Shown: positions 1 through 64,000 of the stretch, one piece after another
Layout of the letters: the number at the start of each line of letters is the position of its first letter
Position numbering within the stretch: position 1 is the first letter of the stretch
Source: Escherichia coli
GTDB taxonomy: Bacteria > Pseudomonadota > Gammaproteobacteria > Enterobacterales > Enterobacteriaceae
DNA length: 64,000 nucleotides
Strand: one strand, 5' to 3'
Assembly: GCF_030013595.1 (NCBI RefSeq)
Contig: NZ_CP122768.1
Program-made: the position numbers and the translations under genes
Notes under the pieces: model-generated
Seen by the model: the letters and a program-made list of their open reading frames with translations, nothing else
Told to the model about the DNA's origin: nothing
Database searches by the model: none

Positions 1-1506
1 AGCGGTTTTCTTACCCAAAAACCGGGGATCTGCCTGACAGTTTCTGCGCCAGGATTCCTCAATGGTTTGACCGCATTGGCCAACGCAACGGTAAATGGTT
101 TTCCGATGATCATGATTAGCGGCTCCAGCGACCGCGCGATCGTCGACCTACAGCAAGGTGATTATGAAGAGCTGGACCAAATGAATGCGGCAAAACCGTA
201 TGCCAAAGCAGCATTCCGCGTTAATCAGCCGCAGGATCTTGGCATTGCATTGGCACGCGCTATCCGGGTCTCAGTATCGGGTCGCCCTGGCGGAGTTTAT
301 CTTGATTTACCAGCAAATGTCCTGGCCGCGACGATGGAAAAAGACGAAGCGTTAACCACGATTGTAAAAGTTGAAAATCCGTCGCCAGCATTATTGCCAT
401 GCCCGAAGTCAGTCACTAGCGCAATTTCGCTTTTAGCAAAAGCTGAACGTCCATTAGTTATCCTTGGCAAAGGCGCGGCGTATTCACAAGCGGATGAACA
501 GCTTCGTGAATTTATTGAAAGTGCCCAGATTCCATTCCTGCCAATGTCTATGGCGAAAGGGATCCTCGAAGATACACATCCACTTTCTGCGGCAACTGCG
601 CGTTCGTTTGCCCTGGCAAATGCTGACGTTGTCATGCTTGTTGGTGCACGACTGAATTGGTTACTGGCACACGGTAAAAAAGGATGGGCGGCAGATACAC
701 AGTTTATTCAACTGGATATTGAACCGCAGGAAATTGACAGCAACCGCCCCATTGCTGTGCCAGTCGTTGGCGATATTGCATCCAGTATGCAAGGTATGCT
801 GGCAGAACTGAAACAAAACACATTTACGACTCCACTGGTATGGCGCGATATTTTAAATATCCACAAGCAGCAAAATGCACAAAAAATGCATGAAAAATTA
901 AGTACAGATACTCAACCATTAAATTACTTTAATGCATTAAGTGCTGTGCGCGATGTATTGCGCGAGAACCAGGATATTTATTTAGTTAATGAAGGTGCAA
1001 ATACCCTGGATAATGCACGAAATATTATTGATATGTATAAACCACGTCGCCGTCTGGATTGTGGTACCTGGGGTGTCATGGGCATCGGTATGGGCTATGC
1101 CATCGGTGCTAGCGTGACCTCTGGTTCTCCGGTTGTCGCCATTGAAGGTGATAGTGCTTTTGGTTTCAGTGGGATGGAGATTGAAACGATTTGTCGATAT
1201 AACCTGCCGGTGACGATCGTTATTTTTAATAATGGCGGCATCTACAGAGGAGACGGTGTTGATCTCAGTGGCGCTGGTGCACCATCACCAACAGATCTAT
1301 TGCACCATGCAAGGTATGACAAATTAATGGATGCGTTTCGTGGCGTTGGCTATAACGTCACTACGACAGATGAACTTCGTCATGCTTTAACCACCGGTAT
1401 TCAGTCGCGCAAACCGACCATTATTAATGTGGTCATCGACCCTGCAGCAGGAACTGAAAGTGGCCATATTACCAAACTTAACCCAAAACAAGTCGCTGGT
1501 AATTAA
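1..1506 (+). CDS. oxc: oxalyl-CoA decarboxylase (TPP enzyme), 5'-truncated by window edge
   Basis: Reading frame is open from position 1; translation has TPP-enzyme character; conserved position upstream of yfdV-yfdE as in E. coli K-12. Confidence 0.85.
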   Translation, partial: SGFLTQKPGICLTVSAPGFLNGLTALANATVNGFPMIMISGSSDRAIVDLQQGDYEELDQMNAAKPYAKAAFRVNQPQDLGIALARAIRVSVSGRPGGVYLDLPANVLAATMEKDEALTTIVKVENPSPALLPCPKSVTSAISLLAKAERPLVILGKGAAYSQADEQLREFIESAQIPFLPMSMAKGILEDTHPLSAATARSFALANADVVMLVGARLNWLLAHGKKGWAADTQFIQLDIEPQEIDSNRPIAVPVVGDIASSMQGMLAELKQNTFTTPLVWRDILNIHKQQNAQKMHEKLSTDTQPLNYFNALSAVRDVLRENQDIYLVNEGANTLDNARNIIDMYKPRRRLDCGTWGVMGIGMGYAIGASVTSGSPVVAIEGDSAFGFSGMEIETICRYNLPVTIVIFNNGGIYRGDGVDLSGAGAPSPTDLLHHARYDKLMDAFRGVGYNVTTTDELRHALTTGIQSRKPTIINVVIDPAAGTESGHITKLNPKQVAGN

Positions 1507-1575
1507 ATACTGACATCGTCTCCTCTTGCCAACTCATTATGCGATGGTGAGGGGACCCTTATCGGAAATACTATT

Positions 1576-2520
1576 ATGCTAACATTTTTTATTGGCGATT
1601 TATTGCCTATTATCGTAATCATGCTGTTGGGTTATTTTAGCGGCAGACGAGAAACTTTTTCAGAAGATCAAGCCCGGGCATTTAATAAACTGGTATTAAA
1701 CTACGCTCTTCCTGCGGCTCTATTTGTATCTATTACCCGAGCAAACAGGGAAATGATTTTTGCGGACACTCGTCTGACCCTTGTATCACTTGTGGTTATT
1801 GTCGGATGTTTCTTTTTCTCCTGGTTCGGTTGCTACAAATTTTTTAAACGTACTCATGCAGAAGCAGCAGTATGTGCATTAATTGCAGGTTCACCTACCA
1901 TTGGATTCCTGGGATTTGCAGTTCTCGATCCTATTTATGGTGATTCCGTATCAACAGGTTTAGTGGTAGCAATTATTTCAATTATCGTTAACGCAATTAC
2001 TATTCCTATTGGTCTGTATTTGCTGAATCCCTCCTCAGGAGCGGATGGTAAGAAGAATAGTAATCTGAGCGCATTAATTTCTGCGGCAAAGGAGCCAGTA
2101 GTATGGGCACCTGTTCTGGCAACGATCCTGGTGTTGGTTGGGGTAAAAATTCCGGCAGCATGGGACCCAACCTTTAATCTGATTGCGAAGGCTAACTCAG
2201 GGGTAGCGGTATTCGCTGCGGGGTTGACTCTGGCTGCACATAAATTCGAGTTCAGTGCCGAAATTGCTTATAACACCTTCCTGAAGCTAATTCTGATGCC
2301 ACTGGCGCTGCTTCTCGTTGGTATGGCATGTCATTTGAACAGCGAACATTTGCAGATGATGGTACTGGCAGGCGCCTTACCGCCGGCATTCTCCGGAATC
2401 ATTATTGCCAGCCGGTTTAATGTCTACACCCGCACTGGTACAGCGTCACTGGCTGTGAGCGTACTGGGCTTTGTCGTCACGGCTCCTTTGTGGATTTATG
2501 TCAGTCGACTGGTTTCATAA
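1576..2520 (+). CDS. yfdV: AEC-family membrane transporter YfdV
   Basis: 314-aa highly hydrophobic multi-helix ORF; synteny oxc-yfdV-yfdE. Confidence 0.8.
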
Positions 2521-2522
2521 TT

Positions 2523-2531
2523 AATCATGTT
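2523..2531. repeat. IS1 target-site duplication, left copy (aatcatgtt)
   Basis: Identical 9-mer immediately flanks both IS1 ends. Confidence 0.85.
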
Positions 2532-2546
2532 GGTAATGACTCCAAC

Positions 2547-3050
2547 TTACTGATAGTGTTTTATGTTCAGATAATGCCCGATGACCTTGTCATGCAGCTC
2601 CACCGATTTTGAGAACGACAGTGACTTCCGTCCCAGCCTTGCCAGATGTTGTCTCAGATTCAGGTTATGCCGCTCAATGCGCTGAGTATAACGCTTGCTG
2701 ATAACGTGCAGCTTTCCCTTCAGGCGTGATTCATACAGCGGCCAGCCATCCGTCATCCATACCACGACCTCAAAGGCCGACAGCAGGCTCAGAAGACGCT
2801 CCAGTGTGGCCAGAGTGCGTTCACCGAAGACGTGCGCCACAACCGTCCTCCGCATCCTGTCATACGCGTAAAACAGCCAGCGCTGACGTGATTTAGCACC
2901 GACGTAGCCCCACTGTTCGTCCATTTCAGCGCAGACAATCACATCACTGCCCGGTTGTATGCGCGAGGTTACCGACTGCGGCCTGAGTTTTTTAAGTGGC
3001 GGAAAATCGTGTTGAGGCCAACGCCAATAATGCGTGCACTGGCGCGACAT
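2547..3050 (-). CDS. insB: IS1 transposase InsB
   Basis: 167-aa ORF matching IS1 InsB, -1 frame relative to insA (InsAB' frameshift arrangement). Confidence 0.9.
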
Positions 3051-3244
3051 CCGACGCCATTCATGGCCATATCAATGATTTTCTGGTGCGTACCGGGCTG
3101 AGAGGCGGCGTAAGTGAACTGTAGTTGCCATGTTTTACGGCAGTGAGAGCAGAGATAGCGCTGATGTCCGGCGGTGCTTTTGCCGTTACGCACCACCCCG
3201 TCAGTAGCTGAACAGGAGGGACAGCTGATAGAAACAGAAGCCAC
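2969..3244 (-). CDS. insA: IS1 InsA (zinc-finger transposition inhibitor)
   Basis: 91-aa [43 protein letters not shown]... Confidence 0.9.
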
Positions 3245-3299
3245 TGGAGCACCTCAAAAACACCATCATACACTAAATCAGTAAGTTGGCAGCATCACC

Positions 3300-3308
3300 A
3301 ATCATGTT
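3300..3308. repeat. IS1 target-site duplication, right copy (aatcatgtt)
   Basis: Identical 9-mer to 2523..2531. Confidence 0.85.
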
Positions 3309-3370
3309 ATTGATTTTACATAAATGCCGAAGTGTCTTTTCACCTTCGGCTTTTTTCAAGGCATAAGCAA

Positions 3371-4516
3371 ATGACAAATAATGAATGCAAAGGGCCGTTT
3401 GAAGGCTTATTAGTTATCGATATGACACATGTCCTTAATGGACCTTTCGGAACTCAACTTCTTTGTAATATGGGCGCAAGGGTAATTAAAGTTGAGCCGC
3501 CGGGTCATGGTGATGATACCCGCACATTTGGTCCCTATGTGGATGGACAGTCACTCTATTACAGTTTTATTAATCATGGCAAAGAGAGTGTGGTTCTTGA
3601 TTTAAAGAATGATCACGATAAAAGTATATTTATAAATATGCTTAAACAAGCTGATGTATTAGCTGAGAATTTTCGCCCAGGTACAATGGAAAAACTGGGG
3701 TTTTCATGGGAAACGCTACAAGAAATCAACCCGCGTCTCATCTATGCTTCATCGTCAGGTTTTGGGCATACCGGCCCGCTAAAAGATGCTCCAGCCTACG
3801 ATACCATCATTCAGGCAATGAGCGGGATAATGATGGAAACAGGGTACCCTGATGCTCCGCCAGTGCGCGTGGGTACCTCTCTTGCGGATTTATGTGGCGG
3901 TGTCTATTTATTCAGTGGAATAGTGAGTGCACTTTATGGCCGCGAAAAGAGCCAGAGAGGGGCGCATGTCGATATAGCGATGTTTGATGCCACGCTGAGT
4001 TTTCTGGAGCATGGTCTGATGGCATATATTGCGACAGGGAAGTCACCACAACGCCTGGGAAATCGCCATCCCTACATGGCACCTTTTGATGTTTTTGATA
4101 CTCAGGATAAGCCGATTACTATTTGTTGTGGTAATGACAAGCTTTTTTCTGCGTTATGCCAGGCACTGGATCTGACGGAGCTGGTTGATGATCCCCGATT
4201 TATCAGCAATATTTTACGCGTACAAAACCAGGCTATTCTTAAACAATATATTGAGCGAACGTTAAAAACGCAGGCAGCTGAAGTTTGGTTAGCCAAAATA
4301 CATGAAGTTGGTGTGCCCGTCGCGCCGTTATTAAGTGTGGCTGAGGCCATTAATTTGCCACAAACTCAGGCGAGAAATATGTTGATTGAAGCCGGAGGAA
4401 TAATGATGCCAGGTAATCCGATAAAAATCAGCGGCTGCGCGGACCCGCATGTTATGCCGGGAGCGGCAACGCTCGACCAGCATGGGGAACAAATTCGCCA
4501 GGAGTTCTCATCATAA
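3371..4516 (+). CDS. yfdE: Family III CoA-transferase (acetyl-CoA:oxalate CoA-transferase YfdE)
   Basis: Translation MTNNECKGPFEGLLVIDMTHVLNGPFGTQLLCNMGARVIKVEPPG... is CaiB/BaiF family; start chosen at internal ATG of the 394-aa ORF. Confidence 0.8.
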   Translation: MTNNECKGPFEGLLVIDMTHVLNGPFGTQLLCNMGARVIKVEPPGHGDDTRTFGPYVDGQSLYYSFINHGKESVVLDLKNDHDKSIFINMLKQADVLAENFRPGTMEKLGFSWETLQEINPRLIYASSSGFGHTGPLKDAPAYDTIIQAMSGIMMETGYPDAPPVRVGTSLADLCGGVYLFSGIVSALYGREKSQRGAHVDIAMFDATLSFLEHGLMAYIATGKSPQRLGNRHPYMAPFDVFDTQDKPITICCGNDKLFSALCQALDLTELVDDPRFISNILRVQNQAILKQYIERTLKTQAAEVWLAKIHEVGVPVAPLLSVAEAINLPQTQARNMLIEAGGIMMPGNPIKISGCADPHVMPGAATLDQHGEQIRQEFSS

Positions 4517-4571
4517 ATGTAAGATGTGCTGGTAAATAGCTCCCACATTTGAATATTGTGGGAGCCGCTAT

Positions 4572-7500
4572 TTAGTCATTTTGTTGACAGAAAACAGCTA
4601 TCTCCTGGTCCAGCTCTGCAATGTGTTCTTTAACAGAGTTCAGCAGCTGAAGAATTTCAGGCTTACTGTCATCTGAAACAGGTGTTATTTCTAACTGATG
4701 GCTAATATTAATCAACTTTTGCAAATTCAGGATGTTAGCCGCACCGTGGATGCGATGAATACACTGATGGAAAGTTCTGTTGTCGCCAGCTTCTAGTGCA
4801 TGAAACGCAGCGGGTAGATCTTTATGCGTTTCATGCTGGAAAGTCATGAGAATCTCCTGCATCAGTTGTAGATCGTTCGCCGTATTATTTTTCAGGGCCT
4901 CGATATCAAGGTGGCGATACTGAGGTGCAATAGGCGCAACCTGGTGTAACTGACTTAAATGTGTTTTCAGTACATCCAGGGTCAACGGTTTGAACAAACA
5001 TAAGTTCATGCCGCAATTTAACCCTTTTTCACGTTCGTTAGCCTGTGCGTTGGCTGTAAGCCCCCAGATGGGTAAGGCCGAATTTTGCTCACGGAGTTTG
5101 CGAGTCAACTCAAAACCATCCATATTCGGCATATTAACGTCAGTAATAAGCAGATCATAATGTTGCATACTGACTTTGTGTAGCGCTTGCACACCATCAG
5201 TGGCTTCATCAACATCATATCCTAATAGATTTAGCTGGCGTTTGAGTAATAGCCTGTTGGTCGGATGATCATCCGCGATTAATATGCTCAACTTTTCAGG
5301 GAGTGTCATAGGTTGTTCTGCTTTTGCCTCGACAGTCGCCACTTGTTGGGTAATTTCTACCGGGATTGTGATCGTAAATGTCGTTCCTATGCCTGGATGA
5401 CTTTCTAATGACAAATCGCCCTGCATGTTTTTAATTAATTCTTTGCAGATCATTAAGCCTAAACCAGAACCTGTTTGCTGACGACCTGCACTTGTTTGGC
5501 TATAGCGTTTAAACAGTTGTTGTTGTTCTTCCTGCGATAATCCACTTCCAGAATCCATAATCGTCATTTTGATTACAGCGTGGTTGTCATCAATGTTAAC
5601 CAGGGAGGTCGTAATTTTTACTGCCCCCTCGGTGGTAAATTTGAGAGCATTGCTCAGTAAATTAGATAAGACCTGCTTAAACGCCTGAGGGTCGATCTTA
5701 ACCAGGTAATGTTCAGGAAACGTACTGCTGCAACTTAATGCGATGGATTTGCTTGCAGCAATCGCACCGAAAGAGTGACAAGTGTTCTGGACTAAAGTAG
5801 GGATATCGACCCATTGTGGTTGAAGTTGATAGTTACCCGACTCAATTTTGTCGACATCAAGGATTTCACCAATTAAGCCGAGGAGTGATTGTCCGGTGGC
5901 GTAGGCAAGTGAAATCGCCTCCACCCGTTGTTCCTTGCTAAGACCAGAACCCGACAGAAGTTCCAGGAAGCCCATAATGGAGCTTATTGGTGTTCTTATT
6001 TCGTGACTCATTGTTGCCAGAAACTGACTTTTTGCGACAGTTGCATTGATCGCTTTATTTCTCTCTACTTCGAGAGCGTGAATTAAATCACGTGTCTCGG
6101 TAATATCTTGCCAACCACAAATATAAACAGCATGATCGCTGGCTGGCAGATTGCATAATGTATGCCAGTGATTAATGCATCTTTTCTCGATGCCATTATC
6201 AATTTCAAATACCTGTGTGTATATTGTTCGATTTTCTTTCGTTTCTGCTGTGACTTCATGCGCATTAGAAAAAACATCTTTAAAGGGTGAGTCACTGTTT
6301 TCTAATGGTAACATTGCATTTTTGTAGTAATCCGCAGTGAAATAATGTTCAAAAGCACTATTATGACTAATGACATTACCTTGCCAGTTTACAACATAAG
6401 TTGGATTCGGTAAGGAATCCGAGAGTGCTTTTCGGAATGATATTTGGTTTTCTAAATCACCCTGAATGACTTTACGACGACGAACTGAGCGTAACAGGTA
6501 GAATCCCCATAAAAGGCTACTGCCAACTAATAAAACGGATAATGTCGTGACAATATAAAATTGCTCGCTATAGAGGTCCCATGTGTCAATGGTCACATTG
6601 GGCATTTTAATCCATTTTTCCGTCAGGCGCAGAACTTCGCTTGGGGGAATTGCATTCAGAGCTTTATTAATAATATCCTTAAGTTCCGGTTCTCCGCGAG
6701 GAAAAGCGAACGAAAGCGATGCATTCTGAACGCCGGGAATAAGAAAATGATAAAGTTCATTAGGATAGTAATGGTCGATCATGTAACGCGAATTTAGCTG
6801 TGTCGCGACCAGAGCATCAAGTTCACCTTCCTTGACCTTGTGAAATGCAGCGCTGGCGTTATCGACTTTTATCCACTCTACCTCCGGATACATCTCTTTT
6901 AATTGCGAATGCAGCTCATAATAATATGGAATGGCAACTTTCATTCCTTTTTTTAATGTTTGTTCACTGTCAGGCGCTTTTTGCATGACAAAAACGTAAG
7001 GCGTTGTTATGAAGGCTTCAGCAAATAAAACATTATTTTCTCTATCTTCACTATAAATAGCACCGGGTAATATATCCCATCCGCCGGGATTCAGCTGTGT
7101 TCCAGCATGGATATTGTGTGAAACGGTGATCGGAGAAAAATTTAAACCTGTTTGCAAGGTAATAATATTAAGAATATCCCCCATAACGCCCCGAACCGAG
7201 CCATTTTCATCCGTCATAGAATAGGGAGGGGAGTAAGGATTTTCCAACACCTTTAAATCGGGATGCTGCTTAATCCACTGTTTTTCATGTTCAGTGAGTT
7301 CTAATGGTTTGTTCAGAAAGGCCAGGTTTCCTGTATCAAGCCAATTTTGTGATACTTCATAGCGAACTTCGTTTGTCAAAGCATCAACAAATCGATTGAG
7401 TACTTCATTAAGAACGACAGATTCTTTTCTGGTCAAGAAAAAATTATATTGACGCGGTGAGTTATAATATTTCACTACATTTAAGGAGTGAGTGAAATAG

Positions 7501-8165
7501 CGGGAAATCATACTGCTGGTAATAATGTTACTACCAATAAAGTAATCATTCTGTCCGGCTGAGACGGATGCTAATGCCTGATATAAATTTGTAAAAGAGA
7601 TAATTGTTGCTTTTGGAAATGATTGATGAATTACCTCATCTGGAGGGTAATTTGCTACCCGAGCAATATTTACTGGTTTTGATGAGGTAAGCGGTCTCAT
7701 TGAATCGTGAAGGGTGGTGACCAGCGCCGGAAAGGTAATTATCAGCGGTTTGGTTGCAGCAATGTCATCATTAAGAGGCGGCGAAGCAACTAAATGTGAT
7801 AACACTATATCGACTTCCCCTTCTGTAAGCGCGTCCATTGCTTTTTGATGATCTGCGTATTCCCGGAGTGTTAATTTGATATTTAACGCTCTTTTTAAAA
7901 GATTTAAATAATCAGCATTAATACCACGAACCCGTTGCTGCGAATCGGTACGCAACAAAGTAGCCGTTTGGGACTTGTGTACTGCAATCACAAGATTTTT
8001 TTTGCTCGCTAACCAACGTAATTCCTTGTTGCTCAGACGTAGTGGATCAAGCGTGACACGGTTGTTACTACTGATGCCACGATATTCGATGTAATCTTCG
8101 TCTGCGAAACTTATAGTCGACCAAAGACCACAACAGAGAAGAATAATATAGGGTAAAAACTTCAT
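4572..8165 (-). CDS. evgS: Hybrid sensor histidine kinase EvgS (periplasmic solute-binding-like domains, HisKA/HATPase, receiver, HPt)
   Basis: 1197-aa ORF with SHEIRTP H-box, receiver domain and C-terminal HPt; immediately downstream of evgA. Confidence 0.9.
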   Translation of the reverse strand: MKFLPYIILLCCGLWSTISFADEDYIEYRGISSNNRVTLDPLRLSNKELRWLASKKNLVIAVHKSQTATLLRTDSQQRVRGINADYLNLLKRALNIKLTLREYADHQKAMDALTEGEVDIVLSHLVASPPLNDDIAATKPLIITFPALVTTLHDSMRPLTSSKPVNIARVANYPPDEVIHQSFPKATIISFTNLYQALASVSAGQNDYFIGSNIITSSMISRYFTHSLNVVKYYNSPRQYNFFLTRKESVVLNEVLNRFVDALTNEVRYEVSQNWLDTGNLAFLNKPLELTEHEKQWIKQHPDLKVLENPYSPPYSMTDENGSVRGVMGDILNIITLQTGLNFSPITVSHNIHAGTQLNPGGWDILPGAIYSEDRENNVLFAEAFITTPYVFVMQKAPDSEQTLKKGMKVAIPYYYELHSQLKEMYPEVEWIKVDNASAAFHKVKEGELDALVATQLNSRYMIDHYYPNELYHFLIPGVQNASLSFAFPRGEPELKDIINKALNAIPPSEVLRLTEKWIKMPNVTIDTWDLYSEQFYIVTTLSVLLVGSSLLWGFYLLRSVRRRKVIQGDLENQISFRKALSDSLPNPTYVVNWQGNVISHNSAFEHYFTADYYKNAMLPLENSDSPFKDVFSNAHEVTAETKENRTIYTQVFEIDNGIEKRCINHWHTLCNLPASDHAVYICGWQDITETRDLIHALEVERNKAINATVAKSQFLATMSHEIRTPISSIMGFLELLSGSGLSKEQRVEAISLAYATGQSLLGLIGEILDVDKIESGNYQLQPQWVDIPTLVQNTCHSFGAIAASKSIALSCSSTFPEHYLVKIDPQAFKQVLSNLLSNALKFTTEGAVKITTSLVNIDDNHAVIKMTIMDSGSGLSQEEQQQLFKRYSQTSAGRQQTGSGLGLMICKELIKNMQGDLSLESHPGIGTTFTITIPVEITQQVATVEAKAEQPMTLPEKLSILIADDHPTNRLLLKRQLNLLGYDVDEATDGVQALHKVSMQHYDLLITDVNMPNMDGFELTRKLREQNSALPIWGLTANAQANEREKGLNCGMNLCLFKPLTLDVLKTHLSQLHQVAPIAPQYRHLDIEALKNNTANDLQLMQEILMTFQHETHKDLPAAFHALEAGDNRTFHQCIHRIHGAANILNLQKLINISHQLEITPVSDDSKPEILQLLNSVKEHIAELDQEIAVFCQQND

Positions 8166-8169
8166 GTGG

Positions 8170-8784
8170 TTAGCCGATTTTGTTACGTTGTGCGAATGTG
8201 TAAAGATCCATCAGTGATTTACATTCTAATTTTTCCATCAGGCGACTTTTATAAGTGCTGACAGTTTTGTTGCTGATGAACATTTTTTCCGCAATGTCAT
8301 TATTATCCTTGCCATCAAGAATATATCGCATGACACTAATTTCTTGTTTCGATAAGGAGTCGAGTTTTTGCTGGTCGGACGTTAAACTTCCAACAAACCG
8401 GTTGAGAGAGAAGGGGAAATAGCAGTAGCCATTTTTTGCAGCTTCAATAGCCGCAATGATATTGTTCATGCCTTCTTTTTTACTCACGAATCCATTAGCG
8501 CCAGCATCAGCACAATGTTTCCCGTAAAAATGGTCATTTTTAGCGGAGACGATAATAATAATTCCGCTATATTGGCGCTTCCTCAGCGTTTCTAACACCT
8601 GGATACCGTTAACTCCGGGGATATCGACATCAATGATGACGATATCAGGTTTAAGTGTTTCCACCCGCTGAACGGCACTTCCCCCTTCAGTCAACTCCGC
8701 TAAGATTTCAATATCGTTTTTGATCAATAAATTACGAATTGCTGCGATAGCAAGAGGATGGTCATCAATAATTATTGCGTTCAT
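8170..8784 (-). CDS. evgA: Response regulator EvgA (receiver + LuxR-type HTH)
   Basis: 204-aa ORF MNAIIIDDHPLAIAAIRNLL...; operon with evgS. Confidence 0.9.
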   Translation of the reverse strand: MNAIIIDDHPLAIAAIRNLLIKNDIEILAELTEGGSAVQRVETLKPDIVIIDVDIPGVNGIQVLETLRKRQYSGIIIIVSAKNDHFYGKHCADAGANGFVSKKEGMNNIIAAIEAAKNGYCYFPFSLNRFVGSLTSDQQKLDSLSKQEISVMRYILDGKDNNDIAEKMFISNKTVSTYKSRLMEKLECKSLMDLYTFAQRNKIG

Positions 8785-9008
8785 AGATTATTCCCTTGGC
8801 AATGAAGCATCTCCCTTCTCCCTGTAGTAATACAGACATAAGGCATCATCTCATTTTCTCAATAAAAATAAGAAAATTTGAGCTTCCTTTAAGATAATTC
8901 GACAAGTATACCATATAAATAGTCGGCATAAATGAAATGTCAACAATAAAATCAGGGATTGTACCGATGATTTATAGTTTCACATTAGCACTATAAGTCT
9001 TCTCACTA

Positions 9009-9026
9009 ATCCTACATGCGTAAGAA
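9009..9026. promoter_or_regulatory. Candidate EvgA box (ATCCTACA-TG-CGTAAGAA imperfect inverted repeat) in evgA-emrK divergent region
   Basis: Near-match to the recalled EvgA consensus TTCPyTACA...TGTAPuGAA; sits in the divergent promoter region. Confidence 0.35.
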
Positions 9027-9199
9027 TTGTATTGCAAAAGCTACGGTTTAGTCCTCTGTTGTTTTTTTTGCACCTCATTTAAATTAGGCCTCCAACGTTC
9101 CTGGGACAATGTGCAACACATGCACTGTGTTTGATATGAAGAATGAATACTCTTTTCATTCAATTCATAAATTTCATCTATGCGAAATGAGAGATAATA

Positions 9200-10363
9200 G
9201 TGGAACAGATTAATTCAAATAAAAAACATTCTAACAGAAGAAAATACTTTTCTTTATTGGCGGTAGTTTTATTTATTGCGTTTTCAGGTGCCTATGCCTA
9301 TTGGTCAATGGAATTAGAAGACATGATTAGTACAGATGATGCCTATGTCACGGGGAATGCAGATCCAATTTCTGCACAAGTTTCAGGCAGCGTCACTGTC
9401 GTTAATCATAAAGATACGAACTACGTTCGACAGGGTGACATTTTAGTCTCACTGGATAAGACTGATGCCACTATCGCACTCAATAAAGCTAAAAATAATC
9501 TGGCAAATATTGTTCGGCAAACGAATAAACTGTACTTACAGGATAAACAATACAGTGCCGAAGTCGCTTCAGCACGTATTCAGTATCAACAATCTTTAGA
9601 AGATTATAACCGTCGTGTGCCTTTAGCGAAGCAGGGGGTTATTTCAAAAGAAACGCTGGAGCATACCAAAGATACGTTAATAAGTAGCAAAGCGGCATTG
9701 AATGCCGCTATCCAGGCTTATAAAGCGAATAAAGCTTTAGTAATGAACACACCATTAAACCGTCAGCCACAAGTCGTTGAAGCTGCGGATGCAACCAAAG
9801 AAGCCTGGTTGGCGCTTAAACGTACGGATATTAAGAGTCCGGTTACCGGCTATATTGCCCAGCGAAGTGTTCAGGTCGGCGAAACAGTGAGTCCCGGACA
9901 ATCGTTAATGGCTGTCGTACCGGCACGTCAAATGTGGGTTAATGCTAACTTTAAAGAAACACAACTCACGGATGTACGGATTGGTCAATCGGTCAATATT
10001 ATCAGCGATCTTTATGGTGAAAATGTTGTGTTTCATGGTCGGGTGACAGGGATCAATATGGGAACCGGCAATGCGTTCTCCTTATTACCTGCACAAAATG
10101 CGACAGGGAACTGGATCAAAATCGTTCAGCGTGTACCGGTTGAAGTTTCTCTTGATCCAAAAGAACTCATGGAACATCCCTTACGTATTGGTTTATCGAT
10201 GACAGCAACTATTGATACGAAGAACGAAGACATTGCCGAGATGCCTGAGCTGGCTTCAACCGTGACGTCCATGCCTGCTTATACCAGTAAGGCTTTAGTT
10301 ATCGATACCAGTCCGATAGAAAAAGAAATTAGCAACATTATTTCGCATAATGGACAACTTTAA
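9200..10363 (+). CDS. emrK: Multidrug efflux membrane-fusion protein EmrK (EmrA family)
   Basis: 387-aa ORF with N-terminal membrane anchor and HlyD-like coiled coil; overlaps emrY start. Confidence 0.85.
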   Translation: MEQINSNKKHSNRRKYFSLLAVVLFIAFSGAYAYWSMELEDMISTDDAYVTGNADPISAQVSGSVTVVNHKDTNYVRQGDILVSLDKTDATIALNKAKNNLANIVRQTNKLYLQDKQYSAEVASARIQYQQSLEDYNRRVPLAKQGVISKETLEHTKDTLISSKAALNAAIQAYKANKALVMNTPLNRQPQVVEAADATKEAWLALKRTDIKSPVTGYIAQRSVQVGETVSPGQSLMAVVPARQMWVNANFKETQLTDVRIGQSVNIISDLYGENVVFHGRVTGINMGTGNAFSLLPAQNATGNWIKIVQRVPVEVSLDPKELMEHPLRIGLSMTATIDTKNEDIAEMPELASTVTSMPAYTSKALVIDTSPIEKEISNIISHNGQL

Positions 10364-11901
10364 TGGCAATCACTAAATCAACTCCGGCACCATTAACCGG
10401 TGGGACGTTATGGTGCGTCACTATTGCATTGTCATTAGCGACGTTTATGCAAATGTTGGATTCCACTATTTCTAACGTCGCAATACCGACAATATCTGGC
10501 TTTCTGGGAGCATCAACAGACGAAGGCACCTGGGTTATCACTTCGTTTGGCGTAGCAAATGCCATTGCGATCCCTGTTACCGGCAGGCTGGCACAAAGAA
10601 TAGGCGAATTAAGATTATTTTTACTTTCAGTCACTTTTTTTTCGCTGTCTTCCTTAATGTGTAGCCTATCGACCAATCTTGATGTGCTGATATTTTTTAG
10701 AGTCGTTCAGGGGTTAATGGCGGGGCCGTTAATTCCACTGTCACAGAGTTTATTATTAAGGAATTATCCGCCAGAAAAAAGAACATTTGCTTTGGCATTA
10801 TGGTCAATGACCGTAATTATCGCTCCGATATGTGGGCCGATATTGGGCGGCTATATTTGCGATAACTTTAGCTGGGGTTGGATATTTTTAATCAATGTCC
10901 CTATGGGGATTATCGTCCTGACATTATGCTTAACCTTACTTAAAGGAAGAGAAACTGAGACTTCACCGGTCAAAATGAATCTACCAGGACTGACCCTGTT
11001 AGTGCTCGGTGTTGGTGGCTTGCAAATTATGCTCGATAAAGGGCGCGATCTGGATTGGTTCAACTCGAGTACAATAATAATACTAACAGTAGTGTCAGTT
11101 ATTTCTCTGATCTCTTTAGTCATTTGGGAGTCGACCTCAGAGAATCCGATTCTTGACCTCAGTTTGTTTAAGTCCCGTAATTTCACCATTGGTATTGTGA
11201 GTATCACATGCGCGTATTTATTTTACTCTGGGGCAATAGTCCTTATGCCGCAATTACTCCAGGAAACGATGGGGTATAATGCGATATGGGCCGGACTTGC
11301 CTATGCGCCCATCGGCATCATGCCGCTATTAATATCACCTTTGATAGGACGTTATGGCAACAAAATTGATATGCGGTTATTGGTGACATTTAGTTTTTTA
11401 ATGTATGCGGTTTGCTATTACTGGCGTTCTGTGACATTTATGCCAACGATTGATTTTACAGGCATCATTTTGCCACAGTTTTTCCAGGGATTCGCCGTTG
11501 CCTGTTTCTTTTTACCCTTAACAACGATTTCGTTTTCAGGGTTGCCAGATAATAAATTTGCCAATGCCTCGAGTATGAGTAATTTTTTTCGTACCTTGTC
11601 AGGATCAGTTGGTACGTCGTTGACAATGACGCTGTGGGGACGACGCGAATCGTTACACCATAGTCAGTTGACAGCAACCATCGATCAATTTAACCCCGCG
11701 TTTAATTCATCGTCACAAATTATGGATAAATACTATGGTTCGCTTTCAGGAGTTCTTAATGAAATTAATAGTGAAATAACCCAGCAGTCACTTTCTATTT
11801 CTGCAAATGAGATTTTCCGTATGGCGGCTATTGCTTTTATCTTACTTACGGTTTTGGTTTGGTTTGCGAAACCGCCGTTTACAGCGAAAGGCGTTGGGTG
11901 A
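10363..11901 (+). CDS. emrY: MFS multidrug efflux pump EmrY (EmrB family, 14 TMS)
   Basis: 512-aa polytopic membrane ORF; synteny evgAS-emrKY. Confidence 0.9.
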   Translation: MAITKSTPAPLTGGTLWCVTIALSLATFMQMLDSTISNVAIPTISGFLGASTDEGTWVITSFGVANAIAIPVTGRLAQRIGELRLFLLSVTFFSLSSLMCSLSTNLDVLIFFRVVQGLMAGPLIPLSQSLLLRNYPPEKRTFALALWSMTVIIAPICGPILGGYICDNFSWGWIFLINVPMGIIVLTLCLTLLKGRETETSPVKMNLPGLTLLVLGVGGLQIMLDKGRDLDWFNSSTIIILTVVSVISLISLVIWESTSENPILDLSLFKSRNFTIGIVSITCAYLFYSGAIVLMPQLLQETMGYNAIWAGLAYAPIGIMPLLISPLIGRYGNKIDMRLLVTFSFLMYAVCYYWRSVTFMPTIDFTGIILPQFFQGFAVACFFLPLTTISFSGLPDNKFANASSMSNFFRTLSGSVGTSLTMTLWGRRESLHHSQLTATIDQFNPAFNSSSQIMDKYYGSLSGVLNEINSEITQQSLSISANEIFRMAAIAFILLTVLVWFAKPPFTAKGVG

Positions 11902-12008
11902 TGGTAAAAGCAGGGGGTTATAGCGGGTAAGACCGGGGATCTTAAGTCTGCGCCATCGGCAGCATCGCTCACCCAGGGAAAGGATGGCGATGCTGCATTG
12001 AAAATTAA

Positions 12009-13337
12009 TTAGCGGCCTTTTGCCAGATATTGCTCCATCTCTTCTTCCGGCACCATTCCACCTCCCGTCGCCCACACCAGATGAGTGGCATTACGCAGTT
12101 GTTCTGCGCTGAAACCGTGCATCTGTTGGTAACTTACTGATGCGCACACGCGCTGAGGCCCGGCCATACCCGCCAGTGCCGAAGGTTCAAGACGAATACC
12201 TTCTTCCTGCGCCAGCCAGCCAAGCATGTCATACATGGTTTGATCGCTAAGGGTATAGAAGCCATCCAGTAGACGCTCCATTGCCCGCCCGACAAAGCCT
12301 GATGCGCGACCAACTGCAAGGCCATCCGCTGCGGTAAGGTTGTCGATACCAATATCCTGAACAGAAATCTGATCGTGTAATCCTGTATGGACGCCTAACA
12401 GCATACAAGGGGAGTGCGTTGGTTCGGCAAAAAAGCAGTGAACATGATCGCCAAATGCCAGTTTAAGCCCGAATGCGACGCCACCAGGACCACCGCCAAC
12501 ACCACACGGCAGATAGACAAACAGAGGGTTATCAGCATCGACAATACGACCTTGCTCGGCAAATTGCGCTTTAAGACGCTGGCCTGCGACGGAATACCCA
12601 AGGAACAACGTGCGGGAATTCTCGTCATCAATAAAGAAACAGTTCGGGTCAGACTGCGCTGCTTTACGTCCTTCCTCGACTGCAACACCATAATCTTGCT
12701 CATATTCCACGACCGTAACGCCATGGCTGCGCAGTTTCGCTTTTTTCCATGCCCGGGCATCAGAAGACATATGTACTGTCACCTTAAAGCCAATGCGGGC
12801 GCTCATAATGCCGATTGATAACCCCAGATTTCCGGTTGAGCCCACAGCAATGCTGTATTGGCTAAAGAACTGTTTAAACTCCGGAGAAAGCAGTTTGCTG
12901 TAGTCATCTTCAGGCGTCAGCAACCCCGCTTCCAGAGCCAGTTTTTCTGCATGTGCCAGGACTTCATAAATCCCGCCGCGTGCTTTTATGGAGCCGGAAA
13001 TGGGCAAATGGCTATCTTTTTTCAGTAGCAGTTGCCCGCTGATCGGTTGTTGATATTCCTTTTCCAGCCGTTTTTGCATAGCCGGAATGGCAACCAGTTC
13101 TGATTCAATAATCCCCCCAGTCGCAGCAGTTTCAGGAAATGCTTTTGCCAGATAGGGTGCAAAACGGGATAAGCGCGCATGGGCGTCCTGAACATCCTGT
13201 TCGGTCAGGCCAACATAAGGTAAACCTTCAGCCAATGAGGTCGTGCCAGGATTAAACCAGGTGGTTTCTTTAAGAGCAACCAGATCCTTTACCAACGGAT
13301 ACTGGGCGATGAGCGAGTTCATTTTAGCGTTTTCCAT
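12009..13337 (-). CDS. dsdA: D-serine ammonia-lyase (D-serine dehydratase, PLP-dependent)
   Basis: 442-aa [34 protein letters not shown]... with PLP-lysine motif SGSIKARGG. Confidence 0.9.
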
Positions 13338-13354
13338 AGTACGTCTCTTTGCGC

Positions 13355-13573
13355 TTAGATGATAAATGACAGCAGGAATGTGCCCGCCAGAGCGACGACT
13401 GAAGCGATAAATGTCGCGGTCGTATAGTATTTAAATGTTTCATTGAGCGTAGCGCCGCAATATTGCTTCACCAGCCAGAAAAGCGAGTCCGTAACGATCG
13501 TGCAGCCAATCGCACCTGAACCGATAGCAATCGCAATAATTTCCGGGCTGATGTCGGGATACAGCGGCAGCAC
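13355..13573 (-). pseudogene. dsdX: 3' remnant of D-serine permease gene dsdX (GntP family), truncated by the csc island
   Basis: 72-aa hydrophobic ORF immediately upstream of dsdA with no full-length permease; csc genes begin ~240 bp further on. Confidence 0.55.
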
Positions 13574-13815
13574 AATGATCCATATTTATATTTTCTTCTC
13601 CAGATTGGCGATGCCAGTTGGCATGTTTTACCTACTTGTCTACATGGTTACTCGTTGGCGAGAACAGAGGCGGAATTGGGTACAATTGTCCGGGAATTAT
13701 TGTTATTTTTTATTGTATTGCCGTGTCGGGTGATAGGGCGTCGAGAATATCGTTGGATCTCGCCAGTGACGTCTGTTTCTGCTACAGTGCCCGTTTTACG
13801 GCAAACGGCTTGGGT

Positions 13816-14811
13816 ATGGCTTCATTAAAGGATGTCGCACGCCTGGCGGGAGTGTCGATGATGACAGTCTCCCGGGTGATGCATAATGCAGAATCTGTGC
13901 GTCCTGCAACGCGTAACCGCGTATTGCAGGCAATCCAGACCCTGAATTATGTTCCTGATCTTTCCGCCCGTAAGATGCGCGCTCAAGGACGTAAGCCGTC
14001 GACTCTCGCCGTGCTGGCGCAGGACACGGCCACCACTCCTTTCTCTGTTGATATTCTGCTTGCCATTGAGCAAACCGCCAGCGAGTTTGGCTGGAATAGT
14101 TTTTTAATCAATATTTTTTCTGAAGATGACGCTGCCCGCGCGGCACGTCAGCTGCTTGCCCACCGTCCGGATGGCATTATCTATACTACAATGGGGCTGC
14201 GACATATCACGCTGCCTGAGTCTCTGTATGGTGAAAATATTGTATTGGCGAACTGTGTGGCGGATGACCCAGCGTTACCCAGTTATATCCCTGATGATTA
14301 CACTGCACAATATGAATCAACACAGCATTTGCTCGCGGCGGGCTATCGTCAACCGTTATGCTTCTGGCTACCGGAAAGTGCGTTGGCAACAGGGTATCGT
14401 CGGCAGGGATTTGAGCAGGCCTGGCGTGATGCTGGACGAGATCTGGCTGAGGTGAAACAATTTCACATGGCAACAGGTGATGATCACTACACCGATCTCG
14501 CAAGTTTACTCAATGCCCACTTCAAATCGGGCAAACCAGATTTTGATGTTCTGATATGTGGTAACGATCGCGCAGCCTTTGTGGCTTATCAGGTTCTTTT
14601 GGCGAAGGGGGTACGTATCCCGAAGGATGTCGCCGTAATGGGCTTTGATAATCTGGTTGGCGTCGGGCATCTGTTTTTACCGCCGCTGACCACAATTCAG
14701 CTTCCACATGACATTATCGGGCGGGAAGCTGCATTGCATATTATTGAAGGTCGTGAAGGGGGAAGAGTGACGCGGATCCCTTGCCCGCTGTTGATCCGTT
14801 GTTCCACCTGA
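13816..14811 (+). CDS. cscR: LacI-family sucrose operon repressor CscR
   Basis: N-terminal HTH MASLKDVARLAGVSMMTVSRVMHN... plus periplasmic-binding-protein-like sugar-binding core; start set at internal ATG 13816. Confidence 0.8.
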   Translation: MASLKDVARLAGVSMMTVSRVMHNAESVRPATRNRVLQAIQTLNYVPDLSARKMRAQGRKPSTLAVLAQDTATTPFSVDILLAIEQTASEFGWNSFLINIFSEDDAARAARQLLAHRPDGIIYTTMGLRHITLPESLYGENIVLANCVADDPALPSYIPDDYTAQYESTQHLLAAGYRQPLCFWLPESALATGYRRQGFEQAWRDAGRDLAEVKQFHMATGDDHYTDLASLLNAHFKSGKPDFDVLICGNDRAAFVAYQVLLAKGVRIPKDVAVMGFDNLVGVGHLFLPPLTTIQLPHDIIGREAALHIIEGREGGRVTRIPCPLLIRCST

Positions 14812-14818
14812 TATTATG

Positions 14819-16252
14819 TTAACCCAGTTGCCAGAGTGCTCCATGTTGCAGCACAGCCACTCCGTGGGAGGCATAGAGCGACAGTTCCCGTTCTTCTGGC
14901 TGCGGATATATTCGGCTACTCATCACCGCCTCCCCGTCGTTAATAAATACTTCCACGGATGATGTATCGATAAATATCCTTAGGGCGAGCATGTCACCCT
15001 GCGGGAGGGGAATACTACGGTAGCCATCTAAATTCTCGTGTGGGTAATACCGCCACAAAACAAGTCGCTCAGATTGGTTATCAATATACAGCCGCATTCC
15101 AGCGCCGAGCTGTAATCCGTAATGTTCGGCATCACTGTTCTTCAGCGCCCACTGCAACTGAATCTCAACTGCTTGCGCGTTTTCCTGCAAAACATATTTA
15201 TTGCTGATTGTGCGGGGAGAGATAGATTGATGCTGCTGGCGTAACGACTCAGCTTCGTGTACCGGGCGTTGTAGGAGTTTGCCATTGCTCTCTGATAGCT
15301 CGCGCGCCAGCGTCATGCAGCCTGCCCAGCCTTCACGTTTTGAGGGCATTGGCGATTCCCACATATCCATCCAGCCGATAACAATACGCCGACCATCCTT
15401 CGCTACAAAGCTTTGTGGTGCATAAAAGTCATGCCCGTTATCAAGTTCAGTAAAATGCCCGGATTGTGCAAAAAGTCGTCCTGGCGACCACATTCCGGGT
15501 ATTACGCCACTTTGAAAGCGATTTCGATAACTGTATCCCTCGGCATTCATTCCCTGCGGGGAAAACATCAGATAATGCTGATCGCCAAGGCTGAAAAAGT
15601 CCGGACATTCCCACATATAGCTTTCACCCGCATCAGCGTGGGCCAGTACGCGATCGAAAGTCCATTCACGCAATGAACTGCCGCGATAAAGCAGGATCTG
15701 CCCCGTGTTGCCTGGGTCTTTCGCCCCGACTACCATCCACCATGTGTCGGCTTCACGCCACACTTTAGGATCGCGGAAGTGCATGATGCCTTCTGGTGGA
15801 GTGAGGATCACACCCTGTTTCTCGAAATGAATACCATCCCGACTGGTAGCCAGACATTGTACTTCGCGAATTGCATCGTCATTACCTGCACCATCGAGCC
15901 AGACGTGTCCGGTGTAGATAAGTGAGAGGACACCATTGTCATCGACAGCACTACCTGAAAAACACCCGTCTTTGTCATTCTCGTCTCCTGGCGCTAGCGC
16001 AATAGGCTCATGCTGCCAGTGGATCATATCGTCGCTGGTGGCATGTCCCCAGTGCATTGGCCCCCAGTGTTCGCTCATCGGGTGATGTTGATAAAACGCG
16101 TGATAACGATCGTTAAACCAGATCAGGCCGTTTGGATCGTTCATCCACCCGGCAGGAGGCGCGAGGTGAAAATGGGGATAGAAAGTGTTACCTCGGCGCT
16201 CGTGAAGTTTTGCTAGTGCGTTTTGCGCCGCATGCAATCGAGATTGCGTCAT
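14819..16252 (-). CDS. cscA: Sucrose-6-phosphate hydrolase / invertase CscA (GH32)
   Basis: GH32 signature WMNDPNGL near N-terminus; ~477 aa. Confidence 0.85.
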   Translation of the reverse strand: MTQSRLHAAQNALAKLHERRGNTFYPHFHLAPPAGWMNDPNGLIWFNDRYHAFYQHHPMSEHWGPMHWGHATSDDMIHWQHEPIALAPGDENDKDGCFSGSAVDDNGVLSLIYTGHVWLDGAGNDDAIREVQCLATSRDGIHFEKQGVILTPPEGIMHFRDPKVWREADTWWMVVGAKDPGNTGQILLYRGSSLREWTFDRVLAHADAGESYMWECPDFFSLGDQHYLMFSPQGMNAEGYSYRNRFQSGVIPGMWSPGRLFAQSGHFTELDNGHDFYAPQSFVAKDGRRIVIGWMDMWESPMPSKREGWAGCMTLARELSESNGKLLQRPVHEAESLRQQHQSISPRTISNKYVLQENAQAVEIQLQWALKNSDAEHYGLQLGAGMRLYIDNQSERLVLWRYYPHENLDGYRSIPLPQGDMLALRIFIDTSSVEVFINDGEAVMSSRIYPQPEERELSLYASHGVAVLQHGALWQLG

Positions 16253-16285
16253 TTTAATCATCCTGGTTAAGCAAATTTGGTGAAT

Positions 16286-16298
16286 TGTTAACGTTAAC
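16286..16298. promoter_or_regulatory. Candidate CscR operator copy 1 (TGTTAACGTTAAC, palindromic core GTTAACGTTAAC)
   Basis: Perfect 12-bp palindrome, present twice in the cscA/cscKB divergent intergenic region. Confidence 0.45.
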
Positions 16299-16349
16299 TT
16301 TTATAAAAATAAAGTCCCTTACTTTCATAAATGCGATGAATATCACAAA

Positions 16350-16362
16350 TGTTAACGTTAAC
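16350..16362. promoter_or_regulatory. Candidate CscR operator copy 2 (TGTTAACGTTAAC)
   Basis: Identical 13-mer 64 bp from copy 1. Confidence 0.45.
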
Positions 16363-16467
16363 TATGACGTTTTGTGATCGAATATGCATGTTTTAGTAAA
16401 TCCATGACGATTTTGCGAAAAAGAGGTTTATCACTATGCGTAAGTCAGATGAATTTAAGGGAAAAAA

Positions 16468-17382
16468 ATGTCAGCCAAAGTATGGGTTTTAGGGGATGCG
16501 GTCGTAGATCTCTTGCCAGAATCAGACGGGCGGCTACTGCCTTGTCCTGGCGGCGCGCCAGCTAACGTTGCGGTGGGAATCGCCAGATTAGGCGGAACAA
16601 GTGGGTTTATAGGTCGGGTCGGTGATGATCCTTTTGGTGCGTTAATGCAAAGAACGCTGCTAACTGAGGGTGTCGATATCACGTATCTGAAGCAAGATGA
16701 ATGGCACCGGACATCCACGGTGCTTGTCGATCTGAATGATCAAGGAGAACGTTCATTTACGTTTATGGTCCGCCCCAGTGCCGATCTTTTTTTAGAGACG
16801 ACAGACTTGCCCTGCTGGCGACATGGCGAATGGTTACATCTCTGTTCAATTGCGTTGTCTGCCGAGCCTTCGCGTACCAGCGCATTTACTGCGATGACGG
16901 CGATCCGGCATGCCGGAGGTTTTGTCAGCTTCGATCCCAATATTCGTGAAGATCTATGGCAAGACGAGCATTTGCTCCGCTTGTGTTTGCGGCAGGCGCT
17001 ACAACTGGCGGATGTCGTCAAGCTCTCGGAAGAAGAATGGCGACTTATCAGTGGAAAAACACAGAACGATCGGGATATATGCGCGCTGGCAAAAGAGTAT
17101 GAGATCGCCATGCTGTTGGTGACTAAAGGTGCAGAAGGGGTGGTGGTCTGTTATCGAGGACAAGTTCACCATTTTGCTGGAATGTCTGTGAATTGTGTCG
17201 ATAGTACTGGGGCGGGAGATGCGTTCGTTGCCGGGTTACTCACAGGTCTGTCCTCTACGGGGTTATCTACAGATGAGAGAGAAATGCGACGAATTATTGA
17301 TCTTGCTCAACGTTGCGGAGCGCTTGCAGTAACGGCGAAAGGGGCGATGACAGCGCTGCCATGTCGACAAGAACTGGAATAG
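16468..17382 (+). CDS. cscK: Fructokinase CscK (PfkB/ribokinase family)
   Basis: 304-aa ORF MSAKVWVLGDAVVDLLPE... with C-terminal GAGDAF motif. Confidence 0.85.
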   Translation: MSAKVWVLGDAVVDLLPESDGRLLPCPGGAPANVAVGIARLGGTSGFIGRVGDDPFGALMQRTLLTEGVDITYLKQDEWHRTSTVLVDLNDQGERSFTFMVRPSADLFLETTDLPCWRHGEWLHLCSIALSAEPSRTSAFTAMTAIRHAGGFVSFDPNIREDLWQDEHLLRLCLRQALQLADVVKLSEEEWRLISGKTQNDRDICALAKEYEIAMLLVTKGAEGVVVCYRGQVHHFAGMSVNCVDSTGAGDAFVAGLLTGLSSTGLSTDEREMRRIIDLAQRCGALAVTAKGAMTALPCRQELE

Positions 17383-17453
17383 TGAGAATTAAACGGCGAA
17401 GTCGCTCTTATCTCTAAATAGGACGTGAATTTTTTAACGACAGGCAGGTAATT

Positions 17454-18701
17454 ATGGCACTGAATATTCCATTCAGAAATGCGTACTATCGTTTGGCATC
17501 CAGTTACTCATTTCTCTTTTTTATTTCCTGGTCGCTGTGGTGGTCGTTATACGCTATTTGGCTGAAAGGACATCTAGGATTAACAGGGACGGAATTAGGT
17601 ACACTTTATTCGGTCAACCAGTTTACCAGCATTCTATTTATGATGTTCTACGGCATCGTTCAGGATAAACTCGGTCTGAAGAAACCGCTCATCTGGTGTA
17701 TGAGTTTCATTCTGGTCTTGACCGGACCGTTTATGATTTACGTTTATGAACCGTTACTGCAAAGCAATTTTTCTGTAGGTCTAATTCTGGGGGCGCTCTT
17801 TTTTGGCCTGGGGTATCTGGCGGGATGCGGTTTGCTTGACAGCTTCACCGAAAAAATGGCGCGAAATTTTCATTTCGAATATGGAACAGCGCGCGCCTGG
17901 GGATCTTTTGGCTATGCTATTGGCGCGTTCTTTGCCGGTATATTTTTTAGTATCAGTCCCCATATCAACTTCTGGTTGGTCTCGCTATTTGGCGCTGTAT
18001 TTATGATGATCAACATGCGTTTTAAAGATAAGGATCACCAGTGCATAGCGGCGGATGCGGGAGGGGTAAAAAAAGAGGATTTTATCGCAGTTTTCAAGGA
18101 TCGAAACTTCTGGGTTTTCGTCATATTTATTGTGGGGACGTGGTCTTTCTATAACATTTTTGATCAACAACTCTTTCCTGTCTTTTATGCAGGTTTATTC
18201 GAATCACACGATGTAGGAACGCGCCTGTATGGTTATCTCAACTCATTCCAGGTGGTACTCGAAGCGCTGTGCATGGCGATTATTCCTTTCTTTGTGAATC
18301 GGGTAGGGCCAAAAAATGCATTACTTATCGGTGTTGTGATTATGGCGTTGCGTATCCTTTCCTGCGCGTTGTTCGTTAACCCCTGGATTATTTCATTAGT
18401 GAAGCTGTTACATGCCATTGAGGTTCCACTTTGTGTCATATCCGTCTTCAAATACAGCGTGGCAAACTTTGATAAGCGCCTGTCGTCGACGATCTTTCTG
18501 ATTGGTTTTCAAATTGCCAGTTCGCTTGGGATTGTGCTGCTTTCAACGCCGACTGGGATACTCTTTGACCACGCAGGCTACCAGACAGTTTTCTTCGCAA
18601 TTTCGGGTATTGTCTGCCTGATGTTGCTATTTGGCATTTTCTTCCTGAGTAAAAAACGCGAGCAAATAGTTATGGAAACGCCTGTACCTTCAGCAATATA
18701 G
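17454..18701 (+). CDS. cscB: Sucrose:H+ symporter CscB (LacY-like MFS)
   Basis: 415-aa 12-TMS ORF; downstream of cscK. Confidence 0.85.
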   Translation: MALNIPFRNAYYRLASSYSFLFFISWSLWWSLYAIWLKGHLGLTGTELGTLYSVNQFTSILFMMFYGIVQDKLGLKKPLIWCMSFILVLTGPFMIYVYEPLLQSNFSVGLILGALFFGLGYLAGCGLLDSFTEKMARNFHFEYGTARAWGSFGYAIGAFFAGIFFSISPHINFWLVSLFGAVFMMINMRFKDKDHQCIAADAGGVKKEDFIAVFKDRNFWVFVIFIVGTWSFYNIFDQQLFPVFYAGLFESHDVGTRLYGYLNSFQVVLEALCMAIIPFFVNRVGPKNALLIGVVIMALRILSCALFVNPWIISLVKLLHAIEVPLCVISVFKYSVANFDKRLSSTIFLIGFQIASSLGIVLLSTPTGILFDHAGYQTVFFAISGIVCLMLLFGIFFLSKKREQIVMETPVPSAI

Positions 18702-19142
18702 ACGTAAACTTTTTCCGGTTGTTGTCGATATCTCCATATCCCTCAACCGGAAAATAATAATACAAAAATGCTTAGCCCAACTAATAATCACCTAATCCAA
18801 ACGCCTCATTCATGTTCTGGTACAGTCGCTCAAATGTACTCCGGATACGCGGTTCGCTGATTTCCAGGACATTGTCGTCATTCAGCGACCTGTCCCGAGT
18901 ATCACGGGCCTGCGAATTCATCAAGGAATGCATTGCAGAGTGAAGTATCGAGTCACGCCATATTTCGCTATCAGGATTCTGTATGATGGTTACATCGCCC
19001 GGCCCAGGGCTGTTTAGTCATCAGCGCTTTCTGACAGTGCTGAGATTTCAACCTGTTGCAGTAAAAATGAGTAGATATAGGGCAAGTGTGCTGCCAAACC
19101 CATCTTTTACGGGGTGAAGGTAGATTTGGTTTGAAGGGTATC

Positions 19143-19157
19143 TGGTGTCCCCTGCAG
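19143..19157. repeat. Prophage attL core: 15-bp direct repeat of the argW 3' end (tggtgtcccctgcag)
   Basis: Exact 15-bp copy of the tRNA 3' terminus found at 58665..58679; phage genes lie between the two copies. Confidence 0.7.
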
Positions 19158-19230
19158 ACATCTACTTGAGGCGGCAGGGGATTGATTGGAATGGTGTTTT
19201 TTAGATGTGAAAAATATTTTACCCGCTATT

Positions 19231-19431
19231 TTACCCATTGGCGCGGCTTAAGAGCTTATTTTTGAATTCACAATGGTCACGATATAACCATCTTGCTCGC
19301 CCGTGGATAACTTTGGCTTTTGGCAGGTCGCCGGACTTAATCCGGTCATAGATGAAGGTTTTACCGAATCCAGTATCGGCCATGATGAATTTCAAATCAA
19401 CCAGTGAATCAGGCTGTAGTTCGTGTTGCAT
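19231..19431 (-). CDS. AlpA-family phage transcriptional regulator / putative excisionase
   Basis: 66-aa ORF with small HTH (…LKFIMADTGFGKTFIYDRIKSGDLPKAK…); adjacent to attL. Confidence 0.55.
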   Translation of the reverse strand: MQHELQPDSLVDLKFIMADTGFGKTFIYDRIKSGDLPKAKVIHGRARWLYRDHCEFKNKLLSRANG

Positions 19432-19473
19432 GAGTGCTATCTCCGAATAGGGAATCGAACCTGCAAATCAGGC

Positions 19474-19498
19474 AATAAAAAACCGCCATCAGGCGGCT
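19474..19498 (-). terminator. Rho-independent terminator (minus strand) between the zinc-ribbon gene and the AlpA-like gene
   Basis: GC hairpin aaccgcc/ggcgg followed by a T-run on the minus strand. Confidence 0.5.
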
Positions 19499-19562
19499 TG
19501 GTGTTCTTTCAGTTCTTCAATTCGAATATTGGTTACATTGTTTTAATATATGAATAAATAAA

Positions 19563-19775
19563 TTAGCTTTTTTCGTTGCCTTCGCGTTCTTTATTAATTT
19601 TAACAAACTCGTTTTTACCACGCTCTCCAAATGCGTCTTTAGAGTCGTTGTATCCGCAATCGCAGCACACATAATCACCAGACCATCCACGCATTGTTTT
19701 TTCTTTTGCAATATTTCCAGAACCGCATTTTGGACAAGACATATCACTACCTCCAAAGCATGAGTGAGATGACAA
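19563..19775 (-). CDS. Small zinc-ribbon protein (CPKC...CCDC)
   Basis: 70-aa ORF with two Cys pairs; the overlapping 126-aa ORF in another frame was judged less likely. Confidence 0.4.
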   Translation of the reverse strand: MSSHSCFGGSDMSCPKCGSGNIAKEKTMRGWSGDYVCCDCGYNDSKDAFGERGKNEFVKINKEREGNEKS

Positions 19776-19838
19776 CGTAACATTGATTGGAGATTAACAA
19801 TAGATTGCTGATGTAAAAGATATGTATAAGCTTCGCTT

Positions 19839-20393
19839 TCAAAGTGGAGGCTCTGGTAGCGGCATCCAGTGTGACGGCTCACATACCACCTCAACACCGT
19901 TCATGTAAAAGAATTGAAATAACCCTTTACCTTTGTGAAACCCTACCATCTGCTCTTTTGTGTCTGAACAATAAACCAAAACATCTTCTTCGTTTGGCAT
20001 CCACTCACTACAGCTTATCCAACCATCTGGAATTACCGGAGAGTTGCCCGACATCTCATTCAACTTGTAAGTCTGGCTTACAGGTTTGGCTTCCAGTTCT
20101 GCAATGCGCTTACCTCCATCCGCGATTACTCCCTCGTAATATTCACGCTGCTCGTTGAGTTTTGATTTTGCTTCCTCAAGCTCAACTCTCAGCTTCCCTA
20201 CCGTTAGCGCAATATCCTCGTTCTCCTGGTCACGGCGTTTGATGTATTGCTGGTTTCTTTCCCGTTCATCCAGCAGTTCCAGCACAATCGATGGTGTTAC
20301 CAATTCATGGAAAAGGTCTGCGTCAAATCCCCAGTCGTCATGCATTGCCTGCTCTGCCGCTTCACGCAGTGCCTGAGAGTTAATTTCGCTCAC
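19839..20393 (-). CDS. Prophage early protein, DUF551-like C-terminal domain
   Basis: 184 aa; C-terminal ...PDGWISCSEWMP...HWMPLPEPP resembles the DUF551 family common in lambdoid prophages (recalled). Confidence 0.45.
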   Translation of the reverse strand: MSEINSQALREAAEQAMHDDWGFDADLFHELVTPSIVLELLDERERNQQYIKRRDQENEDIALTVGKLRVELEEAKSKLNEQREYYEGVIADGGKRIAELEAKPVSQTYKLNEMSGNSPVIPDGWISCSEWMPNEEDVLVYCSDTKEQMVGFHKGKGLFQFFYMNGVEVVCEPSHWMPLPEPPL

Positions 20394-20611
20394 TTCGAAC
20401 CTCTCTGTTTACTGATAAGTTCCAGATCCTCCTGGCAACTTGCACAAGTCCGACAACCCTGAACGGCCAAGCGTCTTCGTTCATCTATCGGATCGCCACA
20501 CTCACAACAATGAGTGGCAGATATAGCCTGGTGGTTCAGGCGGCGCATTTTTATTGCTGTGTTGCGCTGTAATTCTTCAATTTCTGATGCTGAATCAATG
20601 ATGTCTGCCAT
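20390..20611 (-). CDS. TraR/DksA-family C4 zinc-finger protein
   Basis: 73 aa with CCECGDPI...CRTCASCQ four-Cys motif. Confidence 0.55.
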   Translation of the reverse strand: MADIIDSASEIEELQRNTAIKMRRLNHQAISATHCCECGDPIDERRRLAVQGCRTCASCQEDLELISKQRGSK

Positions 20612-20709
20612 CTTTCATTAATCCCTGAATTGTTGGTTAATACGCTTGAGGGTGAATGCGAATAATAAAAAAGGAGCCTGTAGCTCCATGATGATTTTGT
20701 TTTTCATGC

Positions 20710-20991
20710 TCACCGTTCCTTAAAGACGCCGTTTAACATGCCGATCGCCAGGCTTAAATGAGTCGGTGTGAATCCCATCAGCGTTACCGTTTCGCGGTGC
20801 TTCTTCAGTACGCTACGGCAAATGTCATCGACGTTTTTATCCGGAAACTGCTGTCTGGCTTTTTTGATTTCATAATTAGCCTGACGGGCAATACTGCGAA
20901 GGGCGTTTTCTTGCTGAGGTGTCATTGAACAAGTCCCATGTCGGCAAGCATAAGCACACAGAATATGAAGCCCGCTGCCAGAAAAATGCAT
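20710..20991 (-). CDS. Hypothetical early protein (start uncertain)
   Basis: ORF in the pL operon, co-oriented with its neighbours. Confidence 0.3.
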   Translation of the reverse strand: MHFSGSGLHILCAYACRHGTCSMTPQQENALRSIARQANYEIKKARQQFPDKNVDDICRSVLKKHRETVTLMGFTPTHLSLAIGMLNGVFKER

Positions 20992-21001
20992 TCAGTGGTT
21001 G

Positions 21002-21193
21002 TCATACCTGGTCTCTCTCATCTGCTTCTGCTTTCGCCACCATCATTTCCAGCTTTTGTGAAAGGGATGTGGCTAACGTATGAAATTCTTCGTCTGTTTC
21101 TACTGGTATTGGCACAAACCTGACTCCAATTTGAGCGAGGCTATGTGCCATCTCGATACTCGTTCTTAACTCAACGGGAGATGCTTTGTGCAT
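21002..21193 (-). CDS. Hypothetical early protein (63 aa), upstream of exo
   Basis: ORF co-oriented in the pL operon; no function assigned. Confidence 0.35.
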   Translation of the reverse strand: MHKASPVELRTSIEMAHSLAQIGVRFVPIPVETDEEFHTLATSLSQKLEMMVAKAEADERDQV

Positions 21194-21344
21194 ACAGCCC
21201 CCCGTTTATTATTTATCTCCTCAGCCAGCCGCTGGGCTTTCAGTGGATTTTGGATAACAGAAAGGCCGGGAAATACCCAGCCTCGCTTTGTAACGGAGTA
21301 GACGAAAGTGATCGCGCCTACCCGGATATTATCGTGAGGATGCG

Positions 21345-22025
21345 TCATCGCCATTGCTCCCCAAATACAAAACCAATTTCAGCCAGTGCCTCGTCCATTT
21401 TTTCGATGAACTCCGGCACCATCTCGTCAAAACTCGCCATGTACTTTTCATCCCGCTCAACCACGACATAATGCAGTCCTTCACGCTTCATACGCGGGTC
21501 ATAGTTGGCAAAGTACCAGGCATCTTTTCGCGTCACCCACATGCTGTACTGCACCTGGGCCATGTAAGCCGACTTTATGGCCTCGAAACCACCGAGCCGG
21601 AACTTCATGAAATCCCGGGAGGTAAACGGGCATTTCAGCTCAAGGCCATTGCCGTCACTGCATAAACCATCGGGAGAGCAGGCGGTGCGCATACTTTCGT
21701 CGCGATAGATGATCGGGGATTCAGTAACATTCACGCCGGAAGTGAATTCAAACAGGGTTCTGGCGTCGTTCTCGTACTGTTTTCCCCAGGCCAGCGCCTT
21801 AGCATTAACTTCCGGAGCCACACCGGTGCAAACCTCAGCCAGCAGGGTGTGGAAGTAGGACATTTTCATGTCAGGCCACTTCTTTCCTGAGCGGGGCTTT
21901 GCTATCACGTTGTGAACTTCTGAAGCGGTGATGACGCCGAGCCGTAATTTGTGCCACGCATCATCCCCCTGTTCGACAGCTCTCACGTCGATCCCGGTAC
22001 GCTGCAGGATAATGTCCGGTGTCAT
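21345..22025 (-). CDS. exo: Lambda-type exonuclease (Red-alpha)
   Basis: 226-aa [43 protein letters not shown]... essentially identical in character to lambda Exo. Confidence 0.9.
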
Positions 22026-22807
22026 GCAGCCACCTTCTGTTCAGAGGCTTTCTGTTTCAGGAATCCAAGAGCTTTCACTGCTTCGGCCTGTGTCAGTTCT
22101 GACGATGCGCGAATGTCGCGGCGAAATATCTGGGAACAGAGCGGCAATAAGTCGTCATCCCATGTTTTATCCAGGGCGATCAGCAGAGTGTTAATCTCCT
22201 GCATGGTTTCATCGTTAACCGGAGTGATGTCGCGTTCCGGCTGGCGTTCTGCAGTGTGTGCAGTATTTTCGACAATGCGCTCGGCTTCATCCTTGTCATA
22301 GATACCAGCAAATCCGAAGGCCAGACGGGCACACTGAATCATGGCTTTATGCCGTAACATCCGTTTGGGATGCGACTGCCACGCCCCCGTGATTTCTCTG
22401 CCTTCGCGAGTTTTGAATGGTTCGCGGCGGCATTCATCCATCCATTCGGTAACGCAGATCGGATGATTACGGTCCTTGCGGTAAATCCGGCATGTACAGG
22501 ATTCATTGTCCTGCTCAAAGTCCATGCCATCAAACTGCTGGTTTTCATTGATGATGCGGGACCAGCCATCAACGCCCACCACCGGAACGATGCCGTTCTG
22601 CTTATCAGGGAAGGCGTAAATTTCTTTCGTCCACGGATTAAGGCCGTACTGGTTGGCGACGATCAACAATGCGATGAACTGCGCATCGCTGGCATCACCT
22701 TTAAATGCCGTCTGGCGAAGAGTGGTGATCAGTTCCTGTGGGTCGACAGAATCCATGCCGACACGTTCAGCCAGCTTCCCTGCCAGCGTTGCGAGTGCTG
22801 TACTCAT
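22022..22807 (-). CDS. bet: Lambda-type recombinase Bet (Red-beta single-strand annealing protein)
   Basis: 261-aa [40 protein letters not shown]...; overlaps exo start. Confidence 0.9.
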
Positions 22808-22812
22808 CCGTT

Positions 22813-23109
22813 TTATACCTCTGAATCAATATCAACCTGGTGGTGAGCAATGGTTTCAACCATGTACCGGATGTGTTCTGCCATGCGCTCCTGAAACTCA
22901 ACATCGTCATCAAACGCACGGGTAATGGCTTTTTTGCTGGCCCCGTGGCGTTGCAAATGATCGATGCATAGCGATTCAAACAGGTGCTGGGGCAGGCCTT
23001 TTTCCATGTCGTCTGCCAGTTCTGCCTCTTTCTCTTCACGAGCGATCTGCTGGTAGTGACGCGCCCAGCTCTGAGCCTCAAGACGATCCTGAATGTAATA
23101 AGCGTTCAT
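22813..23109 (-). CDS. gam: Gam, RecBCD inhibitor (short form; the long form may start upstream)
   Basis: 98-aa [41 protein letters not shown]... Confidence 0.85.
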
Positions 23110-23184
23110 GGCTGAACTCCTGAAAATGGCTGTGAAAATAGCGCCCGCGAAATGCCAGGCTGATTAGGAAAACAGGAAAGGGGG

Positions 23185-23328
23185 TTAGTGAATGCTTTTG
23201 CTTGATCTCAGTTTCAGCATTAATATCCATTTTTTATAAGCGTCGACGGCTTCACGAAACATCTTTTCATCGCCAATAAAAGTGGCGATAGTGAATTTAG
23301 TCTGGATAGCCATAAGTGTTTGATCCAT
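23185..23328 (-). CDS. kil: Kil (host-killing FtsZ inhibitor), 47 aa
   Basis: Internal start of the 89-aa ORF gives [36 protein letters not shown]...SSKSIH, matching lambda Kil. Confidence 0.7.
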
Positions 23329-23461
23329 TTTTTGGGACTCCTGGCTGATTAAGTATGTCGATAAGGCGTTTCCATCCGTCACGTAATTTACGGGTGATTC
23401 GTTCAAGTAAAGATTCGGAAGGGCAGCCAGCAACAGGCCACCCTGCAATGGCATATTGCAT
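23297..23461 (-). CDS. cIII: cIII (FtsH inhibitor), 54 aa; below the ORF-track length cutoff
   Basis: Manual translation of the minus strand: [54 protein letters not shown]. Confidence 0.7.
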   Translation of the reverse strand: MQYAIAGWPVAGCPSESLLERITRKLRDGWKRLIDILNQPGVPKNGSNTYGYPD

Positions 23462-23533
23462 GGTGTGCTCCTTATTTATACATAACGAAAAACGCCTCGA
23501 GTGAAGCGTTATTGGTATGCGGTAAAGCCGCGC

Positions 23534-23845
23534 TTAGGCGGCTGATGTTTCTTCTTTCAGGCTTTCGAGATATTTACGTGGGTCGTCGTAACATTGGCAT
23601 TCGCTGTACCAATCCACCCAGCGATCAGTAAGCCCCACCTCTGATAAATCTTCATCGGTAAGGCTCTCATCCCACATCTCAAGGCCGTTAGCATTGCAGT
23701 AATCAGGCTTGATGTTGTTGTCATACTGAAAGGCGTCATAATCAGCCAGTGCGTCCATCAGGCGAACACCCTCTTCAACACTTGCCACTTCTACAATGAA
23801 CGGCTTCATAGGTACTTGCGGGATATGCCAGACACGTAATTTCAT
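23534..23845 (-). CDS. Hypothetical early protein (position of lambda ea10)
   Basis: 103-aa acidic Cys-containing ORF co-oriented in the pL operon. Confidence 0.45.
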   Translation of the reverse strand: MKLRVWHIPQVPMKPFIVEVASVEEGVRLMDALADYDAFQYDNNIKPDYCNANGLEMWDESLTDEDLSEVGLTDRWVDWYSECQCYDDPRKYLESLKEETSAA

Positions 23846-23989
23846 ATTTCCTCCGTCAAAAAAATGCCCTCACACTGGAGGGCAAAGAAGATTTCCAATA
23901 ATCAGAACAAGTCGGCTCCTGTTTAGTTACGAGCGACATTGCTCCGTGTATTCACTCGTTGGAATGAATACACAGTGCTTATTCGCAGC

Positions 23990-24397
23990 CTACATAATCA
24001 TTCCGGTTATTATTACCATTTCAATATCGCTATCTTTCATAATGATTGGAGTTGAGTTATCAACTTTACTTTTACTCCATTTTCCTGCATCAGTTTTTAC
24101 CGCTCCACAATAAGAAAGCCAATCATCATCACAATGTTCTGGATCACTAATTCTGACAAGAACACGTGATAGTGCTTTTTCGATACTTTCATCACAATTA
24201 GCATTTGTGTAATTGCCGTGAGACAATTTCAAATCGTTAACTTCATCTTCATTGGCATCAAAAATATAGATTTCAGTCGACTCTGGAACATTTTCATAAA
24301 CCATTAAAACTTTCATTTTTACCCCATATTGTTTATGCCAAAAATAAAGGCCACCATTAGGCAGCCTTGTTGTTCTGTTTACCAAGTTCTCTGGCAA
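23990..24397 (-). CDS. AT-rich accessory ORF (moron) of unknown function between ral and the ea10-position gene
   Basis: 135-aa ORF (possibly starting at internal Met MKVLMVYENVPE...); local GC clearly lower than its neighbours. Confidence 0.4.
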   Translation of the reverse strand: MPENLVNRTTRLPNGGLYFWHKQYGVKMKVLMVYENVPESTEIYIFDANEDEVNDLKLSHGNYTNANCDESIEKALSRVLVRISDPEHCDDDWLSYCGAVKTDAGKWSKSKVDNSTPIIMKDSDIEMVIITGMIM

Positions 24398-24557
24398 TCA
24401 TTGCCGTCGTTCGTATTGCCCATTTATCGACATATTTCCCATCTTCCATTACAGGAAACATTTCTTCAGGCTTAACCATGCATTCCGATTGCAGCTTGCA
24501 TCCATTGCATCGTTTGAATTGTCCACACCATTGATTTGTATCAATAGTCGTAGTCAT
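24357..24557 (-). CDS. ral: Ral, restriction alleviation protein
   Basis: 66-aa ORF MTTTIDTNQWCGQFKRCNGCKLQSECMVKPEEMFPVMEDGKYVDKWAIRTTAMIARELGKQNNKAA, matching lambda Ral as recalled. Confidence 0.75.
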   Translation of the reverse strand: MTTTIDTNQWCGQFKRCNGCKLQSECMVKPEEMFPVMEDGKYVDKWAIRTTAMIARELGKQNNKAA

Positions 24558-24685
24558 ACGGATAGTCCTGGTATTGTTCCATCACATCCTGAGGATGCTC
24601 TTCGAACTCTTCAAATTCTTCTTCCATATCTCACCTCAAATAAGTGGTTTGCTGCCTAATTTCATTTTCTGGCGACCAACACAAG

Positions 24686-24958
24686 TCATCTTGCTGTCAG
24701 CTGTTTGGATTTCCTGTAGCCTGCCGCGTAAATGGCTACATTTGGAAGACAAGTTGAGCCTTCATATTTTCTGGTCAACGTTGTCAGTGTTATTACTTCT
24801 GCTCTCATTACTGGTTTGCGTTTGCATTGTAAGACCACTCGTGAAGGGGTTGGCCTGTGTAGCTTGTCAGAGCTGATCGCCTCCTGACTTTGCAGGTTTG
24901 CACGACGAGCTCTACGGCGAGAAGCTGCGGTGCCTTTAAATTCTGTTTTTCTGGACAT
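24686..24958 (-). CDS. N-like transcription antiterminator (arginine-rich motif; P22 gp24-like C-terminus)
   Basis: Arg-rich motif ASRRRARRA near the N-terminus; C-terminus ...VAIYAAGYRKSKQLTAR resembles P22 gp24; start set at internal Met. Confidence 0.65.
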   Translation of the reverse strand: MSRKTEFKGTAASRRRARRANLQSQEAISSDKLHRPTPSRVVLQCKRKPVMRAEVITLTTLTRKYEGSTCLPNVAIYAAGYRKSKQLTAR

Positions 24959-25397
24959 AGATTCCTCCCGAATAAACTTTGGCGATGCAATCTCGAAGCT
25001 CCTCCTGAGACGGTTGCTTCGGCATTGCATCCCACAGCTTATATGGTTGGGTGATCTGGCTTTTCAGCCACGTAGTCGAGTGTTCGACGTTGTTTAAAGA
25101 GCCTGCCAGTCTGCTCCGTTTGGCTTACAGCGTCCTGCTGACGGTTAAATAGTACGATATGTACTTTATTGGGTCAATACAATTTGTTCTAAAATGGGGT
25201 GATTTTTTATAACGCTTTGTATTTAATAGTGTTGTTTTTTAGCGTGGGTGTATCGCCTCGGCGATGTAAGGAGAGATCAGAATTGCGTGGTTTAGTGAGT
25301 TGTATCTATTTATTTTTCAATAAATACATTTGGTTATGTGTCTTTAGGTGGGGGCGTGAGGCAAAGAAAACCCGGCTCGGTGGCCGGGTTGATGGGA

Positions 25398-26255
25398 TTA
25401 TCGTTTATTTCTTTGATGTTTCTTTGCTGACTCAGCTTGAGTGTTTCCATACCTGCGTTTACCGCTATTGTTTTTTCCTCTAGGCTTGCCTTTTTTTCGA
25501 TCTTCCCACCAGTCAGGTGCCGGGTCTGGCTCAACATGTAAAGCATCGGCAAGTCCTGATATCAAGCTGTATGACTGAACTCCATCAATGTGCTCTGACA
25601 GTGATGGGGTAACATTCTGTCTTAGTGGATCAAGAATAAAATCAATACCTTTAATTCTGGCGTGTTTGGCGGCAGGCACAAAGTCTGAGTCCCCAGCAAC
25701 AAGGACAATTACATCAACAAGTTTTTCATAAGCTAAAGTCGTGATATCCATCCCTAGCTTGATATCAACTTGTTTTTGTTTGATGTCATAGTAAAAATCA
25801 TCATTTGTCAGTTCATCCCATTTTTTCGTTCCTTTCATCAGAGCATCAAGGGAGAATGTAGTTAGTTGCCATCGCTTATTATCAACAAGATTCCCTAATC
25901 TTAAGGCTGTTTTTCGAGTTTTTCTTAACTCTTCATGCAGCTCCGTTCTCAGAATATATGATTTTTCGAGTTTGAAATTCTTGCGACCAGGCGTCTTATT
26001 GCCAGGCTCAGGAAGTGGAAGGCGTGTTTGAATGTCGAGTGGTGGACAGTCATAGAAGTAAATTCTATAAAGCTCAAGCGGTTCCCTACGTTCTTGTGAT
26101 TGACGTTTTCCATTAAGATGGGAAAGAACCATTGACCATATTACTTTCATTATGCATTGCGCAGTCAGTTCATGCTCGGCGAAGTGTTTACGATGCGTAG
26201 CATGAACACGCTGCATGAAAAAACCCGCATCAATTAAAATTGCTGCTTTCTTCAT
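25398..26255 (-). CDS. NYN-domain (LabA/PIN-like) putative nuclease, in the position lambda uses for rexAB
   Basis: 285 aa; N-terminal MKKAAILIDAGFF and VIVLVAGDSDFVPAAKHARIKGIDFIL motifs typical of NYN domains; lies between cI and the pL/N region. Confidence 0.65.
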   Translation of the reverse strand: MKKAAILIDAGFFMQRVHATHRKHFAEHELTAQCIMKVIWSMVLSHLNGKRQSQERREPLELYRIYFYDCPPLDIQTRLPLPEPGNKTPGRKNFKLEKSYILRTELHEELRKTRKTALRLGNLVDNKRWQLTTFSLDALMKGTKKWDELTNDDFYYDIKQKQVDIKLGMDITTLAYEKLVDVIVLVAGDSDFVPAAKHARIKGIDFILDPLRQNVTPSLSEHIDGVQSYSLISGLADALHVEPDPAPDWWEDRKKGKPRGKNNSGKRRYGNTQAESAKKHQRNKR

Positions 26256-26263
26256 AAGAGTCC

Positions 26264-26323
26264 CAAAAAAATAGCCCAGAGCCGTTATGCAGATATTAAC
26301 AATTGTCTGCGAACGGGGCTGGG
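26264..26323 (-). terminator. Hairpin + T-run (minus strand) between the cI stop and the NYN gene start
   Basis: Inverted repeat gcccagagccgtt...aacggggctgggc followed on the minus strand by TTTTTTT. Confidence 0.45.
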
Positions 26324-26382
26324 CTTGGTTTAATTAATCTATGCCAAGTTGACTGTGCCGTCAACATAAAACTTACTTCCTA

Positions 26383-27042
26383 TCACCCAAACGTCTCTTC
26401 AGGCCACTGACTAGCGATAACTTTCCCCACAACGGAACAACTCTCATTGCATGGGATCATTGGGTATTGTGGGTTTAGTGGCTGTAGAAACACCTGACCG
26501 CTATCCCTGATCAGTTTCTTGAAGGTAAACTCATCACCACCAAGTCTGGCTATACAGAAATCGCCTGGCTCAACAGCCTGCTCAGGGTCAACCAGAATTA
26601 ACATCCCGTCAGGAAAGCTGGGCTTGGATCCTGTTGGTGCGGTCATGGAATTACCTTCAACCTCAAGCCAGAATGCAGAGCCACTGGCTTTTTTGGTTGT
26701 GCTTACCAATCTCTCCGCATCGCCTTTGGTAAAGGTTCTGAGTTCTGGAGAGAACATCCCAGCCTGAACATGAGAAAATACAGGGTACTCATATTGTTTT
26801 TTAACTGGGGCCGATGAGTATTCGCCAACAGGTGAAAATGTCCCGTCGTGGTTGAATGATATGTTATCAATACCAAGGTATTTAAACACCACACCAATAT
26901 CACTAAGAGATGGATGACGAGATCCGCGCAACCAGTGTCCAATCCCACCCTGCGTCATACCTAGCTCTTCGGCTAACTTCTCTTGAGTTATGCCGAGCTC
27001 TTTCATTCTGGATCTAGCCAGTTCATACCATTTCATTTTCAT
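26383..27042 (-). CDS. cI: cI-type prophage repressor (HTH_XRE + S24 LexA-like autopeptidase)
   Basis: N-terminal HTH (…[25 protein letters not shown]…) and C-terminal S24 peptidase-like domain; start could also be 27084 or 27036. Confidence 0.85.
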
Positions 27043-27152
27043 GTCCTTATTATTACGCTCTGTACTGGAACCATCAATGCACAATGTGTATTTTTGCTTG
27101 TATTTGGAAAGTACATATTGTATTTTTTATTCGAGGTTACTATGGAGGGCAT

Positions 27153-27368
27153 ATGAGCAACCTACGAAAATATCGAGAGTCACTGAATATCTCTCAAACA
27201 ACACTTGCTAAGGCAGTTGGATGCACACAGGGAGCTATCGGACATTGGGAATCTGGTCGTCGCTTCCCAGACCTTAAAACATGCCGTGCTCTTGTTGCGT
27301 GCCTAAATAAGTTAGGCGCAAAAGTAAGTCTTGATGACGTGTTCCCGCCGGAACACAAAGCCGCTTAA
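27153..27368 (+). CDS. cro: Cro-like HTH repressor
   Basis: 71 aa MSNLRKYRESLNISQTTLAKAVGCTQGAIGHWESGRR...; SD GGAGGG 4 nt upstream; divergent from cI. Confidence 0.8.
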   Translation: MSNLRKYRESLNISQTTLAKAVGCTQGAIGHWESGRRFPDLKTCRALVACLNKLGAKVSLDDVFPPEHKAA

Positions 27369-27509
27369 TAAGCGGAGCCGCTCTTTGTAACAACGGACAT
27401 TCGTCCTACGTCGCTGAAAAGCGAGTCCCAAGATATCTGACCAACTAAGGCCATATGCGTTTCCACGCATACCTTTCAACTAACTATTCACTATTGGAAA
27501 TCTTAAGAA

Positions 27510-27806
27510 ATGGAACGAACAAGTTACAGCAAACTATCACAGCGTGACGTTGATCGCGCAGAAACAGATTTACTCATCAACCTATCAACGCTTACCCAGC
27601 GCGGTCTGGCAAAGATGATTGGCTGTCATGAATCGAAGATAAGCAGAACGGACTGGAGATTTATTGCTTCGGTCTTGTGTGCTTTCGGAATGGCATCAGA
27701 CATCAGTCCGATTAGCAGGGCTTTTAAGTATGCGCTTGATGAAATCACAAAGAAAAAATCCCCGGCCGCCACCGAGGATTTTAAGCAAATTGATATGCAA
27801 TTCTGA
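27510..27806 (+). CDS. cII: cII-like transcriptional activator
   Basis: 98 aa; C-terminal ...KKKSPAATEDFKQIDMQF resembles the lambda cII tail; position after cro. Confidence 0.65.
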   Translation: MERTSYSKLSQRDVDRAETDLLINLSTLTQRGLAKMIGCHESKISRTDWRFIASVLCAFGMASDISPISRAFKYALDEITKKKSPAATEDFKQIDMQF

Positions 27807-27838
27807 GGGAATTACTGGATCAATCTACAGGGGTCATT

Positions 27839-28738
27839 ATGACAAATACAGCAAAAATACTCAACTTCTGCAGAGGTAACTTTGCCGAACAGGAGCGTAA
27901 TGTGGCAGATCTCGATGATGGTTACGCCAGACTATCAAATATGCTGCTTGAGGCTTATTCAGGCGCAGATCTGACCAAGCGACAGTTTAAAGTGCTGCTT
28001 GCCATTCTGCGTAAAACCTATGGGTGGAATAAACCAATGGACAGAATCACCGATTCTCAACTTAGCGAGATTACAAAGTTACCTGTCAAACGGTGCAATG
28101 AAGCCAAGTTAGAGCTCGTCAGAATGAATATTATCAAGCAGCAAGGCGGCATGTTTGGACCAAATAAAAACATCTCAGAATGGTGTATCCCTCAAAACGA
28201 GGGAAAATCCCCTAAAACGAGGGATAAAACATCCCTCAAATTGGGGGATTGCTATCCCTCAAAACAGGGGAACACAAAAGACACTAATACAAAAGAAAAA
28301 AGAAAAGATTATTCGTCAGAGAATTCTGGCGAATCCTCTGACCAGCCAGAAAACGATCTTTCTGTGGTTAAACCGGATGCTGCAATTCAGAGCGGCAGCA
28401 AGTGGGGAACAGCAGAAGACCTGACCGCCGCAGAGTGGATGTTTGACATGGTGAAGACCATCGCGCCATCAGCCAGAAAACCGAATTTTGCTGGGTGGGC
28501 TAACGATATCCGCCTGATGCGTGAACGTGACGGACGTAACCACCGCGATATGTGTGTGCTTTTCCGCTGGGCCTGCCAGGACAACTTCTGGTCCGGTAAC
28601 GTGCTGAGTCCGGCCAAACTCCGCGACAAGTGGACCCAGCTCGAAATCAACCGTAACAAGCAACAGGCAGGCGTGACAGCCAGCAAACCAAAACTCGACC
28701 TGACAAACACTGACTGGATTTACGGGGTGGATTTATGA
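27839..28738 (+). CDS. O: Replication initiator O (lambda-type)
   Basis: 299 aa; four iterons and an AT-rich tract embedded mid-gene; followed by P. Confidence 0.85.
   Translation: MTNTAKILNFCRGNFAEQERNVADLDDGYARLSNMLLEAYSGADLTKRQFKVLLAILRKTYGWNKPMDRITDSQLSEITKLPVKRCNEAKLELVRMNIIKQQGGMFGPNKNISEWCIPQNEGKSPKTRDKTSLKLGDCYPSKQGNTKDTNTKEKRKDYSSENSGESSDQPENDLSVVKPDAAIQSGSKWGTAEDLTAAEWMFDMVKTIAPSARKPNFAGWANDIRLMRERDGRNHRDMCVLFRWACQDNFWSGNVLSPAKLRDKWTQLEINRNKQQAGVTASKPKLDLTNTDWIYGVDL
28187..28310. other. Lambda-type origin of replication: four ~18-bp iterons (ATCCCTCAAAACGAGGGA-like) plus AT-rich tract
   Basis: Iterons at 28187, 28208, 28231 and 28254, followed by an A-rich segment 28272..28310. 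Confidence 0.75.
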
Positions 28739-29436
28739 AAAACATCGCCGCACAGATGGTTAACTTTGACCGTGAGCAGATGCGTCGGATCGCCAACAAC
28801 ATGCCGGAACAGTACGACGAAAAGCCGCAGGTACAACAGGTAGCGCAGATCATCAATGGTGTGTTCAGCCAGTTACTGGCAACTTTCCCGGCGAGCCAGG
28901 CTAACCGGGACCAGAACGAACTGAACGAAATCCGCCGCCAGTGGGTGCTGGCTTTCCGGGAAAACGGGATCACCACGATGGAACAGGTTAACGCAGGAAT
29001 GCGCGTAGCCCGTCGGCAGAATCGACCATTTCTGCCATCACCCGGGCAGTTTGTTGCATGGTGCCGGGAAGAAGCATCCGTTACCGCCGGACTGCCAAAC
29101 GTCAGCGAGCTGGTTGATATGGTTTACGAGTATTGCCGGAAGCGAGGCCTGTATCCGGATGCGGAGTCTTATCCGTGGAAATCAAACGCGCACTACTGGC
29201 TGGTTACCAACCTGTATCAGAACATGCGGGCCAATGCGCTTACTGATGCGGAATTACGCCGTAAGGCCGCAGATGAGCTTGTCCATATGACTGCGAGAAT
29301 TAACCGTGGTGAGGCGATCCCTGAACCAGTAAAACAACTTCCTGTCATGGGCGGTAGACCTCTAAATCGTGCACAGGCTCTGGCGAAGATCGCAGAAATC
29401 AAAGCTAAGTTCGGACTGAAAGGAGCAAGTGTATGA
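28735..29436 (+). CDS. P: Replication protein P (DnaB helicase loader)
   Basis: 233-aa ORF MKNIAAQMVNFDREQMRRIANNMPEQYDEKPQVQQ...; overlaps O stop. Confidence 0.85.
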   Translation: MKNIAAQMVNFDREQMRRIANNMPEQYDEKPQVQQVAQIINGVFSQLLATFPASQANRDQNELNEIRRQWVLAFRENGITTMEQVNAGMRVARRQNRPFLPSPGQFVAWCREEASVTAGLPNVSELVDMVYEYCRKRGLYPDAESYPWKSNAHYWLVTNLYQNMRANALTDAELRRKAADELVHMTARINRGEAIPEPVKQLPVMGGRPLNRAQALAKIAEIKAKFGLKGASV

Positions 29437-29723
29437 CGGGCAAAGAGGCAATTATTCATTACCTGGGGACGCATAATAGCTTCTGTGCGCCGGACGTTGC
29501 CGCGCTAACAGGCGCAACAGTAACCAGCATAAATCAGGCCGCGGCTAAAATGGCACGGGCAGGTCTTCTGGTTATCGAAGGTAAGGTCTGGCGAACGGTG
29601 TATTACCGGTTTGCTACCAGGGAAGAACGGGAAGGAAAGATGAGCACGAACCTGATTTTTAAGGAGTGTCGCCAGAGTGCCGCGATGAAACGGGTATTGG
29701 CGGTATATGGAGTTAAAAGATGA
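29433..29723 (+). CDS. ren: Ren (protection from Rex exclusion)
   Basis: 96-aa ORF MTGKEAIIHYLGTHNSFCAPDVAALTGATVTSINQAAAKMARAGLLVIEGK..., matching lambda Ren as recalled. Confidence 0.8.
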   Translation: MTGKEAIIHYLGTHNSFCAPDVAALTGATVTSINQAAAKMARAGLLVIEGKVWRTVYYRFATREEREGKMSTNLIFKECRQSAAMKRVLAVYGVKR

Positions 29724-29778
29724 CCATCTACATTACTGAGCTAATAACAGGCCTGCTGGTAATCGCAGGCCTTTTTAT

Positions 29779-30237
29779 TTGGGGGAGAGGGAAGTCATGA
29801 AAAAACTAACCTTTGAAATTCGATCTCCAGCACATCAGCAAAACGCTATTCACGCAGTACAGCAAATCCTTCCAGACCCAACCAAACCAATCGTAGTAAC
29901 CATTCAGGAGCGCAACCGCAGCTTAGACCAAAATCGGAAGCTTTGGGCTTGCCTTGGTGACGTTTCGCGTCAGGTTGAATGGCATGGTCGCTGGCTGGAT
30001 GCAGAAAGCTGGAAGTGTGTGTTTACCGCAGCATTAAAGCAGCAGGATGTTGTTCCTAACCTTGCCGGGAATGGCTTTGTGGTAATAGGCCAGTCAACCA
30101 GCAGGATGCGTGTAAACGAATTTGCGGAGCTATTAGAGCTTATACAGGCATTCGGTACAGAGCGTGGCGTTAAGTGGTCAGACGAAGCGAGACTGGCTCT
30201 GGAGTGGAAAGCGAGATGGGGAGATCGGGCTGCATGA
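29779..30237 (+). CDS. ninB: NinB (Orf-family recombination mediator)
   Basis: 152-aa ORF MKKLTFEIRSPAHQQNAIHAVQQILPDPTKPIVVTIQERNRSLDQNRKLWA... Confidence 0.85.
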   Translation: MGEREVMKKLTFEIRSPAHQQNAIHAVQQILPDPTKPIVVTIQERNRSLDQNRKLWACLGDVSRQVEWHGRWLDAESWKCVFTAALKQQDVVPNLAGNGFVVIGQSTSRMRVNEFAELLELIQAFGTERGVKWSDEARLALEWKARWGDRAA

Positions 30238-30761
30238 CTATCAAATCAAATACGCCAGCACACGACAAGGACTGCTGGCAAACGCCGCTTTGGCTTTTTG
30301 ATGCACTGGATATTGAGTTTGGATTCTGGCTGGATTCGGCAGCGAGCGACAAAAATGCTCTGTGTGCTCACTGGCTAACTGAGGCCGACGACGCGCTCAA
30401 TTCTGAGTGGGTAAGCCACGGTGCAATCTGGAATAACCCACCGTACAGCAATATCAGGCCGTGGGTGGAAAAAGCCGCTGAGCAGTGCATACAACAGCGA
30501 CAGACGGTAGTGATGCTTGTGCCAGAGGATATGTCAGTCGGATGGTTCAGCAAGGCTCTGGAGAGTGTCGACGAAGTTCGCATTATCACTGATGGACGGA
30601 TTAATTTTATCGAACCATCGACGGGGCTGGAGAAGAAGGGAAACAGCAAAGGCTCCATGCTGCTGATTTGGCGACCGTTCATCAGTCCTCGACGGATGTT
30701 TACTACCGTATCCAAAGCGGCATTGATAGCGATCGGGCAGGGCGTCAGGAGGGCGGCATGA
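30234..30761 (+). CDS. Phage DNA N6-adenine methyltransferase (Dam-like, NPPY motif), orphan
   Basis: 176 aa from internal ATG overlapping the ninB stop (ATGA); contains NPPY catalytic motif and an SAM-binding-like segment. Confidence 0.7.
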
Positions 30762-30934
30762 GGCGACAGCGACGAAGTTTCACCGACATCATCTGCGAAA
30801 ACTGCAAATACCTTCCAACGAAACGCTCCAGAAATAAACGCAAGCCAATCCCAAAAGAATCTGACGTAAAAACCTTCAACTACACGGCTCACCTGTGGGA
30901 TATCCGGTGGCTAAGACATCGTGCGAGGAAATGA
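30758..30934 (+). CDS. ninE: NinE-like protein
   Basis: [58 protein letters not shown]; start overlaps the Dam stop. Confidence 0.55.
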
Positions 30935-30984
30935 CAATGCTTTTAATTCAACCTGGATTTGGCCTTAGCATCAAAAAAGGACAC

Positions 30985-31338
30985 ATGTTTGGCGAGAAAG
31001 AGTCACAACGAAAAATGGTGTCTATCCGGTTGCCATTTATCAGTATTTATTGGCTAAACAGGGAGGCAACAAATTATTGGTATACATGCGCCAGAGCAGC
31101 ATTTAACGACCCTGACTGGTTTGTGAAAAACCACCATGCGGTTCGTCAGGCAAAGAGAAAGGCCAATACGACATACATGAAGGCGTATCGAAAAGCATGG
31201 AAAGAACACCGCGATCGATACCAGCAAGACATGGAAAAGCTTGAATCAGAAAACATGGAATTAAGACGAAAGCTTGGTGAAGCAAAACGAGACATTGATG
31301 CTTACAAGCGACTTTTTAATGGTGAAAGCCATGCTTAG
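30985..31338 (+). CDS. Hypothetical nin-region protein (start uncertain)
   Basis: ORF 30895..31338; basic coiled-coil C-terminus; overlaps ninE in another frame, so the start is unclear. Confidence 0.3.
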   Translation: MFGEKESQRKMVSIRLPFISIYWLNREATNYWYTCARAAFNDPDWFVKNHHAVRQAKRKANTTYMKAYRKAWKEHRDRYQQDMEKLESENMELRRKLGEAKRDIDAYKRLFNGESHA

Positions 31339-31507
31339 CCCATCCCAAACCCTTCAATACCAGAAAGAAAGCGTCGAGCGAGCTTTAACGTGCGCTAACT
31401 GCGGTCAGAAGCTGCATGTGCTTGAAGTTCATGTGTGTGAGCACTGCTGCGCAGAACTGATGAGCGATCCGAATAGCTCAATGTACGAGGAAGAAGACGA
31501 TGAATGA
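31331..31507 (+). CDS. ninF: NinF-like zinc-binding protein
   Basis: MLSPSQTLQYQKESVERALTCANCGQKLHVLEVHVCEHCCAELMSDPNSSMYEEEDDE. Confidence 0.6.
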   Translation: MLSPSQTLQYQKESVERALTCANCGQKLHVLEVHVCEHCCAELMSDPNSSMYEEEDDE

Positions 31508-32222
31508 GTTAATAAATGGCAATGCCATCAAAATGACAAGCATTGAAATCGCTGAGTTGGTGGGTAAGCGTCATGACAATGTGAAACGTACCATCGAAAC
31601 GCTGGCTAAAAATGGTGTTATCCGGCTTCCTCAAATTGAGGTTTCCGAAAGAATCAATAACTTAGGGTTCAATGTTCAGTACGAGCATTACGTCTTCGAA
31701 GGCGAACAAGGTAAGCGAGATAGTATTGTTGTTGTTGCCCAGTTGTCGCCAGAGTTCACCGCTCGCCTTGTTGACCGCTGGCGAGAGCTTGAAGAAACTG
31801 CGGCTAATATCCCCAAAACGCTACCAGAAGCGTTGCGCCTTGCTGCTGATCTTGCTGAGCAGAAAATGCAACTGGAAAACCAGCTCGCAATTGCCGCACC
31901 TAAAGTTGAGTTTGCCGATCGTGTTGGCGAGGCCAGCGGAATTTTGATTGGAAACTTTGCAAAGGTTGTTGGAATTGGTCAAAACAAACTGTTTGCGTGG
32001 ATGCGCGATCACAAAATCCTTATTGCTTCAGGTTCCCGGCGCAATGTGCCAATGCAGGAATATATGGATCGCGGCTATTTCACAGTGAAAGAAACAGCGG
32101 TCAATACAAATCACGGAATACAGATATCGTTCACCACAAAAATCACCGGGCGTGGCCAACAGTGGCTGACCAGAAAGCTGCTCGATAACGGAATGCTGAA
32201 AGTAACAGGGGAGGCTGCTTAA
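31500..32222 (+). CDS. Rha-family / KilA-C domain phage regulatory protein (antirepressor-like)
   Basis: 240 aa; N-terminal MNELINGNAIKMTSIEIAELVGKRHDNVKRTIETLAKNGVI (Rha-like) and a KilA-C-like C-terminal half. Confidence 0.6.
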   Translation: MNELINGNAIKMTSIEIAELVGKRHDNVKRTIETLAKNGVIRLPQIEVSERINNLGFNVQYEHYVFEGEQGKRDSIVVVAQLSPEFTARLVDRWRELEETAANIPKTLPEALRLAADLAEQKMQLENQLAIAAPKVEFADRVGEASGILIGNFAKVVGIGQNKLFAWMRDHKILIASGSRRNVPMQEYMDRGYFTVKETAVNTNHGIQISFTTKITGRGQQWLTRKLLDNGMLKVTGEAA

Positions 32223-32512
32223 TGGCCAATCTACGCAAAGAAGCACGCGGCAGAGAATGTCAGGTACGTATTTACGGCGTATGCAATGGCAATCCTGAAA
32301 CTACAGTTCTGGCACATTACCGGATGGCTGGAATTTGCGGAACGGGAATGAAGCCTGACGACCTGATCGGCGCATGGGCTTGTAGCGCGTGTCACGATGA
32401 AATCGACCGACGCACCCATAATCTCGACAACAAAGACGCCAGACTTTACCACCTCGAAGGTGTGATCAGGACGCAGGCGATACTGCTGAAGGAGGGGAAG
32501 ATTAAGCCATGA
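32222..32512 (+). CDS. DUF1364-like nin-region protein (Cys/His-rich, putative nuclease-associated)
   Basis: 96-aa ORF with CxxC...CxxCH pattern, typically found beside rusA. Confidence 0.45.
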   Translation: MANLRKEARGRECQVRIYGVCNGNPETTVLAHYRMAGICGTGMKPDDLIGAWACSACHDEIDRRTHNLDNKDARLYHLEGVIRTQAILLKEGKIKP

Positions 32513-32871
32513 ACGAATATCAGTTTGTGCTTCCTTACCCGCCGTCGGTGAATACCTACTGGCGAAGACGGGGAAGCCAATACTACATCAGCGATAAAGG
32601 CCAGAAATACCGAAAAGACGTTCAGCAAATCATTCGCCAACTCAAGTTAGACATTTTCACCAAATCACGACTCCGTATCAAAGTCATCGCAGACGTTCCA
32701 GACTCCCGCCGCCGCGACCTCGACAACATCCTGAAAGGTTTACTCGACTCCCTTATCCACGCCGGATTTGCGGAAGACGACGAGCAATTCGATGACATTC
32801 GCGTAATTCGTGGTGTGAAAGTACCAGGCGGAAGGCTTGGAATAAAAATCACCGAACTGGAGAACGTATGA
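32509..32871 (+). CDS. rusA: RusA Holliday-junction resolvase
   Basis: 120-aa ORF MNEYQFVLPYPPSVNTYWRRRG... with catalytic Asp cluster. Confidence 0.8.
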   Translation: MNEYQFVLPYPPSVNTYWRRRGSQYYISDKGQKYRKDVQQIIRQLKLDIFTKSRLRIKVIADVPDSRRRDLDNILKGLLDSLIHAGFAEDDEQFDDIRVIRGVKVPGGRLGIKITELENV

Positions 32872-33056
32872 ACGCCACAATTCAAACGATACCAGAACTT
32901 CTTATCCAGACACGAGGCAATCAGACCGAAGTGGCGAGGAGGCTTTCCTGTGCAAGAGGAACAGTGCTCAAGTACAACAGAGACAGCAAAGGCGAGCGTC
33001 ACGCAATAGTTAACGGCGTCCTGATGGTCAAACAGGGCAAGAGGGGAAGACGATGA
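32868..33056 (+). CDS. ninH: NinH-like small HTH protein
   Basis: 62 aa ...GNQTEVARRLSCARGTVLKY...; immediately precedes Q. Confidence 0.55.
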   Translation: MNATIQTIPELLIQTRGNQTEVARRLSCARGTVLKYNRDSKGERHAIVNGVLMVKQGKRGRR

Positions 33057-33676
33057 GACTCGAAAGCGTAGCTAAATTTCATTCTCCAAAAAGCCCGATG
33101 ATGAGCGACTCACCACGGGCTACAGCTTCTGACTCTCTTTCCGGTACTGATGTGATGGCTGCTATGGGGATGGCGCAATCACAAGCCGGATTCGGTATGG
33201 CTGCATTCTGCGGTAAGCATGAACTCAGCCAGAACGACAAACAAAAGGCTATCAACTATCTGATGCAATTTGCACACAAGGTATCGGGGAAATACTGTGG
33301 TGTGGCAAAGCTTGAAGGAAATACTAAGGCAAAGGTACTGCAAGTGCTCGCAACATTCGCTTATGCGGATTATTGCCGTAGTGCCGCGACGCCGGGCGCA
33401 AGATGCAGAGATTGCCACGGTACAGGCCGTGCGGTTGATATAGCCAAAACAGAGCAGTGGGGGAGAGTTGTTGAGAAAGAGTGCGGAAGATGCAAAGGTG
33501 TCGGCTATTCAAGAATGCCAGCAAGCGCCGCATATCGCGCTGTAACGATGCTAATCCCAAACCTTACTCAACCCACCTGGTCACGCACTGTTAAGCCGCT
33601 GTATGACGCTCTGGTGGTGCAATGCCACAAAGAAGAGTCAATCGCAGACAACATTTTGAATGCGGTCACACGTTAG
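33053..33676 (+). CDS. Q: Late-gene antiterminator Q (lambda-type)
   Basis: 207-aa ORF MRLESVAKFHSPKSPMMSDSPRATASDSLSGTDVMAAMGMAQSQAGFG...; followed by PR' and tR'. Confidence 0.9.
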   Translation: MRLESVAKFHSPKSPMMSDSPRATASDSLSGTDVMAAMGMAQSQAGFGMAAFCGKHELSQNDKQKAINYLMQFAHKVSGKYCGVAKLEGNTKAKVLQVLATFAYADYCRSAATPGARCRDCHGTGRAVDIAKTEQWGRVVEKECGRCKGVGYSRMPASAAYRAVTMLIPNLTQPTWSRTVKPLYDALVVQCHKEESIADNILNAVTR

Positions 33677-33718
33677 CAGCATGATTGCCACGGATGGCAA
33701 CATATTAACGGCATGATA

Positions 33719-33747
33719 TTGACTTTTTGAATAAAGTTGGGTAAATT
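33719..33747 (+). promoter_or_regulatory. Late promoter PR' (TTGACT-N17-TAAATT) with downstream qut region
   Basis: -35/-10 hexamers with 17-bp spacing immediately downstream of Q, as in lambda. Confidence 0.65.
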
Positions 33748-33888
33748 TGACCCAACGATGGGTTAATTCGCTCGTTGTGGTAGTGAGATGAAAAGAGGCG
33801 GCGCTTACTACCGATTCCGCCTAGTTGGTCACTTCGACGTATCGTCTGGAACTCCAACCATAGCAGGCTGAGAGGTCTGCAAAATGCA

Positions 33889-33948
33889 ATCCCGAAACAG
33901 TTCGCAGGTAATAGTTAGAGCCTGCACAACGGTTTCGGGATTTTTTAT
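33889..33948 (+). terminator. tR' terminator (end of 6S-RNA-like late leader)
   Basis: Inverted repeat aatcccgaaac...gtttcgggatt followed by TTTTTT, about 190 nt downstream of PR'. Confidence 0.7.
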
Positions 33949-33950
33949 TT

Positions 33951-34025
33951 GGGTCAGTCGTATAAAGGTCATTACGGAAGGCTGTTAACCTTCTTATCGT
34001 GGTTCGAGTCCACGCTGTCCCGCCA
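33951..34025 (+). tRNA. Candidate phage-encoded tRNA (anticodon GTT, Asn-like); atypical D-arm and one acceptor-stem mismatch
   Basis: Manual fold: acceptor GGGTCAG/CTGTCCC, anticodon stem GAAGG/CCTTC with loop CTGTTAA, T-arm CGTGG-TTCGAGT-CCACG, 3' GCCA. Confidence 0.45.
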
Positions 34026-34030
34026 AATAT

Positions 34031-34106
34031 GCTGGTTTAGCTCCAATGGTAGAGCGGTCGCCTTGTAAGCGAATGGGTAGCGGTTCAAGTCCGTTAACCA
34101 GCACCA
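34031..34106 (+). tRNA. Candidate phage-encoded tRNA (anticodon TGT, Thr-like)
   Basis: Manual fold: acceptor GCTGGTT/AACCAGC, D-arm GCTC-CAATGGTA-GAGC, anticodon loop CTTGTAA, T-arm AGCGG-TTCAAGT-CCGTT, 3' ACCA. Confidence 0.5.
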
Positions 34107-34348
34107 TAACTGAGCCGTAGCCACTGGCTATCCTGAATTCATGAGTGATAGTTACGCTGCGGCCTTCTACACATGATCTTCGTGAAAGCGGGTGACAGGA
34201 GGTCGCGCTAACAACCTCCTGCCGTTTTGCCCGTGCATATCGGTCACGAACAAATCTGATTACTAAACACAGTAGCCTGGATTTGTTCTATCAGTAATCG
34301 ACCTTATTCCTAATTAAATAGAGCAAATCCCCTTATTGGGGGTAAGAC

Positions 34349-34672
34349 ATGAAGATGCCAGAAAAACATGACCTGTTAGCCGCCATTCTCGCGGCAAAGG
34401 AACAAGGCATCGGGGCAATCCTTGCGTTTGCAATGGCGTACCTTCGCGGCAGATATAATGGCGGTGCGTTTACAAAAACAGTAATCGACGCAACGATGTG
34501 CGCCATTATCGCCTGGTTCATTCGTGACCTTCTCGACTTCGCCGGACTAAGTAGCAATCTCGCTTATATAACGAGCGTGTTTATCGGCTACATCGGTACT
34601 GACTCGATTGGTTCGCTTATCAAACGCTTCGCTGCTAAAAAAGCCGGAGTAGAAGATGGTGGAAATCAATAA
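34349..34672 (+). CDS. S: Holin S (class I, lambda-type)
   Basis: 107-aa [44 protein letters not shown]... with TM segments and dual start MKM. Confidence 0.9.
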
Positions 34673-35132
34673 TCAACGTAAGGCGTTCCTCGATATGCTG
34701 GCGTGGTCAGAGGGAACTGATAACGGACGGCAGAAAACCAGAAATCATGGTTATGACGTCATTGTAGGCGGAGAGCTATTCACTGATTACTCCGATCATC
34801 CTTGCAAACTTGTCACGCTAAACCCCAAACTCAAATCAACAGCAGCCGGACGTTACCAGCTTCTTTCCCGTTGGTGGGATGCCTATCGTAAGCAGCTTGG
34901 CTTGAAAGATTTCTCTCCGAAAAGCCAGGACGCAGTTGCACTGCAGCAGATTAAAGAGCGTGGCGCTTTACCTATGATTGATCGCGGTGATATCCGTCAG
35001 GCAATCGACCGTTGCAGCAATATCTGGGCTTCACTGCCGGGCGCTGGTTATGGTCAGTTCGAGCATAAGGCTGACAGCCTGATTGCAAAATTCAAAGAAG
35101 CAGGCGGAGCGGTCAGAGAGATTGAGGTATGA
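34656..35132 (+). CDS. R: Endolysin R (lytic transglycosylase, lambda-type)
   Basis: 158-aa [42 protein letters not shown]... Confidence 0.9.
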
Positions 35133-35596
35133 GCAGAGTAACCGCGATTATCTCCGCTCTGGTTATTTGCATCATCGTCTGCCTGTCATGGGCTGTTAAT
35201 CATTACCGTGATAACGCCATCGCCTACAAAGAACAGCGAGATAAAAAAGTCAGTGAGCTGAAGCAGGCGACCGCCACCATTACTGACATGCAGCAGCGCC
35301 AGCGTTCTGCTGATGCGCTCGATGCTAAATACACGAAGGAGTTAGCTGATGCGAAAGCTGAAAATGATGCTCTTCGGCGCAAGCTTGATAATGGTGGTCG
35401 GGTGTTCGTCAAAGGAAAATGCCCTGTGCCATCCTCAGCCGAAACCTCCGGCGCCTCCGGCATGGGCAATGATGCCACCGTCGAACTCTCTCCAGTTGCT
35501 GGACGAAACGTTCTCGGTGTCCGGGACGGAATTATCCGCGACCAAACAGCACTGAGAACGCTTCAGGAATACATCAGGACGCAATGCCTTCGATGA
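35129..35596 (+). CDS. Rz: Spanin inner-membrane subunit Rz
   Basis: 155 aa with N-terminal TM segment and coiled coil; overlaps R stop. Confidence 0.85.
35349..35555 (+). CDS. Rz1: Spanin outer-membrane lipoprotein Rz1 (embedded in Rz, +1 frame)
   Basis: [21 protein letters not shown]... lipobox-like signal and proline-rich body, nested within Rz. Confidence 0.6.
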
Positions 35597-35941
35597 TAGC
35601 GATAATTTTACTCATCATCCTTCACATCTGGCTCTGTAGACAGGGTGGTGATCACTTCTGGAGTGAATCCAGATTAAACATCTCATTGCTGATGCTTGAA
35701 GTTGAGCATCTGGCGCGCGGTAAGGGGCTGCGTTGAGATAAGAGCCAGTCATTACAAATACCAGGATTTAGCCTCGCATTCGCGGGGCTTTTTTATATCT
35801 GCAACAAACGCGCTTCACACGCGCGACTTATGAACACAGAACCTTTCAGGATGACCCTTGAGGATGCCGGTTTGGTGATCGGTGCCTTTCTGTGGGCCGG
35901 AATCCTGTGTGACAAGGTTCATCACTAAAAGGTGAGCACTG

Positions 35942-36484
35942 ATGAATTATCCAACTATCGTTAACGGCATCGATTTCCGAGAACTGATTTTTGTGGCAAA
36001 CAACGATCCGGTTACAGATTCTTTTATGGTGGCAAAAGCATTTGGAAAGCTGCCGAAGAACGTGGTTCGTGACATTGAGCGAACCATAGAAGCTTGCCCT
36101 CCTGAGTTTGATACAAAGCTCAACTTTGAGCTTTGCTATAAAAACAATGAGTTACAGAATGGTAAGCCGCAAAAATTCTACCGTCTACGCAAGGATGGGT
36201 TGATGCTTTTGGTTATGTCCTACACCAAAAAAGAAGCAATGCGTATCAAAATTGCTTACATCAACGCATTTAACTGGATGTACGCCATGCTTCAGGTTGG
36301 TCATCGTCAATTTGAAGAAGAGAGAAATGCCGTAATGCTGGAGTACATGAAAGAGAAGGATGTTGCCAGCATGTCAGGTCGCCTGCTAAATCGCTGGGGC
36401 AAAATTAAGAAGCCACAGTTGCTGGCTAGAATTGAACGCCTTGAACAGCACGGGCAAACCGTAATCCCCGGACTCATCAATTAA
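35942..36484 (+). CDS. Rha-family phage regulatory protein (second copy of the fold in this prophage)
   Basis: 180 aa MNYPTIVNGIDFRELIFVANNDPVTDSFMVAKAFGKLPKNVVRDIERTIE...; between the lysis cassette and terminase, as in P22. Confidence 0.6.
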   Translation: MNYPTIVNGIDFRELIFVANNDPVTDSFMVAKAFGKLPKNVVRDIERTIEACPPEFDTKLNFELCYKNNELQNGKPQKFYRLRKDGLMLLVMSYTKKEAMRIKIAYINAFNWMYAMLQVGHRQFEEERNAVMLEYMKEKDVASMSGRLLNRWGKIKKPQLLARIERLEQHGQTVIPGLIN

Positions 36485-36691
36485 CGGCAGTACCGCGAAA
36501 CAACCCAAGCCAGTAAGTGGGGAAATAACTGAAAGATGAACCTCCAGCCTTATGGCAAAAAAGATTCTTTGTGGTGGCGGACTGATGGAAAGACATCGGA
36601 TAGAATAAAACAGTGGCTAGGGTAGCTCCCGAAAAGCGGAATCGTCACCGCCAGCCACTGAATCTATGACGAACAACTAGACGAGGTTGAT

Positions 36692-36934
36692 ATGAGTGAA
36701 ATTGATAAAATAATAAATGGTACATGTAACTTTCAATCAATGCCGCCAGGTAGTTATGTAAAACAATGTAGTGAAATAGTTAATGGTCAGCTTGTAATGT
36801 CAAATGCAGGACGTGGAGTTTCTACGGATGAAAAAAAATCAATAAATGAAGCCCTATTAAGCATCAATGTTTTTGACTTGTTTCGCCCATCTTGGGTTAT
36901 TTTGCAAAATAGTAGTCAATTCCCACATTATTGA
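36692..36934 (+). CDS. AT-rich moron ORF (80 aa) of unknown function with its own terminator
   Basis: Low-GC ORF preceded by GAGGT SD; hairpin + T-run terminator 36953..36977. Confidence 0.4.
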   Translation: MSEIDKIINGTCNFQSMPPGSYVKQCSEIVNGQLVMSNAGRGVSTDEKKSINEALLSINVFDLFRPSWVILQNSSQFPHY

Positions 36935-36952
36935 TAAATTAATTAATAAATT

Positions 36953-36977
36953 GGTCGCTCAGGCGGCCTTTTTTATT
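36953..36977 (+). terminator. Rho-independent terminator after the moron ORF
   Basis: ggtcgc-tcag-gcggcc hairpin followed by TTTTTTATT. Confidence 0.55.
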
Positions 36978-37081
36978 GCCATCACAAAAGCCATTCCCTA
37001 CAGAGTGGCTTTGATAATGGCTTATACCCTACACGGGATAACTTAACTGATATCCCTTTTAACGGATAAACGGAGCCAACA

Positions 37082-37324
37082 ATGGCAGAGATTATTCCCA
37101 TGACTGAAGAACAGAAATTCCAGTTAGAGATTTACAAGCTGGTCATGAACCAGAACGCAGCCGCAGAAGAAGCATTTCAATTCATTGGCACTGACGAACT
37201 GAAGCTTGAGCTATTCAAAATTCACTTCCAGTCAGGTGGCGCTAATTCAGATATCACGACCCGAACTATCGAAGCGGTGCGTAAATCGAAGGAAGCGTTA
37301 GACCTGTTCACTACCGGAGCATAA
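37082..37324 (+). CDS. Hypothetical protein (80 aa) upstream of the small terminase gene
   Basis: ORF co-oriented with the late operon. Confidence 0.4.
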   Translation: MAEIIPMTEEQKFQLEIYKLVMNQNAAAEEAFQFIGTDELKLELFKIHFQSGGANSDITTRTIEAVRKSKEALDLFTTGA

Positions 37325-37403
37325 ACATGGCAACTCAAGGTTTCGACAACCCATCCAAATTCCGCGATGAATGGGATAAGCAAGCAGAAGGGAAATAATC
37401 AAT

Positions 37404-37892
37404 ATGGCAGCACCAAAGGGCAACCGATTTTGGGAGGCCCGCAGTAGTCATGGGCGAAATCCTAAATTCGAATCGCCTGAGGCGCTGTGGGCTGCTTGTT
37501 GTGAATACTTCGAGTGGGTAGAAGCTAACCCGCTATGGGAGATGAAGGCGTTCTCGTATCAGGGTGAAGTGATACAAGAGCCTATCGCCAAGATGCGAGC
37601 GATGACCATTACCGGACTCACTCTGTTCATTGATGTGACGCTTGAAACATGGCGCACATATCGCCTGCGAGAAGATTTATCTGAAGTCGTTACGCGAGCA
37701 GAGCAGGTCATCTACGACCAGAAATTCTCTGGCGCAGCCGCTGACCTTCTCAACGCTAACATCATCGCCCGTGATTTGGGCCTCAAAGAGCAGTCGCAAG
37801 TTGAAGACGTGACACCTGATAAGGGAGATCGCGATAAGCGACGCTCTCGTATCAAGGAGCTATTCAACCGTGGAACTGGACGCGATTCTTGA
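37404..37892 (+). CDS. Terminase small subunit (P22 gp3-like)
   Basis: 162-aa [53 protein letters not shown]...; precedes the large terminase. Confidence 0.8.
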
Positions 37893-39369
37893 TAACCTGA
37901 GCGACGAAGAGCAAATCGAGTTGCTCGAGCTACTCGAAGAAGAAGAGAACTACCGGAACACACACCTGCTATATGAATTTACGCCATACAGCAAACAGCG
38001 TGAGTTCATCGACGCCGGGCATGACTATCCAGAGCGCTGTTTTATGGCTGGTAACCAGCTTGGTAAGTCATTTACTGGTGCTGCTGAAGTCGCGTTTCAC
38101 CTTACCGGGCGTTATCCGGGCACAAAAGGCTATCCGGCTGATGGTAAATATGGTGGGGAGTGGAAAGGTAAGCGTTTCTATGAGCCTGTTGTCTTCTGGA
38201 TTGGCGGCGAGACAAACGAGACTGTAACCAAAACGACTCAACGCATCCTGTGCGGTCGTATCGAAGAGAATGATGAGCCTGGCTACGGCTCCATACCGAA
38301 AGAGGACATCATTAGCTGGAAGAAGTCTCCTTTCTTTCCGAACCTTGTTGATCACCTTCTGGTTAAGCATCACACGGCTGATGGCGTTGAAGATGGCATT
38401 TCAATCTGCTACTTCAAGCCATACTCGCAAGGTCGTGCTCGCTGGCAGGGTGACACAATCCACGGAGTGTGGTTTGACGAAGAACCACCATACAGCATTT
38501 ATGGCGAAGGGCTTACCCGTACCAACAAATACGGGCAATTCTCAATCCTGACGTTTACCCCGCTGATGGGGATGTCTGACGTTGTTACCAAGTTCCTGAA
38601 GAATCCCAGCAAGTCGCAGAAAGTGGTCAACATGACCATCTATGACGCTGAGCACTATACCGACGAGCAGAAAGAGCAAATCATCGCATCCTATCCAGAG
38701 CATGAGAGAGAGGCTCGAGCTCGCGGTATTCCTACGATGGGTAGTGGTCGAATCTTCCAGATACCGGAAGAGACGATTAAGTGTCAGCCGTTCGAGTGTC
38801 CTGATCACTTCTACGTAATTGGCGGGATGGATTTCGGATGGGATCACCCTCAGGCGCAGGTTCAGCTTTGGTGGGATAAGGACGCAGACACAATCTACGT
38901 TTCGCGCGTGTGGAAGGCGAAAGAAAAGACAGCTGTTCAGGCGTGGGGAGCCGTTAAACCATGGGCGCATAAAGTGCCAACCGCATGGCCCCATGACGGA
39001 AACCAGCACGAGAAGGGCGGCGGTGAGCAGCTTAAAGGGCAGTACGCGGACGCTGGTTTTATGATGTTGCAGGAGCATGCGACATGGCCTGATGGCGGTA
39101 ACGCTGTGGAGCCTGGAATCACTGAATTGCGCGACATGATGCTTGATGGTCGCTTCAAAGTATTCAACACCTGTGAGCCATTCTTTGAGGAGTTCCGCCT
39201 CTATCACCGTGATGAAAACGGGAAGATCGTCAAGCTTAACGACGACGTGCTATCCGCCGTTCGCTATGCATACATGATGCGCCGCTTCGCAAAAATGATG
39301 CGCGACATCAAAAAACCAAAAGAGAAAAAGATACCAGCCCCAATCAGGCCCATCGCACGGAGAACTTAA
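37870..39369 (+). CDS. Terminase large subunit (P22 gp2-like)
   Basis: 499-aa ORF with ATPase and nuclease regions; overlaps the small subunit end. Confidence 0.85.
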
Positions 39370-41535
39370 ATGGCCGACGAAAACAGACTCAATTCCATTC
39401 TGTGTAAGTTTGACGCAGACTGGATGGCGAGCGATGAAGCCAGAACCGAGGCGACAAATGACCTGTATTTTAGCCGAGTGTCGCAATGGGATGACTGGCT
39501 ATCAAACTACACCACCCTGCAATATCGCGGACAATTCGATGTTGTCCGCCCGGTTGTCAGGAAGTTGGTCGCAGAGATGCGCCGGAACCCTATCGACGTT
39601 CTCTTCCGACCAAAAGACGGTGCTAATCCTGATGCTGCCGATGTGCTGATGGGGATGTATCGTACTGATATGCGCCATAACACGGCAAAAATTGCCGTTA
39701 ATGTTGGCGTTCGTGAGCAGATAGAGTCAGGCGTTGGTGCATGGCGTCTGGTCACGCAGTACGAAGACAACGACCCAACAAGCAACAATCAGGTAATCCG
39801 ACGCCTGCCAATCCATGAAGCCTGCTCACACGTCATATGGGACGCCAACAGCAAGCAGATGGATAAGAGCGACGCTAAGCACTGCACGGTGATTAACGCC
39901 TTGTCACGCAATGGCTGGAAAGAGTTCGCAGAGGATTACGGTATTGATCCTGACACCTTGCCATCTTTCCAGAATCCGAACGATACATGGCTGTTTCCGT
40001 GGGTATCGAATGATGTCGTCTACGTCGCTGAGTATTACGAGGTCGAAGAGAAGAAGGAGAAGGTCTTCATCTACCGCGACCCGCTGACAGGTGAGCCGGT
40101 CAGCTATTACCAGCAGGATATCAAAGACGTCATCGACGACCTGGCTAATCGTGGATTCATTAAGGTAGCAGAGCGCAAGGTGAAGCGTCGGCGTGTGTAT
40201 AAGTCGATCATCACCTGCACGCAGATACTGAAAGACCGAGAAAAGATAGCCGGAGAGCATATCCCAATCGTTCCAGTGTATGGAGAATGGTCATTCGCTG
40301 GTGACAAGGAGTGCTACGAAGGAGTGGTAAGGCTGACGAAAGACGGTCAACGCCTTCGTAACATGATCATGTCATTCAACGCCGATATTGTTGCTCGTTC
40401 ACCGAAGAAGAAACCGACCTTCTTCCCTGAGCAAATCGAAGGCTACGAATACATGTACGGTGGAAATGATGACTATCCGTACTATCTGCAGAACAGGACC
40501 GATGAAAACGGTAACGACCTGCCGATTGGTCCAATCTCCTACATGGAAAACCCTGAAGTGCCGCAAGCCAACGCTTATATGCTTGAGGCTGCCACCAACG
40601 CAGTGAAAGAGGTGGCTAGTCTTGGTGTGGATGCGCAGGCAGCAAACTCTCAGGTCGCTTTCGATACCGTCAATCAACTGAACATGCGGGCAGACCTTGA
40701 GACATACGTGTTTCAGGATAACCTGGCTACCGCAATGCGACGTGATGGCGAGATTTATGCCTCAATGGTCAACGATATTTATGACGTTCCTCGTCATGTA
40801 ACGCTGACACTTGAAGATGGAAGCGAGAAAGACGTTCAACTCTATGCGCAAGTTGTCGATTACCAGTCCGGCAATGTGGTCACACTCAACGACATTCGTG
40901 GTCGCTATGAGTGCTATACAGACGTTGGACCATCCTTCCAGAGTATGAAGGAACAGAACCGCGCAGAGATTCAGGAGTTACTCACCAAGGTTCCGCAAGG
41001 TACTCCAGAGTTCCAGATGCTGATGCTGCAATACTTCACGCTCCTTGACGGTAAAGGCGTCGAGATGATGCGAGAGTACGCGAACAAGCAACTGGTGATG
41101 ATGGGGCTGAAGAAACCAGAAACACCTGAAGAGATGGAGATGGTACAACAGGCACAACAACAGCCGCAGCAGCCATCAGCAGAGCAAATTCAGGCGCAGG
41201 GTATCCTTCTGCAAGGTCAGGCTGAATTGCTCAAGGCAGAGAACCAACAGGCACAGATTCAGGTTGAAGCCGCCAAGGTTGAAGCCCAAAACCAACTCAA
41301 CGCCGCGAAGATTGCAGAAATCTTCAACAATATGGACCTCGACAAGCAGGCAGAACTGCGTGAGTACCTCAAGCTAGTAGGTCAATTCCAGCAACAGCGC
41401 AGCAAAGATGCTCGTGCTAACGCTGAGCTGCTTCTTAAAGATGCAGACCAGAATCATTCACAACGCATGGATTTCGCGAATCTTATGCGTCAAGTTCAAA
41501 TCCCCTCCGGCGGAGTAGCCGAGACACCTCAATAA
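39370..41535 (+). CDS. Portal protein (P22 gp1-like)
   Basis: 721-aa ORF with Gln-rich C-terminal coiled-coil barrel region typical of P22-like portals. Confidence 0.85.
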
Positions 41536-41548
41536 GAGAGAGTTAATC

Positions 41549-42460
41549 ATGGACCAAACCACCGACATTCAGGCTTCTGAAGAATTAACCCTGCCCGGCA
41601 ATCATGCAGCGGCATCTGCTGATGGCTTAGTTGTCGATAATGCCAACGACAACGCAGGTCAGGAAGAAGGCTTTGAGATTGTCCTGAAAGACGATGAGAA
41701 ACCAAAACAAGACCCGGCAACTAATGCTGAATTTGCCCGTCGCCGCATCGAACGCAAACGCCAGCGTGAGCTTGAGCAGCAGATGGAAGCGGTTAAGCGT
41801 GGAGAGTTGCCGGAGCACCTGCGGGTGAACCCTGAGTTACCAAAACAACCAGACCCTAACGATTATCTTTCCGAAGATGCACTGGCTAAGTACGACTATG
41901 ACCAGAGCCGCGCACTGGCTGCCTTCCAGCAGGCAAACAGTGAATGGCAGATCAAGGCTATGGACGCACGAAGCCAGGCTGTCGCCGAGCAGGGCCGCAA
42001 AACTCAGGAGTTCACCCAGCAATCAGCGCAATACGTCGAGGCCGCCCGTAAGCACTACGATGCAGCGGAAAAGCTTAATATCCCTGACTATCAGGAGAAA
42101 GAGGATGCATTCATGCAACTGGTGCCGCCAGCAGTCGGTGCCGACATCATGCGCCTCTTCCCGGAGAAATCCGCCGCTCTCATGTATCACCTTGGTGCTA
42201 ATCCTGAGAAAACACGCCAGTTGCTGGCGATGGACGGGCAATCCGCGCTGATTGAACTCACTCGACTGTCAGAACGTTTAACTCTCAAGCCTCGAGCAAA
42301 GCCTGTTTCAGAAGCCCCGTTACCTGATGAACCCATTCAGGGACACGCTGTTGCTGCAAATATCTCTGCGATTGAAAAGCAGATGGAAGCGGCAGCAAAC
42401 AAAGGGGATGTAGAGACGTACCGCAAGCTCAAGGCGCAACTGAATAAAGGAATTCGATAA
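41549..42460 (+). CDS. Scaffolding protein (P22 gp8-like)
   Basis: 303-aa acidic alpha-helical protein between portal and coat. Confidence 0.75.
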
Positions 42461-43755
42461 TGGCATTAAATGAAGGTCAACTGGTCACGTATGCTCTGGA
42501 TGAAATCATCGAAACCGTCCAGAACCTGACGCCAATGGCGTCCAAAGTGACAAAATACACCCCTCCGGCAGAATCCATGCAGCGTTCAAGCAACACCGTG
42601 TGGATGCCTGTTGAGCAGGAAGCGCCAACCCAGACTGGCTGGGATTTAACTGGCAACGCAACCGGGATTCTGGAACTCTCCGTGAAATGCAACATGGGCG
42701 ATCCGGATAACGATTTCTTCGAGCTTCGTGCAGATGACCTGCGTGATGAGCGTTCTTACCGTCGCCGCATCCAGGCATCCGCCAAAAAACTGGCGAATAA
42801 CATTGAGTCAGCGATTGCCAAACAGGCAACTGAAATGGGCTCGCTTGTTGTTCACGATACCCGCGCAATTGGTCCATCTACTGGCCTTTCTGGCTGGGAT
42901 TTTGTGTCTGATGCAGAGCGCCTGATGTTCTCCCGTGAGCTAAACCGCGATATGGGCATCAGTTACTTCCTGAACCCTGACGATTACCGCAAAGCAGGCC
43001 GCAACCTGGTAGATGGTGACATCTTCGGGCGCGTTACTGAAGACGCGTATCACAACGGTACTATTCAGCGTCAGATTGCTGGCTTTGATGAAATTCTTCG
43101 CTCACCGAAACTTCCCGCAGTTACCAAGTCAACCGCTACTGGTGTAACTGTTTCTGGTGCGCAGAAGTTTAAGCCGCAGGCATACACCCTTGATACCGAT
43201 GGTAACAAAGAGAACGTCGATAACCGTGTTGCAACGGTGACCGTATCCTCCACCACCGGATTTAAGCGCGGCGACAAAATCAGCTTCACTGGTGTGAAAT
43301 TCCTGTCTCAGATGGCGAAGAACGTGCTGACTGATGATGCGACTTTCTCAATCACCCGTGTGATCGATGGTACTCACATCGAAATCACGCCGAAGCCGAT
43401 TGCGCTGGATGACGCGTCACTGACAAAAGAAGAGAAGGCTTACGCTAACGTAAACACCTCTCTTGCTGATACCACTCCGGTAAACGTTCTGAACGTGGCA
43501 ACAACCACCGCTAACGTGTTCTGGGCTGATGACTCAATCCGTCTGCTGTCTCAGCCGATCCCGGTAACCCATGAACTGTTTGCTGGCATGAAAACGTCTT
43601 CCTTCAGCATTCCTGGTATTGGTGTTAACGGCATCTTCGCAACGCAGGGGGATATCAACACTCTGTCTGGCAAGTGCCGTATTGCTGTGTGGTATTCAGC
43701 ATGTGCTGTACGACCAGAGGCAATTGGTGTTGGTCTGCCTAACCAGACCGCGTGA
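42460..43755 (+). CDS. Major coat protein (P22 gp5-like, HK97 fold)
   Basis: 431-aa [36 protein letters not shown]...; followed by a strong terminator. Confidence 0.85.
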
Positions 43756-43761
43756 TAACCA

Positions 43762-43790
43762 GAGGGAGCTTCGGCTCCCTTTTTTATCTG
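43762..43790 (+). terminator. Rho-independent terminator after the coat gene
   Basis: gggagc-ttcg-gctccc hairpin followed by TTTTTTAT. Confidence 0.7.
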
Positions 43791-43799
43791 GAGACAAGC

Positions 43800-44054
43800 A
43801 TGACACACATGATCTTTCGTCATGGAGACATGAAGAAGTGGAAAGGCGTTGGATACGACTTTGAAATCGTGAAAGCCGAAGAGCTTCAGGAATATCTGGA
43901 TGCTGGCTGGTTTGCACATCCCGATGACCTTCTGAAGGATGTTGCAGAGTCAGAGCCAGAGCTAGAACCAGAGTCAGAGCCAGAAGAAAAACAGCGTAAA
44001 AAGCCTGGTCGAAAACCTAAGGCGGTAGCAGATGAACCTGACAACGAAGGGTGA
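43800..44054 (+). CDS. Hypothetical acidic protein between coat and gp4
   Basis: ATG 43800 preceded by GGAGA SD; C-terminus [24 protein letters not shown]. Confidence 0.4.
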
Positions 44055-44532
44055 TTTAGTTCTTGCGGCATTACGTAAGCTCGGTGTGGCATCAAATGCC
44101 ACGTTAACCGATGTCGAACCGCAGTCTATGGAAGATGGCGTCAACGACCTTGAAATGATGATGGCTGAATGGCTTGGCGGTGATGCGTCACCTGGGATCA
44201 ACGTTGGCTACATTTTCGCTGATGCAGATGTCGCTCCAGATCCGGGCGATGAGCACGGCTTATCAAATAACGCTATAAATGCCGTCATTTTCAACCTTGC
44301 CTGCCGCATTGCTCCAGATTATGCGCTGGAAGCGCCAGCAAAACTTATAACCACTGCCAGATACGGGAAAGAGCGACTCGTCAAACCGTCTGCAATGGAC
44401 AGAGCAAAAGCCGCTAAATGTAAGTCCGGTTATCCAAACCGTATGCCTGTTGGTAGCGGTAACCAGTTGGCGAAGTGGAATGGTTGGAATTACTTCCACC
44501 GAAAGGAACCTTGCGATAACGGGAGCGAATAA
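44032..44532 (+). CDS. Head-completion / tail-adaptor protein (P22 gp4-like)
   Basis: 166 aa, first ORF after the coat module in P22-like order. Confidence 0.65.
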
Positions 44533-45951
44533 ATGCCGATTCAGCAACTTCCGCTTATGAAAGGTGTCGGCAAAGACTTTCGAAACGCCGACTATATCGA
44601 CTATCTGCCAGTGAATATGCTGGCTACACCCAAAGAAATCCTGAACAGCAGCGGATATCTTCGCTCATTCCCTGGCATTGCCAAACGCTCTGATGTGAAC
44701 GGTGTATCTCGCGGCGTCGAGTACAACATGGCGCAGAATGCTGTTTATCGTGTGTGTGGTGGCAAGCTGTACAAAGGAGAAAGTGAAGTCGGTGACGTCG
44801 CCGGAAGTGGTCGCGTATCAATGGCGCATGGTCGTACATCTCAGGCGATAGGTGTTAATGGTCAACTGGTCGAGTATCGCTATGATGGCACGATTAAAAC
44901 CGTCTCAAACTGGCCTACAGATAGTGGATTCACTCAGTATGAGCTAGGTTCGGTTCGTGACATTACGCGCTTACGTGGGCGTTATGCGTGGTCAAAAGAC
45001 GGCACTGATTCATGGTTTATCACTGATCTTGAAGACGAATCGCATCCTGACCGCTACAGCGCACAATATCGTGCCGAGTCTCAGCCGGACGGCATCATCG
45101 GCATCGGCACATGGAGAGACTTCATCGTCTGCTTTGGTTCATCGACGATTGAATATTTCTCCCTGACTGGTGCAACCACCGTTGGTGCTGCTTTGTATGT
45201 CGCACAGCCATCACTGATGGTGCAGAAAGGCATTGCCGGGACTTACTGCAAAACGCCGTTTGCTGACTCGTATGCGTTCATCAGCAATCCGGCAACAGGT
45301 GCGCCGTCTGTATACATCATCGGCTCCGGTCAGGTATCACCAATCGCCAGCGCGAGCATTGAGAAAATACTACGCTCCTACACTGCTGATGAACTGGCTG
45401 AAGGCGTGATGGAATCGCTGCGGTTTGATGCGCATGAGTTGCTGATTATCCATCTTCCGCGCCATGTTCTCGTATACGACGCATCTTCAAGCGCCAATGG
45501 TCCGCAATGGTGTGTATTGAAAACAGGCCTGTATGACGATGTGTACCGCGCTATCGACTTCATTTACGAAGGCAATCAGATAACGTGCGGCGATAAGCTG
45601 GAATCGGTGATCGGGAAATTGCAGTTCGATATCAGCAGCCAGTACGACAAGCAACAGGAACACCTGCTGTTTACTCCGTTGTTCAAAGCGGATAACGCCA
45701 GATGCTTTGATCTGGAGGTGGAATCATCGACTGGTGTTGCGCAGTATGCTGACCGCCTGTTCCTCTCTGCAACCACTGACGGCATCAATTACGGTCGTGA
45801 GCAGATGATTGAGCAGAATGAACCGTTCGTTTACGACAAACGCGTTTTGTGGAAGCGAGTTGGGCGCATCAGGAAAAATGTCGGCTTCAAATTGCGCGTT
45901 ATCACTAAGTCACCTGTCACTCTGTCAGGCTGCCAGATAAGGATTGAGTAA
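44533..45951 (+). CDS. Tail hub protein (P22 gp10-like)
   Basis: 472 aa; position between gp4-like and the needle. Confidence 0.65.
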
Positions 45952-46799
45952 TGGCTGATTCGAATCTCAATGTGCCGGTAATCATTCAGGCTACACGGCT
46001 CGACACATCAGTCCTTCCACGCAATATCTTCTCGCAGTCGTATCTGCTTTACGTTATCGCACAGGGTACTGATGTTGGTAACGTGGCGAACAAAGCCAAC
46101 GAGGCCGGACAGGGTGCTTATGACGCACAAGTCAGGAACGATGAGCAGGATGTGATTCTCGCTGACCATGAGCAGCGAATTTCTGCTGCGGAAGCAACGC
46201 TTGTTAATCATGAGGAGCGAATCAGCCAGGCAGAATCAACTCTTCAGGAACATGAAACGCGAATCGCTCAGAATGAAAGCGATATTGCGTCGCTTGATAC
46301 CAGAGTTCAGTCGCTGGAGTCGCAGGTTTCAGACCATGAATCGCGCATCGATTCTCTGGAGTATGCCACTACTCGCAAAAAGTCAGAGGTTGTTTACTCT
46401 GGCGTATCTGTAACCATTCCGACAGCGCCGACCAACCTTGTTAGCCTGCTGAAAACGCTCACGCCGTCATCAGGCTCGTTGGCACCATTCTTCGACACCG
46501 TTAACAACAAGATGATTGTGTTCAACGAGAACAAAACCTTGTTCTTCAAGCTGTCGATCGTCGGGACGTGGCCCAGCGGAACAGCCAACAGGTCAATGCA
46601 GCTAACCTTTTCCGGCTCTGTTCCTGACACACTGGTAAGCAGTCGCAACTCGGCTACAACAACCGATAACATCCTGTTAGCTACGTTCTTCAGCGTGGAT
46701 AAAGACGGCTTTCTTGCCACAAATGGCAGCACGTTAACCATCCAGTCAAATGGTGCGGCGTTTACTGCCACAACTATCAAAATCATTGCGGAGCAGTGA
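45951..46799 (+). CDS. Tail needle protein (P22 gp26-like) with extended C-terminal knob
   Basis: N-terminus [43 protein letters not shown] resembles P22 gp26; heptad-repeat coiled coil; longer C-terminus. Confidence 0.75.
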
Positions 46800-47266
46800 T
46801 GGAAATAAAGCTCATCGATAATCCGGTGAAGCTTGCAGAATTCCTCAACAACCCGGCAAACACGGGAAATATCGTAGATAGTGGAGATAAATACTACATC
46901 AAGCCTGATGCGGTATACCTCGGCATCTACGAAGGATTAGTGCTGGCTGGCGTTCATGAAGTGCGTAACTTCTGGCATAGCGTTGTTGAATGCCATGCGG
47001 TGTACGACCCCGGATTCCGTGGTGAATATGCACTGCAAGGGCATCGATTATTCTGCAAGTGGCTTCTCGAAAACTCACCATTCCTTAACAGCATTACCAT
47101 GGTTCCTGACACCACGAAATACGGACGGGCAATTATCCGTTTGCTTGGCGCTACCCGTGTTGGTCACCTTGATGATGCGTACATGAGTAACGGAAAACCG
47201 GTTGGAATCACCCTCTATCAATTACCTCGTTCAAAATATGAGGAGCTATTAAATGTTAGTACTTAG
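46796..47266 (+). CDS. Head assembly protein (P22 gp14-like)
   Basis: 156 aa, positional. Confidence 0.5.
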
Positions 47267-47933
47267 CGAAAGCTTCAAGAATAAATTGCTTCCCATGAAT
47301 GGGTATATGAAAGGCGGCAGCGACTCCGGATCTAAAGCCCAGGCACGCGCAACTGAAAAGGGCATCGAACTGCAGCGTGAAATGTGGCAAACGAACATGC
47401 AGAACCTTGCACCGTTCACGCCACTCGCTAAGCAGTACGTATCACAGTTGCAGAATCTTTCCTCTCTTCAGGGGCAAGGTCAGGCGCTTAACCAGTATTA
47501 CAACTCTCAGCAGTATAAAGACCTTGCAGGGCAGGCACGCTATCAGAGTCTGGCAGCAGCAGAGGCAACGGGTGGATTAGGCTCTACAGCAACAGGAAAC
47601 CAGTTAGCAGCAATCGCACCTACACTCGGTCAAAACTGGCTGTCAGGTCAGATGAACAACTACAACAATCTGGCAAACATTGGCCTTGGTGCTCTTACAG
47701 GTCAGGCAAACGCTGGGCAGAACTACGCTAACAACGTCAGCCAATTGTATCAACAGCAGGCGGCAGCATCTGCGGCGAATGCTAACCGACCATCAGGACT
47801 GCAATCAGCCTTGGGAGGTGCCATGAGCGGTGCGGCATCAGGGGCGATGATTGGCTCTGTGGTGCCAGGAATAGGTACAGCTGTTGGCGCTATTGGTGGC
47901 GGTATTATCGGTGGTCTTGGATCATTGTTTTAA
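47253..47933 (+). CDS. Ejection protein (P22 gp7-like)
   Basis: 226 aa, Gln/Ala/Gly-rich with glycine-zipper C-terminus; positional. Confidence 0.55.
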   Translation: MLVLSESFKNKLLPMNGYMKGGSDSGSKAQARATEKGIELQREMWQTNMQNLAPFTPLAKQYVSQLQNLSSLQGQGQALNQYYNSQQYKDLAGQARYQSLAAAEATGGLGSTATGNQLAAIAPTLGQNWLSGQMNNYNNLANIGLGALTGQANAGQNYANNVSQLYQQQAAASAANANRPSGLQSALGGAMSGAASGAMIGSVVPGIGTAVGAIGGGIIGGLGSLF

Positions 47934-47942
47934 GGTGGGAAT

Positions 47943-49325
47943 ATGGCTAGTTGGCAACAAGGAATCAACTCAGGCGGCTTTCTTGCTGGTATCGGTGGGC
48001 AAAACTCAAATGCGCCAAAGGCAAGTGATGTAAGTGAGGCGTTGGCCTATATTCGCCAGAACAACGAAATGGAGCGCTCAGGTCGCAATAACATCGGCCT
48101 TCAGGCGTTGCAGGGGCTTGGTAGTGTCGCTCAAACATATCAAGCCGCAAAGCAACAGGAATTCCAAAAAGAATATGCGGCAGCCATCCAGTCAGGTGAT
48201 CGGCAGCAGGTGCGAGATCTGATGACCAAATATCCTGGTCAATTAGAGAAGATTCAGTCTGGTATGAAGTGGGCAGACGAAGACCAGCGCAATTCTATCG
48301 GCACCTTAGCGGCTGGCGCACGCCTTGCGTCATCGTCTCCAGAAGCAATGCAATCATGGCTGCAAAACAACGCCAAGGAACTGGCGCGCGTCGGTGTTGA
48401 CCCTAACAGCGTTGCTCAGATGTATCAGCAAAACCCTTCAGGATTTGGTGAGTTTGTTGATCACCTTGGAATGGCTGCTCTTGGTCCGATTGATTACTTC
48501 AATGTTCAGGACAAGATGGCTGGTCGTGAAATTGACCGAGGCAAACTGGCAGAGACAATCCGCAGCAATCAGGCTGGCGAGGCGCTAACAGCACGAGGCC
48601 AGAACATCACGATGCGCGGTCAGGACTTATCTGCTTCTACTGCGCGACGAGGTCAGGATTTGGCAATGCAGCGAGCGTCAACAAGACGAATCGCTGGGAA
48701 TGATGAGCGTACAGTTCAGTTATCAGATGGCAGAACTGTAACGGTAGGCGGGAAGCTTCACGGCGCTGGGGCTAATGCGTTCTACGAAGGCATCGACAAC
48801 GAGGGGAATATGGTTCGCGTCCCTGCTGGCTCTATTGCCGCTCCGGCTACATCGGCAGCAAGCGCGCAGAATTACGCAATGAAGAAAGATCTTGATGCAA
48901 TTTCTGGTGCATCAATTGACGATCTTGGCTTCATGACTGGCATTACAGGCTCTTCAGGTTCTCCTGCTCTTGGTGCAGATATTCGTAGCCGTGCATCTGG
49001 TGGTGATCAGAGGAAACTATACAACGCTGCACAGCGAATCCAAGGAAAGATGCAGAATCAGGGCATTGCAGCAGCCAGAGACATGGGGGCATCCGGTATC
49101 AACACCGTTGCAGAAGCAAAGATGTATTTTCAAGGTATGCCACAGGTTGATTTCTCAAGCCCTGAAGCACTGCAACAATCAATGCGCGACATTCAGCAAT
49201 ATACCGACAATTACAACCAGCAATATAACGTTAATGTTGGTAAATCTCAGCGGCAGCAATCTCAACCTGCACAGGTATCACAGCCAGCAGCCAGCAGTAA
49301 CTTTTCTTCACTATGGGGTGATTAA
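47943..49325 (+). CDS. Ejection protein (P22 gp20-like)
   Basis: 460 aa, positional. Confidence 0.55.
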
Positions 49326-51430
49326 TGGCTAAAGCATGGAAAGATGTTATCGCTTCTCCACAGTATCAGGCGTTAGCACCAGAACAAAAAGCGCAGGCTC
49401 AGGAGCAATACTTCAATGAAGTCGTGGCCCCGCAAGCCGGAGAAAGTGTAGAGCAGGCTAAGCAGGCTTTTTATGCTGCCTATCCACTACCATCAACGAA
49501 TGAAATAGACCGATACCAATCAGCAACTCAAAATATTCAACATACATCATCTGATAATTCTCTTGCGTCAGGGTATGCAAAGTTAGCTACTCAGCAAAGA
49601 GAGGGGCTTGAGCGTTCAGCAGAACAGGGAGCCAGTCTTGGGGCTGCGATGCGCGATGCTATAACAGGCGAAAGCCGAATGACTCCAGAGATGGAGAGAC
49701 TGCAAAATGTCGACCTTGCCCCAGAGTTAACCTCACTCAGCATGGATGCTCTAAAAGCTCGATGGTCTCAACTTTTCGGCTCTGACGCATCTCAGGAAAA
49801 GATTCTTCAGAGCATGGGAGCGAAATTAAGGCAGGATGAGAAGGGGAACACTATCGTTTCCCTGCCATCCGGTGATTATGCTCTGAACAAGCCGGGTTTA
49901 TCGCCGCAAGACGTGGCATCGTTTCTGGCTAATGCGCTGGCGTTTACACCAGCGGGCAGGGCTGGAACGGTGCTTGGTGCCATAGGAAAATCAGCAGCTA
50001 CAGATTTAGCACTACAGGGAGCCACCAGCCTTGCTGGTGGAGAAGATATTGATCCGTTACAAACGGTAATTTCTGCTGGCATTGGTGGTATTGGTAAGGG
50101 GCTGGAAAATACAGCGAGTGCGGTTTCGAGGGCTGTTCGTGGTGATATGTCGCCTGAAGCAAAGGCTGCTGTCGACTTTGCATCGGAAAGAAATCTGCCG
50201 TTAATGACCAGTGACATGCTGAAAGATAAAACCTTTATGCAGAGTCAGGCTCAGACATTAGGCGAAAGAGTTCCTTTTTTTGGAACCGGTAAGAATCGGC
50301 TGAATCAACAACAAGCACGAGAAAATTTAGTCAGAACATTTAGCGATGGTCTGGGTGGTATTTCTGATAAACAGCTTTATGAATCTGCGACTAAAGGGCA
50401 ACAAAAATTCATTGAGGCAGCAGGAAAGCGATATAACCGCATAATTGACGCTATGGGGGATACCCCTGTCGATCTCTCAAACACGGTAAAAGCTATCGAC
50501 AATCAGATTGCCGTGTTAAGCCGCCCGGGCAAATCTCAGGATAGAGCCGCGGTAAAAGTCTTGCAGCAATTTAAAGACGATATCACCAGCGGGCCAAATG
50601 ACCTGCGTCTGGCGAGGGAAAACAGAACCGATCTTCGAAAGCGATTTATGGCGTCATCTGACACTGTTGATAAAGATACGCTCCAGAAAGCCAGCGATAT
50701 TATCTACAAGGCATATACGGCGGATATGAAAAAAGCCGTAGCCAAAAATCTTGGAGCAGACGAAGCCATTAATATGGCAAGGGTTGATCGCTCATGGTCT
50801 AAATTCAATGACATGATGGGAAGAACGCGCGTTCAAAAGGCAATAGCCAGCGGCAAGGCCACGCCTGAGGATGTAACAAAACTCGTTTTTAGCCAAAGCC
50901 CATCAGAACGTTCTCAGCTTTACAGGCTTCTGGATGACAATGGTAGGCAAAACGCACGAGCAGCCATAGTTCAGAATGCTGTAGATAAGGCGACTGATCC
51001 GTCTGGAAATATCAGTGTTGAGAAGTTTATTAATGCGTTACACCGGAACAGGAAGCAATCAGCAACTTTCTTTAAAGGCGTACATGGAAAGGAACTGGAC
51101 GGCGTTATTAAATACCTCAACGATACAAGACACGCGGCAAAAGCGAACGTTCAAAACTTAAATGGTCAGCAGCTTTATGGATTGTTAGTTGGTGGTGGCA
51201 TCATAAACGCAGCAGTATTAGCGGGGATGCTAAAAACGGCTGCGTTTGTTGTTCCTGCTGCTGGTGCCGTAGGCGGAGCAGCGAAGGCATACGAAAGCCC
51301 TGTTATACGAAATGCCTTGTTACGTCTGGCAAATACGCCAAAAGGTAGCACAGCATATGACAGAGCGATCAGTACGGTCACACAATCGCTCACCAGAGTC
51401 GCACAGGCATCACAAAAAGAAGCTCAATAA
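49325..51430 (+). CDS. Ejection protein (P22 gp16-like)
   Basis: 701 aa with hydrophobic C-terminal segments; last gene of the ejection-protein block. Confidence 0.6.
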   Translation: MAKAWKDVIASPQYQALAPEQKAQAQEQYFNEVVAPQAGESVEQAKQAFYAAYPLPSTNEIDRYQSATQNIQHTSSDNSLASGYAKLATQQREGLERSAEQGASLGAAMRDAITGESRMTPEMERLQNVDLAPELTSLSMDALKARWSQLFGSDASQEKILQSMGAKLRQDEKGNTIVSLPSGDYALNKPGLSPQDVASFLANALAFTPAGRAGTVLGAIGKSAATDLALQGATSLAGGEDIDPLQTVISAGIGGIGKGLENTASAVSRAVRGDMSPEAKAAVDFASERNLPLMTSDMLKDKTFMQSQAQTLGERVPFFGTGKNRLNQQQARENLVRTFSDGLGGISDKQLYESATKGQQKFIEAAGKRYNRIIDAMGDTPVDLSNTVKAIDNQIAVLSRPGKSQDRAAVKVLQQFKDDITSGPNDLRLARENRTDLRKRFMASSDTVDKDTLQKASDIIYKAYTADMKKAVAKNLGADEAINMARVDRSWSKFNDMMGRTRVQKAIASGKATPEDVTKLVFSQSPSERSQLYRLLDDNGRQNARAAIVQNAVDKATDPSGNISVEKFINALHRNRKQSATFFKGVHGKELDGVIKYLNDTRHAAKANVQNLNGQQLYGLLVGGGIINAAVLAGMLKTAAFVVPAAGAVGGAAKAYESPVIRNALLRLANTPKGSTAYDRAISTVTQSLTRVAQASQKEAQ

Positions 51431-51448
51431 CTGGTTAGCCATGGATGG

Positions 51449-51637
51449 TTATTTCCTTAGCACATGAAACAATGTTTGCTTTAATTCCACCCATACAATT
51501 ATGACCACTATAGACAGACAAAAGAAACTGAATGCATTGGCATCACGATCGAAACCTTCTCCGGCACTAAATCCGTAAAAGGTCATAAAAAATATAAAAA
51601 TTGCGCACTTTGCAACGTTTACAAATTTTTTCTTCAC
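51449..51637 (-). CDS. Small hydrophobic membrane protein (62 aa, two predicted TM helices), antisense to the tail operon
   Basis: GTG start 5 nt after a perfect AAGGAGG SD on the minus strand; strongly hydrophobic translation. Confidence 0.5.
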   Translation of the reverse strand: MKKKFVNVAKCAIFIFFMTFYGFSAGEGFDRDANAFSFFCLSIVVIIVWVELKQTLFHVLRK

Positions 51638-52011
51638 ACCAACCTCCTTAGTTTTGCTCAGGATACCAGATGATACTTTATTGGTGGAGTGGTGTGTGAA
51701 AACGTGTCAACGACAAACCATCCACAACTTGGACGAATGATTTAGCAAAAAGTGCTATTTTTGGTGTTTAGTGTCATAGAAAAGTGAATAGCTCACTTTT
51801 CAACATTGCATGAAACTTGCAGGAAATGTGACATTACCTTATAGGTAATTTCGGCGAAAATGCAGTAAATGTGAAACGTAATGGTTTAAACATGTCGCTA
51901 AAGTGGTTGTAAGTTAGCCTCCGAAGGATTGCTGATAGCTTTGTTATAGTATTAAATGACATTTGACATAGTTGGATACTTAGCTGTGGCTATCAAGATG
52001 GAGGTGTGTTC

Positions 52012-52455
52012 ATGCTTACTTGTTTTGATGTCGCCGACTACTTCCTGTCGCGGTGTGACGAGGATAGCGGTGACACAATCTCTAATTTAAAATTACAAAA
52101 GCTTGTTTACTATGCTCAGGGGTTTTCATTGGCGTTGCTTGGTGAGCCTCTTTTTCAGAATAAGATGGAAGCTTGGATGCATGGCCCTGTTGTCCCTGAG
52201 CTTTATCGCCGTTATAAACAATATGGTAATGGAGCTATCCCTTCTCCAGAGTCTTTTGATGCTGAAAAATTCAGCGAAGAACAGTTAGAGCTATTAGAAG
52301 AAGTCTGGGATGTTTTTGGGCAATTTTCTGCCTGGAAACTGAGGAACATGACACACGAAGAGTCACCATGGAGATCAAACTATATTGAGGGTGTTGGTGG
52401 TTCTGAAATTAGCTCTAAGGAGATGGCAGAGTACTTTGCAACTCGGATTAACTAA
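52012..52455 (+). CDS. Panacea/DUF4065-like (SocA/GepA-type) protein, putative antitoxin-type component
   Basis: MLTCFDVADYFLSRC...NLKLQKLVYYAQGFSLALLGEPLF...AWMHGPVVPELY matches the recalled DUF4065 signature; GAGGTG SD upstream. Confidence 0.55.
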   Translation: MLTCFDVADYFLSRCDEDSGDTISNLKLQKLVYYAQGFSLALLGEPLFQNKMEAWMHGPVVPELYRRYKQYGNGAIPSPESFDAEKFSEEQLELLEEVWDVFGQFSAWKLRNMTHEESPWRSNYIEGVGGSEISSKEMAEYFATRIN

Positions 52456-52459
52456 CGAG

Positions 52460-52879
52460 ATGGCAAGAAAATCTAAAAGGATTATCCCCCCTGCTGAATC
52501 TACAGGTAAGTTAAAGTTAGGGCCGCAGTCAGGGGGGAATTCAGATCAAAAGAAACCGAAATTTTCATTCTGTTACATCCAAAGCTCTCACTGCATAACG
52601 AAATGCCAAAAAGATGAGAAAGCTGGCTTAGCTGATAAATTATACAGATTAAGTCAACTAACATGGGCAGAGATTAAGCAGCAAGGTAGGCATAAGCTTG
52701 GATTTGAGAAGATTGCAAGGGGTGCAATTAAAGCTGGTATCCCCGGTCATATAACGGAAGACGTAGATCATTTCTTGGCTTTTAGATTTGATGATTTGAA
52801 AGCCATGGTTGGTTATCGTCTTGGATCGACATTTTTTGTTATATGGCTTGATAGAGAGTTCAACCTATACAAGCACTAA
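52460..52879 (+). CDS. Unknown partner protein (139 aa), translationally coupled to the Panacea-like gene; candidate toxin/effector
   Basis: ATG 4 bp after the upstream stop; basic N-terminus, Cys/His cluster, C-terminal ...GYRLGSTFFVIWLDREFNLYKH; strong terminator follows. Confidence 0.5.
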   Translation: MARKSKRIIPPAESTGKLKLGPQSGGNSDQKKPKFSFCYIQSSHCITKCQKDEKAGLADKLYRLSQLTWAEIKQQGRHKLGFEKIARGAIKAGIPGHITEDVDHFLAFRFDDLKAMVGYRLGSTFFVIWLDREFNLYKH

Positions 52880-52881
52880 TA

Positions 52882-52908
52882 AAACCCACCGTCAGGTGGG
52901 TTTTTTTG
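52882..52908 (+). terminator. Rho-independent terminator ending the two-gene operon
   Basis: cccacc-gtca-ggtggg hairpin followed by TTTTTTT. Confidence 0.75.
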
Positions 52909-52923
52909 TTGGAGATAAAATGG

Positions 52924-53127
52924 TTAACCAAATCGATCCTTAAAGCGTCTATCGCTGTTGCGTCTCTCCATTTTACTGTTGCAGTACGGACAAAGATGCT
53001 GTTTCTTTCCATCGATAGTCCATGTGAAGTACTTTTTCTTAAATCCAGCACCACAGATATCGCAACTTCTTGGTTTAAACATACTGGCTATGAAGATAAG
53101 AACAACAAATCCTATGATCCATTCCAT
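52924..53127 (-). CDS. Small membrane-anchored zinc-ribbon protein (67 aa)
   Basis: N-terminal TM helix MEWIIGFVVLIFIASMF followed by CDICG...CPYC zinc-ribbon pattern. Confidence 0.35.
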   Translation of the reverse strand: MEWIIGFVVLIFIASMFKPRSCDICGAGFKKKYFTWTIDGKKQHLCPYCNSKMERRNSDRRFKDRFG

Positions 53128-53268
53128 ATCATGTACCTGTTTTAACTTTATTTTTTGATTTTTAGGGATTAATCAGAAACTTTATCTTGCGATTAAGCAA
53201 AGCTACTAGCTAACAAAAGAGTGCGTATACAATCAATCGTTTCACATCAACCTCAACAAGGAGAAATC

Positions 53269-53454
53269 ATGACCATAGAAGAACGCCTGAACAACATTGA
53301 GTTGAACCAAACCCTGCTTGACCAGCGACTTTCAGATCTTGAGCTTAAAGATCTGGATGCGCAAATATCAGAAGCAGAAGCCAAGCTCTCCAGCTTAAAC
53401 CACCGCAAGAAGCAAATCCGCAACAGAATTACTCAGGGACGCGGAAGCCGTTGA
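53269..53454 (+). CDS. Small coiled-coil protein (61 aa)
   Basis: ATG preceded by AAGGAG SD at ideal spacing; heptad-like MTIEERLNNIELNQTLLDQRLSDLELKDLDAQISEAEAKL. Confidence 0.4.
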   Translation: MTIEERLNNIELNQTLLDQRLSDLELKDLDAQISEAEAKLSSLNHRKKQIRNRITQGRGSR

Positions 53455-53463
53455 AATCCTAGT

Positions 53464-53781
53464 CTATTTTTTCTCAGAGCTCATATTGTAATAGGTGGTA
53501 TAAATAGAGATTGATTTCTGACATGCTTCAAGAAATTGCTGCGGAGTCATCCCGAGCCTTGCTTGCTCTGTAGTAAGGAATCTCTGTAAGAATTCATTCC
53601 CACCTGGCATGTTTGTAGATTCTTGGAATATTGCCATTTGTTTGATTGCACCACACATACCAGCCATTTTAGAAGCTATCATGAGGCCTTGTATTTCATC
53701 AAAACTGCTATCGTCTGATTTTGTTTCTGCGTTAGCTATGCTCGAGAGACACAGGAGCAATAGGATAGCGATACGTTTCAT
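53464..53781 (-). CDS. Secreted/periplasmic protein (105 aa, cleavable signal peptide), co-transcribed with the mnt-like gene
   Basis: MKRIAILLLLCLSSIANA signal sequence; start overlaps the mnt-like stop (ATGA). Confidence 0.5.
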   Translation of the reverse strand: MKRIAILLLLCLSSIANAETKSDDSSFDEIQGLMIASKMAGMCGAIKQMAIFQESTNMPGGNEFLQRFLTTEQARLGMTPQQFLEACQKSISIYTTYYNMSSEKK

Positions 53782-54029
53782 TTTTCACCATTGCCATGCA
53801 TACATTTTAACTTCTCAACATCATGCTCAAGCTCTATCAGTCGCGATGCTATAGTTGCAAGATCTAGTGCTTGAATGTGTTTGTTTTTTTCGGTCCATGC
53901 TTCAAGTGCTGCGACCATCTCAGCATTTAATGAACGAGAATTAGCCTCAGCCAGTTCAATAAGACGTTCCTTTATCTCTACAGGAAGCCTCAGATTCACT
54001 TGAGGGTTTTTGTACTTACGATCAGACAT
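53778..54029 (-). CDS. Mnt-like ribbon-helix-helix repressor (Arc/MetJ family)
   Basis: 83 aa; N-terminal ...NLRLPVEIKERLIELAEANSRSLNAEMVAALEAW RHH fold; divergent from the arc/ant pair as in P22 immI. Confidence 0.7.
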   Translation of the reverse strand: MSDRKYKNPQVNLRLPVEIKERLIELAEANSRSLNAEMVAALEAWTEKNKHIQALDLATIASRLIELEHDVEKLKCMHGNGEK

Positions 54030-54104
54030 CGGCGCATCCTGAATAATTTTTTACCACAGGATATGTAGGTATCTATTGACTATCAATGCGTACCTAAATA
54101 CTAT

Positions 54105-54121
54105 GTATGCGTACCACATAC
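54105..54121. promoter_or_regulatory. Candidate operator: imperfect palindrome GTATGCGTACCACATAC with ATGCGTACC repeated 21 bp upstream
   Basis: In the divergent mnt-like/arc-like intergenic region, just upstream of the arc-like start. Confidence 0.4.
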
Positions 54122-54133
54122 AAAGGAGCAAAA

Positions 54134-54280
54134 ATGAAAGTTAAGACATTAAGGATGCCAGAATGGCTGGAAAAGGCTTTGGAGCAGTCCGCGAAAAAGG
54201 ATGATCGGTCGTTCAGTAATGAGGTATTGAGGAGACTAAAGGAGTCAGTAGCTAAGGATGGAATTGTTTGTCCAGAATGA
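54134..54280 (+). CDS. Arc-like ribbon-helix-helix repressor (48 aa; below ORF-track cutoff)
   Basis: Manual translation MKVKTLRMPEWLEKALEQSAKKDDRSFSNEVLRRLKESVAKDGIVCPE; GGAG SD upstream; precedes the ant-like gene. Confidence 0.55.
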   Translation: MKVKTLRMPEWLEKALEQSAKKDDRSFSNEVLRRLKESVAKDGIVCPE

Positions 54281-54346
54281 GTAAAGCCCAAGCTATTGCG
54301 AGTAGCTCGGGCTTAAATCGCCAGTAAATTTTGAGGAAAAACTGAC

Positions 54347-55276
54347 ATGAAAAGTATAGCAACAGCAGTATCTACTATCAACGTGCCATTCCACGGCGCA
54401 GAGCTTTATGTCGTCAATCACAACGGTGAGCCGTACACCCCAATGAAACCTATCGTTGAAGGTATGGGTATGGATTGGGCTTCACAGTTTACGAAAATAA
54501 AGCAACGGTTTAAAACCTCCATTGTGAAAATCACAATGCAGCTTCCTGGTGATGAACAGTGCCGTGAGATTATTTGTTTGGCACTTCGCAAACTTGCTGG
54601 CTGGCTGCAAACCATCAGTCCAAACAAAGTCCGCCCTGAAATCCGCGACAAGGTAATCCAGTATCAGGAAGAGTGTGACGATGTGCTATACGAGTACTGG
54701 ACTAAAGGCCATGTAGTTAACCCACGCAAAGCTAAAAAGGCGTTGCCGGGTAAAATCACCACTGAACAGCAGGAAGCCATTAAACAACTCGTCATGAGTC
54801 GCGGTCAGTCTCTGCCAAAAGAAAAACAGGCTAAGGCGATGATCACCATGTGGTCGTCACTGAAATCCCATTTTGGATGTTCGTACAAAGAAATCAGTGA
54901 GGAGCAGTTTACCGAAGCACTGTCACTTGCTGCTCGAGTTCCACTTGAAGGTGAGTTCATTGGCAAACAAGAGAAGAAAACCAACGAGCTTTCTGCAAAA
55001 GAAGCAAACAGCCTTGTATGGCTCTGGGATTATGCTAACCGTTCACAGGCATTATTCCGCGAATTGTATCCGGCGCTAAAACAAATTCAATCGAACTATT
55101 CCGGCAGATGCTACGACTACGGTCATGAATTCTCGTATGTTATCGGAATGGCGAGAGACGTTTTAATCAATCACACACGAGATGTTGATATTAATGAGCC
55201 AGACGGACCAACGAATCTTTCCGCATGGATGAGACTTAAGAATAAAGAATTACCTCCTTCAGTACATAACTACTGA
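54347..55276 (+). CDS. Antirepressor (Ant-like)
   Basis: 309-aa ORF following the arc-like gene, in the position of P22 ant. Confidence 0.6.
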
Positions 55277-55376
55277 CAGATAACCAACGCAACGACCCAG
55301 CTTCGGCTGGGTTTTTTTATGCCCAAAATTCACCGTGGCCACGCTGCGGCGATTCATTGTATCTGGAGCAAATTAA

Positions 55377-57272
55377 ATGACAGACATTACAGCCAATGTG
55401 ATCGTATCGATGCCTTCGCAACTCTTCACTATGGCGCGTTCTTTTAAAGCCGTAGCCAATGGCAAAATTTATATAGGGAAAATTGACACTGACCCGGTAA
55501 ATCCTGAAAACCAGATTCAGGTTTATGTGGAGAATGAAGATGGCTCTCACGTTCCTGTTTCGCAACCAATAATCATTAACGCTGCCGGATATCCGGTATA
55601 TAACGGACAGATTGCCAAGTTCGTAACTGTGCAAGGCCATTCTATGGCTGTTTATGATGCGTATGGGGCGCAGCAGTTCTATTTTCCTAATGTGCTGAAG
55701 TATGACCCTGACCAATTAAGACAGGAGCTATCTAAGCAGACTGATGGTTATTTTTTTAACCTTCCTCAAGGTGGTGTACTACATGATGCAATAAAGTATG
55801 TAACACCAGAAATGTATATCAATACATCTTCAGATATTACATCTGCTATACAAAGTGCATTTGACAATGGAAATGTGATTGATATGTCAGGTAGAGACTG
55901 GACTCTTGAGAGAACAATCCATGTCGGTGATGGCACTGAAATAAAGTTAGGCGCATCAACAATTACATGTCAACTTGGTTCTAAACCTGCTTTTGACTTT
56001 AGAGGAACAGATAAAGGACTCCTGGTCACAGGAGGTAAGTTTATTGGTAATTGCTCTGCAGTATTTTATTTCCAAGGGACTACTGCTTTCCCTTCTCAAT
56101 CAGGTCACTATGCAAGAAAAATAAGAATATACGGCACAGATGCTACTTCAGATACGGATGAGATAATTGATTTCATCTATATGAAGGACGCTGTAAGGCA
56201 AGTTTTTATTGATTCATGTTATGCATATGTAAAAAACGGCATTACTGCAAGCGGGAAATGTGTGGAGGTGAAAGTCCAAAAAAGCATATTCAACTCAGGA
56301 ACTTCCGATCAAAGTTCTTCTAGGATAAGTCTAAATTCACCGTCAGGAGCAAGTTATTACAACGAAGGTTGGCATTTTAGTGATTGTACAATTGATGGAG
56401 TTGGAAAATCATTTAATGTTACCGATATATATTCGTTAACCATCAATGGAGGATTTATCGGTGGTGAGGTTGCGTTTGGACAGCCAATAACAACACATTG
56501 CCGTGAGATCGTACTCGGTGGTGGATTAATCATGAAAGGGCGTGTTACTTTCACGCCAACCGTACAATATGACTACAGGGCCAACATATCTCCTTCTCTT
56601 ATGTTTGGTAATGGTGGAGTTGGAAACGTGGTCCTTAATGCAGGTGCTTCAGGCATCAACGTTAGCACAAAACTTGAAAGTTCTGGTGTTTCAGGAGGAA
56701 CTGGCGTTATTGTTAATGAAGGATGTTCTAATGTTAACGTTGACCTGAGCGCTGATAATACGTATGAAAGACTGGCGTCATTCAATGGTTACGGACCAAG
56801 GTGTTCCGCTTTGATACGTAACTACATGGGAAGCTCTCACCCAATTTATACAGAGCGACCATTAAAGATTATATCATCGCCTGTCACTGACGACGCTGGT
56901 TCTCTGCAGGTTATGAGTTTTGTAAATATACCAGCAGGAAGCTATATTGTTGGTTCTGTTATGTCTGAGGTGAAAGTGACTGCACCAAAAGGTTCTAGAG
57001 GGAAAATTTCTCTTACCATTTCACTGAGTGGATTAACAGGCACATCTTCACAGGCGCTTATTGTAAATATTCCTGCCGGAATGGTTACCCCATCCGGTTT
57101 AGGTTGGGCTTCAAATGTTATTAGACCTCAGTTTGCGGCTGGAATAATGAGTATTGAAATACCATTTTATACAACCACAGACATTGCAGAATCCTCATTA
57201 TCTGTATCTAATTTCTCAGGAAATACAGCAATTGTTGGACTAAACTCTTACATTGGATATTTTTTGATATGA
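55377..57272 (+). CDS. Tailspike protein: conserved P22/Sf6/HK620-type head-binding domain + divergent beta-helix receptor-binding domain
   Basis: N-terminal ~113 aa [60 protein letters not shown]...VLKYDPDQ; remainder Gly/Ser/Thr/Asn-rich and repetitive. Confidence 0.85.
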
Positions 57273-57348
57273 TAGGAAATATCGTGTGAGAAAAATTATC
57301 GCAAAGCATCTAAACATGTGAAGATGGTGAGATACTTTGCGATATCAA

Positions 57349-58539
57349 TTATTCATTTTCATCAAGCCAGTCCGCCCACCACTGCATCATTTCTCTGCGC
57401 TTGTCTAGATACTGAGCATGGTTGTAAATCCCACGCACAGATCCGCCGTTGGCATGTGCCAGTTGCACTTCAATAGCGTCAGCAGGCCATTCGTGCTCGT
57501 TCATAATTGTGCTGAATTCATGCCTGAATCCGTGACCGCTTTCCAGACCCTCATAGCCGATTTGTTTGATCACAAGCAATACCGCGTTCTCGCAGATTGG
57601 CTTCTTCTTATCGTTGCGCCCTGCAAAAACAAACTCTGATACTGGTTTGGTGATGGAGCTTAACGTAGTGAGAAGTTCAACCACCTGGTCTGACATCGGG
57701 ACCACATGAATTTTGCGTCCCTTCATCACGCTGGCGTCGATGGTGATAATCCTGTTTTCAAAATCGACGTTCTTCCATTGCATGGAGCGAAGCTCTTTCG
57801 TTCTTAGGGCTGTATAACGTAAAACTTTTGTCGCAATAAGCGATACGATACTTCCTGAAAATGTTGCCAGTGCTTTGTTGAATGCCGGGATCTGGTCTGC
57901 AGGAAGAAACGGGAAGTTCTTCTTGCGGTATCCTTTCATGGCGTCTGCAAGGTCAGGTGCCGGGTTATATTTAGCCCTTCCGGTGACAATAGCGTAACGG
58001 AAAACCTCTCCGCATCTTCTGCGGGCTTTGTTGGCTCGCTCCATTGCACCGCGATCTTCAAACCTGCGGATTACTTCAAGAAGTTGCATCGGCTCAATAT
58101 CCTGAATTTCAAGACCGCCGATGATGGGTAAAATGTCGTCATCAAACATTTTGGCAAGTTCAGTCGCATACCCTACAGACCAGACTTGCTTCTTGTGCTC
58201 GTACCATTCCTTGTAAATGGCGCTAAAGGAATTGTTGTTAGACGAAGCCTTTTTCGCTTTTACCGGATCGATGCCAACCGAGATGTCTTTCCTCGCAGTC
58301 CATGCTTTATCCCTTGCCTCTTGCAAAGTCATAAGCGGATATTTTCCGACGGTCAGGATTTTCTCCTTACCGTCAATCTTGTAGCGAAGCTGCCATACCT
58401 TTTTCCCGGATACAGGGACATAAAGGTACAATCCATTACCATCGAGAAGGCGGTATGGTTTTTCTTTCGGCTTTGCTGCTTCAATCTGCTTAACGGTGAG
58501 CATGGGTAAAAATCCGGTGGGTAAAATTATTTTATCCAC
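57349..58539 (-). CDS. intS: Tyrosine integrase, P4-type (IntS-like); start possibly at internal Met 58503
   Basis: ...MLTVKQIEAAKPKEKPYRLLDGNGLYLYV... with C-terminal catalytic region (HGFRH ... Y); directly adjacent to argW. Confidence 0.9.
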   Translation of the reverse strand: MDKIILPTGFLPMLTVKQIEAAKPKEKPYRLLDGNGLYLYVPVSGKKVWQLRYKIDGKEKILTVGKYPLMTLQEARDKAWTARKDISVGIDPVKAKKASSNNNSFSAIYKEWYEHKKQVWSVGYATELAKMFDDDILPIIGGLEIQDIEPMQLLEVIRRFEDRGAMERANKARRRCGEVFRYAIVTGRAKYNPAPDLADAMKGYRKKNFPFLPADQIPAFNKALATFSGSIVSLIATKVLRYTALRTKELRSMQWKNVDFENRIITIDASVMKGRKIHVVPMSDQVVELLTTLSSITKPVSEFVFAGRNDKKKPICENAVLLVIKQIGYEGLESGHGFRHEFSTIMNEHEWPADAIEVQLAHANGGSVRGIYNHAQYLDKRREMMQWWADWLDENE

Positions 58540-58664
58540 TTTTTACCCGTCATGGAGTGCGGCTGTCAACGATCTGACGCGAACCATTACGAACTGTGAA
58601 TCTACGGAAGGCTTGATATTCAGGGGATTTTGCGGACTGGTACGGATGGGAGCGAACTGATAAA

Positions 58665-58679
58665 TGGTGTCCCCTGCAG
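58665..58679. repeat. Prophage attR core: 15-bp direct repeat (tggtgtcccctgcag) within the argW 3' end
   Basis: Exact copy of 19143..19157. Confidence 0.7.
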
Positions 58680-58739
58680 GAATCGAACCTGCAATTAGCC
58701 CTTAGGAGGGGCTCGTTATATCCATTTAACTAAGAGGAC
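58665..58739 (-). tRNA. argW: tRNA-Arg (anticodon CCU), argW; prophage attR at its 3' end
   Basis: Reverse complement reads GTCCTCTTAGTTAAATGGATATAACGAGCCCCTCCTAAGGGCTAATTGCAGGTTCGATTCCTGCAGGGGACACCA. Confidence 0.9.
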
Positions 58740-58814
58740 AATGCGGCATGAGTATACCCGCTAATGGACTGCGGGGTAAGTACGCTGCCGCTCGATTGCT
58801 TAAACCCTCGCCAT

Positions 58815-59747
58815 TTATGCCGGGTTTTTATCATTTTTCTTAATGTTTTCCGCACGTTCTGCTTTTTGGCGTGCTTCTGCTTTGCGCTTGTTGCTCATGT
58901 CGTTGCGGATCTGTGCATGACTCATTAACGCGAAGATAAAGGTGCCGCCGCAGATGTTCCCCGCTAAAGTAGGTAGTGCGAAGGGCCAGATGAAATCGCT
59001 CCAGTGCAGCGTACCGTTAAACACCAGATAGAGGATTTCAACAGAACCGACAACGATGTGAGTGGTGTCACCCAGGGCAATAAGCCAGGTCATCAATATA
59101 ATCACCACAATCTTTGCCGCACCCGCTGCAGGAAACATCCATACCATAGTGGCGATCAGCCAGCCGGAAATGATCGCGTTGGCAAACATCTCGCTGGGGG
59201 TGTTCTTCATCACATCCATGCCGATTTTGACAAATGCATCGCGAGTTTCTTCATTGAAGATTGGCATATATTCAAATGCCCACGCCGCAATACCTGTCCC
59301 GAGAATATTACCCAGCAGCACGACGCCCCATAACCGCATAAGTAAGCCAACGTTGCTCATTGTCGGTTTTTGCATGACGGGTAGTACCGCAGTCACGGTG
59401 TTTTCGGTAAATAATTGCTGGCGGGCCATAATGACGATAATAAAACCAAAGGTATAACCGAGATTCTCCAGCAAGAAGCTGCCCGGCACGCCTTCCAGTT
59501 CGACATGAAATATCCCTTTTGCCAGTAATGAAGCGCCCATCGACAGACCCGCCGCAATGGCTGACCACAGTAGTGCCATTGCGTCGCGTTCCAGCTCTTT
59601 TTCACCATCCTGGCGGATATGCTCATGAATTGCCATCGCCCGGGAGGGGAGTCGGTCTTCATCTATTTCTATTTTTTTGCCGCGCTCTTTTTCTTCGCTC
59701 TCAACTTCAATTTCGTCGCTGTGTTGATCAATTTTGTCGTTGTCCAT
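58815..59747 (-). CDS. yfdC: Formate/nitrite transporter-family inner membrane protein YfdC
   Basis: Polytopic membrane ORF; start set at internal Met MDNDKIDQHSDEIE... of the 349-aa ORF. Confidence 0.8.
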   Translation of the reverse strand: MDNDKIDQHSDEIEVESEEKERGKKIEIDEDRLPSRAMAIHEHIRQDGEKELERDAMALLWSAIAAGLSMGASLLAKGIFHVELEGVPGSFLLENLGYTFGFIIVIMARQQLFTENTVTAVLPVMQKPTMSNVGLLMRLWGVVLLGNILGTGIAAWAFEYMPIFNEETRDAFVKIGMDVMKNTPSEMFANAIISGWLIATMVWMFPAAGAAKIVVIILMTWLIALGDTTHIVVGSVEILYLVFNGTLHWSDFIWPFALPTLAGNICGGTFIFALMSHAQIRNDMSNKRKAEARQKAERAENIKKNDKNPA

Positions 59748-60040
59748 GGTCTCTTCTCTTGAATTAGCACGTATAGCTAAAGCGTAGCGGCTTTTTTGCT
59801 CGCAACTGGCGGGAGTTACTCTGAAAATGTAGAAAAGGCCGCGTTTGCCTTTTTCTGTTTCCATAGAATCAAGTAGCCTACAGGGCGGCGATTACCAGGC
59901 TATGATCAAATCAGCAAATCAGGGCGTCTGGACATCAGTTGACGTGCTGTTACAATCGCCCACACCTAAACAGGCGGATACGGTATCGTTCCGTCATGGA
60001 TGGCAAACTGCATAAGCCATAAAAAAACAGGGAGACATTT

Positions 60041-60796
60041 ATGAAGCTTCGCCTGTCGGCGCTTGCTCTGGGAACTACGCTTCTGGTGGGGTGTGCGAGT
60101 TCCGGTACAGATCAGCAAGGGCGTTCTGACCCGTTAGAAGGGTTCAACCGCACCATGTACAACTTTAACTTCAATGTATTAGACCCGTATATTGTTCGAC
60201 CGGTCGCTGTCGCCTGGCGTGATTATGTTCCGCAACCGGCGCGTAACGGTTTGAGCAATTTTACCGGCAACCTTGAAGAACCTGCGGTGATGGTTAACTA
60301 CTTCTTGCAGGGCGACCCTTATCAGGGGATGGTCCACTTTACCCGCTTTTTCCTGAACACCATTTTGGGGATGGGCGGCTTTATTGATGTTGCAGGGATG
60401 GCGAACCCGAAACTGCAACGGACTGAACCTCACCGCTTCGGTAGTACGCTTGGTCATTATGGCGTGGGTTATGGCCCGTACGTTCAATTACCGTTCTACG
60501 GTAGCTTCACGCTGCGTGATGACGGTGGTGATATGGTGGATGGTCTTTACCCGGTTCTTTCCTGGTTGACCTGGCCGATGTCTGTGGGTAAATGGACGCT
60601 TGAAGGTATCGAAACCCGCGCACAGCTGCTGGATTCCGACGGTCTGCTGCGTCAGTCGTCCGATCCTTACATTATGGTGCGCGAAGCGTACTTCCAGCGT
60701 CATGATTTCATCGCTAATGGCGGCGAACTCAAACCGCAGGAAAATCCGAACGCGCAAGCGATTCAGGATGATTTAAAAGATATCGATTCTGAATAA
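60041..60796 (+). CDS. mlaA: Outer-membrane lipoprotein MlaA (VacJ)
   Basis: 251 aa with lipoprotein signal MKLRLSALALGTTLLVGCASS. Confidence 0.9.
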   Translation: MKLRLSALALGTTLLVGCASSGTDQQGRSDPLEGFNRTMYNFNFNVLDPYIVRPVAVAWRDYVPQPARNGLSNFTGNLEEPAVMVNYFLQGDPYQGMVHFTRFFLNTILGMGGFIDVAGMANPKLQRTEPHRFGSTLGHYGVGYGPYVQLPFYGSFTLRDDGGDMVDGLYPVLSWLTWPMSVGKWTLEGIETRAQLLDSDGLLRQSSDPYIMVREAYFQRHDFIANGGELKPQENPNAQAIQDDLKDIDSE

Positions 60797-60804
60797 GAAA
60801 CAAA

Positions 60805-60840
60805 TAAAAAAGGTGAGTCGCAAAACTCACCTTTTTTGTT
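60805..60840 (+). terminator. Rho-independent terminator after mlaA (A-run/T-run flanked)
   Basis: aggtgagt-cgcaaa-actcacct hairpin followed by TTTTTT. Confidence 0.75.
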
Positions 60841-60977
60841 GTTATCCCTCAATTACCACAAGTAAAAGGAGATAAACCGACAATGACCCGGACGTAATGA
60901 TGTAAAAATACTGATGTTCGTCATTGACTATTTCCGATATTCAGTCGTTGAAAAATCAAAAAACTGGAAAAATAATT

Positions 60978-64000: not shown

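Follow-up and report, generated by a model that had tools for sequence, protein, structure and literature searches.

A T-arm-like copy of argW in the leader of torI, the excisionase gene of a KplE1/HK620/Sf6-type module in Escherichia coli

The question raised by this locus is why a fragment matching the T arm of argW, the tRNA gene that is the integration target of a prophage, should stand a second time ahead of the small gene beside the opposite att junction. The first-pass annotation of the window, i.e., of the whole stretch of 64,000 nucleotides of E. coli contig NZ_CP122768.1 under analysis, had proposed that the fragment may have been left by an earlier or tandem integration, or else may belong to an extended att arm.

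The recombination module at argW

The prophage is lambdoid, of ~39.5 kb (about 19143-58679), with a lambda-type exo, and the region in question is the RDF end of its KplE1/HK620/Sf6-type module at argW. The features of this module are as follows:

19143..19162, minus strand: att core at the torI-side junction (duplicated 15-mer and conserved inverted repeat)
19217-19224 and 19229-19236, no strand assigned: two direct integrase arm-type repeats, TTTTACCC, located in the sequence
19231..19431, minus strand: torI, excisionase (RDF) of 66 aa, ORF confirmed
57349..58506, minus strand: intS-type integrase of 385 aa (Pfam Arm-DNA-bind_3, Phage_int_M and Phage_integrase)
58570..58657, minus strand: five TorI-binding pentamers in the intS-side arm (GATCG 58570-74, GTTCG 58580-84, GTTCG 58590-94, GTCCG 58633-37 and GTTCG 58653-57), located in the sequence by comparison with PMC2951348
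58665..58739, minus strand: argW, tRNA-Arg(CCU), the integration target (ARAGORN)

The gene nearest the att core had been described as an AlpA-family regulator and not a P22-type Xis, and the latter part of this description is correct. The product of the ORF at 19231-19431(-) is identical at 66/66 residues (E = 6.6e-43) to chain A of PDB 1Z4H, the “Tor inhibition protein”, and its sequence has the winged helix with a long C-terminal helix. It falls in PHROG 66 (“excisionase and transcriptional regulator”), and the same gene is annotated torI in RefSeq E. coli genomes. By its sequence, the 66-aa product is TorI, the known excisionase of the KplE1/HK620/Sf6 module. The identical protein has been found by experiment to be an excisionase (RDF) acting with IntS (PMC3509656, PMC2951348) and a winged-helix DNA-binding protein (PMC3509656), and it would be expected to direct excisive recombination with IntS here, as is known for the identical protein elsewhere.

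As for the family label, TorI is at most a distant relative of AlpA, given that it scores 12.7 bits (E = 0.12) against the Pfam Phage_AlpA profile, below the cut-off of 21 bits, while E. coli AlpA scores 83.9 bits. The BLASTP alignment of TorI with AlpA is weak and covers only 20 residues, over the helix-turn-helix, and there is no NCBIfam model that matches TorI. Like TorI, the AlpA of CP4-57 (PF05930) is a small HTH protein of an element with a P4-type integrase and a tRNA-type site; AlpA acts on intA. On the other hand, TorI is an architectural RDF on att DNA, whereas AlpA is a transcriptional activator in RefSeq, and “AlpA-type” is acceptable for TorI only in the loose sense of some annotations.

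The module agrees throughout with its known relatives. Over positions 19143-19560 the identity with the HK620 and Sf6 attP regions is 98-99%, and the records of these phages present hkaC/gene 18 (= torI), attP and int in succession, which is the order that had been foreseen for the circular phage, with a P4-type (Arm-DNA-bind_3) integrase as the last member; the intS-type integrase has the same position here as the int of HK620 and Sf6. In comparison with KplE1 (CPS-53), HK620 and Sf6 (IntS, TorI = HkaC/gp18), TorI (100%), the pentamers, the arm repeats, the integrase domains, the gene order and the 15-16 bp core are the same, with no difference at the level of the module. The pentamers of the intS-side arm agree with the experimental description of five TorI sites in two blocks, with the sequences GTTCG/GATCG/GTCCG (Panis et al., PMC2951348). 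No variation of the TTTTACCC arm-type repeats was seen in an alignment of six modules; the second repeat (19229-19236) overlaps the torI stop codon, and the repeat is found again, as GGGTAAAA, ahead of intS. At least 80% of the window segment 19100-19560 is present in 872 of 5,426 complete E. coli genomes (about 16%), which makes the element a common one. The gene, the module, IntS and the att sites were already known, and torI itself adds nothing new.

What differs from KplE1 is the setting, which is here a lambdoid prophage of ~39.5 kb beside a putative cscB, not dsdC. The gene at 17454-18701, left of the prophage junction, appears to encode the sucrose permease CscB, where K-12 has dsdC. 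The argW-dsd region is known to vary (PMC8787464), and a CscB neighbour would fit. The prophage also encodes a tRNA-Asn(GTT) and a tRNA-Thr(TGT), separated by five bases, at 33951-34106.

The window contains two copies of the 15-bp core, TGGTGTCCCCTGCAG, one at 19143-19157 and one at 58665-58679, and no third; the duplicated core, CTGCAGGGGACACCA, adjoins torI, and intS sits at the argW end. In all the relatives, GRTGTN, TGCAGGG and GACACC follow one another in this order, forming an imperfect inverted repeat about a 7-bp centre, and an imperfect inverted repeat round seven bases is the usual layout of a tyrosine-recombinase core. The att core would thus consist of an arm, the 7-bp overlap TGCAGGG and a second arm, with the cleavage positions placed by symmetry only, which on the tRNA-sense strand of the torI-side junction gives a putative C arm GATGTC at 19157-19162, the overlap TGCAGGG at 19150-19156 and an arm GACACC at 19144-19149. 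The T-loop region of argW at 58679-58689, GGTTCGATTCC, would be the left arm (B) of attB. Every module found targets the core TGCAGGGGACA, and argW is the target of all the relatives found. In many of these, the C (left) arm of attP is TTCGATGT, which is T-loop-like, and in the argW of Proteus the T stem differs while the GGTTCGATTCC T loop is unchanged.

An 8-bp inverted repeat, TCCCCTGC / GCAGGGGA (19148-19155 and 19174-19181), surrounds the C arm in the P arm and is identical in six modules; in Edwardsiella (L099) it becomes TCCCTGCA / TGCAGGGA, alongside an altered tRNA acceptor sequence. This co-varying repeat suggests a functional hairpin or an additional integrase site.

A copy of the argW T arm in the torI leader

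The torI gene is the final gene ahead of the att junction, with an intrinsic terminator upstream and a 40-nt leader between, which by inspection contains, in order from the terminator, ATTGCCTGAT, a 16-mer, CTATTC, GGAGA, eight bases and the ATG. The elements of this leader are as follows:

19440..19444, minus strand: Shine-Dalgarno GGAGA of torI, located in the sequence (GGAGAU is conserved in 26 diverse leaders)
19450..19461, minus strand: conserved leader motif GGTTCGATTCCC, with the invariant core GTTCGATTCC, from leader comparisons
19451..19466, minus strand: full 16-nt identity with argW, TTGCAGGTTCGATTCC, tRNA nt 47-62, an exact match to 58679-58694
19473..19499, minus strand: intrinsic terminator, 8-bp stem and T run, from the terminator scan

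The 16-mer, GGAATCGAACCTGCAA, at 19451-19466 is identical to argW 58679-58694 at 16/16 positions and has the same orientation as the argW gene, so that the reported T-arm match is real, although it had been placed at 19453..19468. The gap from the core to the 16-mer on the torI side is 293 bp, in line with the earlier estimate of ~300 bp, whereas in argW itself the two are contiguous, with one shared base (G58679). The 16-mer runs from the last bases of the variable loop through the T-stem 5' strand and the T loop to C61-C62, and the tRNA identity of the leader motif stops at C62|T63, which is the predicted arm/overlap boundary; the first 11 bases of GGTTCGATTCCC correspond to T-arm positions 52-62, and its last C differs from the tRNA (T63).

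The match is not due to chance, and its explanation as a vestige of integration is not supported. The 16-mer has two copies only in the window, allowing up to 2 mismatches, against 0.05 expected from shuffles, and because the two other tRNAs of the window have GGTTCGAGTCC and GGTTCAAGTCC at the equivalent region, the match is specific to argW and does not reflect a generic T loop. The 16-mer is also found inside the phage genomes of HK620 and Sf6, in whose records it lies between the terminator and hkaC/gene 18, and it keeps a fixed place in the RDF leader across genera; the window holds neither a third core nor a further T-arm copy marking a cassette beyond the one past intS. No earlier or tandem integration in this chromosome left the motif behind as a scar. 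Scars made of tRNA fragments, such as the RefSeq pseudogene pawZ of K-12, which is the 15-bp copy of the KplE1 core at the torI side (L203 1285-1299), are likewise short exact copies of argW in the orientation of the gene, but pawZ is the duplicated core at the junction, whereas the 16-mer is found 293 bp into the phage, moves with the phage genome and is not an integration repeat. The 16-nt argW copy upstream of torI in K-12 is without annotation in RefSeq.

Two origins of the arrangement were considered and rejected. One would have the 16-mer and the core as the halves of a single 30-nt argW block, split by the insertion of torI and the P arm; it is contradicted by the attP of many relatives, which keeps its own T-loop-like C arm, TTCGATGT, by the core. 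The other comprises tandem lysogens, integration at a distal attB copy and aberrant excision, none of which, on paper, gives a T-arm piece upstream of the RDF gene. The junction would arise only if the argW-side site recombined, within one molecule, with a secondary site lying upstream of torI, and a second capture step would then be needed.

In the relatives, the motif takes the form GTTCGATT(C/T)CC, ~29 nt ahead of the ATG of the RDF gene and ~5 nt ahead of the Shine-Dalgarno. With at most 1 mismatch, GTTCGATTCC is found in 70 of 97 distinct 60-nt RDF leaders, starting at -29 in 64, and there are just 12 other occurrences across 744 kb of the same loci. The genera that bear the motif include Escherichia, Salmonella, Citrobacter, Pantoea, Erwinia, Edwardsiella and Hafnia, among others, and when each species is represented by one genome it is present in 12 of 19 loci (Escherichia, Enterobacter, Citrobacter, Pantoea, Edwardsiella, Leclercia and Phytobacter, with Hafnia as well). 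It is kept down to an RDF protein identity of 36%, between unrelated flanks, which is not the pattern of neutral decay. When 26 diverse leaders are aligned, conservation is 90% or more in the columns of GUUCGAUUcCC and GGAGAU and less than 70% in those of the spacer and flanks, and at least nine different spacer/flank contexts retain an unchanged 10-11 nt core.

Similar results are obtained from phage and prophage records. The torI end of KplE1/CPS-53 in K-12 is near-identical to the window and has the same leader motif, the 16-mer being present in HK620, Sf6 and K-12 KplE1; of 80 viral contigs with an identical TorI, 77 have it intact, and the adjacent terminator hairpin occurs in several alleles among these contigs. 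In the more distant Erwinia phage Midgardsormr38 (module 76% identical), GGGAATCGAACCTG is found twice, in tandem, while the motif is AGTTCGATTCCC in Salmonella phage g341c (RDF about 50% identical) and GGTTCGATTCCC in Erwinia phage phiEt88 (RDF 36-39% identical); in these three phages, the proximal copy starts ~27-30 nt from the ATG, a few bases 5' of GGAG. A run of ten G lies ~35 nt further upstream of the RDF gene than the doubled motif of Midgardsormr38 (L003 2806-2878).

The motif is missing from 27 of the 97 leaders, in some by a clean deletion. Erwinia phage Ehr49 lacks it, as do Klebsiella phage Chronis and those RDF genes of Proteus and Xenorhabdus that, like that of Chronis, overlap the gene upstream, and it is deleted or decayed in some leaders of the Salmonella type. 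Part of its spread is due to recombination of a mobile leader, because the leaders of two loci (L094 and L103) are nearly identical and their RDF genes only ~45% so.

Judged from this conservation, GTTCGATTCC(C) is shown to be a discrete leader element, the signature being that of purifying selection. The motif goes unmentioned in PMC2951348, PMC3509656 and PMC8787464, and a prior description elsewhere is possible; it has no annotation in the HK620, Sf6 and K-12 records. The tRNA-like leader motif is real, strongly conserved and apparently new to description.

The terminator at 19473..19499 closes the upstream early-left genes and is the start of a mosaic “boundary” common to lambda and P22. 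Because the homology with P22, lambda and HK629 starts at window positions 19469-19473, the motif lies just inside the left boundary of the module. In the P22 record (L205 2207-2227), the same hairpin is annotated as t'I, where an antisense “aI RNA” from a C1-activated promoter has its 3' end. At least three alleles of the hairpin ahead of the torI leader (L006-L085, ~25-45 nt upstream of the motif) were seen, GCCGCCTGATGGCGG, GCCGCATCAATGCGG and GCCGTCATAGAGCG, which differ in both strands of the stem; the last is that of K-12 and looks degraded. At 19381-19508, on the plus strand, there is a sub-threshold Rfam match to STnc130 (25 bits), most of which is due to the terminator. Upstream of the terminator, 19563-19775 (-) encodes a 70-aa zinc-ribbon protein (CxxC ... 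CxxC) of PHROG 2945, of unknown function, with a weak Pfam similarity, below the cut-off, to Lar-like (restriction alleviation) proteins.

Readings of the leader motif

The relatives of the module differ in the DNA sites that their proteins are expected to recognize. The RDFs with the GKTFIY sequence have GTTCG/GTTCT repeats ahead of int, while those of subgroup B (T[AS]KYFYSQI) have RTTACC repeats, with the same 10-bp spacing, by the -35 element of int, which looks like a switch of RDF DNA specificity inside one family. RTTACC stands in place of GTTCG in the arm ahead of int at L173, L175, L178, L181 and L087. The arm-type repeats of the integrase also change, from GGGTAAAA in the TorI group to GCGGGCATA in the g341c group. 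The leader motif remains GTTCGATTCCC across the switches of both RDF site and arm site, and on this comparative evidence it is shown to be independent of the RDF and arm-site specificities, as would be expected if it followed the integration target, which is argW in all the relatives found.

We tentatively favour a reading, possible though short of probable, in which the leader motif is a copy of the left half-site of attB that the integrase reads to control RDF expression. The first 11 bases of the motif are argW nt 52-62, which stand directly 5' of TGCAGGG, itself a predicted overlap; if GGTTCGATTCC is the left arm of attB, the leader holds a copy of that half-site standing on its own. Since the motif would equal this half-site, a role with the integrase, as in the extended att arm first suggested, is plausible. 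Given that the TTTTACCC repeats lie at the other end of the gene, torI is bracketed by a core-type-like site and arm-type sites. The integrase would bind the leader copy via the same domain that recognizes the T loop of argW in attB, and on DNA it might bridge to the two arm-type sites at the torI stop, bracketing the 200-bp gene. Alternatively, it might bind the torI mRNA within the ribosome-binding window. By either route, RDF expression would be kept low while the integrase is present, so that torI expression would be coupled to the presence of the integrase, with the direction of the effect a supposition. The more specific proposal that a heterobivalent integrase clamps and silences the RDF gene in lysogens (or blocks translation of its mRNA) via the half-site and the arm sites, in modules with attP between int and the RDF gene, is rather unlikely; under it, the integrase itself would be the missing regulator of the excision switch.

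Some points count against the half-site reading. Tyrosine recombinases usually bind a single half-site weakly, and the motif is dispensable, given its absence from 27/97 leaders; its near-fixed distance to the start codon would fit a role at the RNA or ribosome level equally well. On the other hand, the excision switch depends on RDF expression, the control of which is not understood (Panis et al., PMC2951348), and the leader element is a concrete candidate for this unexplained control. It is readily open to test by mutation. If the integrase does read the motif, this would represent a new form of cross-talk between its target-recognition surface and the regulation of its directionality factor.

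The alternatives place the function of the motif elsewhere, or deny it one. It may act through its primary sequence in the torI mRNA leader, adjusting translation or stability with no involvement of the integrase, whether as a host-factor site, a processing-enzyme site or a weak anti-Shine-Dalgarno pairing of UUCC with GGAG. The position at -29 lies within the 30S footprint, always ~3-6 nt before the conserved GGAGAU, no promoter is predicted in the leader, so that torI would be read through from upstream, and by inspection the GATTTCC variant extends the pairing with GGAG to six pairs. However, RNAalifold returned an empty consensus structure for the 26 diverse leaders, the folding of the window leader does not stand out from shuffles (z = 0.13), and no Rfam family reaches its threshold, the best being STnc130 with 25 bits against 55. 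Pairing to the Shine-Dalgarno accounts for UUCC only and not for the invariant GUUCGA, and an mRNA element leaves 11-16 nt of identity with the target tRNA unexplained; it is unlikely, though it keeps some weight. Self-regulation by TorI through the GTTCG pentamer in its own leader draws on the experimental sites (GTTCG/GATCG/GTCCG, PMC2951348), given that the motif starts with GTTCG, on the similarity of site I1 (GTTCGCTCCC) to GTTCGATTCCC, and on the tandem pair of the Erwinia phage, which resembles an operator array. The invariance of the motif across the switch of RDF sites argues against such an operator, since the subgroup B RDFs with RTTACC arm repeats still keep the GTTCGATTCCC leader. 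GTTCG is followed by A in the motif and by C or T in all the arm sites inspected, the conserved ATTCC extension is missing from these sites, and the Erwinia copies are 16 bp apart, compared with 10 or 20 bp in the arm sites, which makes an operator very unlikely.

A neutral relic would derive from an ancient joining of the left arm of argW to the leader, either illegitimate or through aberrant integrase action, that has hitch-hiked with the mobile “boundary” ever since. The 16-nt tRNA identity (nt 47-62) does exceed the length required of a half-site, and its end coincides with the predicted cleavage boundary; the motif is 3-7 nt from the mosaic boundary common to lambda and P22, the Sf6 record labels the stretch as boundary sequence bsq2, and the type of leader is independent of RDF phylogeny. 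A relic is nonetheless highly unlikely, considering that the 10-11 nt core is constant in at least nine flank contexts while the neighbouring bases vary, and that decayed or deleted versions are a minority. By reasoning only, no simple integration, tandem or excision scheme puts a T-arm piece 5' of the RDF gene, and the block was not divided by an insertion, given that attP retains its own T-loop-like C arm by the core. The HK620 record offers one last alternative, a feature described as “promoter, phage integration” with a cII site, equivalent to window 19438-19476, i.e., a cII-activated promoter like lambda pI, and the Sf6 record marks a possible pI at the equivalent place. The repeat in question is TTGC-N5-TTGC and not the N6 form of a cII-type site, its first TTGC is TTAC in 23/80 contigs and in K-12, and no sigma-70-like promoter passes the scan of 19000-19900. 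The motif is conserved, moreover, in the records of the non-lambdoid Erwinia phages Midgardsormr38 and phiEt88, and such a transcript would also produce the RDF during integration. This promoter is hardly credible as an explanation.

Other recombination modules and argW-targeting elements

The half-site reading may be set beside what is known of other modules. The Xis of lambda is, like TorI, a winged-helix RDF that directs excision and binds to repeated sites within a single att arm, and in lambda the RDF gene likewise ends the early-left operon behind a terminator common to both systems. We know of no attB half-site copy ahead of xis in lambda. Unlike lambda, the int and RDF genes of the KplE1 type are separated by attP and transcribed independently (PMC2951348), and no pI-like promoter is detectable here in 19000-19900. 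The regulation of int by Int and Vis in P4 offers a further likeness, as recombination proteins there also feed back on the genes of their own module, and Vis has been proposed to bind the int mRNA (cited in PMC2951348). This feedback, however, is directed at int instead of the RDF gene and does not involve an attB-like half-site.

Several genomes have a second, tandem island with a different P4-like integrase just past the argW core (L091 ~3420-3470, L097, L098, L106/L195, L155 and L199, downstream of the core). In these islands, GGTTCGAT (or GTTCGAAT, GGTTCAAT) lies between arm-type repeats, ~45 nt before the start codon of the integrase, so that a T-loop-like motif is present in a further family of argW-targeting elements. 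In Proteus (L196-L198 10001-11576), the genes of the integrase and of a TorI-like RDF, 74% identical, are convergent, with the RDF gene overlapping the 3' end of the integrase gene; both are beside argW and, unlike in KplE1, are not separated by attP.

Follow-up and report, generated by a model that had tools for sequence, protein, structure and literature searches.

An acidic accessory gene of the phrog_4658 family beside ral in the early-left operon of a lambdoid prophage of Escherichia coli

The locus and the reading frame of gene X

The gene described here, hereafter X, lies on the minus strand of a lambdoid prophage within a 64,000-nucleotide stretch of Escherichia coli DNA (the window). 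The gene order along the operon is pL-like promoter, nutL-like site, the antiterminator gene N, a 28-codon acidic ORF, ral, a hairpin, X, a terminator, a gp17-like gene, the cIII thermoregulator RNA, cIII, kil, gam, bet and exo (Table 1). The initial annotation had placed X between ral and the gene at the ea10 position in the pL operon, and matches of the two neighbours to PF11058 and PF17420, respectively, bore this out. PHROGs assigns the family of the gp17-like neighbour to the category moron/host takeover. The site at 25058..25103 is presumably nutL-like, as judged by its resemblance to the consensus.

Table 1. Features at the X locus (positions in the window)
Feature	Position	Strand	Basis and remarks
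X, accessory gene	23990..24316	-	ORF list, RefSeq relatives, phrog_4658 match, dN/dS, AlphaFold2 model
Shine-Dalgarno-like GGGG	24322..24325	-	5-nt spacer to ATG 24316; read from the sequence
ral (anti-restriction), upstream neighbour of X	24357..24557	-	PF11058 1.7e-48; phrog_1055
P22 gp17-like 'superinfection exclusion' family gene, downstream neighbour, at the lambda ea10 place	23534..23845	-	PF17420 5.6e-55; phrog_1510
Antiterminator N	24686..24957	-	PF25694 1.5e-32; likely ATG 24957 with SD GGAGG before it; the mechanical ORF reaches 25030
nutL-like site: boxA-like GCTCTTTAAACA and boxB-like hairpin GGCTGAAAAGCC	25058..25103	-	Read from the sequence
pL-like promoter TTGACC, 17 nt, TACTAT	25149..25177	-	Consensus match only; lies between the cI-side gene and N, which fits pL
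Insert relative to phage lambda, ~350 bp	23979..24329	.	Alignment to lambda J02459; right edge placed to within a few nt
Terminator-like hairpin across the ral stop codon, directly upstream of X	24347..24368	-	Lambda backbone, also in lambda
Terminator-like hairpin with a T run after it, 105 nt downstream of X	23865..23884	-	Lambda backbone, identical in lambda

The six-frame ORF list of the window contains a mechanical ORF at 23990..24397(-), which begins with TTG and would encode 135 aa. The initial annotation took this entire ORF to be the gene. The ORF does contain a real coding gene, but that start lies 81 nt too far upstream; the CDS of X comprises 327 nt (108 aa) and begins with ATG at 24316. 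We took this ATG as the start because a GGGG sequence precedes it and because the RefSeq CDS and the homologues all begin there. The RefSeq protein WP_001554880.1 ('hypothetical protein'), annotated in E. coli LR-24 and SY038, corresponds to the same 327-nt CDS, and the equivalent Met-Lys was the start in every X homologue compared. The 27 extra codons from the TTG are lambda backbone that overlaps ral. They consist of the ral 3' end and the hairpin at the ral stop, both of which are also present in lambda, which has no X.

The CDS of X has a GC content of 33.0% (GC3, 23.9%), compared with 46.4% for the window and 41-53% for the neighbouring genes. With z = -2.5, it falls within the lowest 1.8% among all 327-nt segments of the 64-kb sequence, and just two other regions of the window are as AT-rich. 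The lower GC content relative to the flanking genes, as noted in the initial annotation, was thus confirmed. The protein is acidic (pI 4.36; net charge -11; 21 D+E versus 10 K+R) and contains three Cys residues. The earlier description of an acidic, Cys-containing protein therefore holds for X itself, but the Cys residues are not a feature of its family: only 2-5 of 140 relatives have Cys at these positions. A metal site formed by these residues was ruled out for the same reason. No TM segment was found in X (the highest 19-residue Kyte-Doolittle mean was 1.1), nor was a signal peptide or lipoprotein signal, and the hydrophobic C-terminus forms a beta strand in the AlphaFold2 model. These results support the view, already expressed on the basis of the missing TM segments, that X is a soluble, acidic protein and not a membrane exclusion protein.

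The 40 nt from the ral stop (24357) to ATG 24316, which hold the hairpin, contained no sigma-70-like site. On the minus strand, promoter-like matches were limited to the pL-like promoter at 25177 and a weak site (9/12) that lies in X itself, at its 3' end. The pL-like promoter is the likely source of X transcription. X would be transcribed from pL through N antitermination, as a delayed-early gene, and if so it would be silent in a lysogen. Because X lacks a promoter of its own, it is better described as an in-operon accessory cassette than as a classical moron. The term moron, used for X in the initial annotation, does not apply in the strict sense: no promoter-like site lies upstream, and the terminator downstream is part of the lambda backbone and lies outside the insert. 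The initial annotation named sieB as an example of cargo in the ral-to-cIII interval; in lambda, sieB is located between ral and N.

Several other features of the window were recorded. The 28-codon, extremely acidic ORF at 24540-24626(-), MEEEFEEFEEHPQDVMEQYQDYPYDYDY, overlaps the start of ral; its counterpart in lambda is a small ORF that the J02459 annotation shows upstream of ral. A 285-aa NYN-domain gene at 25398-26255(-) occupies the place of lambda rexAB, between the pL-like promoter and cI, with a terminator-like hairpin after it (25369-25390). In view of its matches to PF01936 (6.8e-9) and phrog_5783 (1.5e-119), and its weak ones to the PADLOC models HEC-09 (2e-4) and NYN (1.4e-3), this gene is a candidate for a defence nuclease expressed from the prophage. 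Both ends of the window consist of E. coli chromosome, with evgA and emrK (8170-10363) on one side and mlaA and fadL (58665-63964) on the other, as read from ORF translations. Further, ARAGORN predicted an argW-like tRNA-Arg(CCT) at 58665-58739. Given the chromosomal ends and this tRNA, the prophage lies in the argW neighbourhood. Inside the prophage, at 33951-34106(+) and 36610-36672(+), there are genes for tRNA-Asn and tRNA-Thr as well as an Rfam match to the int-alpA sRNA (42 bits). A very AT-rich, N/D/I-rich ORF of 424 aa at 60978-62252(-), between mlaA/vacJ and fadL, had no Pfam match; it lies in one of just three regions whose AT-richness equals that of X. Strong AT-richness also marks the stretch between evgA and emrK (8691-9297).

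A gene-only cassette in a variable slot of the lambda backbone

When the locus was aligned to phage lambda (J02459), X was found on an insert that stands in place of ~16-20 nt of the lambda ral-ea10 spacer. The flanks of the insert are ~97% identical to lambda and are contiguous there; the junction is empty in lambda. Apart from X and its ribosome-binding site, the insert contains no more than a few bases. The position of the downstream hairpin (23865-23884) is, we assume, that of the lambda tL2 cluster. We concluded that X is a horizontally acquired gene-only cassette between two backbone hairpins.

The same junction on the ral/ea10 side (23979/24329) accommodates at least five alternative small cassettes of one or two genes, which share the left boundary. 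These cassettes, found in Sf101, 2G7b and E. coli EC31 and 23CRST032, encode members of phrog_2201, 1273, 15499, 10407 and 24660, all of which are of unknown function. The X cassette itself occurs in identical form in two other mosaics. In LR-24, ral lies upstream and a TolA-like gene downstream; in SY038, a gene of the Nmad5 family replaces ral. Another lambdoid phage carries a homologue 82% identical to X in the order ral, a 67-aa ORF, X, cIII and kil. Further, in all 18 prophage loci of IMG/VR that were gathered with a narrow alignment of X relatives, X follows N and precedes cIII, and its neighbours vary.

The distribution of X within E. coli is patchy. It is carried by 15 of 5426 complete E. 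coli genomes, and the exact X protein was present on 616 contigs of a large collection. X and the 82%-identical homologue differ by 41 synonymous and 24 non-synonymous changes, which corresponds to a dN/dS of 0.07. The initial annotation had left it to comparison whether the ORF is conserved as coding, and this value shows that it is. X is a genuine gene under purifying selection. We concluded further that it is a selected, mobile accessory gene, of which the patchy distribution, the deviant GC content and the dN/dS of 0.07 are the signature.

The phrog_4658 family and the predicted structure of X

X matched the HMM of phrog_4658 with E = 2.4e-38, residues 1-108 aligning with profile positions 2-109 of 109, and all 140 X relatives (140/140) also matched this HMM. 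The family is catalogued in PHROGs with unknown function. No match to X was found in Pfam or NCBIfam, PADLOC returned 0 families at E up to 1, and Pfam gave no match for any of the 140 relatives. A match to DUF5675 (E = 0.085) was dismissed as noise, having arisen on the over-extended ORF. The earlier statement that X has no recognisable family is thus correct with respect to Pfam, NCBIfam, PADLOC and PDB sequences, but not with respect to PHROGs. A search of the literature for phrog_4658, its accessions or the topic yielded no paper.

Homologues that are 29-35% identical to X were detected by tblastn in 114 phage records. These include T4-like Straboviridae of Klebsiella, Enterobacter, Cronobacter, Citrobacter, Yersinia and Morganella, 48-kb Klebsiella myoviruses and a Stephanstirmvirinae phage of Klebsiella. 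The homologues of RB16 and RB43 were added by another tblastn run, in which a family member served as the query. In the Straboviridae, the gene is located in the early block that extends from rIIB/ndd to the holin gene. An HMM search of the six-frame translation revealed no homology to T4 Arn or to any T4 gene between rIIB and t. Among temperate phages, two other lambdoids carry homologues 42-44% identical to X as the first gene after N. A Burkholderia gladioli 'plasmid', which is really a lambdoid phage, has a homologue in the same arm, with ERF and exo downstream of it. This was the sole plasmid match; no family member was found in conjugative plasmids or their anti-defence leading regions. 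Further, there were no paralogues near the family members or within the window. In Klebsiella phage vB_KpM_FBKp34 (Stephanstirmvirinae), the homologue at 3001-3333 lies inside a tellurite-resistance-like cluster that comprises TerC, TerF-vWA, two TerD and TelA.

A profile search of 1.84 billion cluster representatives returned 644 clusters (50% identity) at E up to 1e-3. Almost all of the best 150 of these 644 clusters are stand-alone domains, and the N-terminal extensions of the longer relatives P0148, P0104, P0098 and P0142 had no Pfam match. The family comprises two size classes of ~85 and ~105 aa, with a mean net charge of -8.8. Members of the shorter class occur in runs of small co-oriented ORFs, such as large virulent phages typically have in their early regions. 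The 90%-identity cluster to which the exact X protein was assigned is represented by an unrelated 210-aa Cys-rich protein (P0154), which looks like a clustering artefact. Because of this cluster, a word-indexed homologue search returned almost nothing, a problem that the exhaustive profile search solved. We concluded that the family is phage-specific and resides in the early regions of both temperate phages, where it occupies the N-proximal part of the pL operon, and virulent phages.

Mean column identity in the family is 18%. Conservation peaks at L4, Y/W7, E8, P11, E12, T14, Y17, H33, G34, Y36, N38, P90, D99, T104, the invariant G105, F106 and a C-terminal L/M. The conserved polar positions are E8, E12, T14, H33, N38, D99 and T104.

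The structure of X was predicted using AlphaFold2 with the alignment of 140 sequences (mean pLDDT, 97.3; pTM, 0.88). The model consists of a beta hairpin (2-10, 13-20), helices at 23-32, 43-56 and 64-70, and a C-terminal strand (100-107). When it was compared by Foldseek with 350,542 PDB chains, the best E value was 0.84 and no solved relative was found. A search of BFVD returned only uncharacterised members of the phrog_4658 family, and PDB sequence searches using profiles of 7 and 140 sequences gave chance matches only. The fold of X, as modelled, is a confidently predicted alpha/beta fold unlike any solved structure. Further, remote homology in the PDB profile, Foldseek and BFVD searches pointed to no housekeeping phage function, an assignment that would have spoken against the initial annotation. 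A tandem fusion of two X copies joined by a 30-residue Gly-Ser linker was modelled with a fused alignment of 30 sequences (pTM, 0.82 over 246 residues; linker disordered), and judging from this model X is probably a homodimer.

Possible functions of X and comparison with known systems

An anti-defence or host-takeover role for X is plausible from its context. Its position, from which early expression would follow, and its phage-restricted family fit a protein that acts upon the host as infection begins. The early accessory genes of phages also include host-takeover and regulatory functions. Further, because the alternative cargos of the hotspot are equally uncharacterised, the locus is a weak guide to the function of X.

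With these points in mind, we tentatively favour the explanation that X is a stoichiometric inhibitor of a host factor, probably a component of defence, on the basis of its context. X would bind and neutralise a host protein early in infection or induction. Its target would most probably be an anti-phage defence component, such as a nuclease or another DNA-directed enzyme, and the logic would be analogous to that of the neighbours ral and gp17. We favoured a strain-variable target of this kind over universal host machinery because of the neighbours of X, the turnover at the hotspot, the patchy distribution in E. coli and the published link between ral and orf184 (see below). Comparison with known anti-defence proteins gave no match to X by sequence or fold.

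A broader proposal extends this explanation to the entire family, which would then be a large, previously unrecognised counter-defence family common to lambdoid, T4-like, Jedunavirus-like and phi92-like phages. Its new fold would carry the conserved site E-PE-T...HGxYxN...D..TGF, which would inactivate a host immune component for which no phage inhibitor is known. We regard this proposal as possible but doubtful.

X may instead be a factor of host takeover or physiology outside immunity, for example an inhibitor of a protein of host transcription, replication, division or proteolysis. Kil, cIII and the T4 early proteins around ndd are models for such a factor. The gene shares its operon with kil, cIII and gam, its T4-like homologues adjoin ndd and rII, and X, presumably expressed early, is small and acidic as well as dispensable, since lambda itself lacks it. 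However, the patchiness within one host species and the turnover at the hotspot are better suited to strain-specific targets, and we consider a function outside immunity rather unlikely.

The inhibitor of a defence component that we favour could, as a special case, be a DNA-mimic anti-restriction protein, in which an acidic surface imitates the phosphates of DNA and blocks a nuclease or restriction enzyme. Consistent with such mimicry are the net charge of -11 over 108 aa at a pI of 4.36, the family mean of -8.8, the conserved acidic residues E8, E12 and D99, the position directly after ral and the predicted dimer. Taken as a specific mechanism, it is unlikely.

The pattern of conservation bears on another alternative, namely that X binds or converts a small molecule, for example by sequestering, as a sponge, or degrading an immune signalling nucleotide or by binding some other metabolite, with the conserved polar residues as its pocket. 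The polar or small residues E8, P11, E12, T14, H33, G34, N38, D99, T104 and G105 are near-invariant despite the low mean column identity, and an oligomer is predicted, as for known sponges. X has, however, no fold match to solved sponges or to any nucleotide-binding fold in the PDB, and such a pocket, read from the alignment, seems improbable.

Least likely of all, and in our view very improbable, is that X is a moron for lysogenic conversion or superinfection exclusion, which the prophage would express to shield the lysogen: the insert is AT-rich and foreign and a neighbour is annotated 'superinfection exclusion', but X has no promoter of its own, lies behind terminator-like hairpins in the repressed pL operon, lacks a TM segment and a signal peptide, has homologues in the early regions of strictly virulent phages and has no PADLOC match.

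The favoured inhibitor of a host defence component has several counterparts among known systems. Ral, Ocr, ArdA, Arn and Ugi are small acidic phage inhibitors of host nucleases. X resembles them in early expression (presumed in the case of X), small size, acidity and the lack of an enzymatic domain, but is not similar to any of them in sequence or fold. The HMM of Ral (PF11058) did not match X, whereas it matched the neighbouring gene with 1.7e-48. With the DNA mimics among these proteins (Ocr, ArdA, Arn and Ugi), X shares the strong negative charge but neither sequence nor fold kinship. X is like the lambdoid morons in the sense of Hendrix and Juhala in its foreign base composition and its precise insertion between backbone genes. 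It differs from them in that it lacks its own pair of promoter and terminator and is part of an operon which the lysogen keeps repressed. Unlike membrane exclusion proteins of the SieB, Imm and Cor types, X has no TM segment or lipoprotein signal, and its fold is not similar to the solved structures of sponges of the Tad1, Tad2 and Acb2 types. As regards phrog_4658, X is a full-length member of a family that has no name, Pfam or NCBIfam model, structure or literature.

The closest published parallel concerns the accessory region that ral shares with orf184, which triggers the abortive-infection system gop-beta-cII (Silas et al., bioRxiv 10.1101/2023.04.06.535777). Like X, the ral-linked accessory genes of that study encode small acidic proteins of ~100 aa of unknown function in a variable slot beside ral. 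X is unrelated to orf184 in sequence. Further, in a fragment search of the supplement sequences, the X family was absent from the 200-gene accessory library of that study, whereas the Ral control was found.

Once found, the target of X would allow hundreds of phage gene clusters to be annotated together, and a new pair of inhibitor and defence might come to light. Should X prove to have no phenotype, it would be one more ordinary hypothetical accessory gene. Among the sites at which lambdoid phages carry counter-defence genes is the variable slot beside ral, and small families at this slot have repeatedly proved to be inhibitors or triggers of bacterial immunity. The X family is tractable: it is a short stand-alone domain predicted with a pLDDT of 97, its sharply conserved polar motif offers ready point mutants, and it occurs not only in E. 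coli prophages but also in model-like phages (RB43, RB16 and Klebsiella phages). X belongs among the accessory genes of the lambdoid early-left operon, which are of a known kind. A hypothetical gene at the ral slot would not surprise a specialist; X is still a good candidate for screening, given the breadth of its family, its confidently predicted orphan fold and the mutational handles that it offers.

Follow-up and report, generated by a model that had tools for sequence, protein, structure and literature searches.

Does the lambda-type early-left operon in this stretch of Escherichia coli DNA still carry two working anti-defence genes, ral against restriction and gam against RecBCD, and in what kind of prophage does it sit? 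A sequence-only reading of the window, by which we mean the whole 64,000-nucleotide stretch that was analysed, had claimed that both genes are intact, had given 24357-24557 as the coordinates of the pair, and had counted them with an NYN gene and a Dam-like methylase as several layers of defence and anti-defence cargo. The best explanation, which we hold with high confidence, is that lambda-type ral and gam lie in an N-dependent pL operon of a complete P22/Sf6-like prophage on an E. coli-type chromosome. The coordinates fit ral exactly; gam lies ~1.3 kb further down the operon.

24357..24557, minus strand: ral, restriction-alleviation protein, 66 aa (ORF, PF11058 and lambda identity)

This interval corresponds to exactly one entry of the ORF list, running from ATG to TAA over 66 codons. 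In profile searches the product matches Pfam PF11058 along positions 1-66 of 66 (E=1.7e-48, 162.5 bits against a cutoff of 25 bits) and PHROG 1055, 'restriction alleviation ral' (E=1.9e-49), and by BLASTP it shares 65 of 66 residues (98.5%) with lambda Ral (AAA96575.1), an end-to-end alignment contrary to the failure to align over full length that the sequence-only reading had named as evidence against itself. Identity to P22 Ral is 78%. Compared with the DNA of lambda ral, two substitutions are synonymous, one is non-synonymous (K7T), and the stop codon is TAA in place of TGA; in an alignment of 39 family members T7 is the consensus, and K7T restores the consensus residue. The same alignment places the consensus residue at every invariant or nearly invariant column of the protein (C11, C17, C20, C26, L22, M27, P30, D44, W46, R49, T50, T51, M53 and I54).

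Small frames are plentiful here, with 91 ORFs of at least 30 aa overlapping the 7-kb region, and a 66-codon ORF could in principle be a chance frame or a misassigned small protein rather than Ral. Full-length profile matches at E ~1e-48 from two independent libraries, alongside the near-identity to lambda Ral, leave that reading with a vanishingly small chance. A chance ORF or a pseudogene was likewise rejected on the full-length profile match, the lambda identity and the conserved residues, and on this combined sequence evidence the ORF at 24357..24557 is Ral.

The protein is calculated to be basic (pI 8.4). Residues 11-26 form a CX5CX2CX5C motif that is conserved across the family, and this four-cysteine pattern suggests a metal site. 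Searching the PDB by sequence returned no relative of Ral. An AF2 model built on the 39-sequence alignment (pLDDT 69, moderate confidence) contains a beta-hairpin at 36-43 and a helix at 45-64, with the Cys-rich N-terminus modelled poorly, and a Foldseek search of this model against the PDB gave no match below E=5. Ral turns Type IA enzymes into de novo methylases through the HsdM N-terminus (PMC12707154; PMC3874165), and a 2025 functional screen again found it to inhibit Type I systems (PMC12373910). Given its 98.5% identity to lambda Ral, the present protein would be expected to alleviate restriction by Type IA systems (EcoKI/EcoB) and to raise their modification activity. Within the window itself, no Type IA restriction system was found.

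The second gene required a closer distinction between its two forms.

22813..23109, minus strand: gam in its GamS form (98 aa), RecBCD inhibitor (PF06064, lambda identity, PDB match and its own ribosome-binding site)
23078..23230, minus strand: remnant of the GamL N-terminal extension, a separate 50-codon frame (DNA alignment with lambda and ORF list)

The claim that Ral and Gam are both intact stands for Ral, which is full length (66/66), and for the 98-aa GamS, and falls for the 138-aa GamL, which is frameshifted. GamS matches Pfam PF06064 across positions 1-98 of 98 (E=3.4e-65, 216.8 bits, the cutoff again being 25), aligns over its full length to residues 41-138 of lambda Gam with 96 of 98 residues identical (the differences are L22I and S61A in GamS numbering), and matches the PDB chains 2uuz_A and 5mbv_A over positions 1-98 with E values of about 1e-61 to 2.5e-61. 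Its ribosome-binding site, AGGAG, lies 7 nt 5' of the ATG. Upstream of it, the DNA alignment with lambda places a 1-bp insertion in a T-run at ~23127 (alignment column 375), ~18 nt 5' of the GamS ATG, which splits the GamL frame and leaves its upstream ATG to open the 50-codon ORF; as this frame reads, GamL cannot be made and GamS is the only form predicted to be encodable. A sequencing error was considered as the source of the insertion and rejected: the 81-nt allele that contains it recurs with 100% identity in at least eight complete E. coli genomes that are independent of one another, and 48 records match it at 99% or more. The allele is in the minority, since the long Gam frame is open in 180 of 194 gam-carrying phage records.

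[quoted passage not shown] Because GamS here keeps its own ribosome-binding site and is the form seen in those structures and assays, the functional inhibitor is intact. Loss of GamL does not bear on membership of the Gam family, as it is GamS that the family profile describes and the structures show. Being 98% identical to the Gam of PDB 5mbv, which is the complex with RecBCD, the present protein should bind and inhibit RecBCD. GamL was as active as GamS, or slightly more so, in some assays (PMC5218532), and the potency of Gam could differ subtly without it. That dozens of E. coli genomes carry a natural GamS-only allele lends slight support to the view that the long isoform is dispensable. 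Gam also binds KwaB of the Kiwa system (PMC11785009).

Both genes are intact members of an early-left operon, and the window also contains its control elements, pL as a candidate. On the minus strand the order is pL/OL, nutL, N, orf28-ral, orf108, gene 17, cIII, kil, gamS, bet and exo, and DUF1317, DUF1382 and Ea22-like genes follow 3' of exo.

25146..25190, minus strand: candidate pL, TTGACC-17-TACTAT (25177->25149), inside OL operator-like repeats (promoter scan)
25057..25102, minus strand: nutL (sequence; architecture recurs at nutR)
27380-27424, plus strand: nutR, between cro and cII (mismatch search)
24686..24958, minus strand: N-type antiterminator, 90 aa, with an arginine-rich N-terminus (PF25694 N_peptide, E=1.5e-32)
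24347..24368, minus strand: terminator-like hairpin and U-run over the ral stop codon (scan; conserved in the lambda alignment)
23297..23461, minus strand: cIII, FtsH inhibitor (PF02061, E=1.5e-30; ~99% DNA identity to lambda)
23185..23328, minus strand: kil, division inhibitor, 47 aa (PF06301, E=8.6e-20)
22022..22807, minus strand: bet, RecT-family annealase (PF03837, E=1.5e-32)
21345..22025, minus strand: exo, lambda exonuclease (PF09588 YqaJ, E=4.3e-30)

The placement of ral and gam in this operon, as the sequence-only reading had it, is borne out by N, by nutL and nutR, and by a pL candidate whose surrounding inverted repeats are common to the OR region at 27108-27129. Throughout, promoter and terminator assignments are consensus matches only; the pL candidate matches the consensus at 9 of 12 positions, and the count of promoter-like sites in the region is not above shuffle expectation. 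Within nutL we find a boxA-like element (GCTCTTTAA, 25094-25102), a first hairpin (25075-25088) and boxB (TGGCTGAAAAGCCA, 25057-25070) with a GAAA loop, and both nut sites share the unusual layout of boxA GCTCTTT, ACAAC, an extra hairpin, TACG and a boxB with a GAAA loop, which we take to resemble the nut-site type of H-19B/933W. Between nutL and nutR both hairpin stems differ by compensatory changes, which, together with the occurrence of nutR at the expected place with the same layout, argues that the N/nut system is functional. The N gene starts with an ATG behind GGGAGG, and a 273-nt CDS is annotated at the equivalent site in E. coli O157:H7 493/89.

The scan found no terminator-like site between N and ral, and ral may be transcribed along with N ahead of antitermination. 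The hairpin at its stop codon has a fold energy of -13.9 kcal/mol (z=-2.6). The operon as a whole is a mosaic in which lambda-like blocks at 20997-23542 (97.8% identity), 23859-23978 and 24329-24652, 97-99% identical overall, are broken by two non-lambda inserts, one carrying gene 17 in replacement of ea10 and the other carrying orf108.

24541..24627, minus strand: orf28, hyper-acidic, 28 aa, its 3' end overlapping the ral ATG (sequence)
23990..24316, minus strand: orf108, acidic, 108 aa, in a non-lambda insert directly 3' of ral
23534..23845, minus strand: homolog of P22 gene 17 (counter-exclusion), in place of lambda ea10 (PF17420, 1-98/98, E=5.6e-55)

The orf28 product, MEEEFEEFEEHPQDVMEQYQDYPYDYDY, has a net charge of -12, and at each of the nine ral loci examined its frame overlaps the ral ATG in the same arrangement, at -70..+17. 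Lambda and Sf101 list orf28 as a CDS, and against P22 it is better conserved than ral itself, with 2 of 84 nt changed versus 39 of 180. The two genes are probably translationally coupled. Homology ends directly 5' of orf28, so that orf28-ral behaves as a single cassette. For orf108 we obtained a confident structure model and no relative among solved structures. An initial impression that this protein is rare, drawn from 5 matches, was discarded, the exact protein being present on 616 contigs; diversity in the family is small, at 59 representative clusters. Both orf28 and orf108 are uncharacterised, and we regard them as only mildly interesting by-products of the analysis.

The product of gene 17 is 87% identical to P22 gp17, whose annotation reads 'allows growth on phage Fels2 lysogen', and by homology it is the third counter-defence gene of the operon. 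The genes that the earlier defence and anti-defence list named are all real, and gene 17 is what it left out.

The element that carries this operon spans ~19.5-58.7 kb of the window, with approximate ends. Its left flank is E. coli-type chromosome (evgS, emrY and csc), and its right end holds an integrase and a tRNA-Arg(CCU) gene. A 16-nt core repeat occurs at 19451 and 58679, and a second, 15-nt tRNA fragment lies at 19143; clean att sites were sought, and this core repeat and fragment were all that was obtained. Set against the 3' part of the tRNA-Arg(CCU) gene (58665-58739), the partial copies occupy 19143-19157 (15 nt) and 19451-19466 (16 nt), ~300 bp apart, which suggests successive integrations at this site. 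The virion genes form a complete P22/Sf6-type set comprising gp3, terminase, P22 portal, scaffold, coat, gp10 and an Sf6-type needle knob, accompanied by ejection proteins, a tailspike with the P22 head-binding domain, and mnt/arc/ant. Also present are cI, cro, cII, O, P, Q and Rz, and cI retains its S24 self-cleavage (peptidase) domain. Judged by this gene content, the prophage is P22/Sf6-like rather than lambda-like, and it looks complete and inducible.

Intact genes can nevertheless be passengers, and ral and gam might be silent cargo of a defective or never-induced prophage, with no present function. Prophage copies of ral do often decay: E. coli O157:H7 493/89, the closest relative with a complete genome, has a frameshifted copy, and databases contain many truncated Ral proteins, so retention of ral is not universal. 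The short att core repeat, with a second partial tRNA fragment close by, points the same way. Against this, all regulatory and structural genes checked are full length, cI keeps its self-cleavage domain, and ral has accumulated a single non-synonymous change relative to lambda, a return to the family consensus, beside its two synonymous ones. We consider silent cargo quite improbable and favour an operon that remains expressible.

A second alternative concerns what gam is for. With bet and exo, Gam may chiefly assist recombination and replication instead of serving anti-defence, the lambda Red and Gam cassette standing in for erf/arf/abc1/abc2 of P22. A P22-type genome, packaged by the headful and terminally redundant, must circularise by recombination after injection, and the virion and packaging module here is of P22/Sf6 type. 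The corresponding operon position in P22, BTP1, N7, Sf101 and CUS-3 is occupied by erf, accompanied in some by abc1/abc2, and gam, bet and exo belong to one lambda-like block (97.8% identity). According to Poteete and colleagues, P22 circularisation reportedly requires Erf or RecA, and lambda red/gam can substitute. The two roles are compatible, however, since both rest on RecBCD inhibition, and RecBCD is itself treated as an immunity hub, and Gam is treated as inhibiting it and as triggering the guard retron Ec48; lambda vir mutants that escape this retron carry gam frameshifts (bioRxiv 10.1101/2020.06.21.156273). We regard a mainly accessory role as possible, though on the unlikely side. Carriage of gam also has its downside, as Gam is what this retron, the guard of RecBCD, senses.

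How the operon would act can be set out from these parts. When the cI repressor is lost on induction, or a new cell is infected, pL would fire, and N acting at nutL would carry RNA polymerase past the hairpin terminators, so that the operon would be expressed from N through exo. Ral would then convert the Type IA maintenance enzyme into a de novo methyltransferase, and unmodified phage DNA would be methylated instead of cut; Gam on RecBCD would protect linear phage DNA ends, and Bet/Exo recombination could go on. We infer these biochemical activities of Ral and Gam from their near-identity to the studied lambda proteins.

Beyond the operon, the other cargo named by the sequence-only reading is present as well.

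25398..26255, minus strand: NYN-domain protein, 285 aa (PF01936, E=6.8e-9; PHROG 5783, E=1.5e-119)
30174..30761, plus strand: Dam-family N6-adenine DNA methyltransferase, in the nin region (PF05869, E=2.3e-64)

The NYN gene sits between OL/pL and cI, outside the pL operon. At this place between cI and pL/N lambda has rexAB and BTP1 has BstA; given this location, the NYN protein is probably lysogen-expressed cargo. Its PADLOC matches are weak only (HEC-09, 2e-4; NYN, 1.4e-3). The exact protein occurs on at least 1000 contigs, Klebsiella among them; in E. coli O157:H7 493/89 the gene is broken, either split or truncated. The methyltransferase is classed by PADLOC as an 'orphan methyltransferase' (E=1.7e-19).

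Several further genes of the prophage deserve mention in their own right. At 52006-52879 on the plus strand, flanked by the ejection-protein genes on one side and mnt/arc/ant on the other, two frames overlap. One is a SocA/Panacea antitoxin-like gene (PF13274, E=1.9e-24); the other is a 164-codon ORF whose sole match, to PADLOC NsnC, is weak (1.4e-5). Together they resemble a toxin-antitoxin or defence module. Adjoining mnt, a 105-aa ORF (53464-53781, minus strand) has a signal-peptide-like N-terminus (MKRIAILLLLCLSSIANA); the search for a family match to it returned nothing, and it could be a surface or superinfection-exclusion moron. Two Rha/KilAC-type antirepressor-like genes on the plus strand, one combining Phage_pRha with ANT (31500-32222) and the other Phage_pRha with ORF11CD3 (35942-36484), stand beside the P22-type Ant at 54347-55276.

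Of 5426 complete E. coli genomes, 885 contain ral DNA (785 at 80% coverage or more) and 3116 the gam region. Among phage records, 117 encode Ral, with P22, Sf101, SfI, CUS-3, N7 and HZ41 as examples, and the Ral of HZ41 is 100% identical to the present one. Exact Ral and exact GamS are each found on at least 1000 public contigs, where they already bear these names. The presence of ral and gam here is textbook lambdoid biology, already known and correctly named by annotation pipelines. Upon induction the prophage would bring with it lambda's classical means of countering Type IA restriction and RecBCD, a result of little significance beyond correct annotation; to these it adds gene 17 against prophage-encoded exclusion, together with the lysogen-side NYN protein, the Dam-family methylase and the Panacea-type toxin-antitoxin-like pair.

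Like the present gene, lambda ral encodes 66 aa, overlaps an upstream orf28, has a hairpin across its stop codon and lies in the pL operon 3' of N. Lambda, however, has sieB between N and ral, whereas here sieB is absent and the gap from N to ral is only ~130 bp; downstream, ral is followed by orf108 here and by a short spacer toward ea10 in lambda. Lambda gam shares the AGGAG ribosome site and the order kil-gam-bet-exo, but lambda annotates the 138-aa GamL in the frame that the 1-bp insertion interrupts here. The P22-like phages (Lederbergvirus) P22, BTP1, Sf101, CUS-3, N7 and HZ41 have the same operon frame, P22-type virion genes and immI (mnt/arc/ant), and in P22, BTP1, Sf101 and CUS-3 the early-left order runs N, ral, one to three variable small genes, gene 17 in some, cIII, kil and a recombination/anti-RecBCD module. 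In the place where these phages carry erf/arf/abc1/abc2, the present prophage has lambda gam/bet/exo, and P22 differs further in carrying sieB between 24 and ral. Among other inhibitors, T7 Ocr, ArdA and Lar/RalR of the Rac prophage have in common with Ral the outcome of escape from Type I restriction (PMC3874165, PMC12373910). Ocr and ArdA act by blocking the enzyme as acidic mimics of DNA, whereas Ral is basic and stimulates methylation instead.

Follow-up and report, generated by a model that had tools for sequence, protein, structure and literature searches.

A mobile NYN-family nuclease gene and its conserved leader RNA, a relative of the lambda tR' terminator, in the rexAB slot of an Escherichia coli prophage

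The window discussed here is a stretch of 64,000 nucleotides of Escherichia coli DNA (contig NZ_CP122768.1 of assembly GCF_030013595.1), in which a gene for a NYN-family protein lies next to a cI-like repressor gene and is read in the same direction. The features that bear on this gene, with the evidence for each, are the following.

24686..25030: N-like antiterminator gene (phrog_271)
25149..25177, minus strand: pL-like promoter, TTGACC-17-TACTAT, upstream of the N-like gene
25359..25390, minus strand: intrinsic terminator just past the NYN stop codon (terminator scan)
25395..26381, minus strand: NYN cassette, made up of promoter, leader RNA and ORF (blastn against Stx2 II and PhiR11_1)
25398..26255, minus strand: ORF of 285 aa for the NYN-family nuclease (profile matches, 40-sequence alignment, fold comparison)
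26265..26325, minus strand: leader RNA, a three-tier hairpin followed by U7 (folding, alignment A2, RNAalifold, covariance model R1)
26336..26364, minus strand: cassette promoter, with the −35 element TTGACG at 26364-26359, a 17-nt spacer and the −10 element TAGATT at 26341-26336 (promoter scan)
26383..27042 (end approximate), minus strand: cI-like LexA/S24 repressor gene (phrog_4, E 2e-60)
29433..29723, plus strand: ren (tblastn, 99% to lambda Ren; phrog_142)
33889..33946, plus strand: lambda-type tR' hairpin (match of covariance model R1 at 33870..33959, 57.6 bits, E 3e-12)

The initial annotation had placed the NYN gene in the rexAB slot, and the location stands: the ORF lies between cI and oL/pL, co-oriented with cI, as rexA and rexB do in lambda, with the repressor gene adjoining it on one side and the pL-like promoter beyond it on the other. 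The C-terminal half of the repressor gene shares 94% DNA identity with lambda cI. It had also been remarked that ren is present and rexAB absent, and this too holds, with tblastn of lambda RexA and RexB across the window returning no match; nor does the NYN ORF itself have any similarity to RexA or RexB. The ren gene is part of a lambda-type O-P-ren replication module in a mosaic genome, and nothing connects it with the NYN gene. The position directly 3' of a prophage repressor, which the NYN gene shares with lambda rexAB, is the classic site for accessory cargo that acts in lysogen-expressed exclusion, and stk of 933W and bstA of Salmonella phage BTP1 are likewise found there.

The window shares its cI allele with Stx2 II, phage 1717, PhiR11_1 and others, and the slot after it is filled in different ways. 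Instead of NYN, Stx2 II has a 173-aa ORF and PhiR11_1 encodes proteins of 283 aa and 163 aa, the latter being hydrophobic by sequence reading and hence probably membrane-bound. This alternative cargo matches no PADLOC model, is not RexA or RexB according to BLAST, and falls in PHROGs of unknown function. Since phages with the same cI allele hold unrelated cargo at exactly this point, the slot is a variable moron slot. In blastn comparisons with Stx2 II and PhiR11_1, homology ends at window position 25390/25394 and restarts at 26382/26385, so that the swapped segment (25391/25395..26381/26384) is bounded by the stop codon of cI at one end and, at the other, reaches slightly beyond that of NYN. 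The NYN unit is thus present or absent between otherwise homologous genomes and, as described below, has a promoter of its own, both of which are marks of a moron. The terminator at 25359..25390 is common to Stx2 II and PhiR11_1, neither of which has NYN; it belongs to the shared immunity-region backbone, not to the cassette, and is placed like lambda t_imm.

That the gene codes for a 285-aa NYN/PIN-like nuclease had been proposed from short motifs, and the assignment was upheld by profile search, fold comparison and a set of invariant acidic residues. Pfam NYN (PF01936) gives a partial match over residues 158-205 with an E-value of 1.1e-8, while NCBIfam TIGR00288 covers residues 100-207 at an E-value of 5.5e-7, which is short of its curated cutoff. 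In PHROGs the protein falls in phrog_5783 (E 1.5e-119), described there as of "unknown function". Its homologues make up 7035 protein clusters, every one with a precomputed PF01936 match; among the clusters listed, nearly all are 250-300 aa long, some truncated fragments aside, and they come from Enterobacterales, Pseudomonas, Halomonas, Shewanella, Proteus, Acinetobacter and other genera. An alignment of 40 sequences with 41-86% identity has five invariant acidic residues, D9, D164, D170, D189 and D191 (GDSDF motif), alongside the equally invariant R22, H46, R64, R114, K115, R119, H222 and D224. Invariance extends to a PxWW motif and to a number of basic and aromatic residues, and the Lys/Arg tail is variable. 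The family has a single domain plus an insert, a family-specific stretch of about 90 residues (roughly 70-157) that splits the NYN core. By sequence, neither the protein nor the 40-sequence profile had a meaningful match among PDB chains, and only fold comparison recovered NYN, with the three-layer alpha/beta/alpha architecture of the PIN-like fold. The insert, the PxWW motif and the basic tail set the family apart from the eukaryotic NYN RNases MARF1 and Regnase-1/ZC3H12A and from the bacterial NYN/LabA protein VPA0982, and it has no detectable sequence similarity to any PDB chain. The NYN assignment is sound, and the activity that goes with it would presumably be that of a Mg-dependent endoribonuclease.

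On its own, the protein is an ordinary one that is already annotated as "NYN domain-containing protein". PADLOC-DB v2 returned two weak matches, both confined to the NYN core (HEC-09, E 2e-4, over residues 155-200; NYN, 1.4e-3), and no full-length defence model. HEC-09, a PADLOC candidate composed of HTH and NYN, is alike in the NYN core and different in domain architecture; it is the only NYN candidate tested so far and gave no defence against the phages used (bioRxiv 10.1101/2024.01.29.577857). A search of the literature for NYN together with prophage, defence or abortive infection yielded nothing relevant, and neither this NYN family nor its leader is described there.

What sets the gene apart is the DNA in front of it. 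A near-consensus sigma70 promoter follows the cI stop codon, and a dyad, TTGACGGCACAGTCAA at 26364-26349, overlaps its −35 element. Dyads of the form TTGAC-N5-9-GTCAA span the −35 element in many copies of the cassette and look like a candidate operator. A promoter of the sigma70 type, with 8-12 of the 12 consensus positions matched, precedes all 21 distinct leaders that were compared, and TTGAC of the −35 element is nearly invariant among them. The distance from the −10 hexamer to the hairpin is 8-12 nt (17-18 nt in one clade), which leaves about 1-5 nt (around 10 nt in that one clade) between the predicted start and the hairpin. In the window, transcription is predicted to start near 26329, 3-4 nt before the hairpin. 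Since the predicted transcript has practically nothing ahead of the hairpin, an alternative, anti-terminator fold should not be possible; a leader of the riboswitch type was considered and rejected, as there is no predicted-transcript sequence 5' of the hairpin from which such a fold could be built.

A hairpin followed by a T-run between the cI stop and the NYN start had already been noticed in the initial annotation, and it is indeed there, folding at 26325-26265. Its tiers are a stem of 7 bp, a 2x2 internal loop, a stem of 5 bp, a bulge, a further 5 bp and a 12-nt loop (26325-26273), and on its 3' side an A is followed by U7 at 26271-26265. The whole has the look of an intrinsic terminator, and the default product is predicted to be a short RNA of about 64 nt. 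It had been seen as a feature of the cI-NYN junction, an interpretation that had to be given up, as the covarying leader goes with the NYN gene and is also found at sites that have no cI upstream. The same three-tier hairpin with U7-9 (the class-I leader) precedes NYN genes in every kind of context compared, beside repressor and integrase genes, between Q and holin, on plasmids and in chromosomes, 14-41 nt 5' of the start codon, and the leader was found upstream of every homologue with at least 46% identity.

Alignment A2, composed of the 21 distinct leaders, gave a 17-bp consensus structure with RNAalifold, and 13 of these 17 base pairs have double compensatory changes. Standard pairs fill 97.8% of the cells, compared with 26-44% after displacement of the 3' partners by 1-3 columns, and in none of 500 column shuffles were the observed values reached for the percentage paired, the covarying pairs, the covarying cells or the covariation score. 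The stems contain 11 G-U pairs and not a single A-C pair. As G-U pairs are tolerated and A-C pairs absent, selection acts on the RNA of the sense strand, and the same asymmetry argues against a role of the palindrome at the level of DNA. The apical loop, 12-13 nt long and larger than a plain terminator requires, has an entropy of 0.71 bits together with the bulged C, close to the 0.60 bits of the stems and far below the 1.5-1.6 bits of the flanking spacers, and the constraint on loop and bulge exceeds the needs of a generic terminator. An A, a U and a second A of the apical loop are invariant. A covariance model built from the leaders, R1, scores the window leader at 94.4 bits and finds one strong match (64-98 bits) 5' of each class-I NYN gene. 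There is one leader match per cassette at every locus, with no tandem repeats. In Rfam 15 no match with E ≤ 1 was obtained over the leader or over tR', and none with E ≤ 0.1 in six other loci; as a conserved RNA motif, the leader is new and absent from Rfam.

With these data in hand, the simplest account of the leader can be weighed, namely that it is a plain attenuator or insulator: a terminator in cis that limits the expression of a potentially harmful nuclease and screens it from transcription arriving from upstream, with no RNA-protein partnership and with an enzyme that has some other role, such as RNA turnover or processing. Hairpin and U-run are those of a textbook intrinsic terminator, the stability is the same as that of lambda tR', morons typically bring their own transcription signals, and in the window the leader would neatly terminate the cI transcripts. 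A generic terminator, however, needs no conserved loop of 12-13 nt, no conserved bulge and no fixed geometry of the internal loop, and this conservation spans Enterobacterales, Pseudomonas, Halomonas and Acinetobacter. Moreover, a near-consensus promoter directly before a strong terminator would be wasteful unless the short RNA is functional. A plain attenuator is given an appreciable but minority share of the probability.

The leader also has a counterpart elsewhere in the window. The only additional site found there by model R1 is the lambda-type tR', with Q (33053..33676; phrog_127) upstream of it and tRNA-Asn and tRNA-Thr downstream. The model gives 56.6 bits to the tR' of lambda itself, at 44703-44792. 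In a manual alignment the NYN leader and tR' are about 67% identical without gaps, they have geometry and loop motif in common, and their predicted stabilities are −24.7 kcal/mol for the leader and −25.5 kcal/mol for the tR' of the window. In a scan of IMG/VR for the inner hairpin, expressed as a degenerate motif, the 80 matches listed divide into 60 near-identical lambda-type tR' and 20 NYN leaders, of which one precedes a decayed ORF, with no other context among them. Judged by these comparisons, the hairpin of the NYN leader is homologous to lambda tR', and for this reason the leader is very probably an efficient terminator. Since the leaders are diverse and taxonomically broad, whereas the lambda-type tR' is a single sequence that hardly varies, it would be tR' that descended from a leader of the NYN type and not the reverse. 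A relic of a NYN ORF was looked for 3' of lambda tR' and of the tR' in the window, and none was found.

In lambda, transcription from pR' is constitutive and ends at tR' in lysogens; the product is the 6S RNA, which is abundant and has had no function ascribed to it (PMC7547250). The pR'-6S RNA-tR' unit, like StxS in Stx phages, resembles the NYN cassette in its homologous hairpin and in the succession of promoter and terminator that gives a short RNA in lysogens. Whereas the NYN leader opens with the hairpin and has one nuclease gene after it, the lambda unit has a leader of about 130 nt with qut and pause elements and is read through in a Q-dependent manner; the NYN leader has no space for a pause element or for Q loading. 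These differences bear on the possibility that the cassette is a sensor gated by antitermination, with the nuclease silent until a Q- or N-like antiterminator of an infecting or induced phage permits read-through of the leader. The attraction of this idea lies in the relation to tR', the natural substrate of Q antitermination. Yet the hairpin comes some 1-5 nt (about 10 in the one clade) after the predicted start, so that a qut-type pause element has no room, and the stretch next to the start covaries as stem sequence. A lambda-type Q is, besides, not expected in Pseudomonas, Halomonas, Acinetobacter plasmids or the phages of Bacteroidota and Firmicutes that carry related genes, and an O121-type Stx2a phage that has the cassette lacks a significant lambda-type tR' match in the first 50 kb of its genome. 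A sensor of this kind is very unlikely.

The relation to tR' bears as well on the expression of the NYN gene. The initial annotation had offered attenuated read-through from PRM or a separate promoter; the separate promoter is the part that stood, in the form of the near-consensus sigma70 promoter after the cI stop, and read-through is unlikely with a hairpin as stable as tR' in between. As such a hairpin would stop PRM and PRE transcripts before they reach the ORF, the NYN gene is probably insulated from both promoters and not co-expressed with cI. A location in the rexAB slot therefore does not imply co-expression with the repressor, tempting as the conclusion may be.

The contexts in which the cassette occurs are varied. 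An S24 repressor gene immediately precedes it in a Brenneria prophage and in the P22-like Proteus phage Brookers; in lambdoids of Edwardsiella and E. albertii it is inserted on the opposite strand, between Q and holin, and in P. syringae and Halomonas it lies at the prophage end, convergent with the integrase gene. Acinetobacter Rep3 plasmids carry it among TA modules, and it is found in a Pantoea island. In the P2-like phage phiE202 the NYN gene is located between a portal gene with a BrnTA module and the integrase gene, and in Streptococcus phage Javan84 between an XRE repressor gene and the integrase gene. NYN homologues thus follow repressors in four unrelated phage types (the window, Brenneria, Brookers and Javan84). 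In all contexts NYN is a solitary gene with no conserved protein partner. Distant cassettes from Pantoea and IMG/VR have 25486..26365/26371 in common with the window, from the −35 element into the body of the ORF, and since this similarity begins exactly at the −35 element, the mobile unit consists of promoter, leader and ORF. The cassette is also joined to immunity regions of other types: about 48 Stx2a-converting phages have only 25272..26401 in common with the window, and phage ev099 only the cassette and the C-terminal half of cI. Phages 2B8, ev099 and E212 have a cassette identical to that of the window. The cassette is an autonomous, horizontally mobile moron that occupies accessory slots of temperate phages and is carried by plasmids.

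It is against this distribution that the likeness to rexAB has to be judged. If the NYN gene were a lysogen-expressed exclusion gene of the rexAB kind, it would be transcribed mainly with cI by attenuated read-through from PRM. Its position and orientation are those of rexAB, the slot has alternative cargo in phages with the same cI, and homologues follow repressors in the four phage types just named. Nevertheless, rexAB is co-transcribed with cI, whereas the NYN gene has a conserved promoter 3' of the cI stop and is separated from cI by an equally stable, tR'-like hairpin; the identical promoter-leader-ORF unit is found where no repressor lies upstream, and even opposite to a late operon; and there is no likeness to RexA or RexB in sequence or architecture. 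Expression in the manner of rexAB is, on balance, unlikely.

Among 5426 complete E. coli genomes, 274 have a match to the cassette, which is full-length in 73 of them. In about 200 genomes, mainly O157:H7, the ORF is truncated and the leader intact, as in the Sakai prophage Sp1 (ECs_0273), and internally deleted NYN copies also exist. Because the ORF is truncated, the nuclease must be dispensable in those genomes. The low share of full-length copies and the internal deletions could suggest a decaying selfish passenger without current function. However, the truncated copies go back to essentially one clonal O157:H7 event, the full-length copies in about 50 Stx2a phages are 99.6-100% identical, and the catalytic-type residues are invariant at 41-86% identity across many genera, all of which makes a mere passenger extremely improbable.

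The reading preferred here, tentatively and with a probability somewhat short of even, is that of an RNA-protein pair, type III toxin-antitoxin-like or autoregulatory, made up of the leader RNA and the NYN nuclease. From the strong sigma70 promoter, most transcripts would go no further than the leader, giving an abundant RNA of about 64 nt, and the mRNA of the nuclease would be made only by read-through of the leader. The leader RNA would be recognised specifically, most likely by the NYN protein itself, with the nuclease held in check, and could serve either as an RNA antitoxin or decoy, in the manner of type III systems, or as a site of autoregulation. Should the labile RNA drop, either because an infecting phage shuts off host transcription or because the element is lost, the freed RNase would cut RNA and bring about abortive infection or exclusion for the benefit of the lysogen, or addiction for that of the element. 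In the window, the leader would in addition end the cI transcript and so insulate the nuclease from PRM and PRE. That a strong promoter abuts a strong terminator suggests a short RNA that is important in its own right. It is this coupling, along with the sequence-specific conservation of loop and bulge, the universal linkage of RNA and protein family, the PIN-like RNase with its extra domain, and carriage by prophages and TA-rich plasmids, that makes a type III-like or autoregulatory pair the most economical account. Judged by its context, defence or exclusion by the cassette is plausible.

The layout of the cassette, with an RNA and terminator directly 5' of a predicted endoRNase and one promoter for both, is that of type III systems such as ToxIN, AbiQ, CptIN and TenpIN, which likewise combine promoter, structured RNA, terminator and endoribonuclease ORF, are carried by plasmids and prophages and have no protein antitoxin. 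Their antitoxins, however, are tandem repeats processed by the toxin, in contrast to the single hairpin of the NYN cassette, which is the terminator itself; their toxins are not of the PIN or NYN fold, and the NYN protein is not ToxN/AbiQ, CptN or TenpN. Neutralisation by the RNA is, for the NYN cassette, putative. The VapC toxins of type II TA systems are comparable as PIN-like Mg-dependent RNases that are found on mobile elements and act on structured RNA, but no gene for a VapB-like protein antitoxin is adjacent to NYN in any context examined.

A number of observations count against a pair of this kind. The conservation of the loop could reflect another factor, for instance RNase III, Hfq/ProQ or RNA polymerase; in the type III systems known, ToxN-like toxins process antitoxins composed of tandem repeats, whereas the cassette has one hairpin and a NYN fold; no PADLOC defence model extends beyond the NYN core, and the tested NYN candidate HEC-09 was without defence; the ORF is truncated in the roughly 200 genomes, mainly O157:H7, mentioned above; and the ECs0273-ECs0274 intergenic region is absent from the Hfq-bound intergenic list that was searched.

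If the proposed pair is real, it would represent a widespread family of prophage immunity or addiction, with about 7000 protein clusters in Proteobacteria and in Bacteroidota-type and Firmicutes phages, in which a single nuclease is controlled by a single structured RNA. Being carried by about 50 Stx2a phages and by other lambdoid, P22-like and P2-like phages, the cassette could shape superinfection and the ecology of Stx phages. A bolder version, decidedly unlikely, holds that leader and NYN protein are an unrecognised, phylum-spanning abortive-infection or addiction system with an RNA antitoxin that consists of a single terminator hairpin, and that the tR' hairpin of 6S RNA is a natural mimic of this antitoxin. 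Such a mimic might be a decoy by which lambda-type phages neutralise NYN toxins, or it might give lambdoids that carry NYN self-immunity during lytic growth; the O121-type Stx2a phage already mentioned is evidence against its being universal. If this is true, 6S RNA would for the first time have a proposed role other than termination. Whatever the function of the cassette, the homology to tR' ties a much-studied terminator to a mobile nuclease cassette and provides a testable lead on 6S RNA. As far as the tools used can tell, the conserved leader, its presence in every context examined and the relation to tR' are described neither in Rfam nor in PADLOC nor in the literature searched.

More distant homologues, at about 35-44% identity, have a leader of another type, a long multi-tier hairpin close to the promoter with a U-run, followed by the ORF. 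Such hairpins occur in Bacteroidota-type phages, Moraxella, Burkholderia, Streptococcus and Dorea, and this second leader class is not in Rfam 15. When model R1 was applied to the leaders of the distant homologues and to a chromosomal copy in Proteus, it gave insignificant scores of 10-14 bits, though at the right places, and the distant leaders are treated as analogous to the class-I leader and not as proven homologues. The promoters in front of them vary with the host: TTGACA-17-TATAAT in Moraxella Mcat4, TTGACA-17-TAAAAT in Streptococcus phage Javan84 and, in contigs of gut phages, the Bacteroidota type (TAnnTTTG) ahead of the hairpin. In a preliminary alignment, the leaders of the Bacteroidota group have 15 base pairs, four of them with compensatory changes.

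Most copies of the cassette carry an inverted repeat, TTGAC-N5-9-GTCAA, that overlaps the −35 element of the promoter, and this dyad looks like a candidate operator for a dimeric DNA-binding protein. It lies at the equivalent position in seven of the compared loci (L012, L025, L006, L047, L066, L087 and L021), and the sole possible regulator encoded by the cassette is the NYN protein itself. Further downstream, in minimum-free-energy folds, the leader's U-tract is base-paired to codons 2-4, which are A-rich (AAG AAA), or to other A-rich sequence close by; this holds for the window and likewise for L023, L006 and L025. In read-through transcripts, such modeled pairing could occlude the start region. 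The two window elements are:

26349-26364, minus strand: promoter dyad, TTGACGGCACAGTCAA
26253-26271, minus strand: pairing of the U-tract with the start region in the minimum-free-energy fold

Distant NYN homologs have a second type of promoter-proximal long hairpin followed by a U-run, which was found at the following loci:

L090-L106
L230, phiE202
L234, Moraxella Mcat4
L232, Streptococcus Javan84
L233, a Dorea phage

The proteobacterial and Bacteroidota versions have in common a 5'-side motif, GGC-(A)GUACGC, and a 3'-side motif, GCC-N-A-CC-YUGGGC-U6, and the internal loop of the Moraxella and Burkholderia leaders, AGUA/GAA, resembles a sarcin-ricin (loop E) motif. On the Proteus mirabilis chromosome (L002-L005) the NYN gene stands alone under a promoter of its own, and its leader is a divergent hairpin with a GC stem, followed by U6. 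There it is convergent with glmS and lies about 190 bp from the glmS 3' end, in the region of the Tn7 attachment site.

The leader also persists beside decayed NYN genes. In prophage Sp1 of E. coli O157:H7 Sakai (L231, ECs_0273), the ORF is cut off after about 116 residues with promoter and leader intact, the latter scoring 94.4 bits with the leader covariance model R1, so that a short RNA may still be produced in O157:H7 without the nuclease. Around 200 E. coli genomes share this arrangement of a shortened ORF behind an intact leader. The Stx2a phage EH0505 (L228) has a second leader copy at 11046-11135, adjoining a cI C-terminal fragment, with an internally deleted and frameshifted NYN gene downstream, and phage AU5Stx1 likewise has a second leader and decayed gene. 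These second copies are remnants of an immunity region that was duplicated and then decayed.

Phage PhiR11_1 (L020), with the same cI allele as the window, holds different cargo in the slot downstream of cI (2022-3402), namely a 283-amino acid protein of unknown function (phrog_23561) and a hydrophobic-looking 163-amino acid protein that is probably membrane-bound. In size the two proteins resemble RexA/RexB, yet they share no sequence similarity with them; neither has a PADLOC match, and they may be another uncharacterised exclusion pair. Besides NYN, the window has two other accessory genes:

23534-23845, minus strand: 103-amino acid protein of the pL operon, phrog_1510, annotated as superinfection exclusion
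35942-36484, plus strand: 180-amino acid Rha-like regulator or anti-repressor, directly after Rz

The late-leader slot, which in some phages holds tRNAs or stx genes, is occupied here directly 3' of the tR' hairpin and ahead of the lambda-type S/R/Rz lysis genes:

33951-34106, plus strand: tRNA-Asn(GTT) and tRNA-Thr(TGT)

Follow-up and report, generated by a model that had tools for sequence, protein, structure and literature searches.

The nin region of a P22-like prophage carries, between ninB and ninE, a gene for a phage N6-adenine DNA methyltransferase. The prophage spans approximately 39 kb and is part of the Escherichia coli chromosome segment that was analysed, the whole 64,000-nucleotide stretch being referred to here as the window. 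The reading frames overlap on both sides of the gene: the TGA of ninB shares an ATGA with the methylase ATG (30234-30237), and the methylase TGA shares a second ATGA with the ATG of ninE (30758-30761). The first of these overlaps had been pointed out in a preliminary description of the locus, and it is present as described, the upstream ORF being NinB by its match to PF05772. The coordinates given there for the gene were exact, but the length of 176 amino acids includes the stop codon and the protein has 175 residues. The features of the locus are collected in Table 1.

Table 1. Features of the methylase locus and of the prophage that carries it (nucleotide positions in the window; residue numbers refer to the methylase).
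Feature	Position	Strand	Remarks
Intrinsic terminator	29749..29782	+	stem AGGCCTGC...GCAGGCCT then TTTTATTT; between the Ren-position ORF and ninB
ninB, Orf-family recombination mediator, 146 aa	29797..30237	+	PF05772, E 1.2e-54
Shine-Dalgarno-like GGGGAG	30218..30223	+	within the ninB 3' end; last base 10 nt upstream of the methylase ATG
Phage N6-adenine DNA methyltransferase gene	30234..30761	+	175 codons + stop; PF05869 / TIGR01712; 174/175 identical to VT2-Sakai orf32
Methylase ORF ends	ATG 30234-30236, TGA stop 30759-30761	+	read from the sequence
W15-Q-T17-P18	30276..30287	+	T17 invariant, P18 nearly so; just before helix 19-29
L33-D34-S-A-A-S	30330..30347	+	end of strand beta1; D34 invariant; motif I equivalent (AdoMet binding)
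N68-P69-P70-Y71	30435..30446	+	catalytic motif IV; directly after strand 64-67
Residues 121-142, beta-hairpin/loop	30594..30659	+	R122 invariant; F125, N137, K139, G140 conserved
ninE, 58 aa	30758..30934	+	PF05322, E 4.2e-43
Tailspike	55377-57272	+	
int	57349-58539	-	tRNA end, beside the tailspike gene
tRNA-Arg(CCT)	58665-58739	-	

The order of genes on this strand is that of a lambdoid nin region: an O-like gene (27839-28738), a P-like gene (28735-29436), the Ren-position ORF, the terminator, NinB, the methylase and NinE, followed by a phrog_1511 protein, NinF, a Rha/KilAC antirepressor-like protein, YbcO, RusA, NinH and Q (33053-33676). The terminator is the top-ranked terminator-like site of the region, with 8 pairs of which 6 are G-C, and by position and sequence we take it to be the equivalent of lambda tR2. 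The methylase gene is thus on the O/P/Q strand, within the tR2-to-Q interval and has nin genes on either side, which is the setting of a lambdoid nin-region delayed-early gene. In the lambda map, the slot between ninB and ninE is filled by ninC and ninD, so the earlier placement of the gene at the position of lambda ninC is right. Two other reading frames at the locus were discarded: an antisense ORF of 174 amino acids (30368-30892) has no family match and is considered spurious, and a GTG start at 30174 (195 aa) was rejected, as both the HMMs and the homologs begin at the ATG. A GATC (30223-30226) lies directly 3' of the GGGGAG of the methylase, the last G being common to both.

Downstream of ninE, and sharing an ATGA overlap with its stop, a 135-residue ORF (30931-31338, + strand) occupies the interval before ninF. 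It matches phrog_1511 (unknown function; E 1.6e-86) with no Pfam family above cutoff, and in some Stx phages the record annotations place HNH endonuclease or antirepressor genes in this interval instead. The nin region is otherwise mosaic relative to lambda (ORFs at 31500-32222, 32222-32512, 32509-32871, 32868-33056 and 33053-33676), the content being the antirepressor-like protein, YbcO (a putative nuclease, HNH endonuclease according to PHROG), RusA replacing NinG/Rap, NinH and the Q antiterminator. Genes for tRNA-Asn(GTT) (33951-34025) and tRNA-Thr(TGT) (34031-34106) are located just downstream of Q, a pair that, according to its annotation, the lambdoid prophage of E. coli CP53 also has.

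A 16-bp direct repeat, GGAATCGAACCTGCAA, marks the two limits of the P22-like prophage, at 19451-19466 and at 58679-58694, the second copy being inside tRNA-Arg(CCT). Since int is at the tRNA end and the other repeat is where the leftward early operon (Ead/DUF551 ORFs) stops, attP in the circular phage would be flanked by the terminal part of the pL operon and by int, unlike the lambda order. The interval from the N region to cI, which is the position of lambda rexAB, holds a 284-residue ORF (25398-26255, - strand) with an NYN ribonuclease-like domain (PF01936, E 6.8e-9). This ORF also matches phrog_5783 (unknown function) and, weakly, PADLOC HEC-09, making it a candidate moron or defence gene. 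Directly to the left of the prophage lies a LacY-family sugar permease (17454-18701, + strand; PF01306, E 6e-193), and the host part also has ORFs that are, by size and order, presumably evgS/evgA/emrKY. A short ORF at ~19230-19440 (- strand), just outside the left att repeat, is assumed to be AlpA-type excisionase-like and may be left over from an element that used the same tRNA site earlier.

The assignment of the protein to a methyltransferase family is unambiguous. It matches PF05869, "DNA N-6-adenine-methyltransferase (Dam)", with an E-value of 1.6e-64 and 217.1 bits against a cutoff of 28.1 (residues 4-169 on positions 1-167 of the 169-position profile), and the NCBIfam equivalog TIGR01712, "phage N-6-adenine-methyltransferase", with 264.3 bits against a cutoff of 97.05 (positions 1-165 of 165). 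Both matches are full-length and above the curated cutoffs, and phrog_111, "DNA methyltransferase", is matched at E 4.1e-87. The preliminary description had staked its reading on a methyltransferase profile match, and three are found. PF05869 is the only Pfam match of the protein. The family is large: clustering at 50% identity gives 20,975 groups (E <= 0.001), and the majority of the representatives listed have 160-200 amino acids. Fusions were noted among P0125, P0126 (515 and 663 aa) and P0121 (370 aa): in some members PF05869 follows a C5-cytosine DNA methylase (PF00145) at its C-terminus, and one has a phage replication protein O domain attached, possibly as an artefact of gene calling.

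The sequence motifs fit this assignment. The NPPY motif reported earlier is found at residues 68-71, where N68 and P70 are invariant and P69 and Y71 are kept by 90% or more of 59 diverse members of the family. Two alignments, of 21 and of 59 diverse sequences that include the HP1 and T1 Dam proteins, show that the protein has all of the invariant residues T17, D34, N68, P70 and R122. By analogy with M.TaqI and the Type I M subunits, we take W15-Q-T17-P18 to be motif X, which forms part of the AdoMet pocket in gamma-class amino-methyltransferases. The resulting order of motifs, WxTP (X), LDxAA (I) and NPPY (IV), is gamma-class-like.

An AlphaFold2 model built from the 59 diverse family members (mean pLDDT 94.2, pTM 0.90) predicts one compact alpha/beta domain, and 133-146 of its residues can be aligned with catalytic domains from solved methylases. 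As nearly the whole protein is taken up by this alignment, no room is left for a target-recognition domain, and a separate domain of this kind is absent from the model, as befits a small single-domain protein. Sequence and profile searches of the PDB found no relative; matches to SdiA and to the Mediator subunit Med31, the latter to "WCNPPYS", were attributed to chance. In the fold search, the best matches were all catalytic domains of N6-adenine methyltransferases, with PCIF1 the closest, followed by M.BseCI, MmeI, CamA and Type I M subunits. The hairpin at residues 121-142 could be speculated to be an element that contacts DNA.

The closest characterised relatives are other phage enzymes. 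The Dam proteins of HP1 (orf13) and T1 (ST20, M.EcoT1Dam) belong to PF05869, are 38% and 33% identical, respectively, to the present protein over nearly its whole length, and have in common with it the motifs WxTP, LDxAA and NPPYS. Both are likewise orphan early-gene methylases, although the HP1 gene closes its early operon and the T1 gene belongs to the replication module, and the T1 enzyme has a 48-residue N-terminal extension and a 14-residue insert that are absent here. HP1 Dam is GATC-specific. M.EcoT1Dam is listed as a G(m6A)TC-modifying enzyme (PMC4996451).

In contrast, the protein has no sequence-family match to the alpha-class enzymes E. coli Dam, T4 Dam and DpnM (PF02086, MethyltransfD12). 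The Pfam search returned no PF02086 match; approximately 105-107 residues align with these proteins at 8-11% identity, and they carry a target-recognition domain inserted between motifs that the present protein does not have. The GATC specificity common to the PF05869 and E. coli Dam types is best seen as convergent. The label "Dam-like" that had been given to the gene is consequently apt for the name and the cited activity, but not for membership of the E. coli Dam family.

Other prophage-borne methylases with similar names were also considered. M.EcoGV and M.EcoPA8orf6770P are, like the present enzyme, orphan "Dam homologs" carried by STEC prophages, but they are MT-A70-type proteins and are not nin-region genes, so that they were rejected as the same gene; the motif here is NPPY, and neither the DPPW motif nor PF05063 is found. 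M.EcoPA8orf6770P needs a partner, PNB-2, prefers 16S rRNA and methylates GATC when over-produced (PMC10810198). Hia5, Hin1523 and Nma1821 of Mu-like prophages are also orphan m6A methylases, thought to act in anti-restriction, and were rejected as family members: they are larger and Dam-related, with a DPPY near residue 194 and a divergent TRD-like region (PMC3299994). The Phytophthora DAMT enzymes were set aside, having a different domain. PCIF1/CAPAM, the nearest solved fold, is a eukaryotic RNA cap enzyme of more than 480 residues that is only 14-16% identical to the protein.

In E. coli, the gene is common. It is present in 1565 of 5426 complete genomes (about 29%) at a nucleotide identity of at least 95%, with up to five copies per genome, and PGAP labels it "phage N-6-adenine-methyltransferase" between "recombination protein NinB" and "NinE family protein". 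In Escherichia phage E212 the nucleotide sequence of the gene is identical, and a 1.7-kb query from ninB to ninF (29700-31400) finds 95-99% identity in hundreds of records of lambdoid, P22-like and Stx-converting phages. The annotations of two Sakai phages give the order ninB-dam-ninE: in VT1-Sakai the gene is H0041 ("similar to bacteriophage 933W L0094"), and its counterpart in VT2-Sakai is orf32 ("similar to DNA methylase"). An HK97 homolog of the Phi24B dam gene is listed in PMC3342100. A literature search for a link between ninB or the nin region and a methyltransferase found nothing.

The VT2-Sakai protein connects the gene to an enzyme with a cited specificity. The orf32 product has the same length as the present protein and differs at one position in 175, a conservative substitution of M in VT2 for I165 here, and the gene order and the overlapping starts are the same, the latter in the VT1 record as well. 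The carrier phages differ, as the gene studied here resides in a P22-like podovirus prophage at tRNA-Arg(CCT) and orf32 in an Stx phage. In a six-frame scan of VT2-Sakai (60,942 bp), orf32 is the sole ORF of at least 90 amino acids with a [DNS]PP[YFWH] motif; orf4, examined as an alternative methylase, is a DUF551 protein. Because it is the only ORF with motif IV in that phage, we infer that orf32 is M.EcoVT2Dam. This enzyme targets 5'-GATC-3' according to Forde et al. (PMC6602927), who cite Radlinska & Bujnicki 2001 for this; the similarity of 99.2% quoted in the same article fits no whole number of differences in 175 amino acids. The gene is therefore already known: it is a widespread, routinely annotated cassette of the lambdoid mosaic, nearly identical to that of an enzyme cited as characterised.

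By analogy with orf32, and from the literature on M.EcoVT2Dam, M.EcoT1Dam and M.Btr190III, the protein most likely methylates the N6 position of adenine in GATC. A different substrate or specificity has been weighed, in which the protein would be a relaxed, near non-specific adenine methylase, or an RNA methyltransferase that depends on a partner, as M.EcoPA8orf6770P does on PNB-2. The lack of a target-recognition domain in the model, the RNA cap m6Am writer PCIF1 as the closest solved fold, the significant off-target methylation by M.Btr190III (PMC4996451) and the preference of another Stx-phage "Dam homolog" for 16S rRNA (PMC10810198) would all be compatible with this. However, the family members with a cited specificity (T1, VT2 and M.Btr190III) are, in the sources that cite them, all reported as DNA GATC methylases, the non-specific enzymes Hia5 and Hin1523 are from a different family (PMC3299994), and DNA methylases follow closely behind the distant PCIF1 match in the fold ranking. 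Activity on something other than GATC in DNA is accordingly judged unlikely.

No restriction endonuclease is found among the nin-region neighbours, which include the one phrog_1511 protein of unknown function, and thus no cognate endonuclease adjoins the gene as it would in a Type II restriction-modification system. In addition, the best PADLOC match is to its "orphan methyltransferase" model, and no other ORF of at least 90 amino acids with a plausible amino-methyltransferase motif IV is present in the window. The relatives in Pectobacterium and Yersinia also have no endonuclease beside them, the gene standing alone among early phage genes: in Pectobacterium it is in a nin region and is followed directly by ninF, ninG and Q, and in Yersinia it closes the leftward early operon, not far from int. 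The orphan status of the gene is solid.

The position of the gene also bears on when it is expressed. The O-like and P-like genes share its strand, the cI/cro region lies approximately 3 kb before it and the tR2-like terminator is upstream of it; because stop and start codons overlap at either end of the gene, a private promoter has no space, although an internal promoter is possible, the promoter scan being insensitive. As a member of the pR operon in this position, the gene should be delayed-early, requiring N antitermination and being silent in the repressed prophage. Consistent with this, a screen of phage Phi24B, whose dam CDS is 528 bp (the same length as here) with a listed identity of 100% to the VT2-Sakai protein, linked four of five tested genes to the lytic cycle, the exception being lom, and CM2 (dam) changed significantly on induction (PMC3342100). 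Position and the Phi24B pattern thus agree on expression in the lytic phase.

These data weigh on the second role that had been suggested for the gene, namely altering host gene expression in lysogens. Here, the enzyme would be produced from the resident prophage and its methyl marks on the chromosome would change the expression of host genes, as in lysogenic conversion. The Phi24B dam product was indeed recovered by an antibody screen of lysogen cultures, and its authors speculated that it might supplement host Dam in lysogens; stable 933W lysogeny requires host Dam, as cited in the same paper (PMC3342100). Set against this are the location of the gene deep in the pR operon with no gap for a promoter on either side, and the response of dam and most of the other screened Phi24B genes to the lytic cycle. 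In addition, methylomes of STEC strains with copies of M.EcoVT2Dam contained no attributable motif, though host Dam would mask GATC (PMC6602927), and M.Btr190III, a related enzyme from a prophage, seemed to be silent in the host from which it comes (PMC4996451). Given the gene context and the Phi24B data, a role of the enzyme in the lysogen is quite improbable.

Native methylomes fail to show a detectable motif for many prophage methylases, and this gene could likewise be a relic without activity that travels with the nin region. This is very hard to reconcile with the state of the gene: the ORF is full length, with all invariant residues intact, and relative to the VT2 and VT1 alleles it has 7 and 12 synonymous and 1 and 3 non-synonymous differences, that is, a dN/dS of 0.04-0.07 (the Pectobacterium ortholog was left out, as dS is saturated). 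Moreover, the gene is retained with little divergence in the 1565 genomes and in inducible, plaque-forming phages. An inactive relic is thus extremely improbable.

The explanation that best accounts for the data as a whole is a delayed-early orphan DNA m6A methylase that acts on replicating phage DNA, to which we assign a probability of roughly 0.85. The main reading of the preliminary description, an orphan phage N6-adenine methyltransferase, is borne out by the profiles, the motifs and the gene context. The product would be a functional, AdoMet-dependent DNA N6-adenine methyltransferase of the small PF05869/TIGR01712 type with a single Rossmann-fold catalytic domain; its target would most likely be GATC, and strong expression might bring a degree of relaxed, off-target methylation. 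In the pR delayed-early operon its translation is coupled to that of both ninB and ninE, and the enzyme would be made only after induction or infection, once N antiterminates. At that stage it would outpace host Dam in methylating phage DNA as this replicates, and incidentally the DNA of the host, so that progeny genomes would leave the cell fully GATC-methylated. This would be expected to protect them against methylation-sensitive restriction enzymes that cut at GATC in the next host and against the processing that under-methylated DNA undergoes, and the phage would no longer depend on the Dam status of its host. The benefit to the phage is inferred by analogy with the Dam enzymes of T1, P1 and the T-even phages, and is less obvious in an E. 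coli host whose own Dam is active. GATC is itself under-represented in the prophage (19000-58600), where 109 sites are observed and 198 are expected from a Markov model (O/E 0.55), compared to 82 observed and 81.9 expected in the left host flank (1-18700; O/E 1.00), a scarcity that is not obviously expected of a phage that methylates its own GATC sites.

As a discovery the gene is of small value, since standard pipelines name it and a protein that differs by one residue is cited as a GATC methylase. Three points are nevertheless of use. The term "Dam" on this phage gene denotes a family other than that of host Dam, and the predicted expression in the lytic phase tempers claims of epigenetic lysogenic conversion. 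With about 21,000 clusters in PF05869, how GATC is read by so minimal an enzyme is a fair biochemical question. A tentative and rather doubtful proposal is that the 175-residue protein reads DNA via the hairpin at residues 121-142, perhaps as a dimer, and that its specificity relaxes beyond GATC at the level of expression reached in the lytic phase, as for M.Btr190III, leaving the progeny partly protected against several adenine-sensitive restriction systems. Finally, as the nearest solved fold is PCIF1, a structure might reveal this phage family as the ancestor of both PCIF1 and the methyltransferase domain of DIRS retrotransposons.

Follow-up and report, generated by a model that had tools for sequence, protein, structure and literature searches.

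The roi, rha and ant genes of a P22-like prophage at argW of Escherichia coli and the probable IHF-dependent control of Roi and Rha

Introduction

The question raised by the stretch of Escherichia coli DNA analysed here (64,000 nucleotides of contig NZ_CP122768.1, assembly GCF_030013595.1; hereafter the window) is whether a single prophage carries several antirepressors. A sequence-only reading had placed two Rha-family genes and one ant-like gene in this prophage, and had taken these "multiple antirepressor-type genes" as a sign of cross-talk with the repressors of other prophages in polylysogens. In this work the identity, context and relatives of the three genes were analysed, and the functions that may be assigned to their products were weighed.

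Results

A P22-like prophage is integrated at argW

The window contains a single complete prophage, a 39.2-kb P22-like element integrated at argW, which is a Lederbergvirus-type mosaic resembling CUS-3, HK620 and Sf101. Its left att core, GGAATCGAACCTGCAA, spans positions 19451..19466 of the plus strand and is an exact 16-bp direct repeat of the right core (58679..58694, plus strand), which lies inside the tRNA-Arg(CCT) gene argW (58665-58739, minus strand) and adjoins the integrase gene (57349-58539, minus strand). The att cores annotated in CUS-3, a phage of E. coli K1 RS218, have the same length. CUS-3 matches the present prophage in its layout, with ant, a gene in the rha slot and roi all present, and shares with it the argW-type 16-bp core and an int gene adjoining the tailspike gene. 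Gally, from the AIEC strain LF82, has rha, mnt and a roi gene with 97% nucleotide identity to the present one, but it lacks arc and ant and is integrated at torS-torT. The tailspike, repressor and rha alleles of both CUS-3 and Gally differ from those found here. A search for the excisionase gene near the left end identified none.

The CI/C2-type repressor of the prophage is encoded at 26383..27084 on the minus strand and combines HTH_3 and Peptidase_S24 domains. This autocleavage domain would permit RecA-dependent self-induction without any antirepressor, and hence roi, rha and ant should all be dispensable for self-induction. The search of the window for LexA boxes returned none in the prophage and none near roi, rha or ant; the sole match in the window, at 4666, is at chance level. 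The window was also scanned for further paralogues and other Bro-network genes, and none were found.

The gene in the nin region is roi

The two Rha-family open reading frames were confirmed exactly at 31500..32222 and 35942..36484, with Phage_pRha (PF09669) above cutoff in both. The first (plus strand, 240 aa, PHROG phrog_63) encodes a Rha-type winged helix-turn-helix (wHTH) followed by an ANT/KilAC domain. Its Pfam match to Phage_pRha, at aa 12-99, is a weak pass (36.7 bits against a cutoff of 29.9). The KilA-C domain foreseen in the sequence-only reading was recovered with PF03374 at aa 126-228 (115 bits against a cutoff of 25.3), which corresponds to 31875..32183 of the plus strand. The NCBIfam model of the Rha family, TIGR02681, did not match this protein and matched only the product of the second gene. 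The N-terminal domain shows 40% identity across 43 aa to that of P22 Rha, and the protein shows 46% identity across 28 aa to phi80 Rha (E 2e-5).

By sequence and position, the gene at 31500..32222 is roi, the orthologue of HK022 roi. The two proteins share 87% amino acid identity over their full length (240/241 aa; E 1e-156). The gene was expected in the nin region, and it indeed has ninF (PF05810) on its 5' side and, on its 3' side, a YbcO-like gene and then rusA, ninH and Q. The order ninF-roi-ybcO-rusA-ninH-Q is the same in HK022, HK620, CUS-3, Gally, mEpX1/2 and E212, and HK022 carries ybcO/hkbD after roi, as in the present slot. The start of roi overlaps the ninF stop codon (ATGAATGA) and its own stop codon overlaps the start of the following gene (TAATG). 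The roi gene was detected in 1109 of 5426 complete E. coli genomes (~20%).

Roi is also annotated in HK620, CUS-3, mEpX1/2 and Stx phages, and the annotation in HK022 and CUS-3 reads "DNA binding protein". HK022 Roi is reportedly the subject of work published by Clerget and Boccard in 1996 (J Bacteriol 178:4077). The roi and rha genes of Gally have been treated as transcriptional regulators (PMC9928086).

The C-terminal ~175 aa of the present Roi and of HK022 Roi are almost identical, whereas HK022 Roi differs at aa 22-63, where the recognition helix and wing are predicted, and belongs there to another allele type. A DNA alignment of four alleles confined the strong divergence of HK022 to nucleotides 63-190 of roi (31562..31689, plus strand), with about 96% identity in the remainder, and the protein alignment with HK022 Roi agreed on aa 22-63 as the diverged segment. 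The allele type present here is common to Gally, CUS-3 and E212, but not HK022, and the nucleotide identity reaches 99.8% with phage E212 as against 97% with Gally. Since the predicted recognition region is unlike that of HK022, the DNA target of the present Roi may differ.

In the AlphaFold2 (AF2) secondary structure, this segment takes in helix 2 and the wing of the N-terminal wHTH. The model was built on a 6-sequence alignment and is of moderate quality (pLDDT 65.8), and only its topology was used, a helix-helix-beta-hairpin at aa 14-65; the best-modelled part is aa 150-229, within the KilAC domain (pLDDT about 80-87). A Foldseek search of the PDB with this model gave no match at E < 0.1, with faint PadR/MarR-like hints. 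Sequence searches of the PDB gave no match for Roi and chance-level matches only for the product of the second gene, and with PADLOC neither product resembled a known defence protein.

An IHF consensus is conserved inside roi

A perfect IHF consensus (AATCAATAACTTA) is present inside roi at 31652..31664 of the plus strand. It is the sole perfect match to WATCAANNNNTTR in the 64-kb window, where 4.35 were expected; one-mismatch sites occur at chance level (83 found, 80.7 expected). The consensus occupies the same position (nucleotides 153-165) in HK022, Gally and CUS-3, that is, in four of four alleles, and it forms a conserved island within the segment in which HK022 has diverged. Part of this conservation is explained by constraint at the protein level, because the consensus overlaps the codons of a conserved I-N-x-L-G motif. 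The element at 31652-31664 is a candidate, and probably a genuine, IHF site. HK022 Roi reportedly binds within its own gene, beside an IHF site.

P22 rha, which contains a perfect intragenic IHF consensus, carries the same 16-mer as roi, AATCAATAACTTAGGG; no other identical stretch in their alignment, which has 57% nucleotide identity, is as long. In contrast, the rha gene of the present prophage lacks a perfect consensus and shows a match with one mismatch, which is at chance level. The rha alleles of Sf101, Gally and CUS-3 have no perfect intragenic consensus, and none was found within phi80 rha, contrary to a prediction stated beforehand. An intragenic IHF site as the hallmark of all IHF-sensitive Rha-family genes was consequently rejected, as phi80 and four other rha alleles fail to show it.

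The KilAC domain of Roi resembles those of P1 Ant and Listeria phage A118 gp42

The KilAC region of Roi has homologues in P1 and in Listeria phage A118. Residues 73-234 align with the C-terminus of P1 Ant1 with 59% identity and 77% similarity (E 3e-67), and the same region is matched by P1 KilA, with 43-44% identity over the aligned length. The N-terminal part of P1 Ant is unrelated to that of Roi, and P1 Ant has no Rha domain. The two genes also differ in their control: P1 ant is governed by the C4 antisense RNA in the P1 immI region, whereas roi is an internal gene of the nin operon. P1 Ant1/2 is annotated as antagonising the C1 repressor through an Ant1/Ant2/C1 complex; C1, the target of P1 Ant, has no counterpart in the window.

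Roi residues 120-229 and the KilAC domain of gp42 from Listeria phage A118 are 33% identical (E 1e-17). The AriS-like proteins described by Azulay et al. (2022; PMC9043618) explicitly include the pRha + KilAC architecture, and Roi fits this description, although AriS and A118 gp42 belong to Firmicute phages and their N-terminal domain is mostly AntA/AntB instead of the pRha found in Roi. In Listeria, the AriS-like KilAC damps the SOS response on overexpression, and overexpression of gp42 blocks mitomycin-induced lysis, whereas AriS at its native level did not inhibit SOS (PMC9043618). The likeness of the Roi domain to P1 Ant1/2 and to the Listeria domain makes a trans-acting, protein-binding role possible, alongside DNA binding.

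The gene preceding the terminase is rha

The second gene (35942..36484, plus strand, 180 aa, PHROG phrog_518) encodes a Rha wHTH joined to an ORF11CD3 domain. Phage_pRha was matched at aa 25-113 (77 bits, cutoff 29.9), ORF11CD3 (PF10549) at aa 125-176 (91.2 bits, cutoff 25) and TIGR02681 with 85 bits (cutoff 45.95), and neither a KilAC nor a P22_AR domain was found in the Pfam search. By homology and location this gene is rha, as in P22 (orf201) and phi80. With P22 Rha the protein shares 55% identity (E 3e-64), the last ~60 aa, the ORF11CD3 part, being almost the same in both. With phi80 Rha, which lacks an ORF11CD3-type C-terminus, it shares 35% (E 3e-26), in an alignment that ends at aa 157. 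The N-terminal domain is unlike that of P22 Rha and belongs to the Sf101/CUS-3/POCJ13 type; the whole protein is 99.4% identical to Rha of Shigella phage POCJ13. The present rha occurs in 545 of 5426 complete E. coli genomes.

As had been proposed, the gene stands before the terminase genes, between Rz (ending at 35596) and the gene of a gp3-type small terminase (37404-37892; PF16677), a slot common to P22, Sf101, Gally, CUS-3 and phi80. It has a Shine-Dalgarno sequence of its own, AGGTGA at about 35931. A terminator-like GC hairpin with a T-run (35770..35799, plus strand; 8-bp stem with 6 GC pairs, followed by TTTTTTATATC) is located in the gap between the lysis cassette and rha, and a putative terminator is annotated in the corresponding Rz/rha gap of phi80. 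Another terminator-like hairpin with a T-run (36953..36978, plus strand) is found 3' of rha and of a small open reading frame (36692-36934). The promoter scan revealed nothing upstream of rha, and its counts were at chance level (7 against 8.6).

Henthorn and Friedman (1995; J Bacteriol 177:3185) reportedly described the Rha proteins of P22 and phi80 as inhibiting the growth of the phage when the E. coli host is an IHF mutant. The record of phi80 rha carries the note "DNA synthesis inhibition in IHF- hosts".

A BLASTP comparison of Roi with Rha gave E = 0.11, and neither protein recovered the other in a scan of all open reading frames of the window at E <= 1. As judged from these comparisons, Roi and Rha are related at the profile level only. 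The domain that they share, Rha, is a DNA-binding wHTH (PMC8951638) and no antirepressor determinant. What is established for both roi and rha is their orthology, by sequence and by position, together with their domain architecture, operon context and prevalence.

The immI region carries a P22-type ant gene

The ant-like gene reported from an immI-like region is located at 54347..55276 of the plus strand (phrog_245), beside Mnt- and Arc-like genes. Its product contains P22_AR_N (152 bits) and P22_AR_C (104 bits), as does P22 Ant, to which it is 58% identical (E 5e-123) with a diverged middle third (aa ~125-195). The Pfam search detected these domains in Ant alone, and neither in Roi nor in Rha. 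An mnt-like ribbon-helix-helix repressor gene of immI (PF03869, E 3e-10) occupies 53778..54029 of the minus strand, at the position of P22 mnt, and an arc-like gene (54107..54280, plus strand; PF03869, E 2e-5, above cutoff) is divergent from it and directly 5' of ant, as in P22. The mnt and arc-ant genes are situated just 5' of the tailspike gene, as in the P22 immI region, whereas the slot of P22 sieA is occupied by other accessory genes. Judging by its domains and neighbours, ant is a true P22-type antirepressor gene.

Discussion

The arrangement described above is in all likelihood that of a common P22-like prophage which carries the regulators roi and rha and a P22-type ant, with Roi and Rha under IHF-dependent control. 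Roi and Rha may be seen as modular "Bro-network" regulators in which an N-terminal Rha wHTH is joined to a different C-terminal module, KilAC or ORF11CD3. To judge from their orthologues, whose function is known here from paper titles, the phi80 record note and the HK022 and CUS-3 annotation, they would be DNA-binding regulators that the phage can do without and that are synthesised only once the prophage is derepressed. Roi would be produced from the delayed-early nin operon, translationally coupled to both neighbours, and Rha from the late region, its gene lying after Rz and before the terminase genes, with predicted hairpin terminators on either side. Host IHF would keep the activity of both proteins harmless, and when IHF is missing they would block lytic growth and DNA synthesis of the phage. 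The likely route for Roi is binding within its own gene beside the conserved IHF site at 31652-31664. Control of ant would be exerted by Mnt and Arc in immI.

The notion of multiple antirepressor-type genes held for Ant, which belongs to the P22_AR family, but found no support for Rha, and for Roi, whose KilAC half resembles P1 Ant, it is unproven. Within the trio, Ant alone belongs to a family with demonstrated action on heterologous repressors, and polylysogen cross-talk through the immI Ant family is already a published speculation (PMC3121763). It is improbable that Roi, and perhaps Rha, are antirepressors of co-resident prophage repressors through which induction spreads in a polylysogen. 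PHROG and PGAP call the family "anti-repressor", the KilAC half of Roi shares 59% identity with P1 Ant1/2, a proven antirepressor, and Fels-1 FsoA, which is expressed only after derepression, acts in trans on another prophage (PMC3121763). However, what KilAC and AntA/B do exactly is described as unclear, for P1 Ant as well (PMC9043618), Rha contains neither KilAC nor P22_AR, and a P1-type C1 repressor is absent from the window, the repressor of this prophage being of the CI/S24 type. Moreover, dedicated control by an inducing signal, either a LexA box as in Gifsy, 186 and N15 or a repressor or antisense RNA of the immI type, was not found for roi or rha, and the literature surveyed contains neither an experiment on the binding of Roi or Rha to a repressor nor a report of direct repressor binding or inactivation by them.

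The same KilAC domain could point in the opposite direction. Roi might be a dual regulator like AriS, with an N-terminal domain directed at its own phage and a KilAC domain that suppresses the SOS response of the host, probably by way of RecA. The effect on SOS-inducible prophages in the same cell would then be to damp their induction, not to trigger it; the Listeria domain, which damps SOS, would likewise restrain such prophages rather than induce them. This is suggested by the homology to gp42, whose overexpression stops mitomycin-induced lysis, and by the listing of pRha + KilAC among the AriS-like proteins (PMC9043618). Nevertheless, the effect is confined to Listeria and to overexpression, AriS at native level being without SOS inhibition, and an identity of 33% between different phyla is no assurance of a common partner. 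It also counts against this possibility that Roi is made after repressor cleavage, so that any benefit would concern other elements; on balance we consider it doubtful. A rather unlikely alternative is that roi and rha are mosaic cargo of a selfish or neutral kind, Bro-network modules moving from one accessory slot to another, which under normal conditions regulate nothing in this phage. An unregulated DNA-binding protein would then cause the phenotype in IHF mutants only incidentally. Several features are consistent with this: both slots vary among relatives (P22 has ninG/ninY in the roi slot, and the rha slot holds a KilA-N gene in HK620 and GIY-YIG genes in epsilon34 and g341c), the hairpins on either side of rha are moron-like, N-terminal domains have been swapped while the C-terminal modules are almost identical, and roi and rha transcript levels are unaffected in the Gally prophage in macrophages (PMC9928086). 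Conversely, the presence of roi in 20% of E. coli genomes, the 96% mean column identity among roi alleles and the tight translational coupling of roi in the nin operon argue for a selected function.

Earlier descriptions (HK022, P22, phi80, CUS-3, Gally) already cover the roi, rha and ant genes, their positions and their co-occurrence in a single phage. The arrangement is ordinary, the three genes are routinely annotated, and as it stands it matters little. It does bear on how such genes are counted: on Rha/KilAC proteins, "antirepressor" is a family name and not a tested function, so counting genes of this kind overstates the capacity of prophages for cross-talk. The carriers of Roi-type pRha-KilAC proteins, about one in five E. 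coli genomes, include relatives of Stx phages. With little probability, Roi-type pRha-KilAC proteins may be trans-acting modulators of other elements, either by binding RecA and damping SOS or by inactivating C1 repressors of the P1 type, to which the KilAC likeness to P1 Ant would point. If that were true, once a lambdoid prophage had been induced, prophages and P1-like plasmids in the same cell would have their induction threshold reset, and the dose of Roi would be set by IHF at the intragenic roi site. An action of the Roi KilAC domain on RecA or on foreign repressors would thus bear on the coordination of induction in polylysogenic E. coli, including carriers of Stx phages.

Genomic context of roi, rha and ant

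The roi, rha and ant genes are parts of a complete P22-like prophage, bounded by a 16-bp direct repeat (GGAATCGAACCTGCAA) that occurs in the window only at positions 19451 and 58679. The right copy lies within the tRNA-Arg(CCT) gene argW (58665–58739) and is adjoined by the gene of a tyrosine integrase (57349–58539). In map order, the prophage carries Ead/Ea22, Exo (YqaJ), RecT, Gam, gp17 and N; a repressor of the CI type that has a Peptidase_S24 domain, followed by a Cro-like HTH protein and CII; replication genes and the nin region, of which roi is part; Q, a pair of phage tRNAs, the lysis genes, rha and a gp3-type small terminase; and finally head and ejection genes of P22 type, immI, tailspike and int. 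The flanking E. coli DNA includes the csc sucrose genes as well as torI. This TorI-type (KplE1/CPS-53) excisionase gene (19231–19431, minus strand) abuts the prophage outside the left att core (19451–19466), in a flank common to 3658/5426 E. coli genomes; no excisionase of the prophage itself was recognisable within its left end, and excision might draw on this adjacent relic gene in trans.

Several accessory genes were observed. The accessory slot flanked by N and the repressor gene, the usual place of rexAB/sieB-type exclusion genes, holds a 285-aa NYN-domain protein (25398–26255, minus strand), a predicted RNase of phrog_5783 (no function assigned) with a weak PADLOC match to HEC-09 (E 2e-4). 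An orphan DNA methyltransferase-like gene (30174–30761, plus strand; PADLOC oMTase, E 2e-19) lies in the nin region, and genes for tRNA-Asn(GTT) and tRNA-Thr(TGT) (33951–34025 and 34031–34106) lie between Q and the holin gene. A SocA/Panacea-domain, antitoxin-like protein (PF13274; 52006–52455, plus strand) is followed by a 138-aa protein with a weak NsnC match (52463–52879, plus strand); the two occupy the slot of sieA in P22 and are a possible toxin-antitoxin or defence pair. Downstream of mnt, a small gene (53464–53781, minus strand) encodes a 105-aa protein of phrog_19844 (no function assigned) whose N-terminus looks like a signal peptide (MKRIAILLLLCLSSIANA); the gene is a candidate moron expressed during lysogeny.

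Identification of roi and rha

The ORF at 31500–32222 (plus strand) encodes 240 aa, with Phage_pRha at aa 12–99 (36.7 bits against a cutoff of 29.9) and ANT/KilAC at aa 126–228 (115 bits), and was assigned to phrog_63, 'anti-repressor Ant'. Judged by sequence, this gene is roi: its product shares 87% identity with HK022 Roi, which carries the annotation of a DNA-binding protein, with divergence confined to aa 22–63 and the C-terminal ~175 residues almost identical. The order ninF-roi-ybcO/hkbD-rusA-ninH-Q is the same in HK022, HK620, CUS-3, mEpX1/2, E212 and Gally. Since the roi ATG overlaps the ninF stop codon (ATGAATGA) and its TAA overlaps the ATG of the next gene (TAATG), roi is one of the internal genes of the delayed-early operon, is coupled to its neighbours in translation, and is expressed only after derepression.

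The second ORF (35942–36484, plus strand; 180 aa) contains Phage_pRha (aa 25–113, 77 bits) and ORF11CD3 (aa 125–176, 91 bits), belongs to phrog_518, 'Rha-like transcriptional regulator', and was the only one of the two genes to match the NCBIfam Rha model. This gene is rha. Its product shares 99.4% identity with the Rha protein of the Shigella phage POCJ13. Identity to phi80 Rha is 35% across the N-terminal 158 aa, and identity to P22 Rha is 55%; from the latter the N-terminal domain has diverged, whereas the last ~60 residues (ORF11CD3) are near-identical; the less conserved part corresponds to 35942–36300. As in P22, phi80, Sf101, Gally and CUS-3, rha directly follows Rz/Rz1 and precedes the packaging genes, in a variable slot that holds a KilA-N gene in HK620 and GIY-YIG genes in epsilon34 and g341c. 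It has its own Shine-Dalgarno sequence, and strong hairpin terminators are predicted before (35770–35799) and after it (36953–36978), the former at a place equivalent to that of an annotated phi80 terminator. Terminator-like hairpins of both strands face each other between the lysis cassette and rha (35770–35789, plus; 35825–35809, minus; within 35770–35825). These hairpins would insulate rha in a moron-like manner, though rha itself belongs to the late region antiterminated by Q.

The IHF consensus within roi

The perfect IHF consensus WATCAANNNNTTR matched only once in the 64-kb window (4.35 expected), at 31652–31664 inside roi. It was present at the same position in roi of HK022, Gally and CUS-3, which with the window's own gene makes 4/4 roi alleles examined; the perfect matches in the comparison sequences lie at L001 2453–2465, L004 33103–33115, L008 27787–27799 and L003 39835–39847. 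In HK022 roi it forms a conserved island in the strongly diverged nt 63–190, with changes solely at N positions. Protein-level constraint explains this conservation in part, because the consensus is made up of codons for I-N-x-L-G, a conserved motif located in the winged helix-turn-helix wing.

P22 rha and roi share the 16-mer AATCAATAACTTAGGG; no longer stretch is identical in their alignment, which has only 57% nt identity, and an intragenic IHF consensus was therefore predicted in phi80 rha. Against this prediction phi80 rha lacks it, and the consensus was rejected as general to the Rha group; it was also absent from the rha alleles of the window, Sf101, Gally and CUS-3. Of the alleles compared, those of roi and the rha of P22 carry the site; it does not extend to the group as a whole.

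HK022 Roi reportedly binds a site in its own gene, near an IHF site. Orthology, architecture, operon context, prevalence and the conserved IHF consensus were observed directly. Roi and Rha would be accessory DNA-binding regulators made once repression is lifted, the former as a delayed-early and the latter as a late product; their activity would be tolerated only when IHF is present, and IHF-assisted binding within its own gene is the probable route for Roi. The phi80 record remarks of rha 'DNA synthesis inhibition in IHF- hosts', and Henthorn & Friedman (reference listed in PMC8951638) reportedly defined rha by a product 'inhibitory for phage growth in E. coli IHF mutants'.

Searches of the PDB with the Roi and Rha sequences gave no informative match, nor did PADLOC on the two genes. 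The AF2 model of Roi was moderate (pLDDT 65.8) with no significant Foldseek match, and a promoter scan gave counts at chance level.

Proposed antirepressor activity

The sequence-only reading had described two Rha-family genes and an ant-like gene as antirepressor-type genes suggesting cross-talk in polylysogens. That interpretation is partly supported, its anatomy being right. Both Rha-family ORFs are present at the stated positions with Pfam matches, Phage_pRha on both and ANT/KilAC on the first, and so is ant (54347–55276, plus strand; P22_AR_N and P22_AR_C), beside Mnt-like (53778–54029, minus) and Arc-like (54107–54280, plus) genes between the ejection-protein and tailspike genes. The antirepressor label fits ant, 58% identical to P22 Ant, which targets the repressors of P22, L, lambda and 21; it is unsupported for Rha and possible by analogy for Roi. 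Ant is the sole one of the three with an established antirepressor family history. The Roi and Rha proteins are remotely related at most (BLASTP E = 0.11), did not match each other in a HMMER scan of all window ORFs, and no further Bro-network or antirepressor-type genes were found in the window.

The KilAC half of Roi aligns with P1 KilA and with the C-terminus of P1 Ant1/Ant2 (59% identity, E 3e-67), which antagonise C1 in an Ant1/Ant2/C1 complex according to the P1 record; it also resembles KilAC of Listeria phage A118 gp42 (33% identity, E 1e-17). Azulay et al. found that overexpressed KilAC of AriS-like proteins, including gp42, blocks the SOS response; the family includes pRha+KilAC architectures, and what precisely such domains do in P1 Ant was described as still unclear (PMC9043618). 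By analogy with these two precedents of opposite sign, Roi KilAC may therefore be a protein-interaction module. Action of Roi-type proteins in trans on RecA/SOS or P1-type repressors seems quite unlikely; expression timing does not preclude trans-action, as Fels-1 FsoA illustrates (PMC3121763). The AriS precedent would predict damped rather than spreading induction. Since the prophage repressor carries an S24 autocleavage domain and no LexA box was found within the prophage, self-induction should follow the lambda/P22 route and require neither roi nor rha nor ant.

Distribution and allelic variation

The finding as a whole has already been described. Phage CUS-3, from E. coli K1, is laid out in the same way: its att cores are 16 bp long, int stands beside the tailspike gene, and roi, ant and a Rha-slot protein of 203 aa are all encoded, so that one published phage already combines the three genes. 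In Gally of AIEC LF82, roi (97% nt identity) is accompanied by rha and mnt; the authors counted roi and rha among 'five transcriptional regulators' of this phage (PMC9928086). Ant coupling induction among polylysogen prophages has been published as speculation (PMC3121763). In 5426 complete E. coli genomes, roi was found in 1109, with up to four copies per genome (PGAP name 'phage antirepressor KilAC domain-containing protein'), and window-type rha in 545 ('Rha family transcriptional regulator').

Both roi and rha are intragenic mosaics, in which the recognition part varies by allele and the C-terminal modules are near-identical; in roi the differences from HK022 fall in the predicted DNA-recognition part (31562–31689; nt 63–190, aa 22–63). 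If the Roi operator lies beside the IHF site, recognition helix and operator would be swapped as one cassette.
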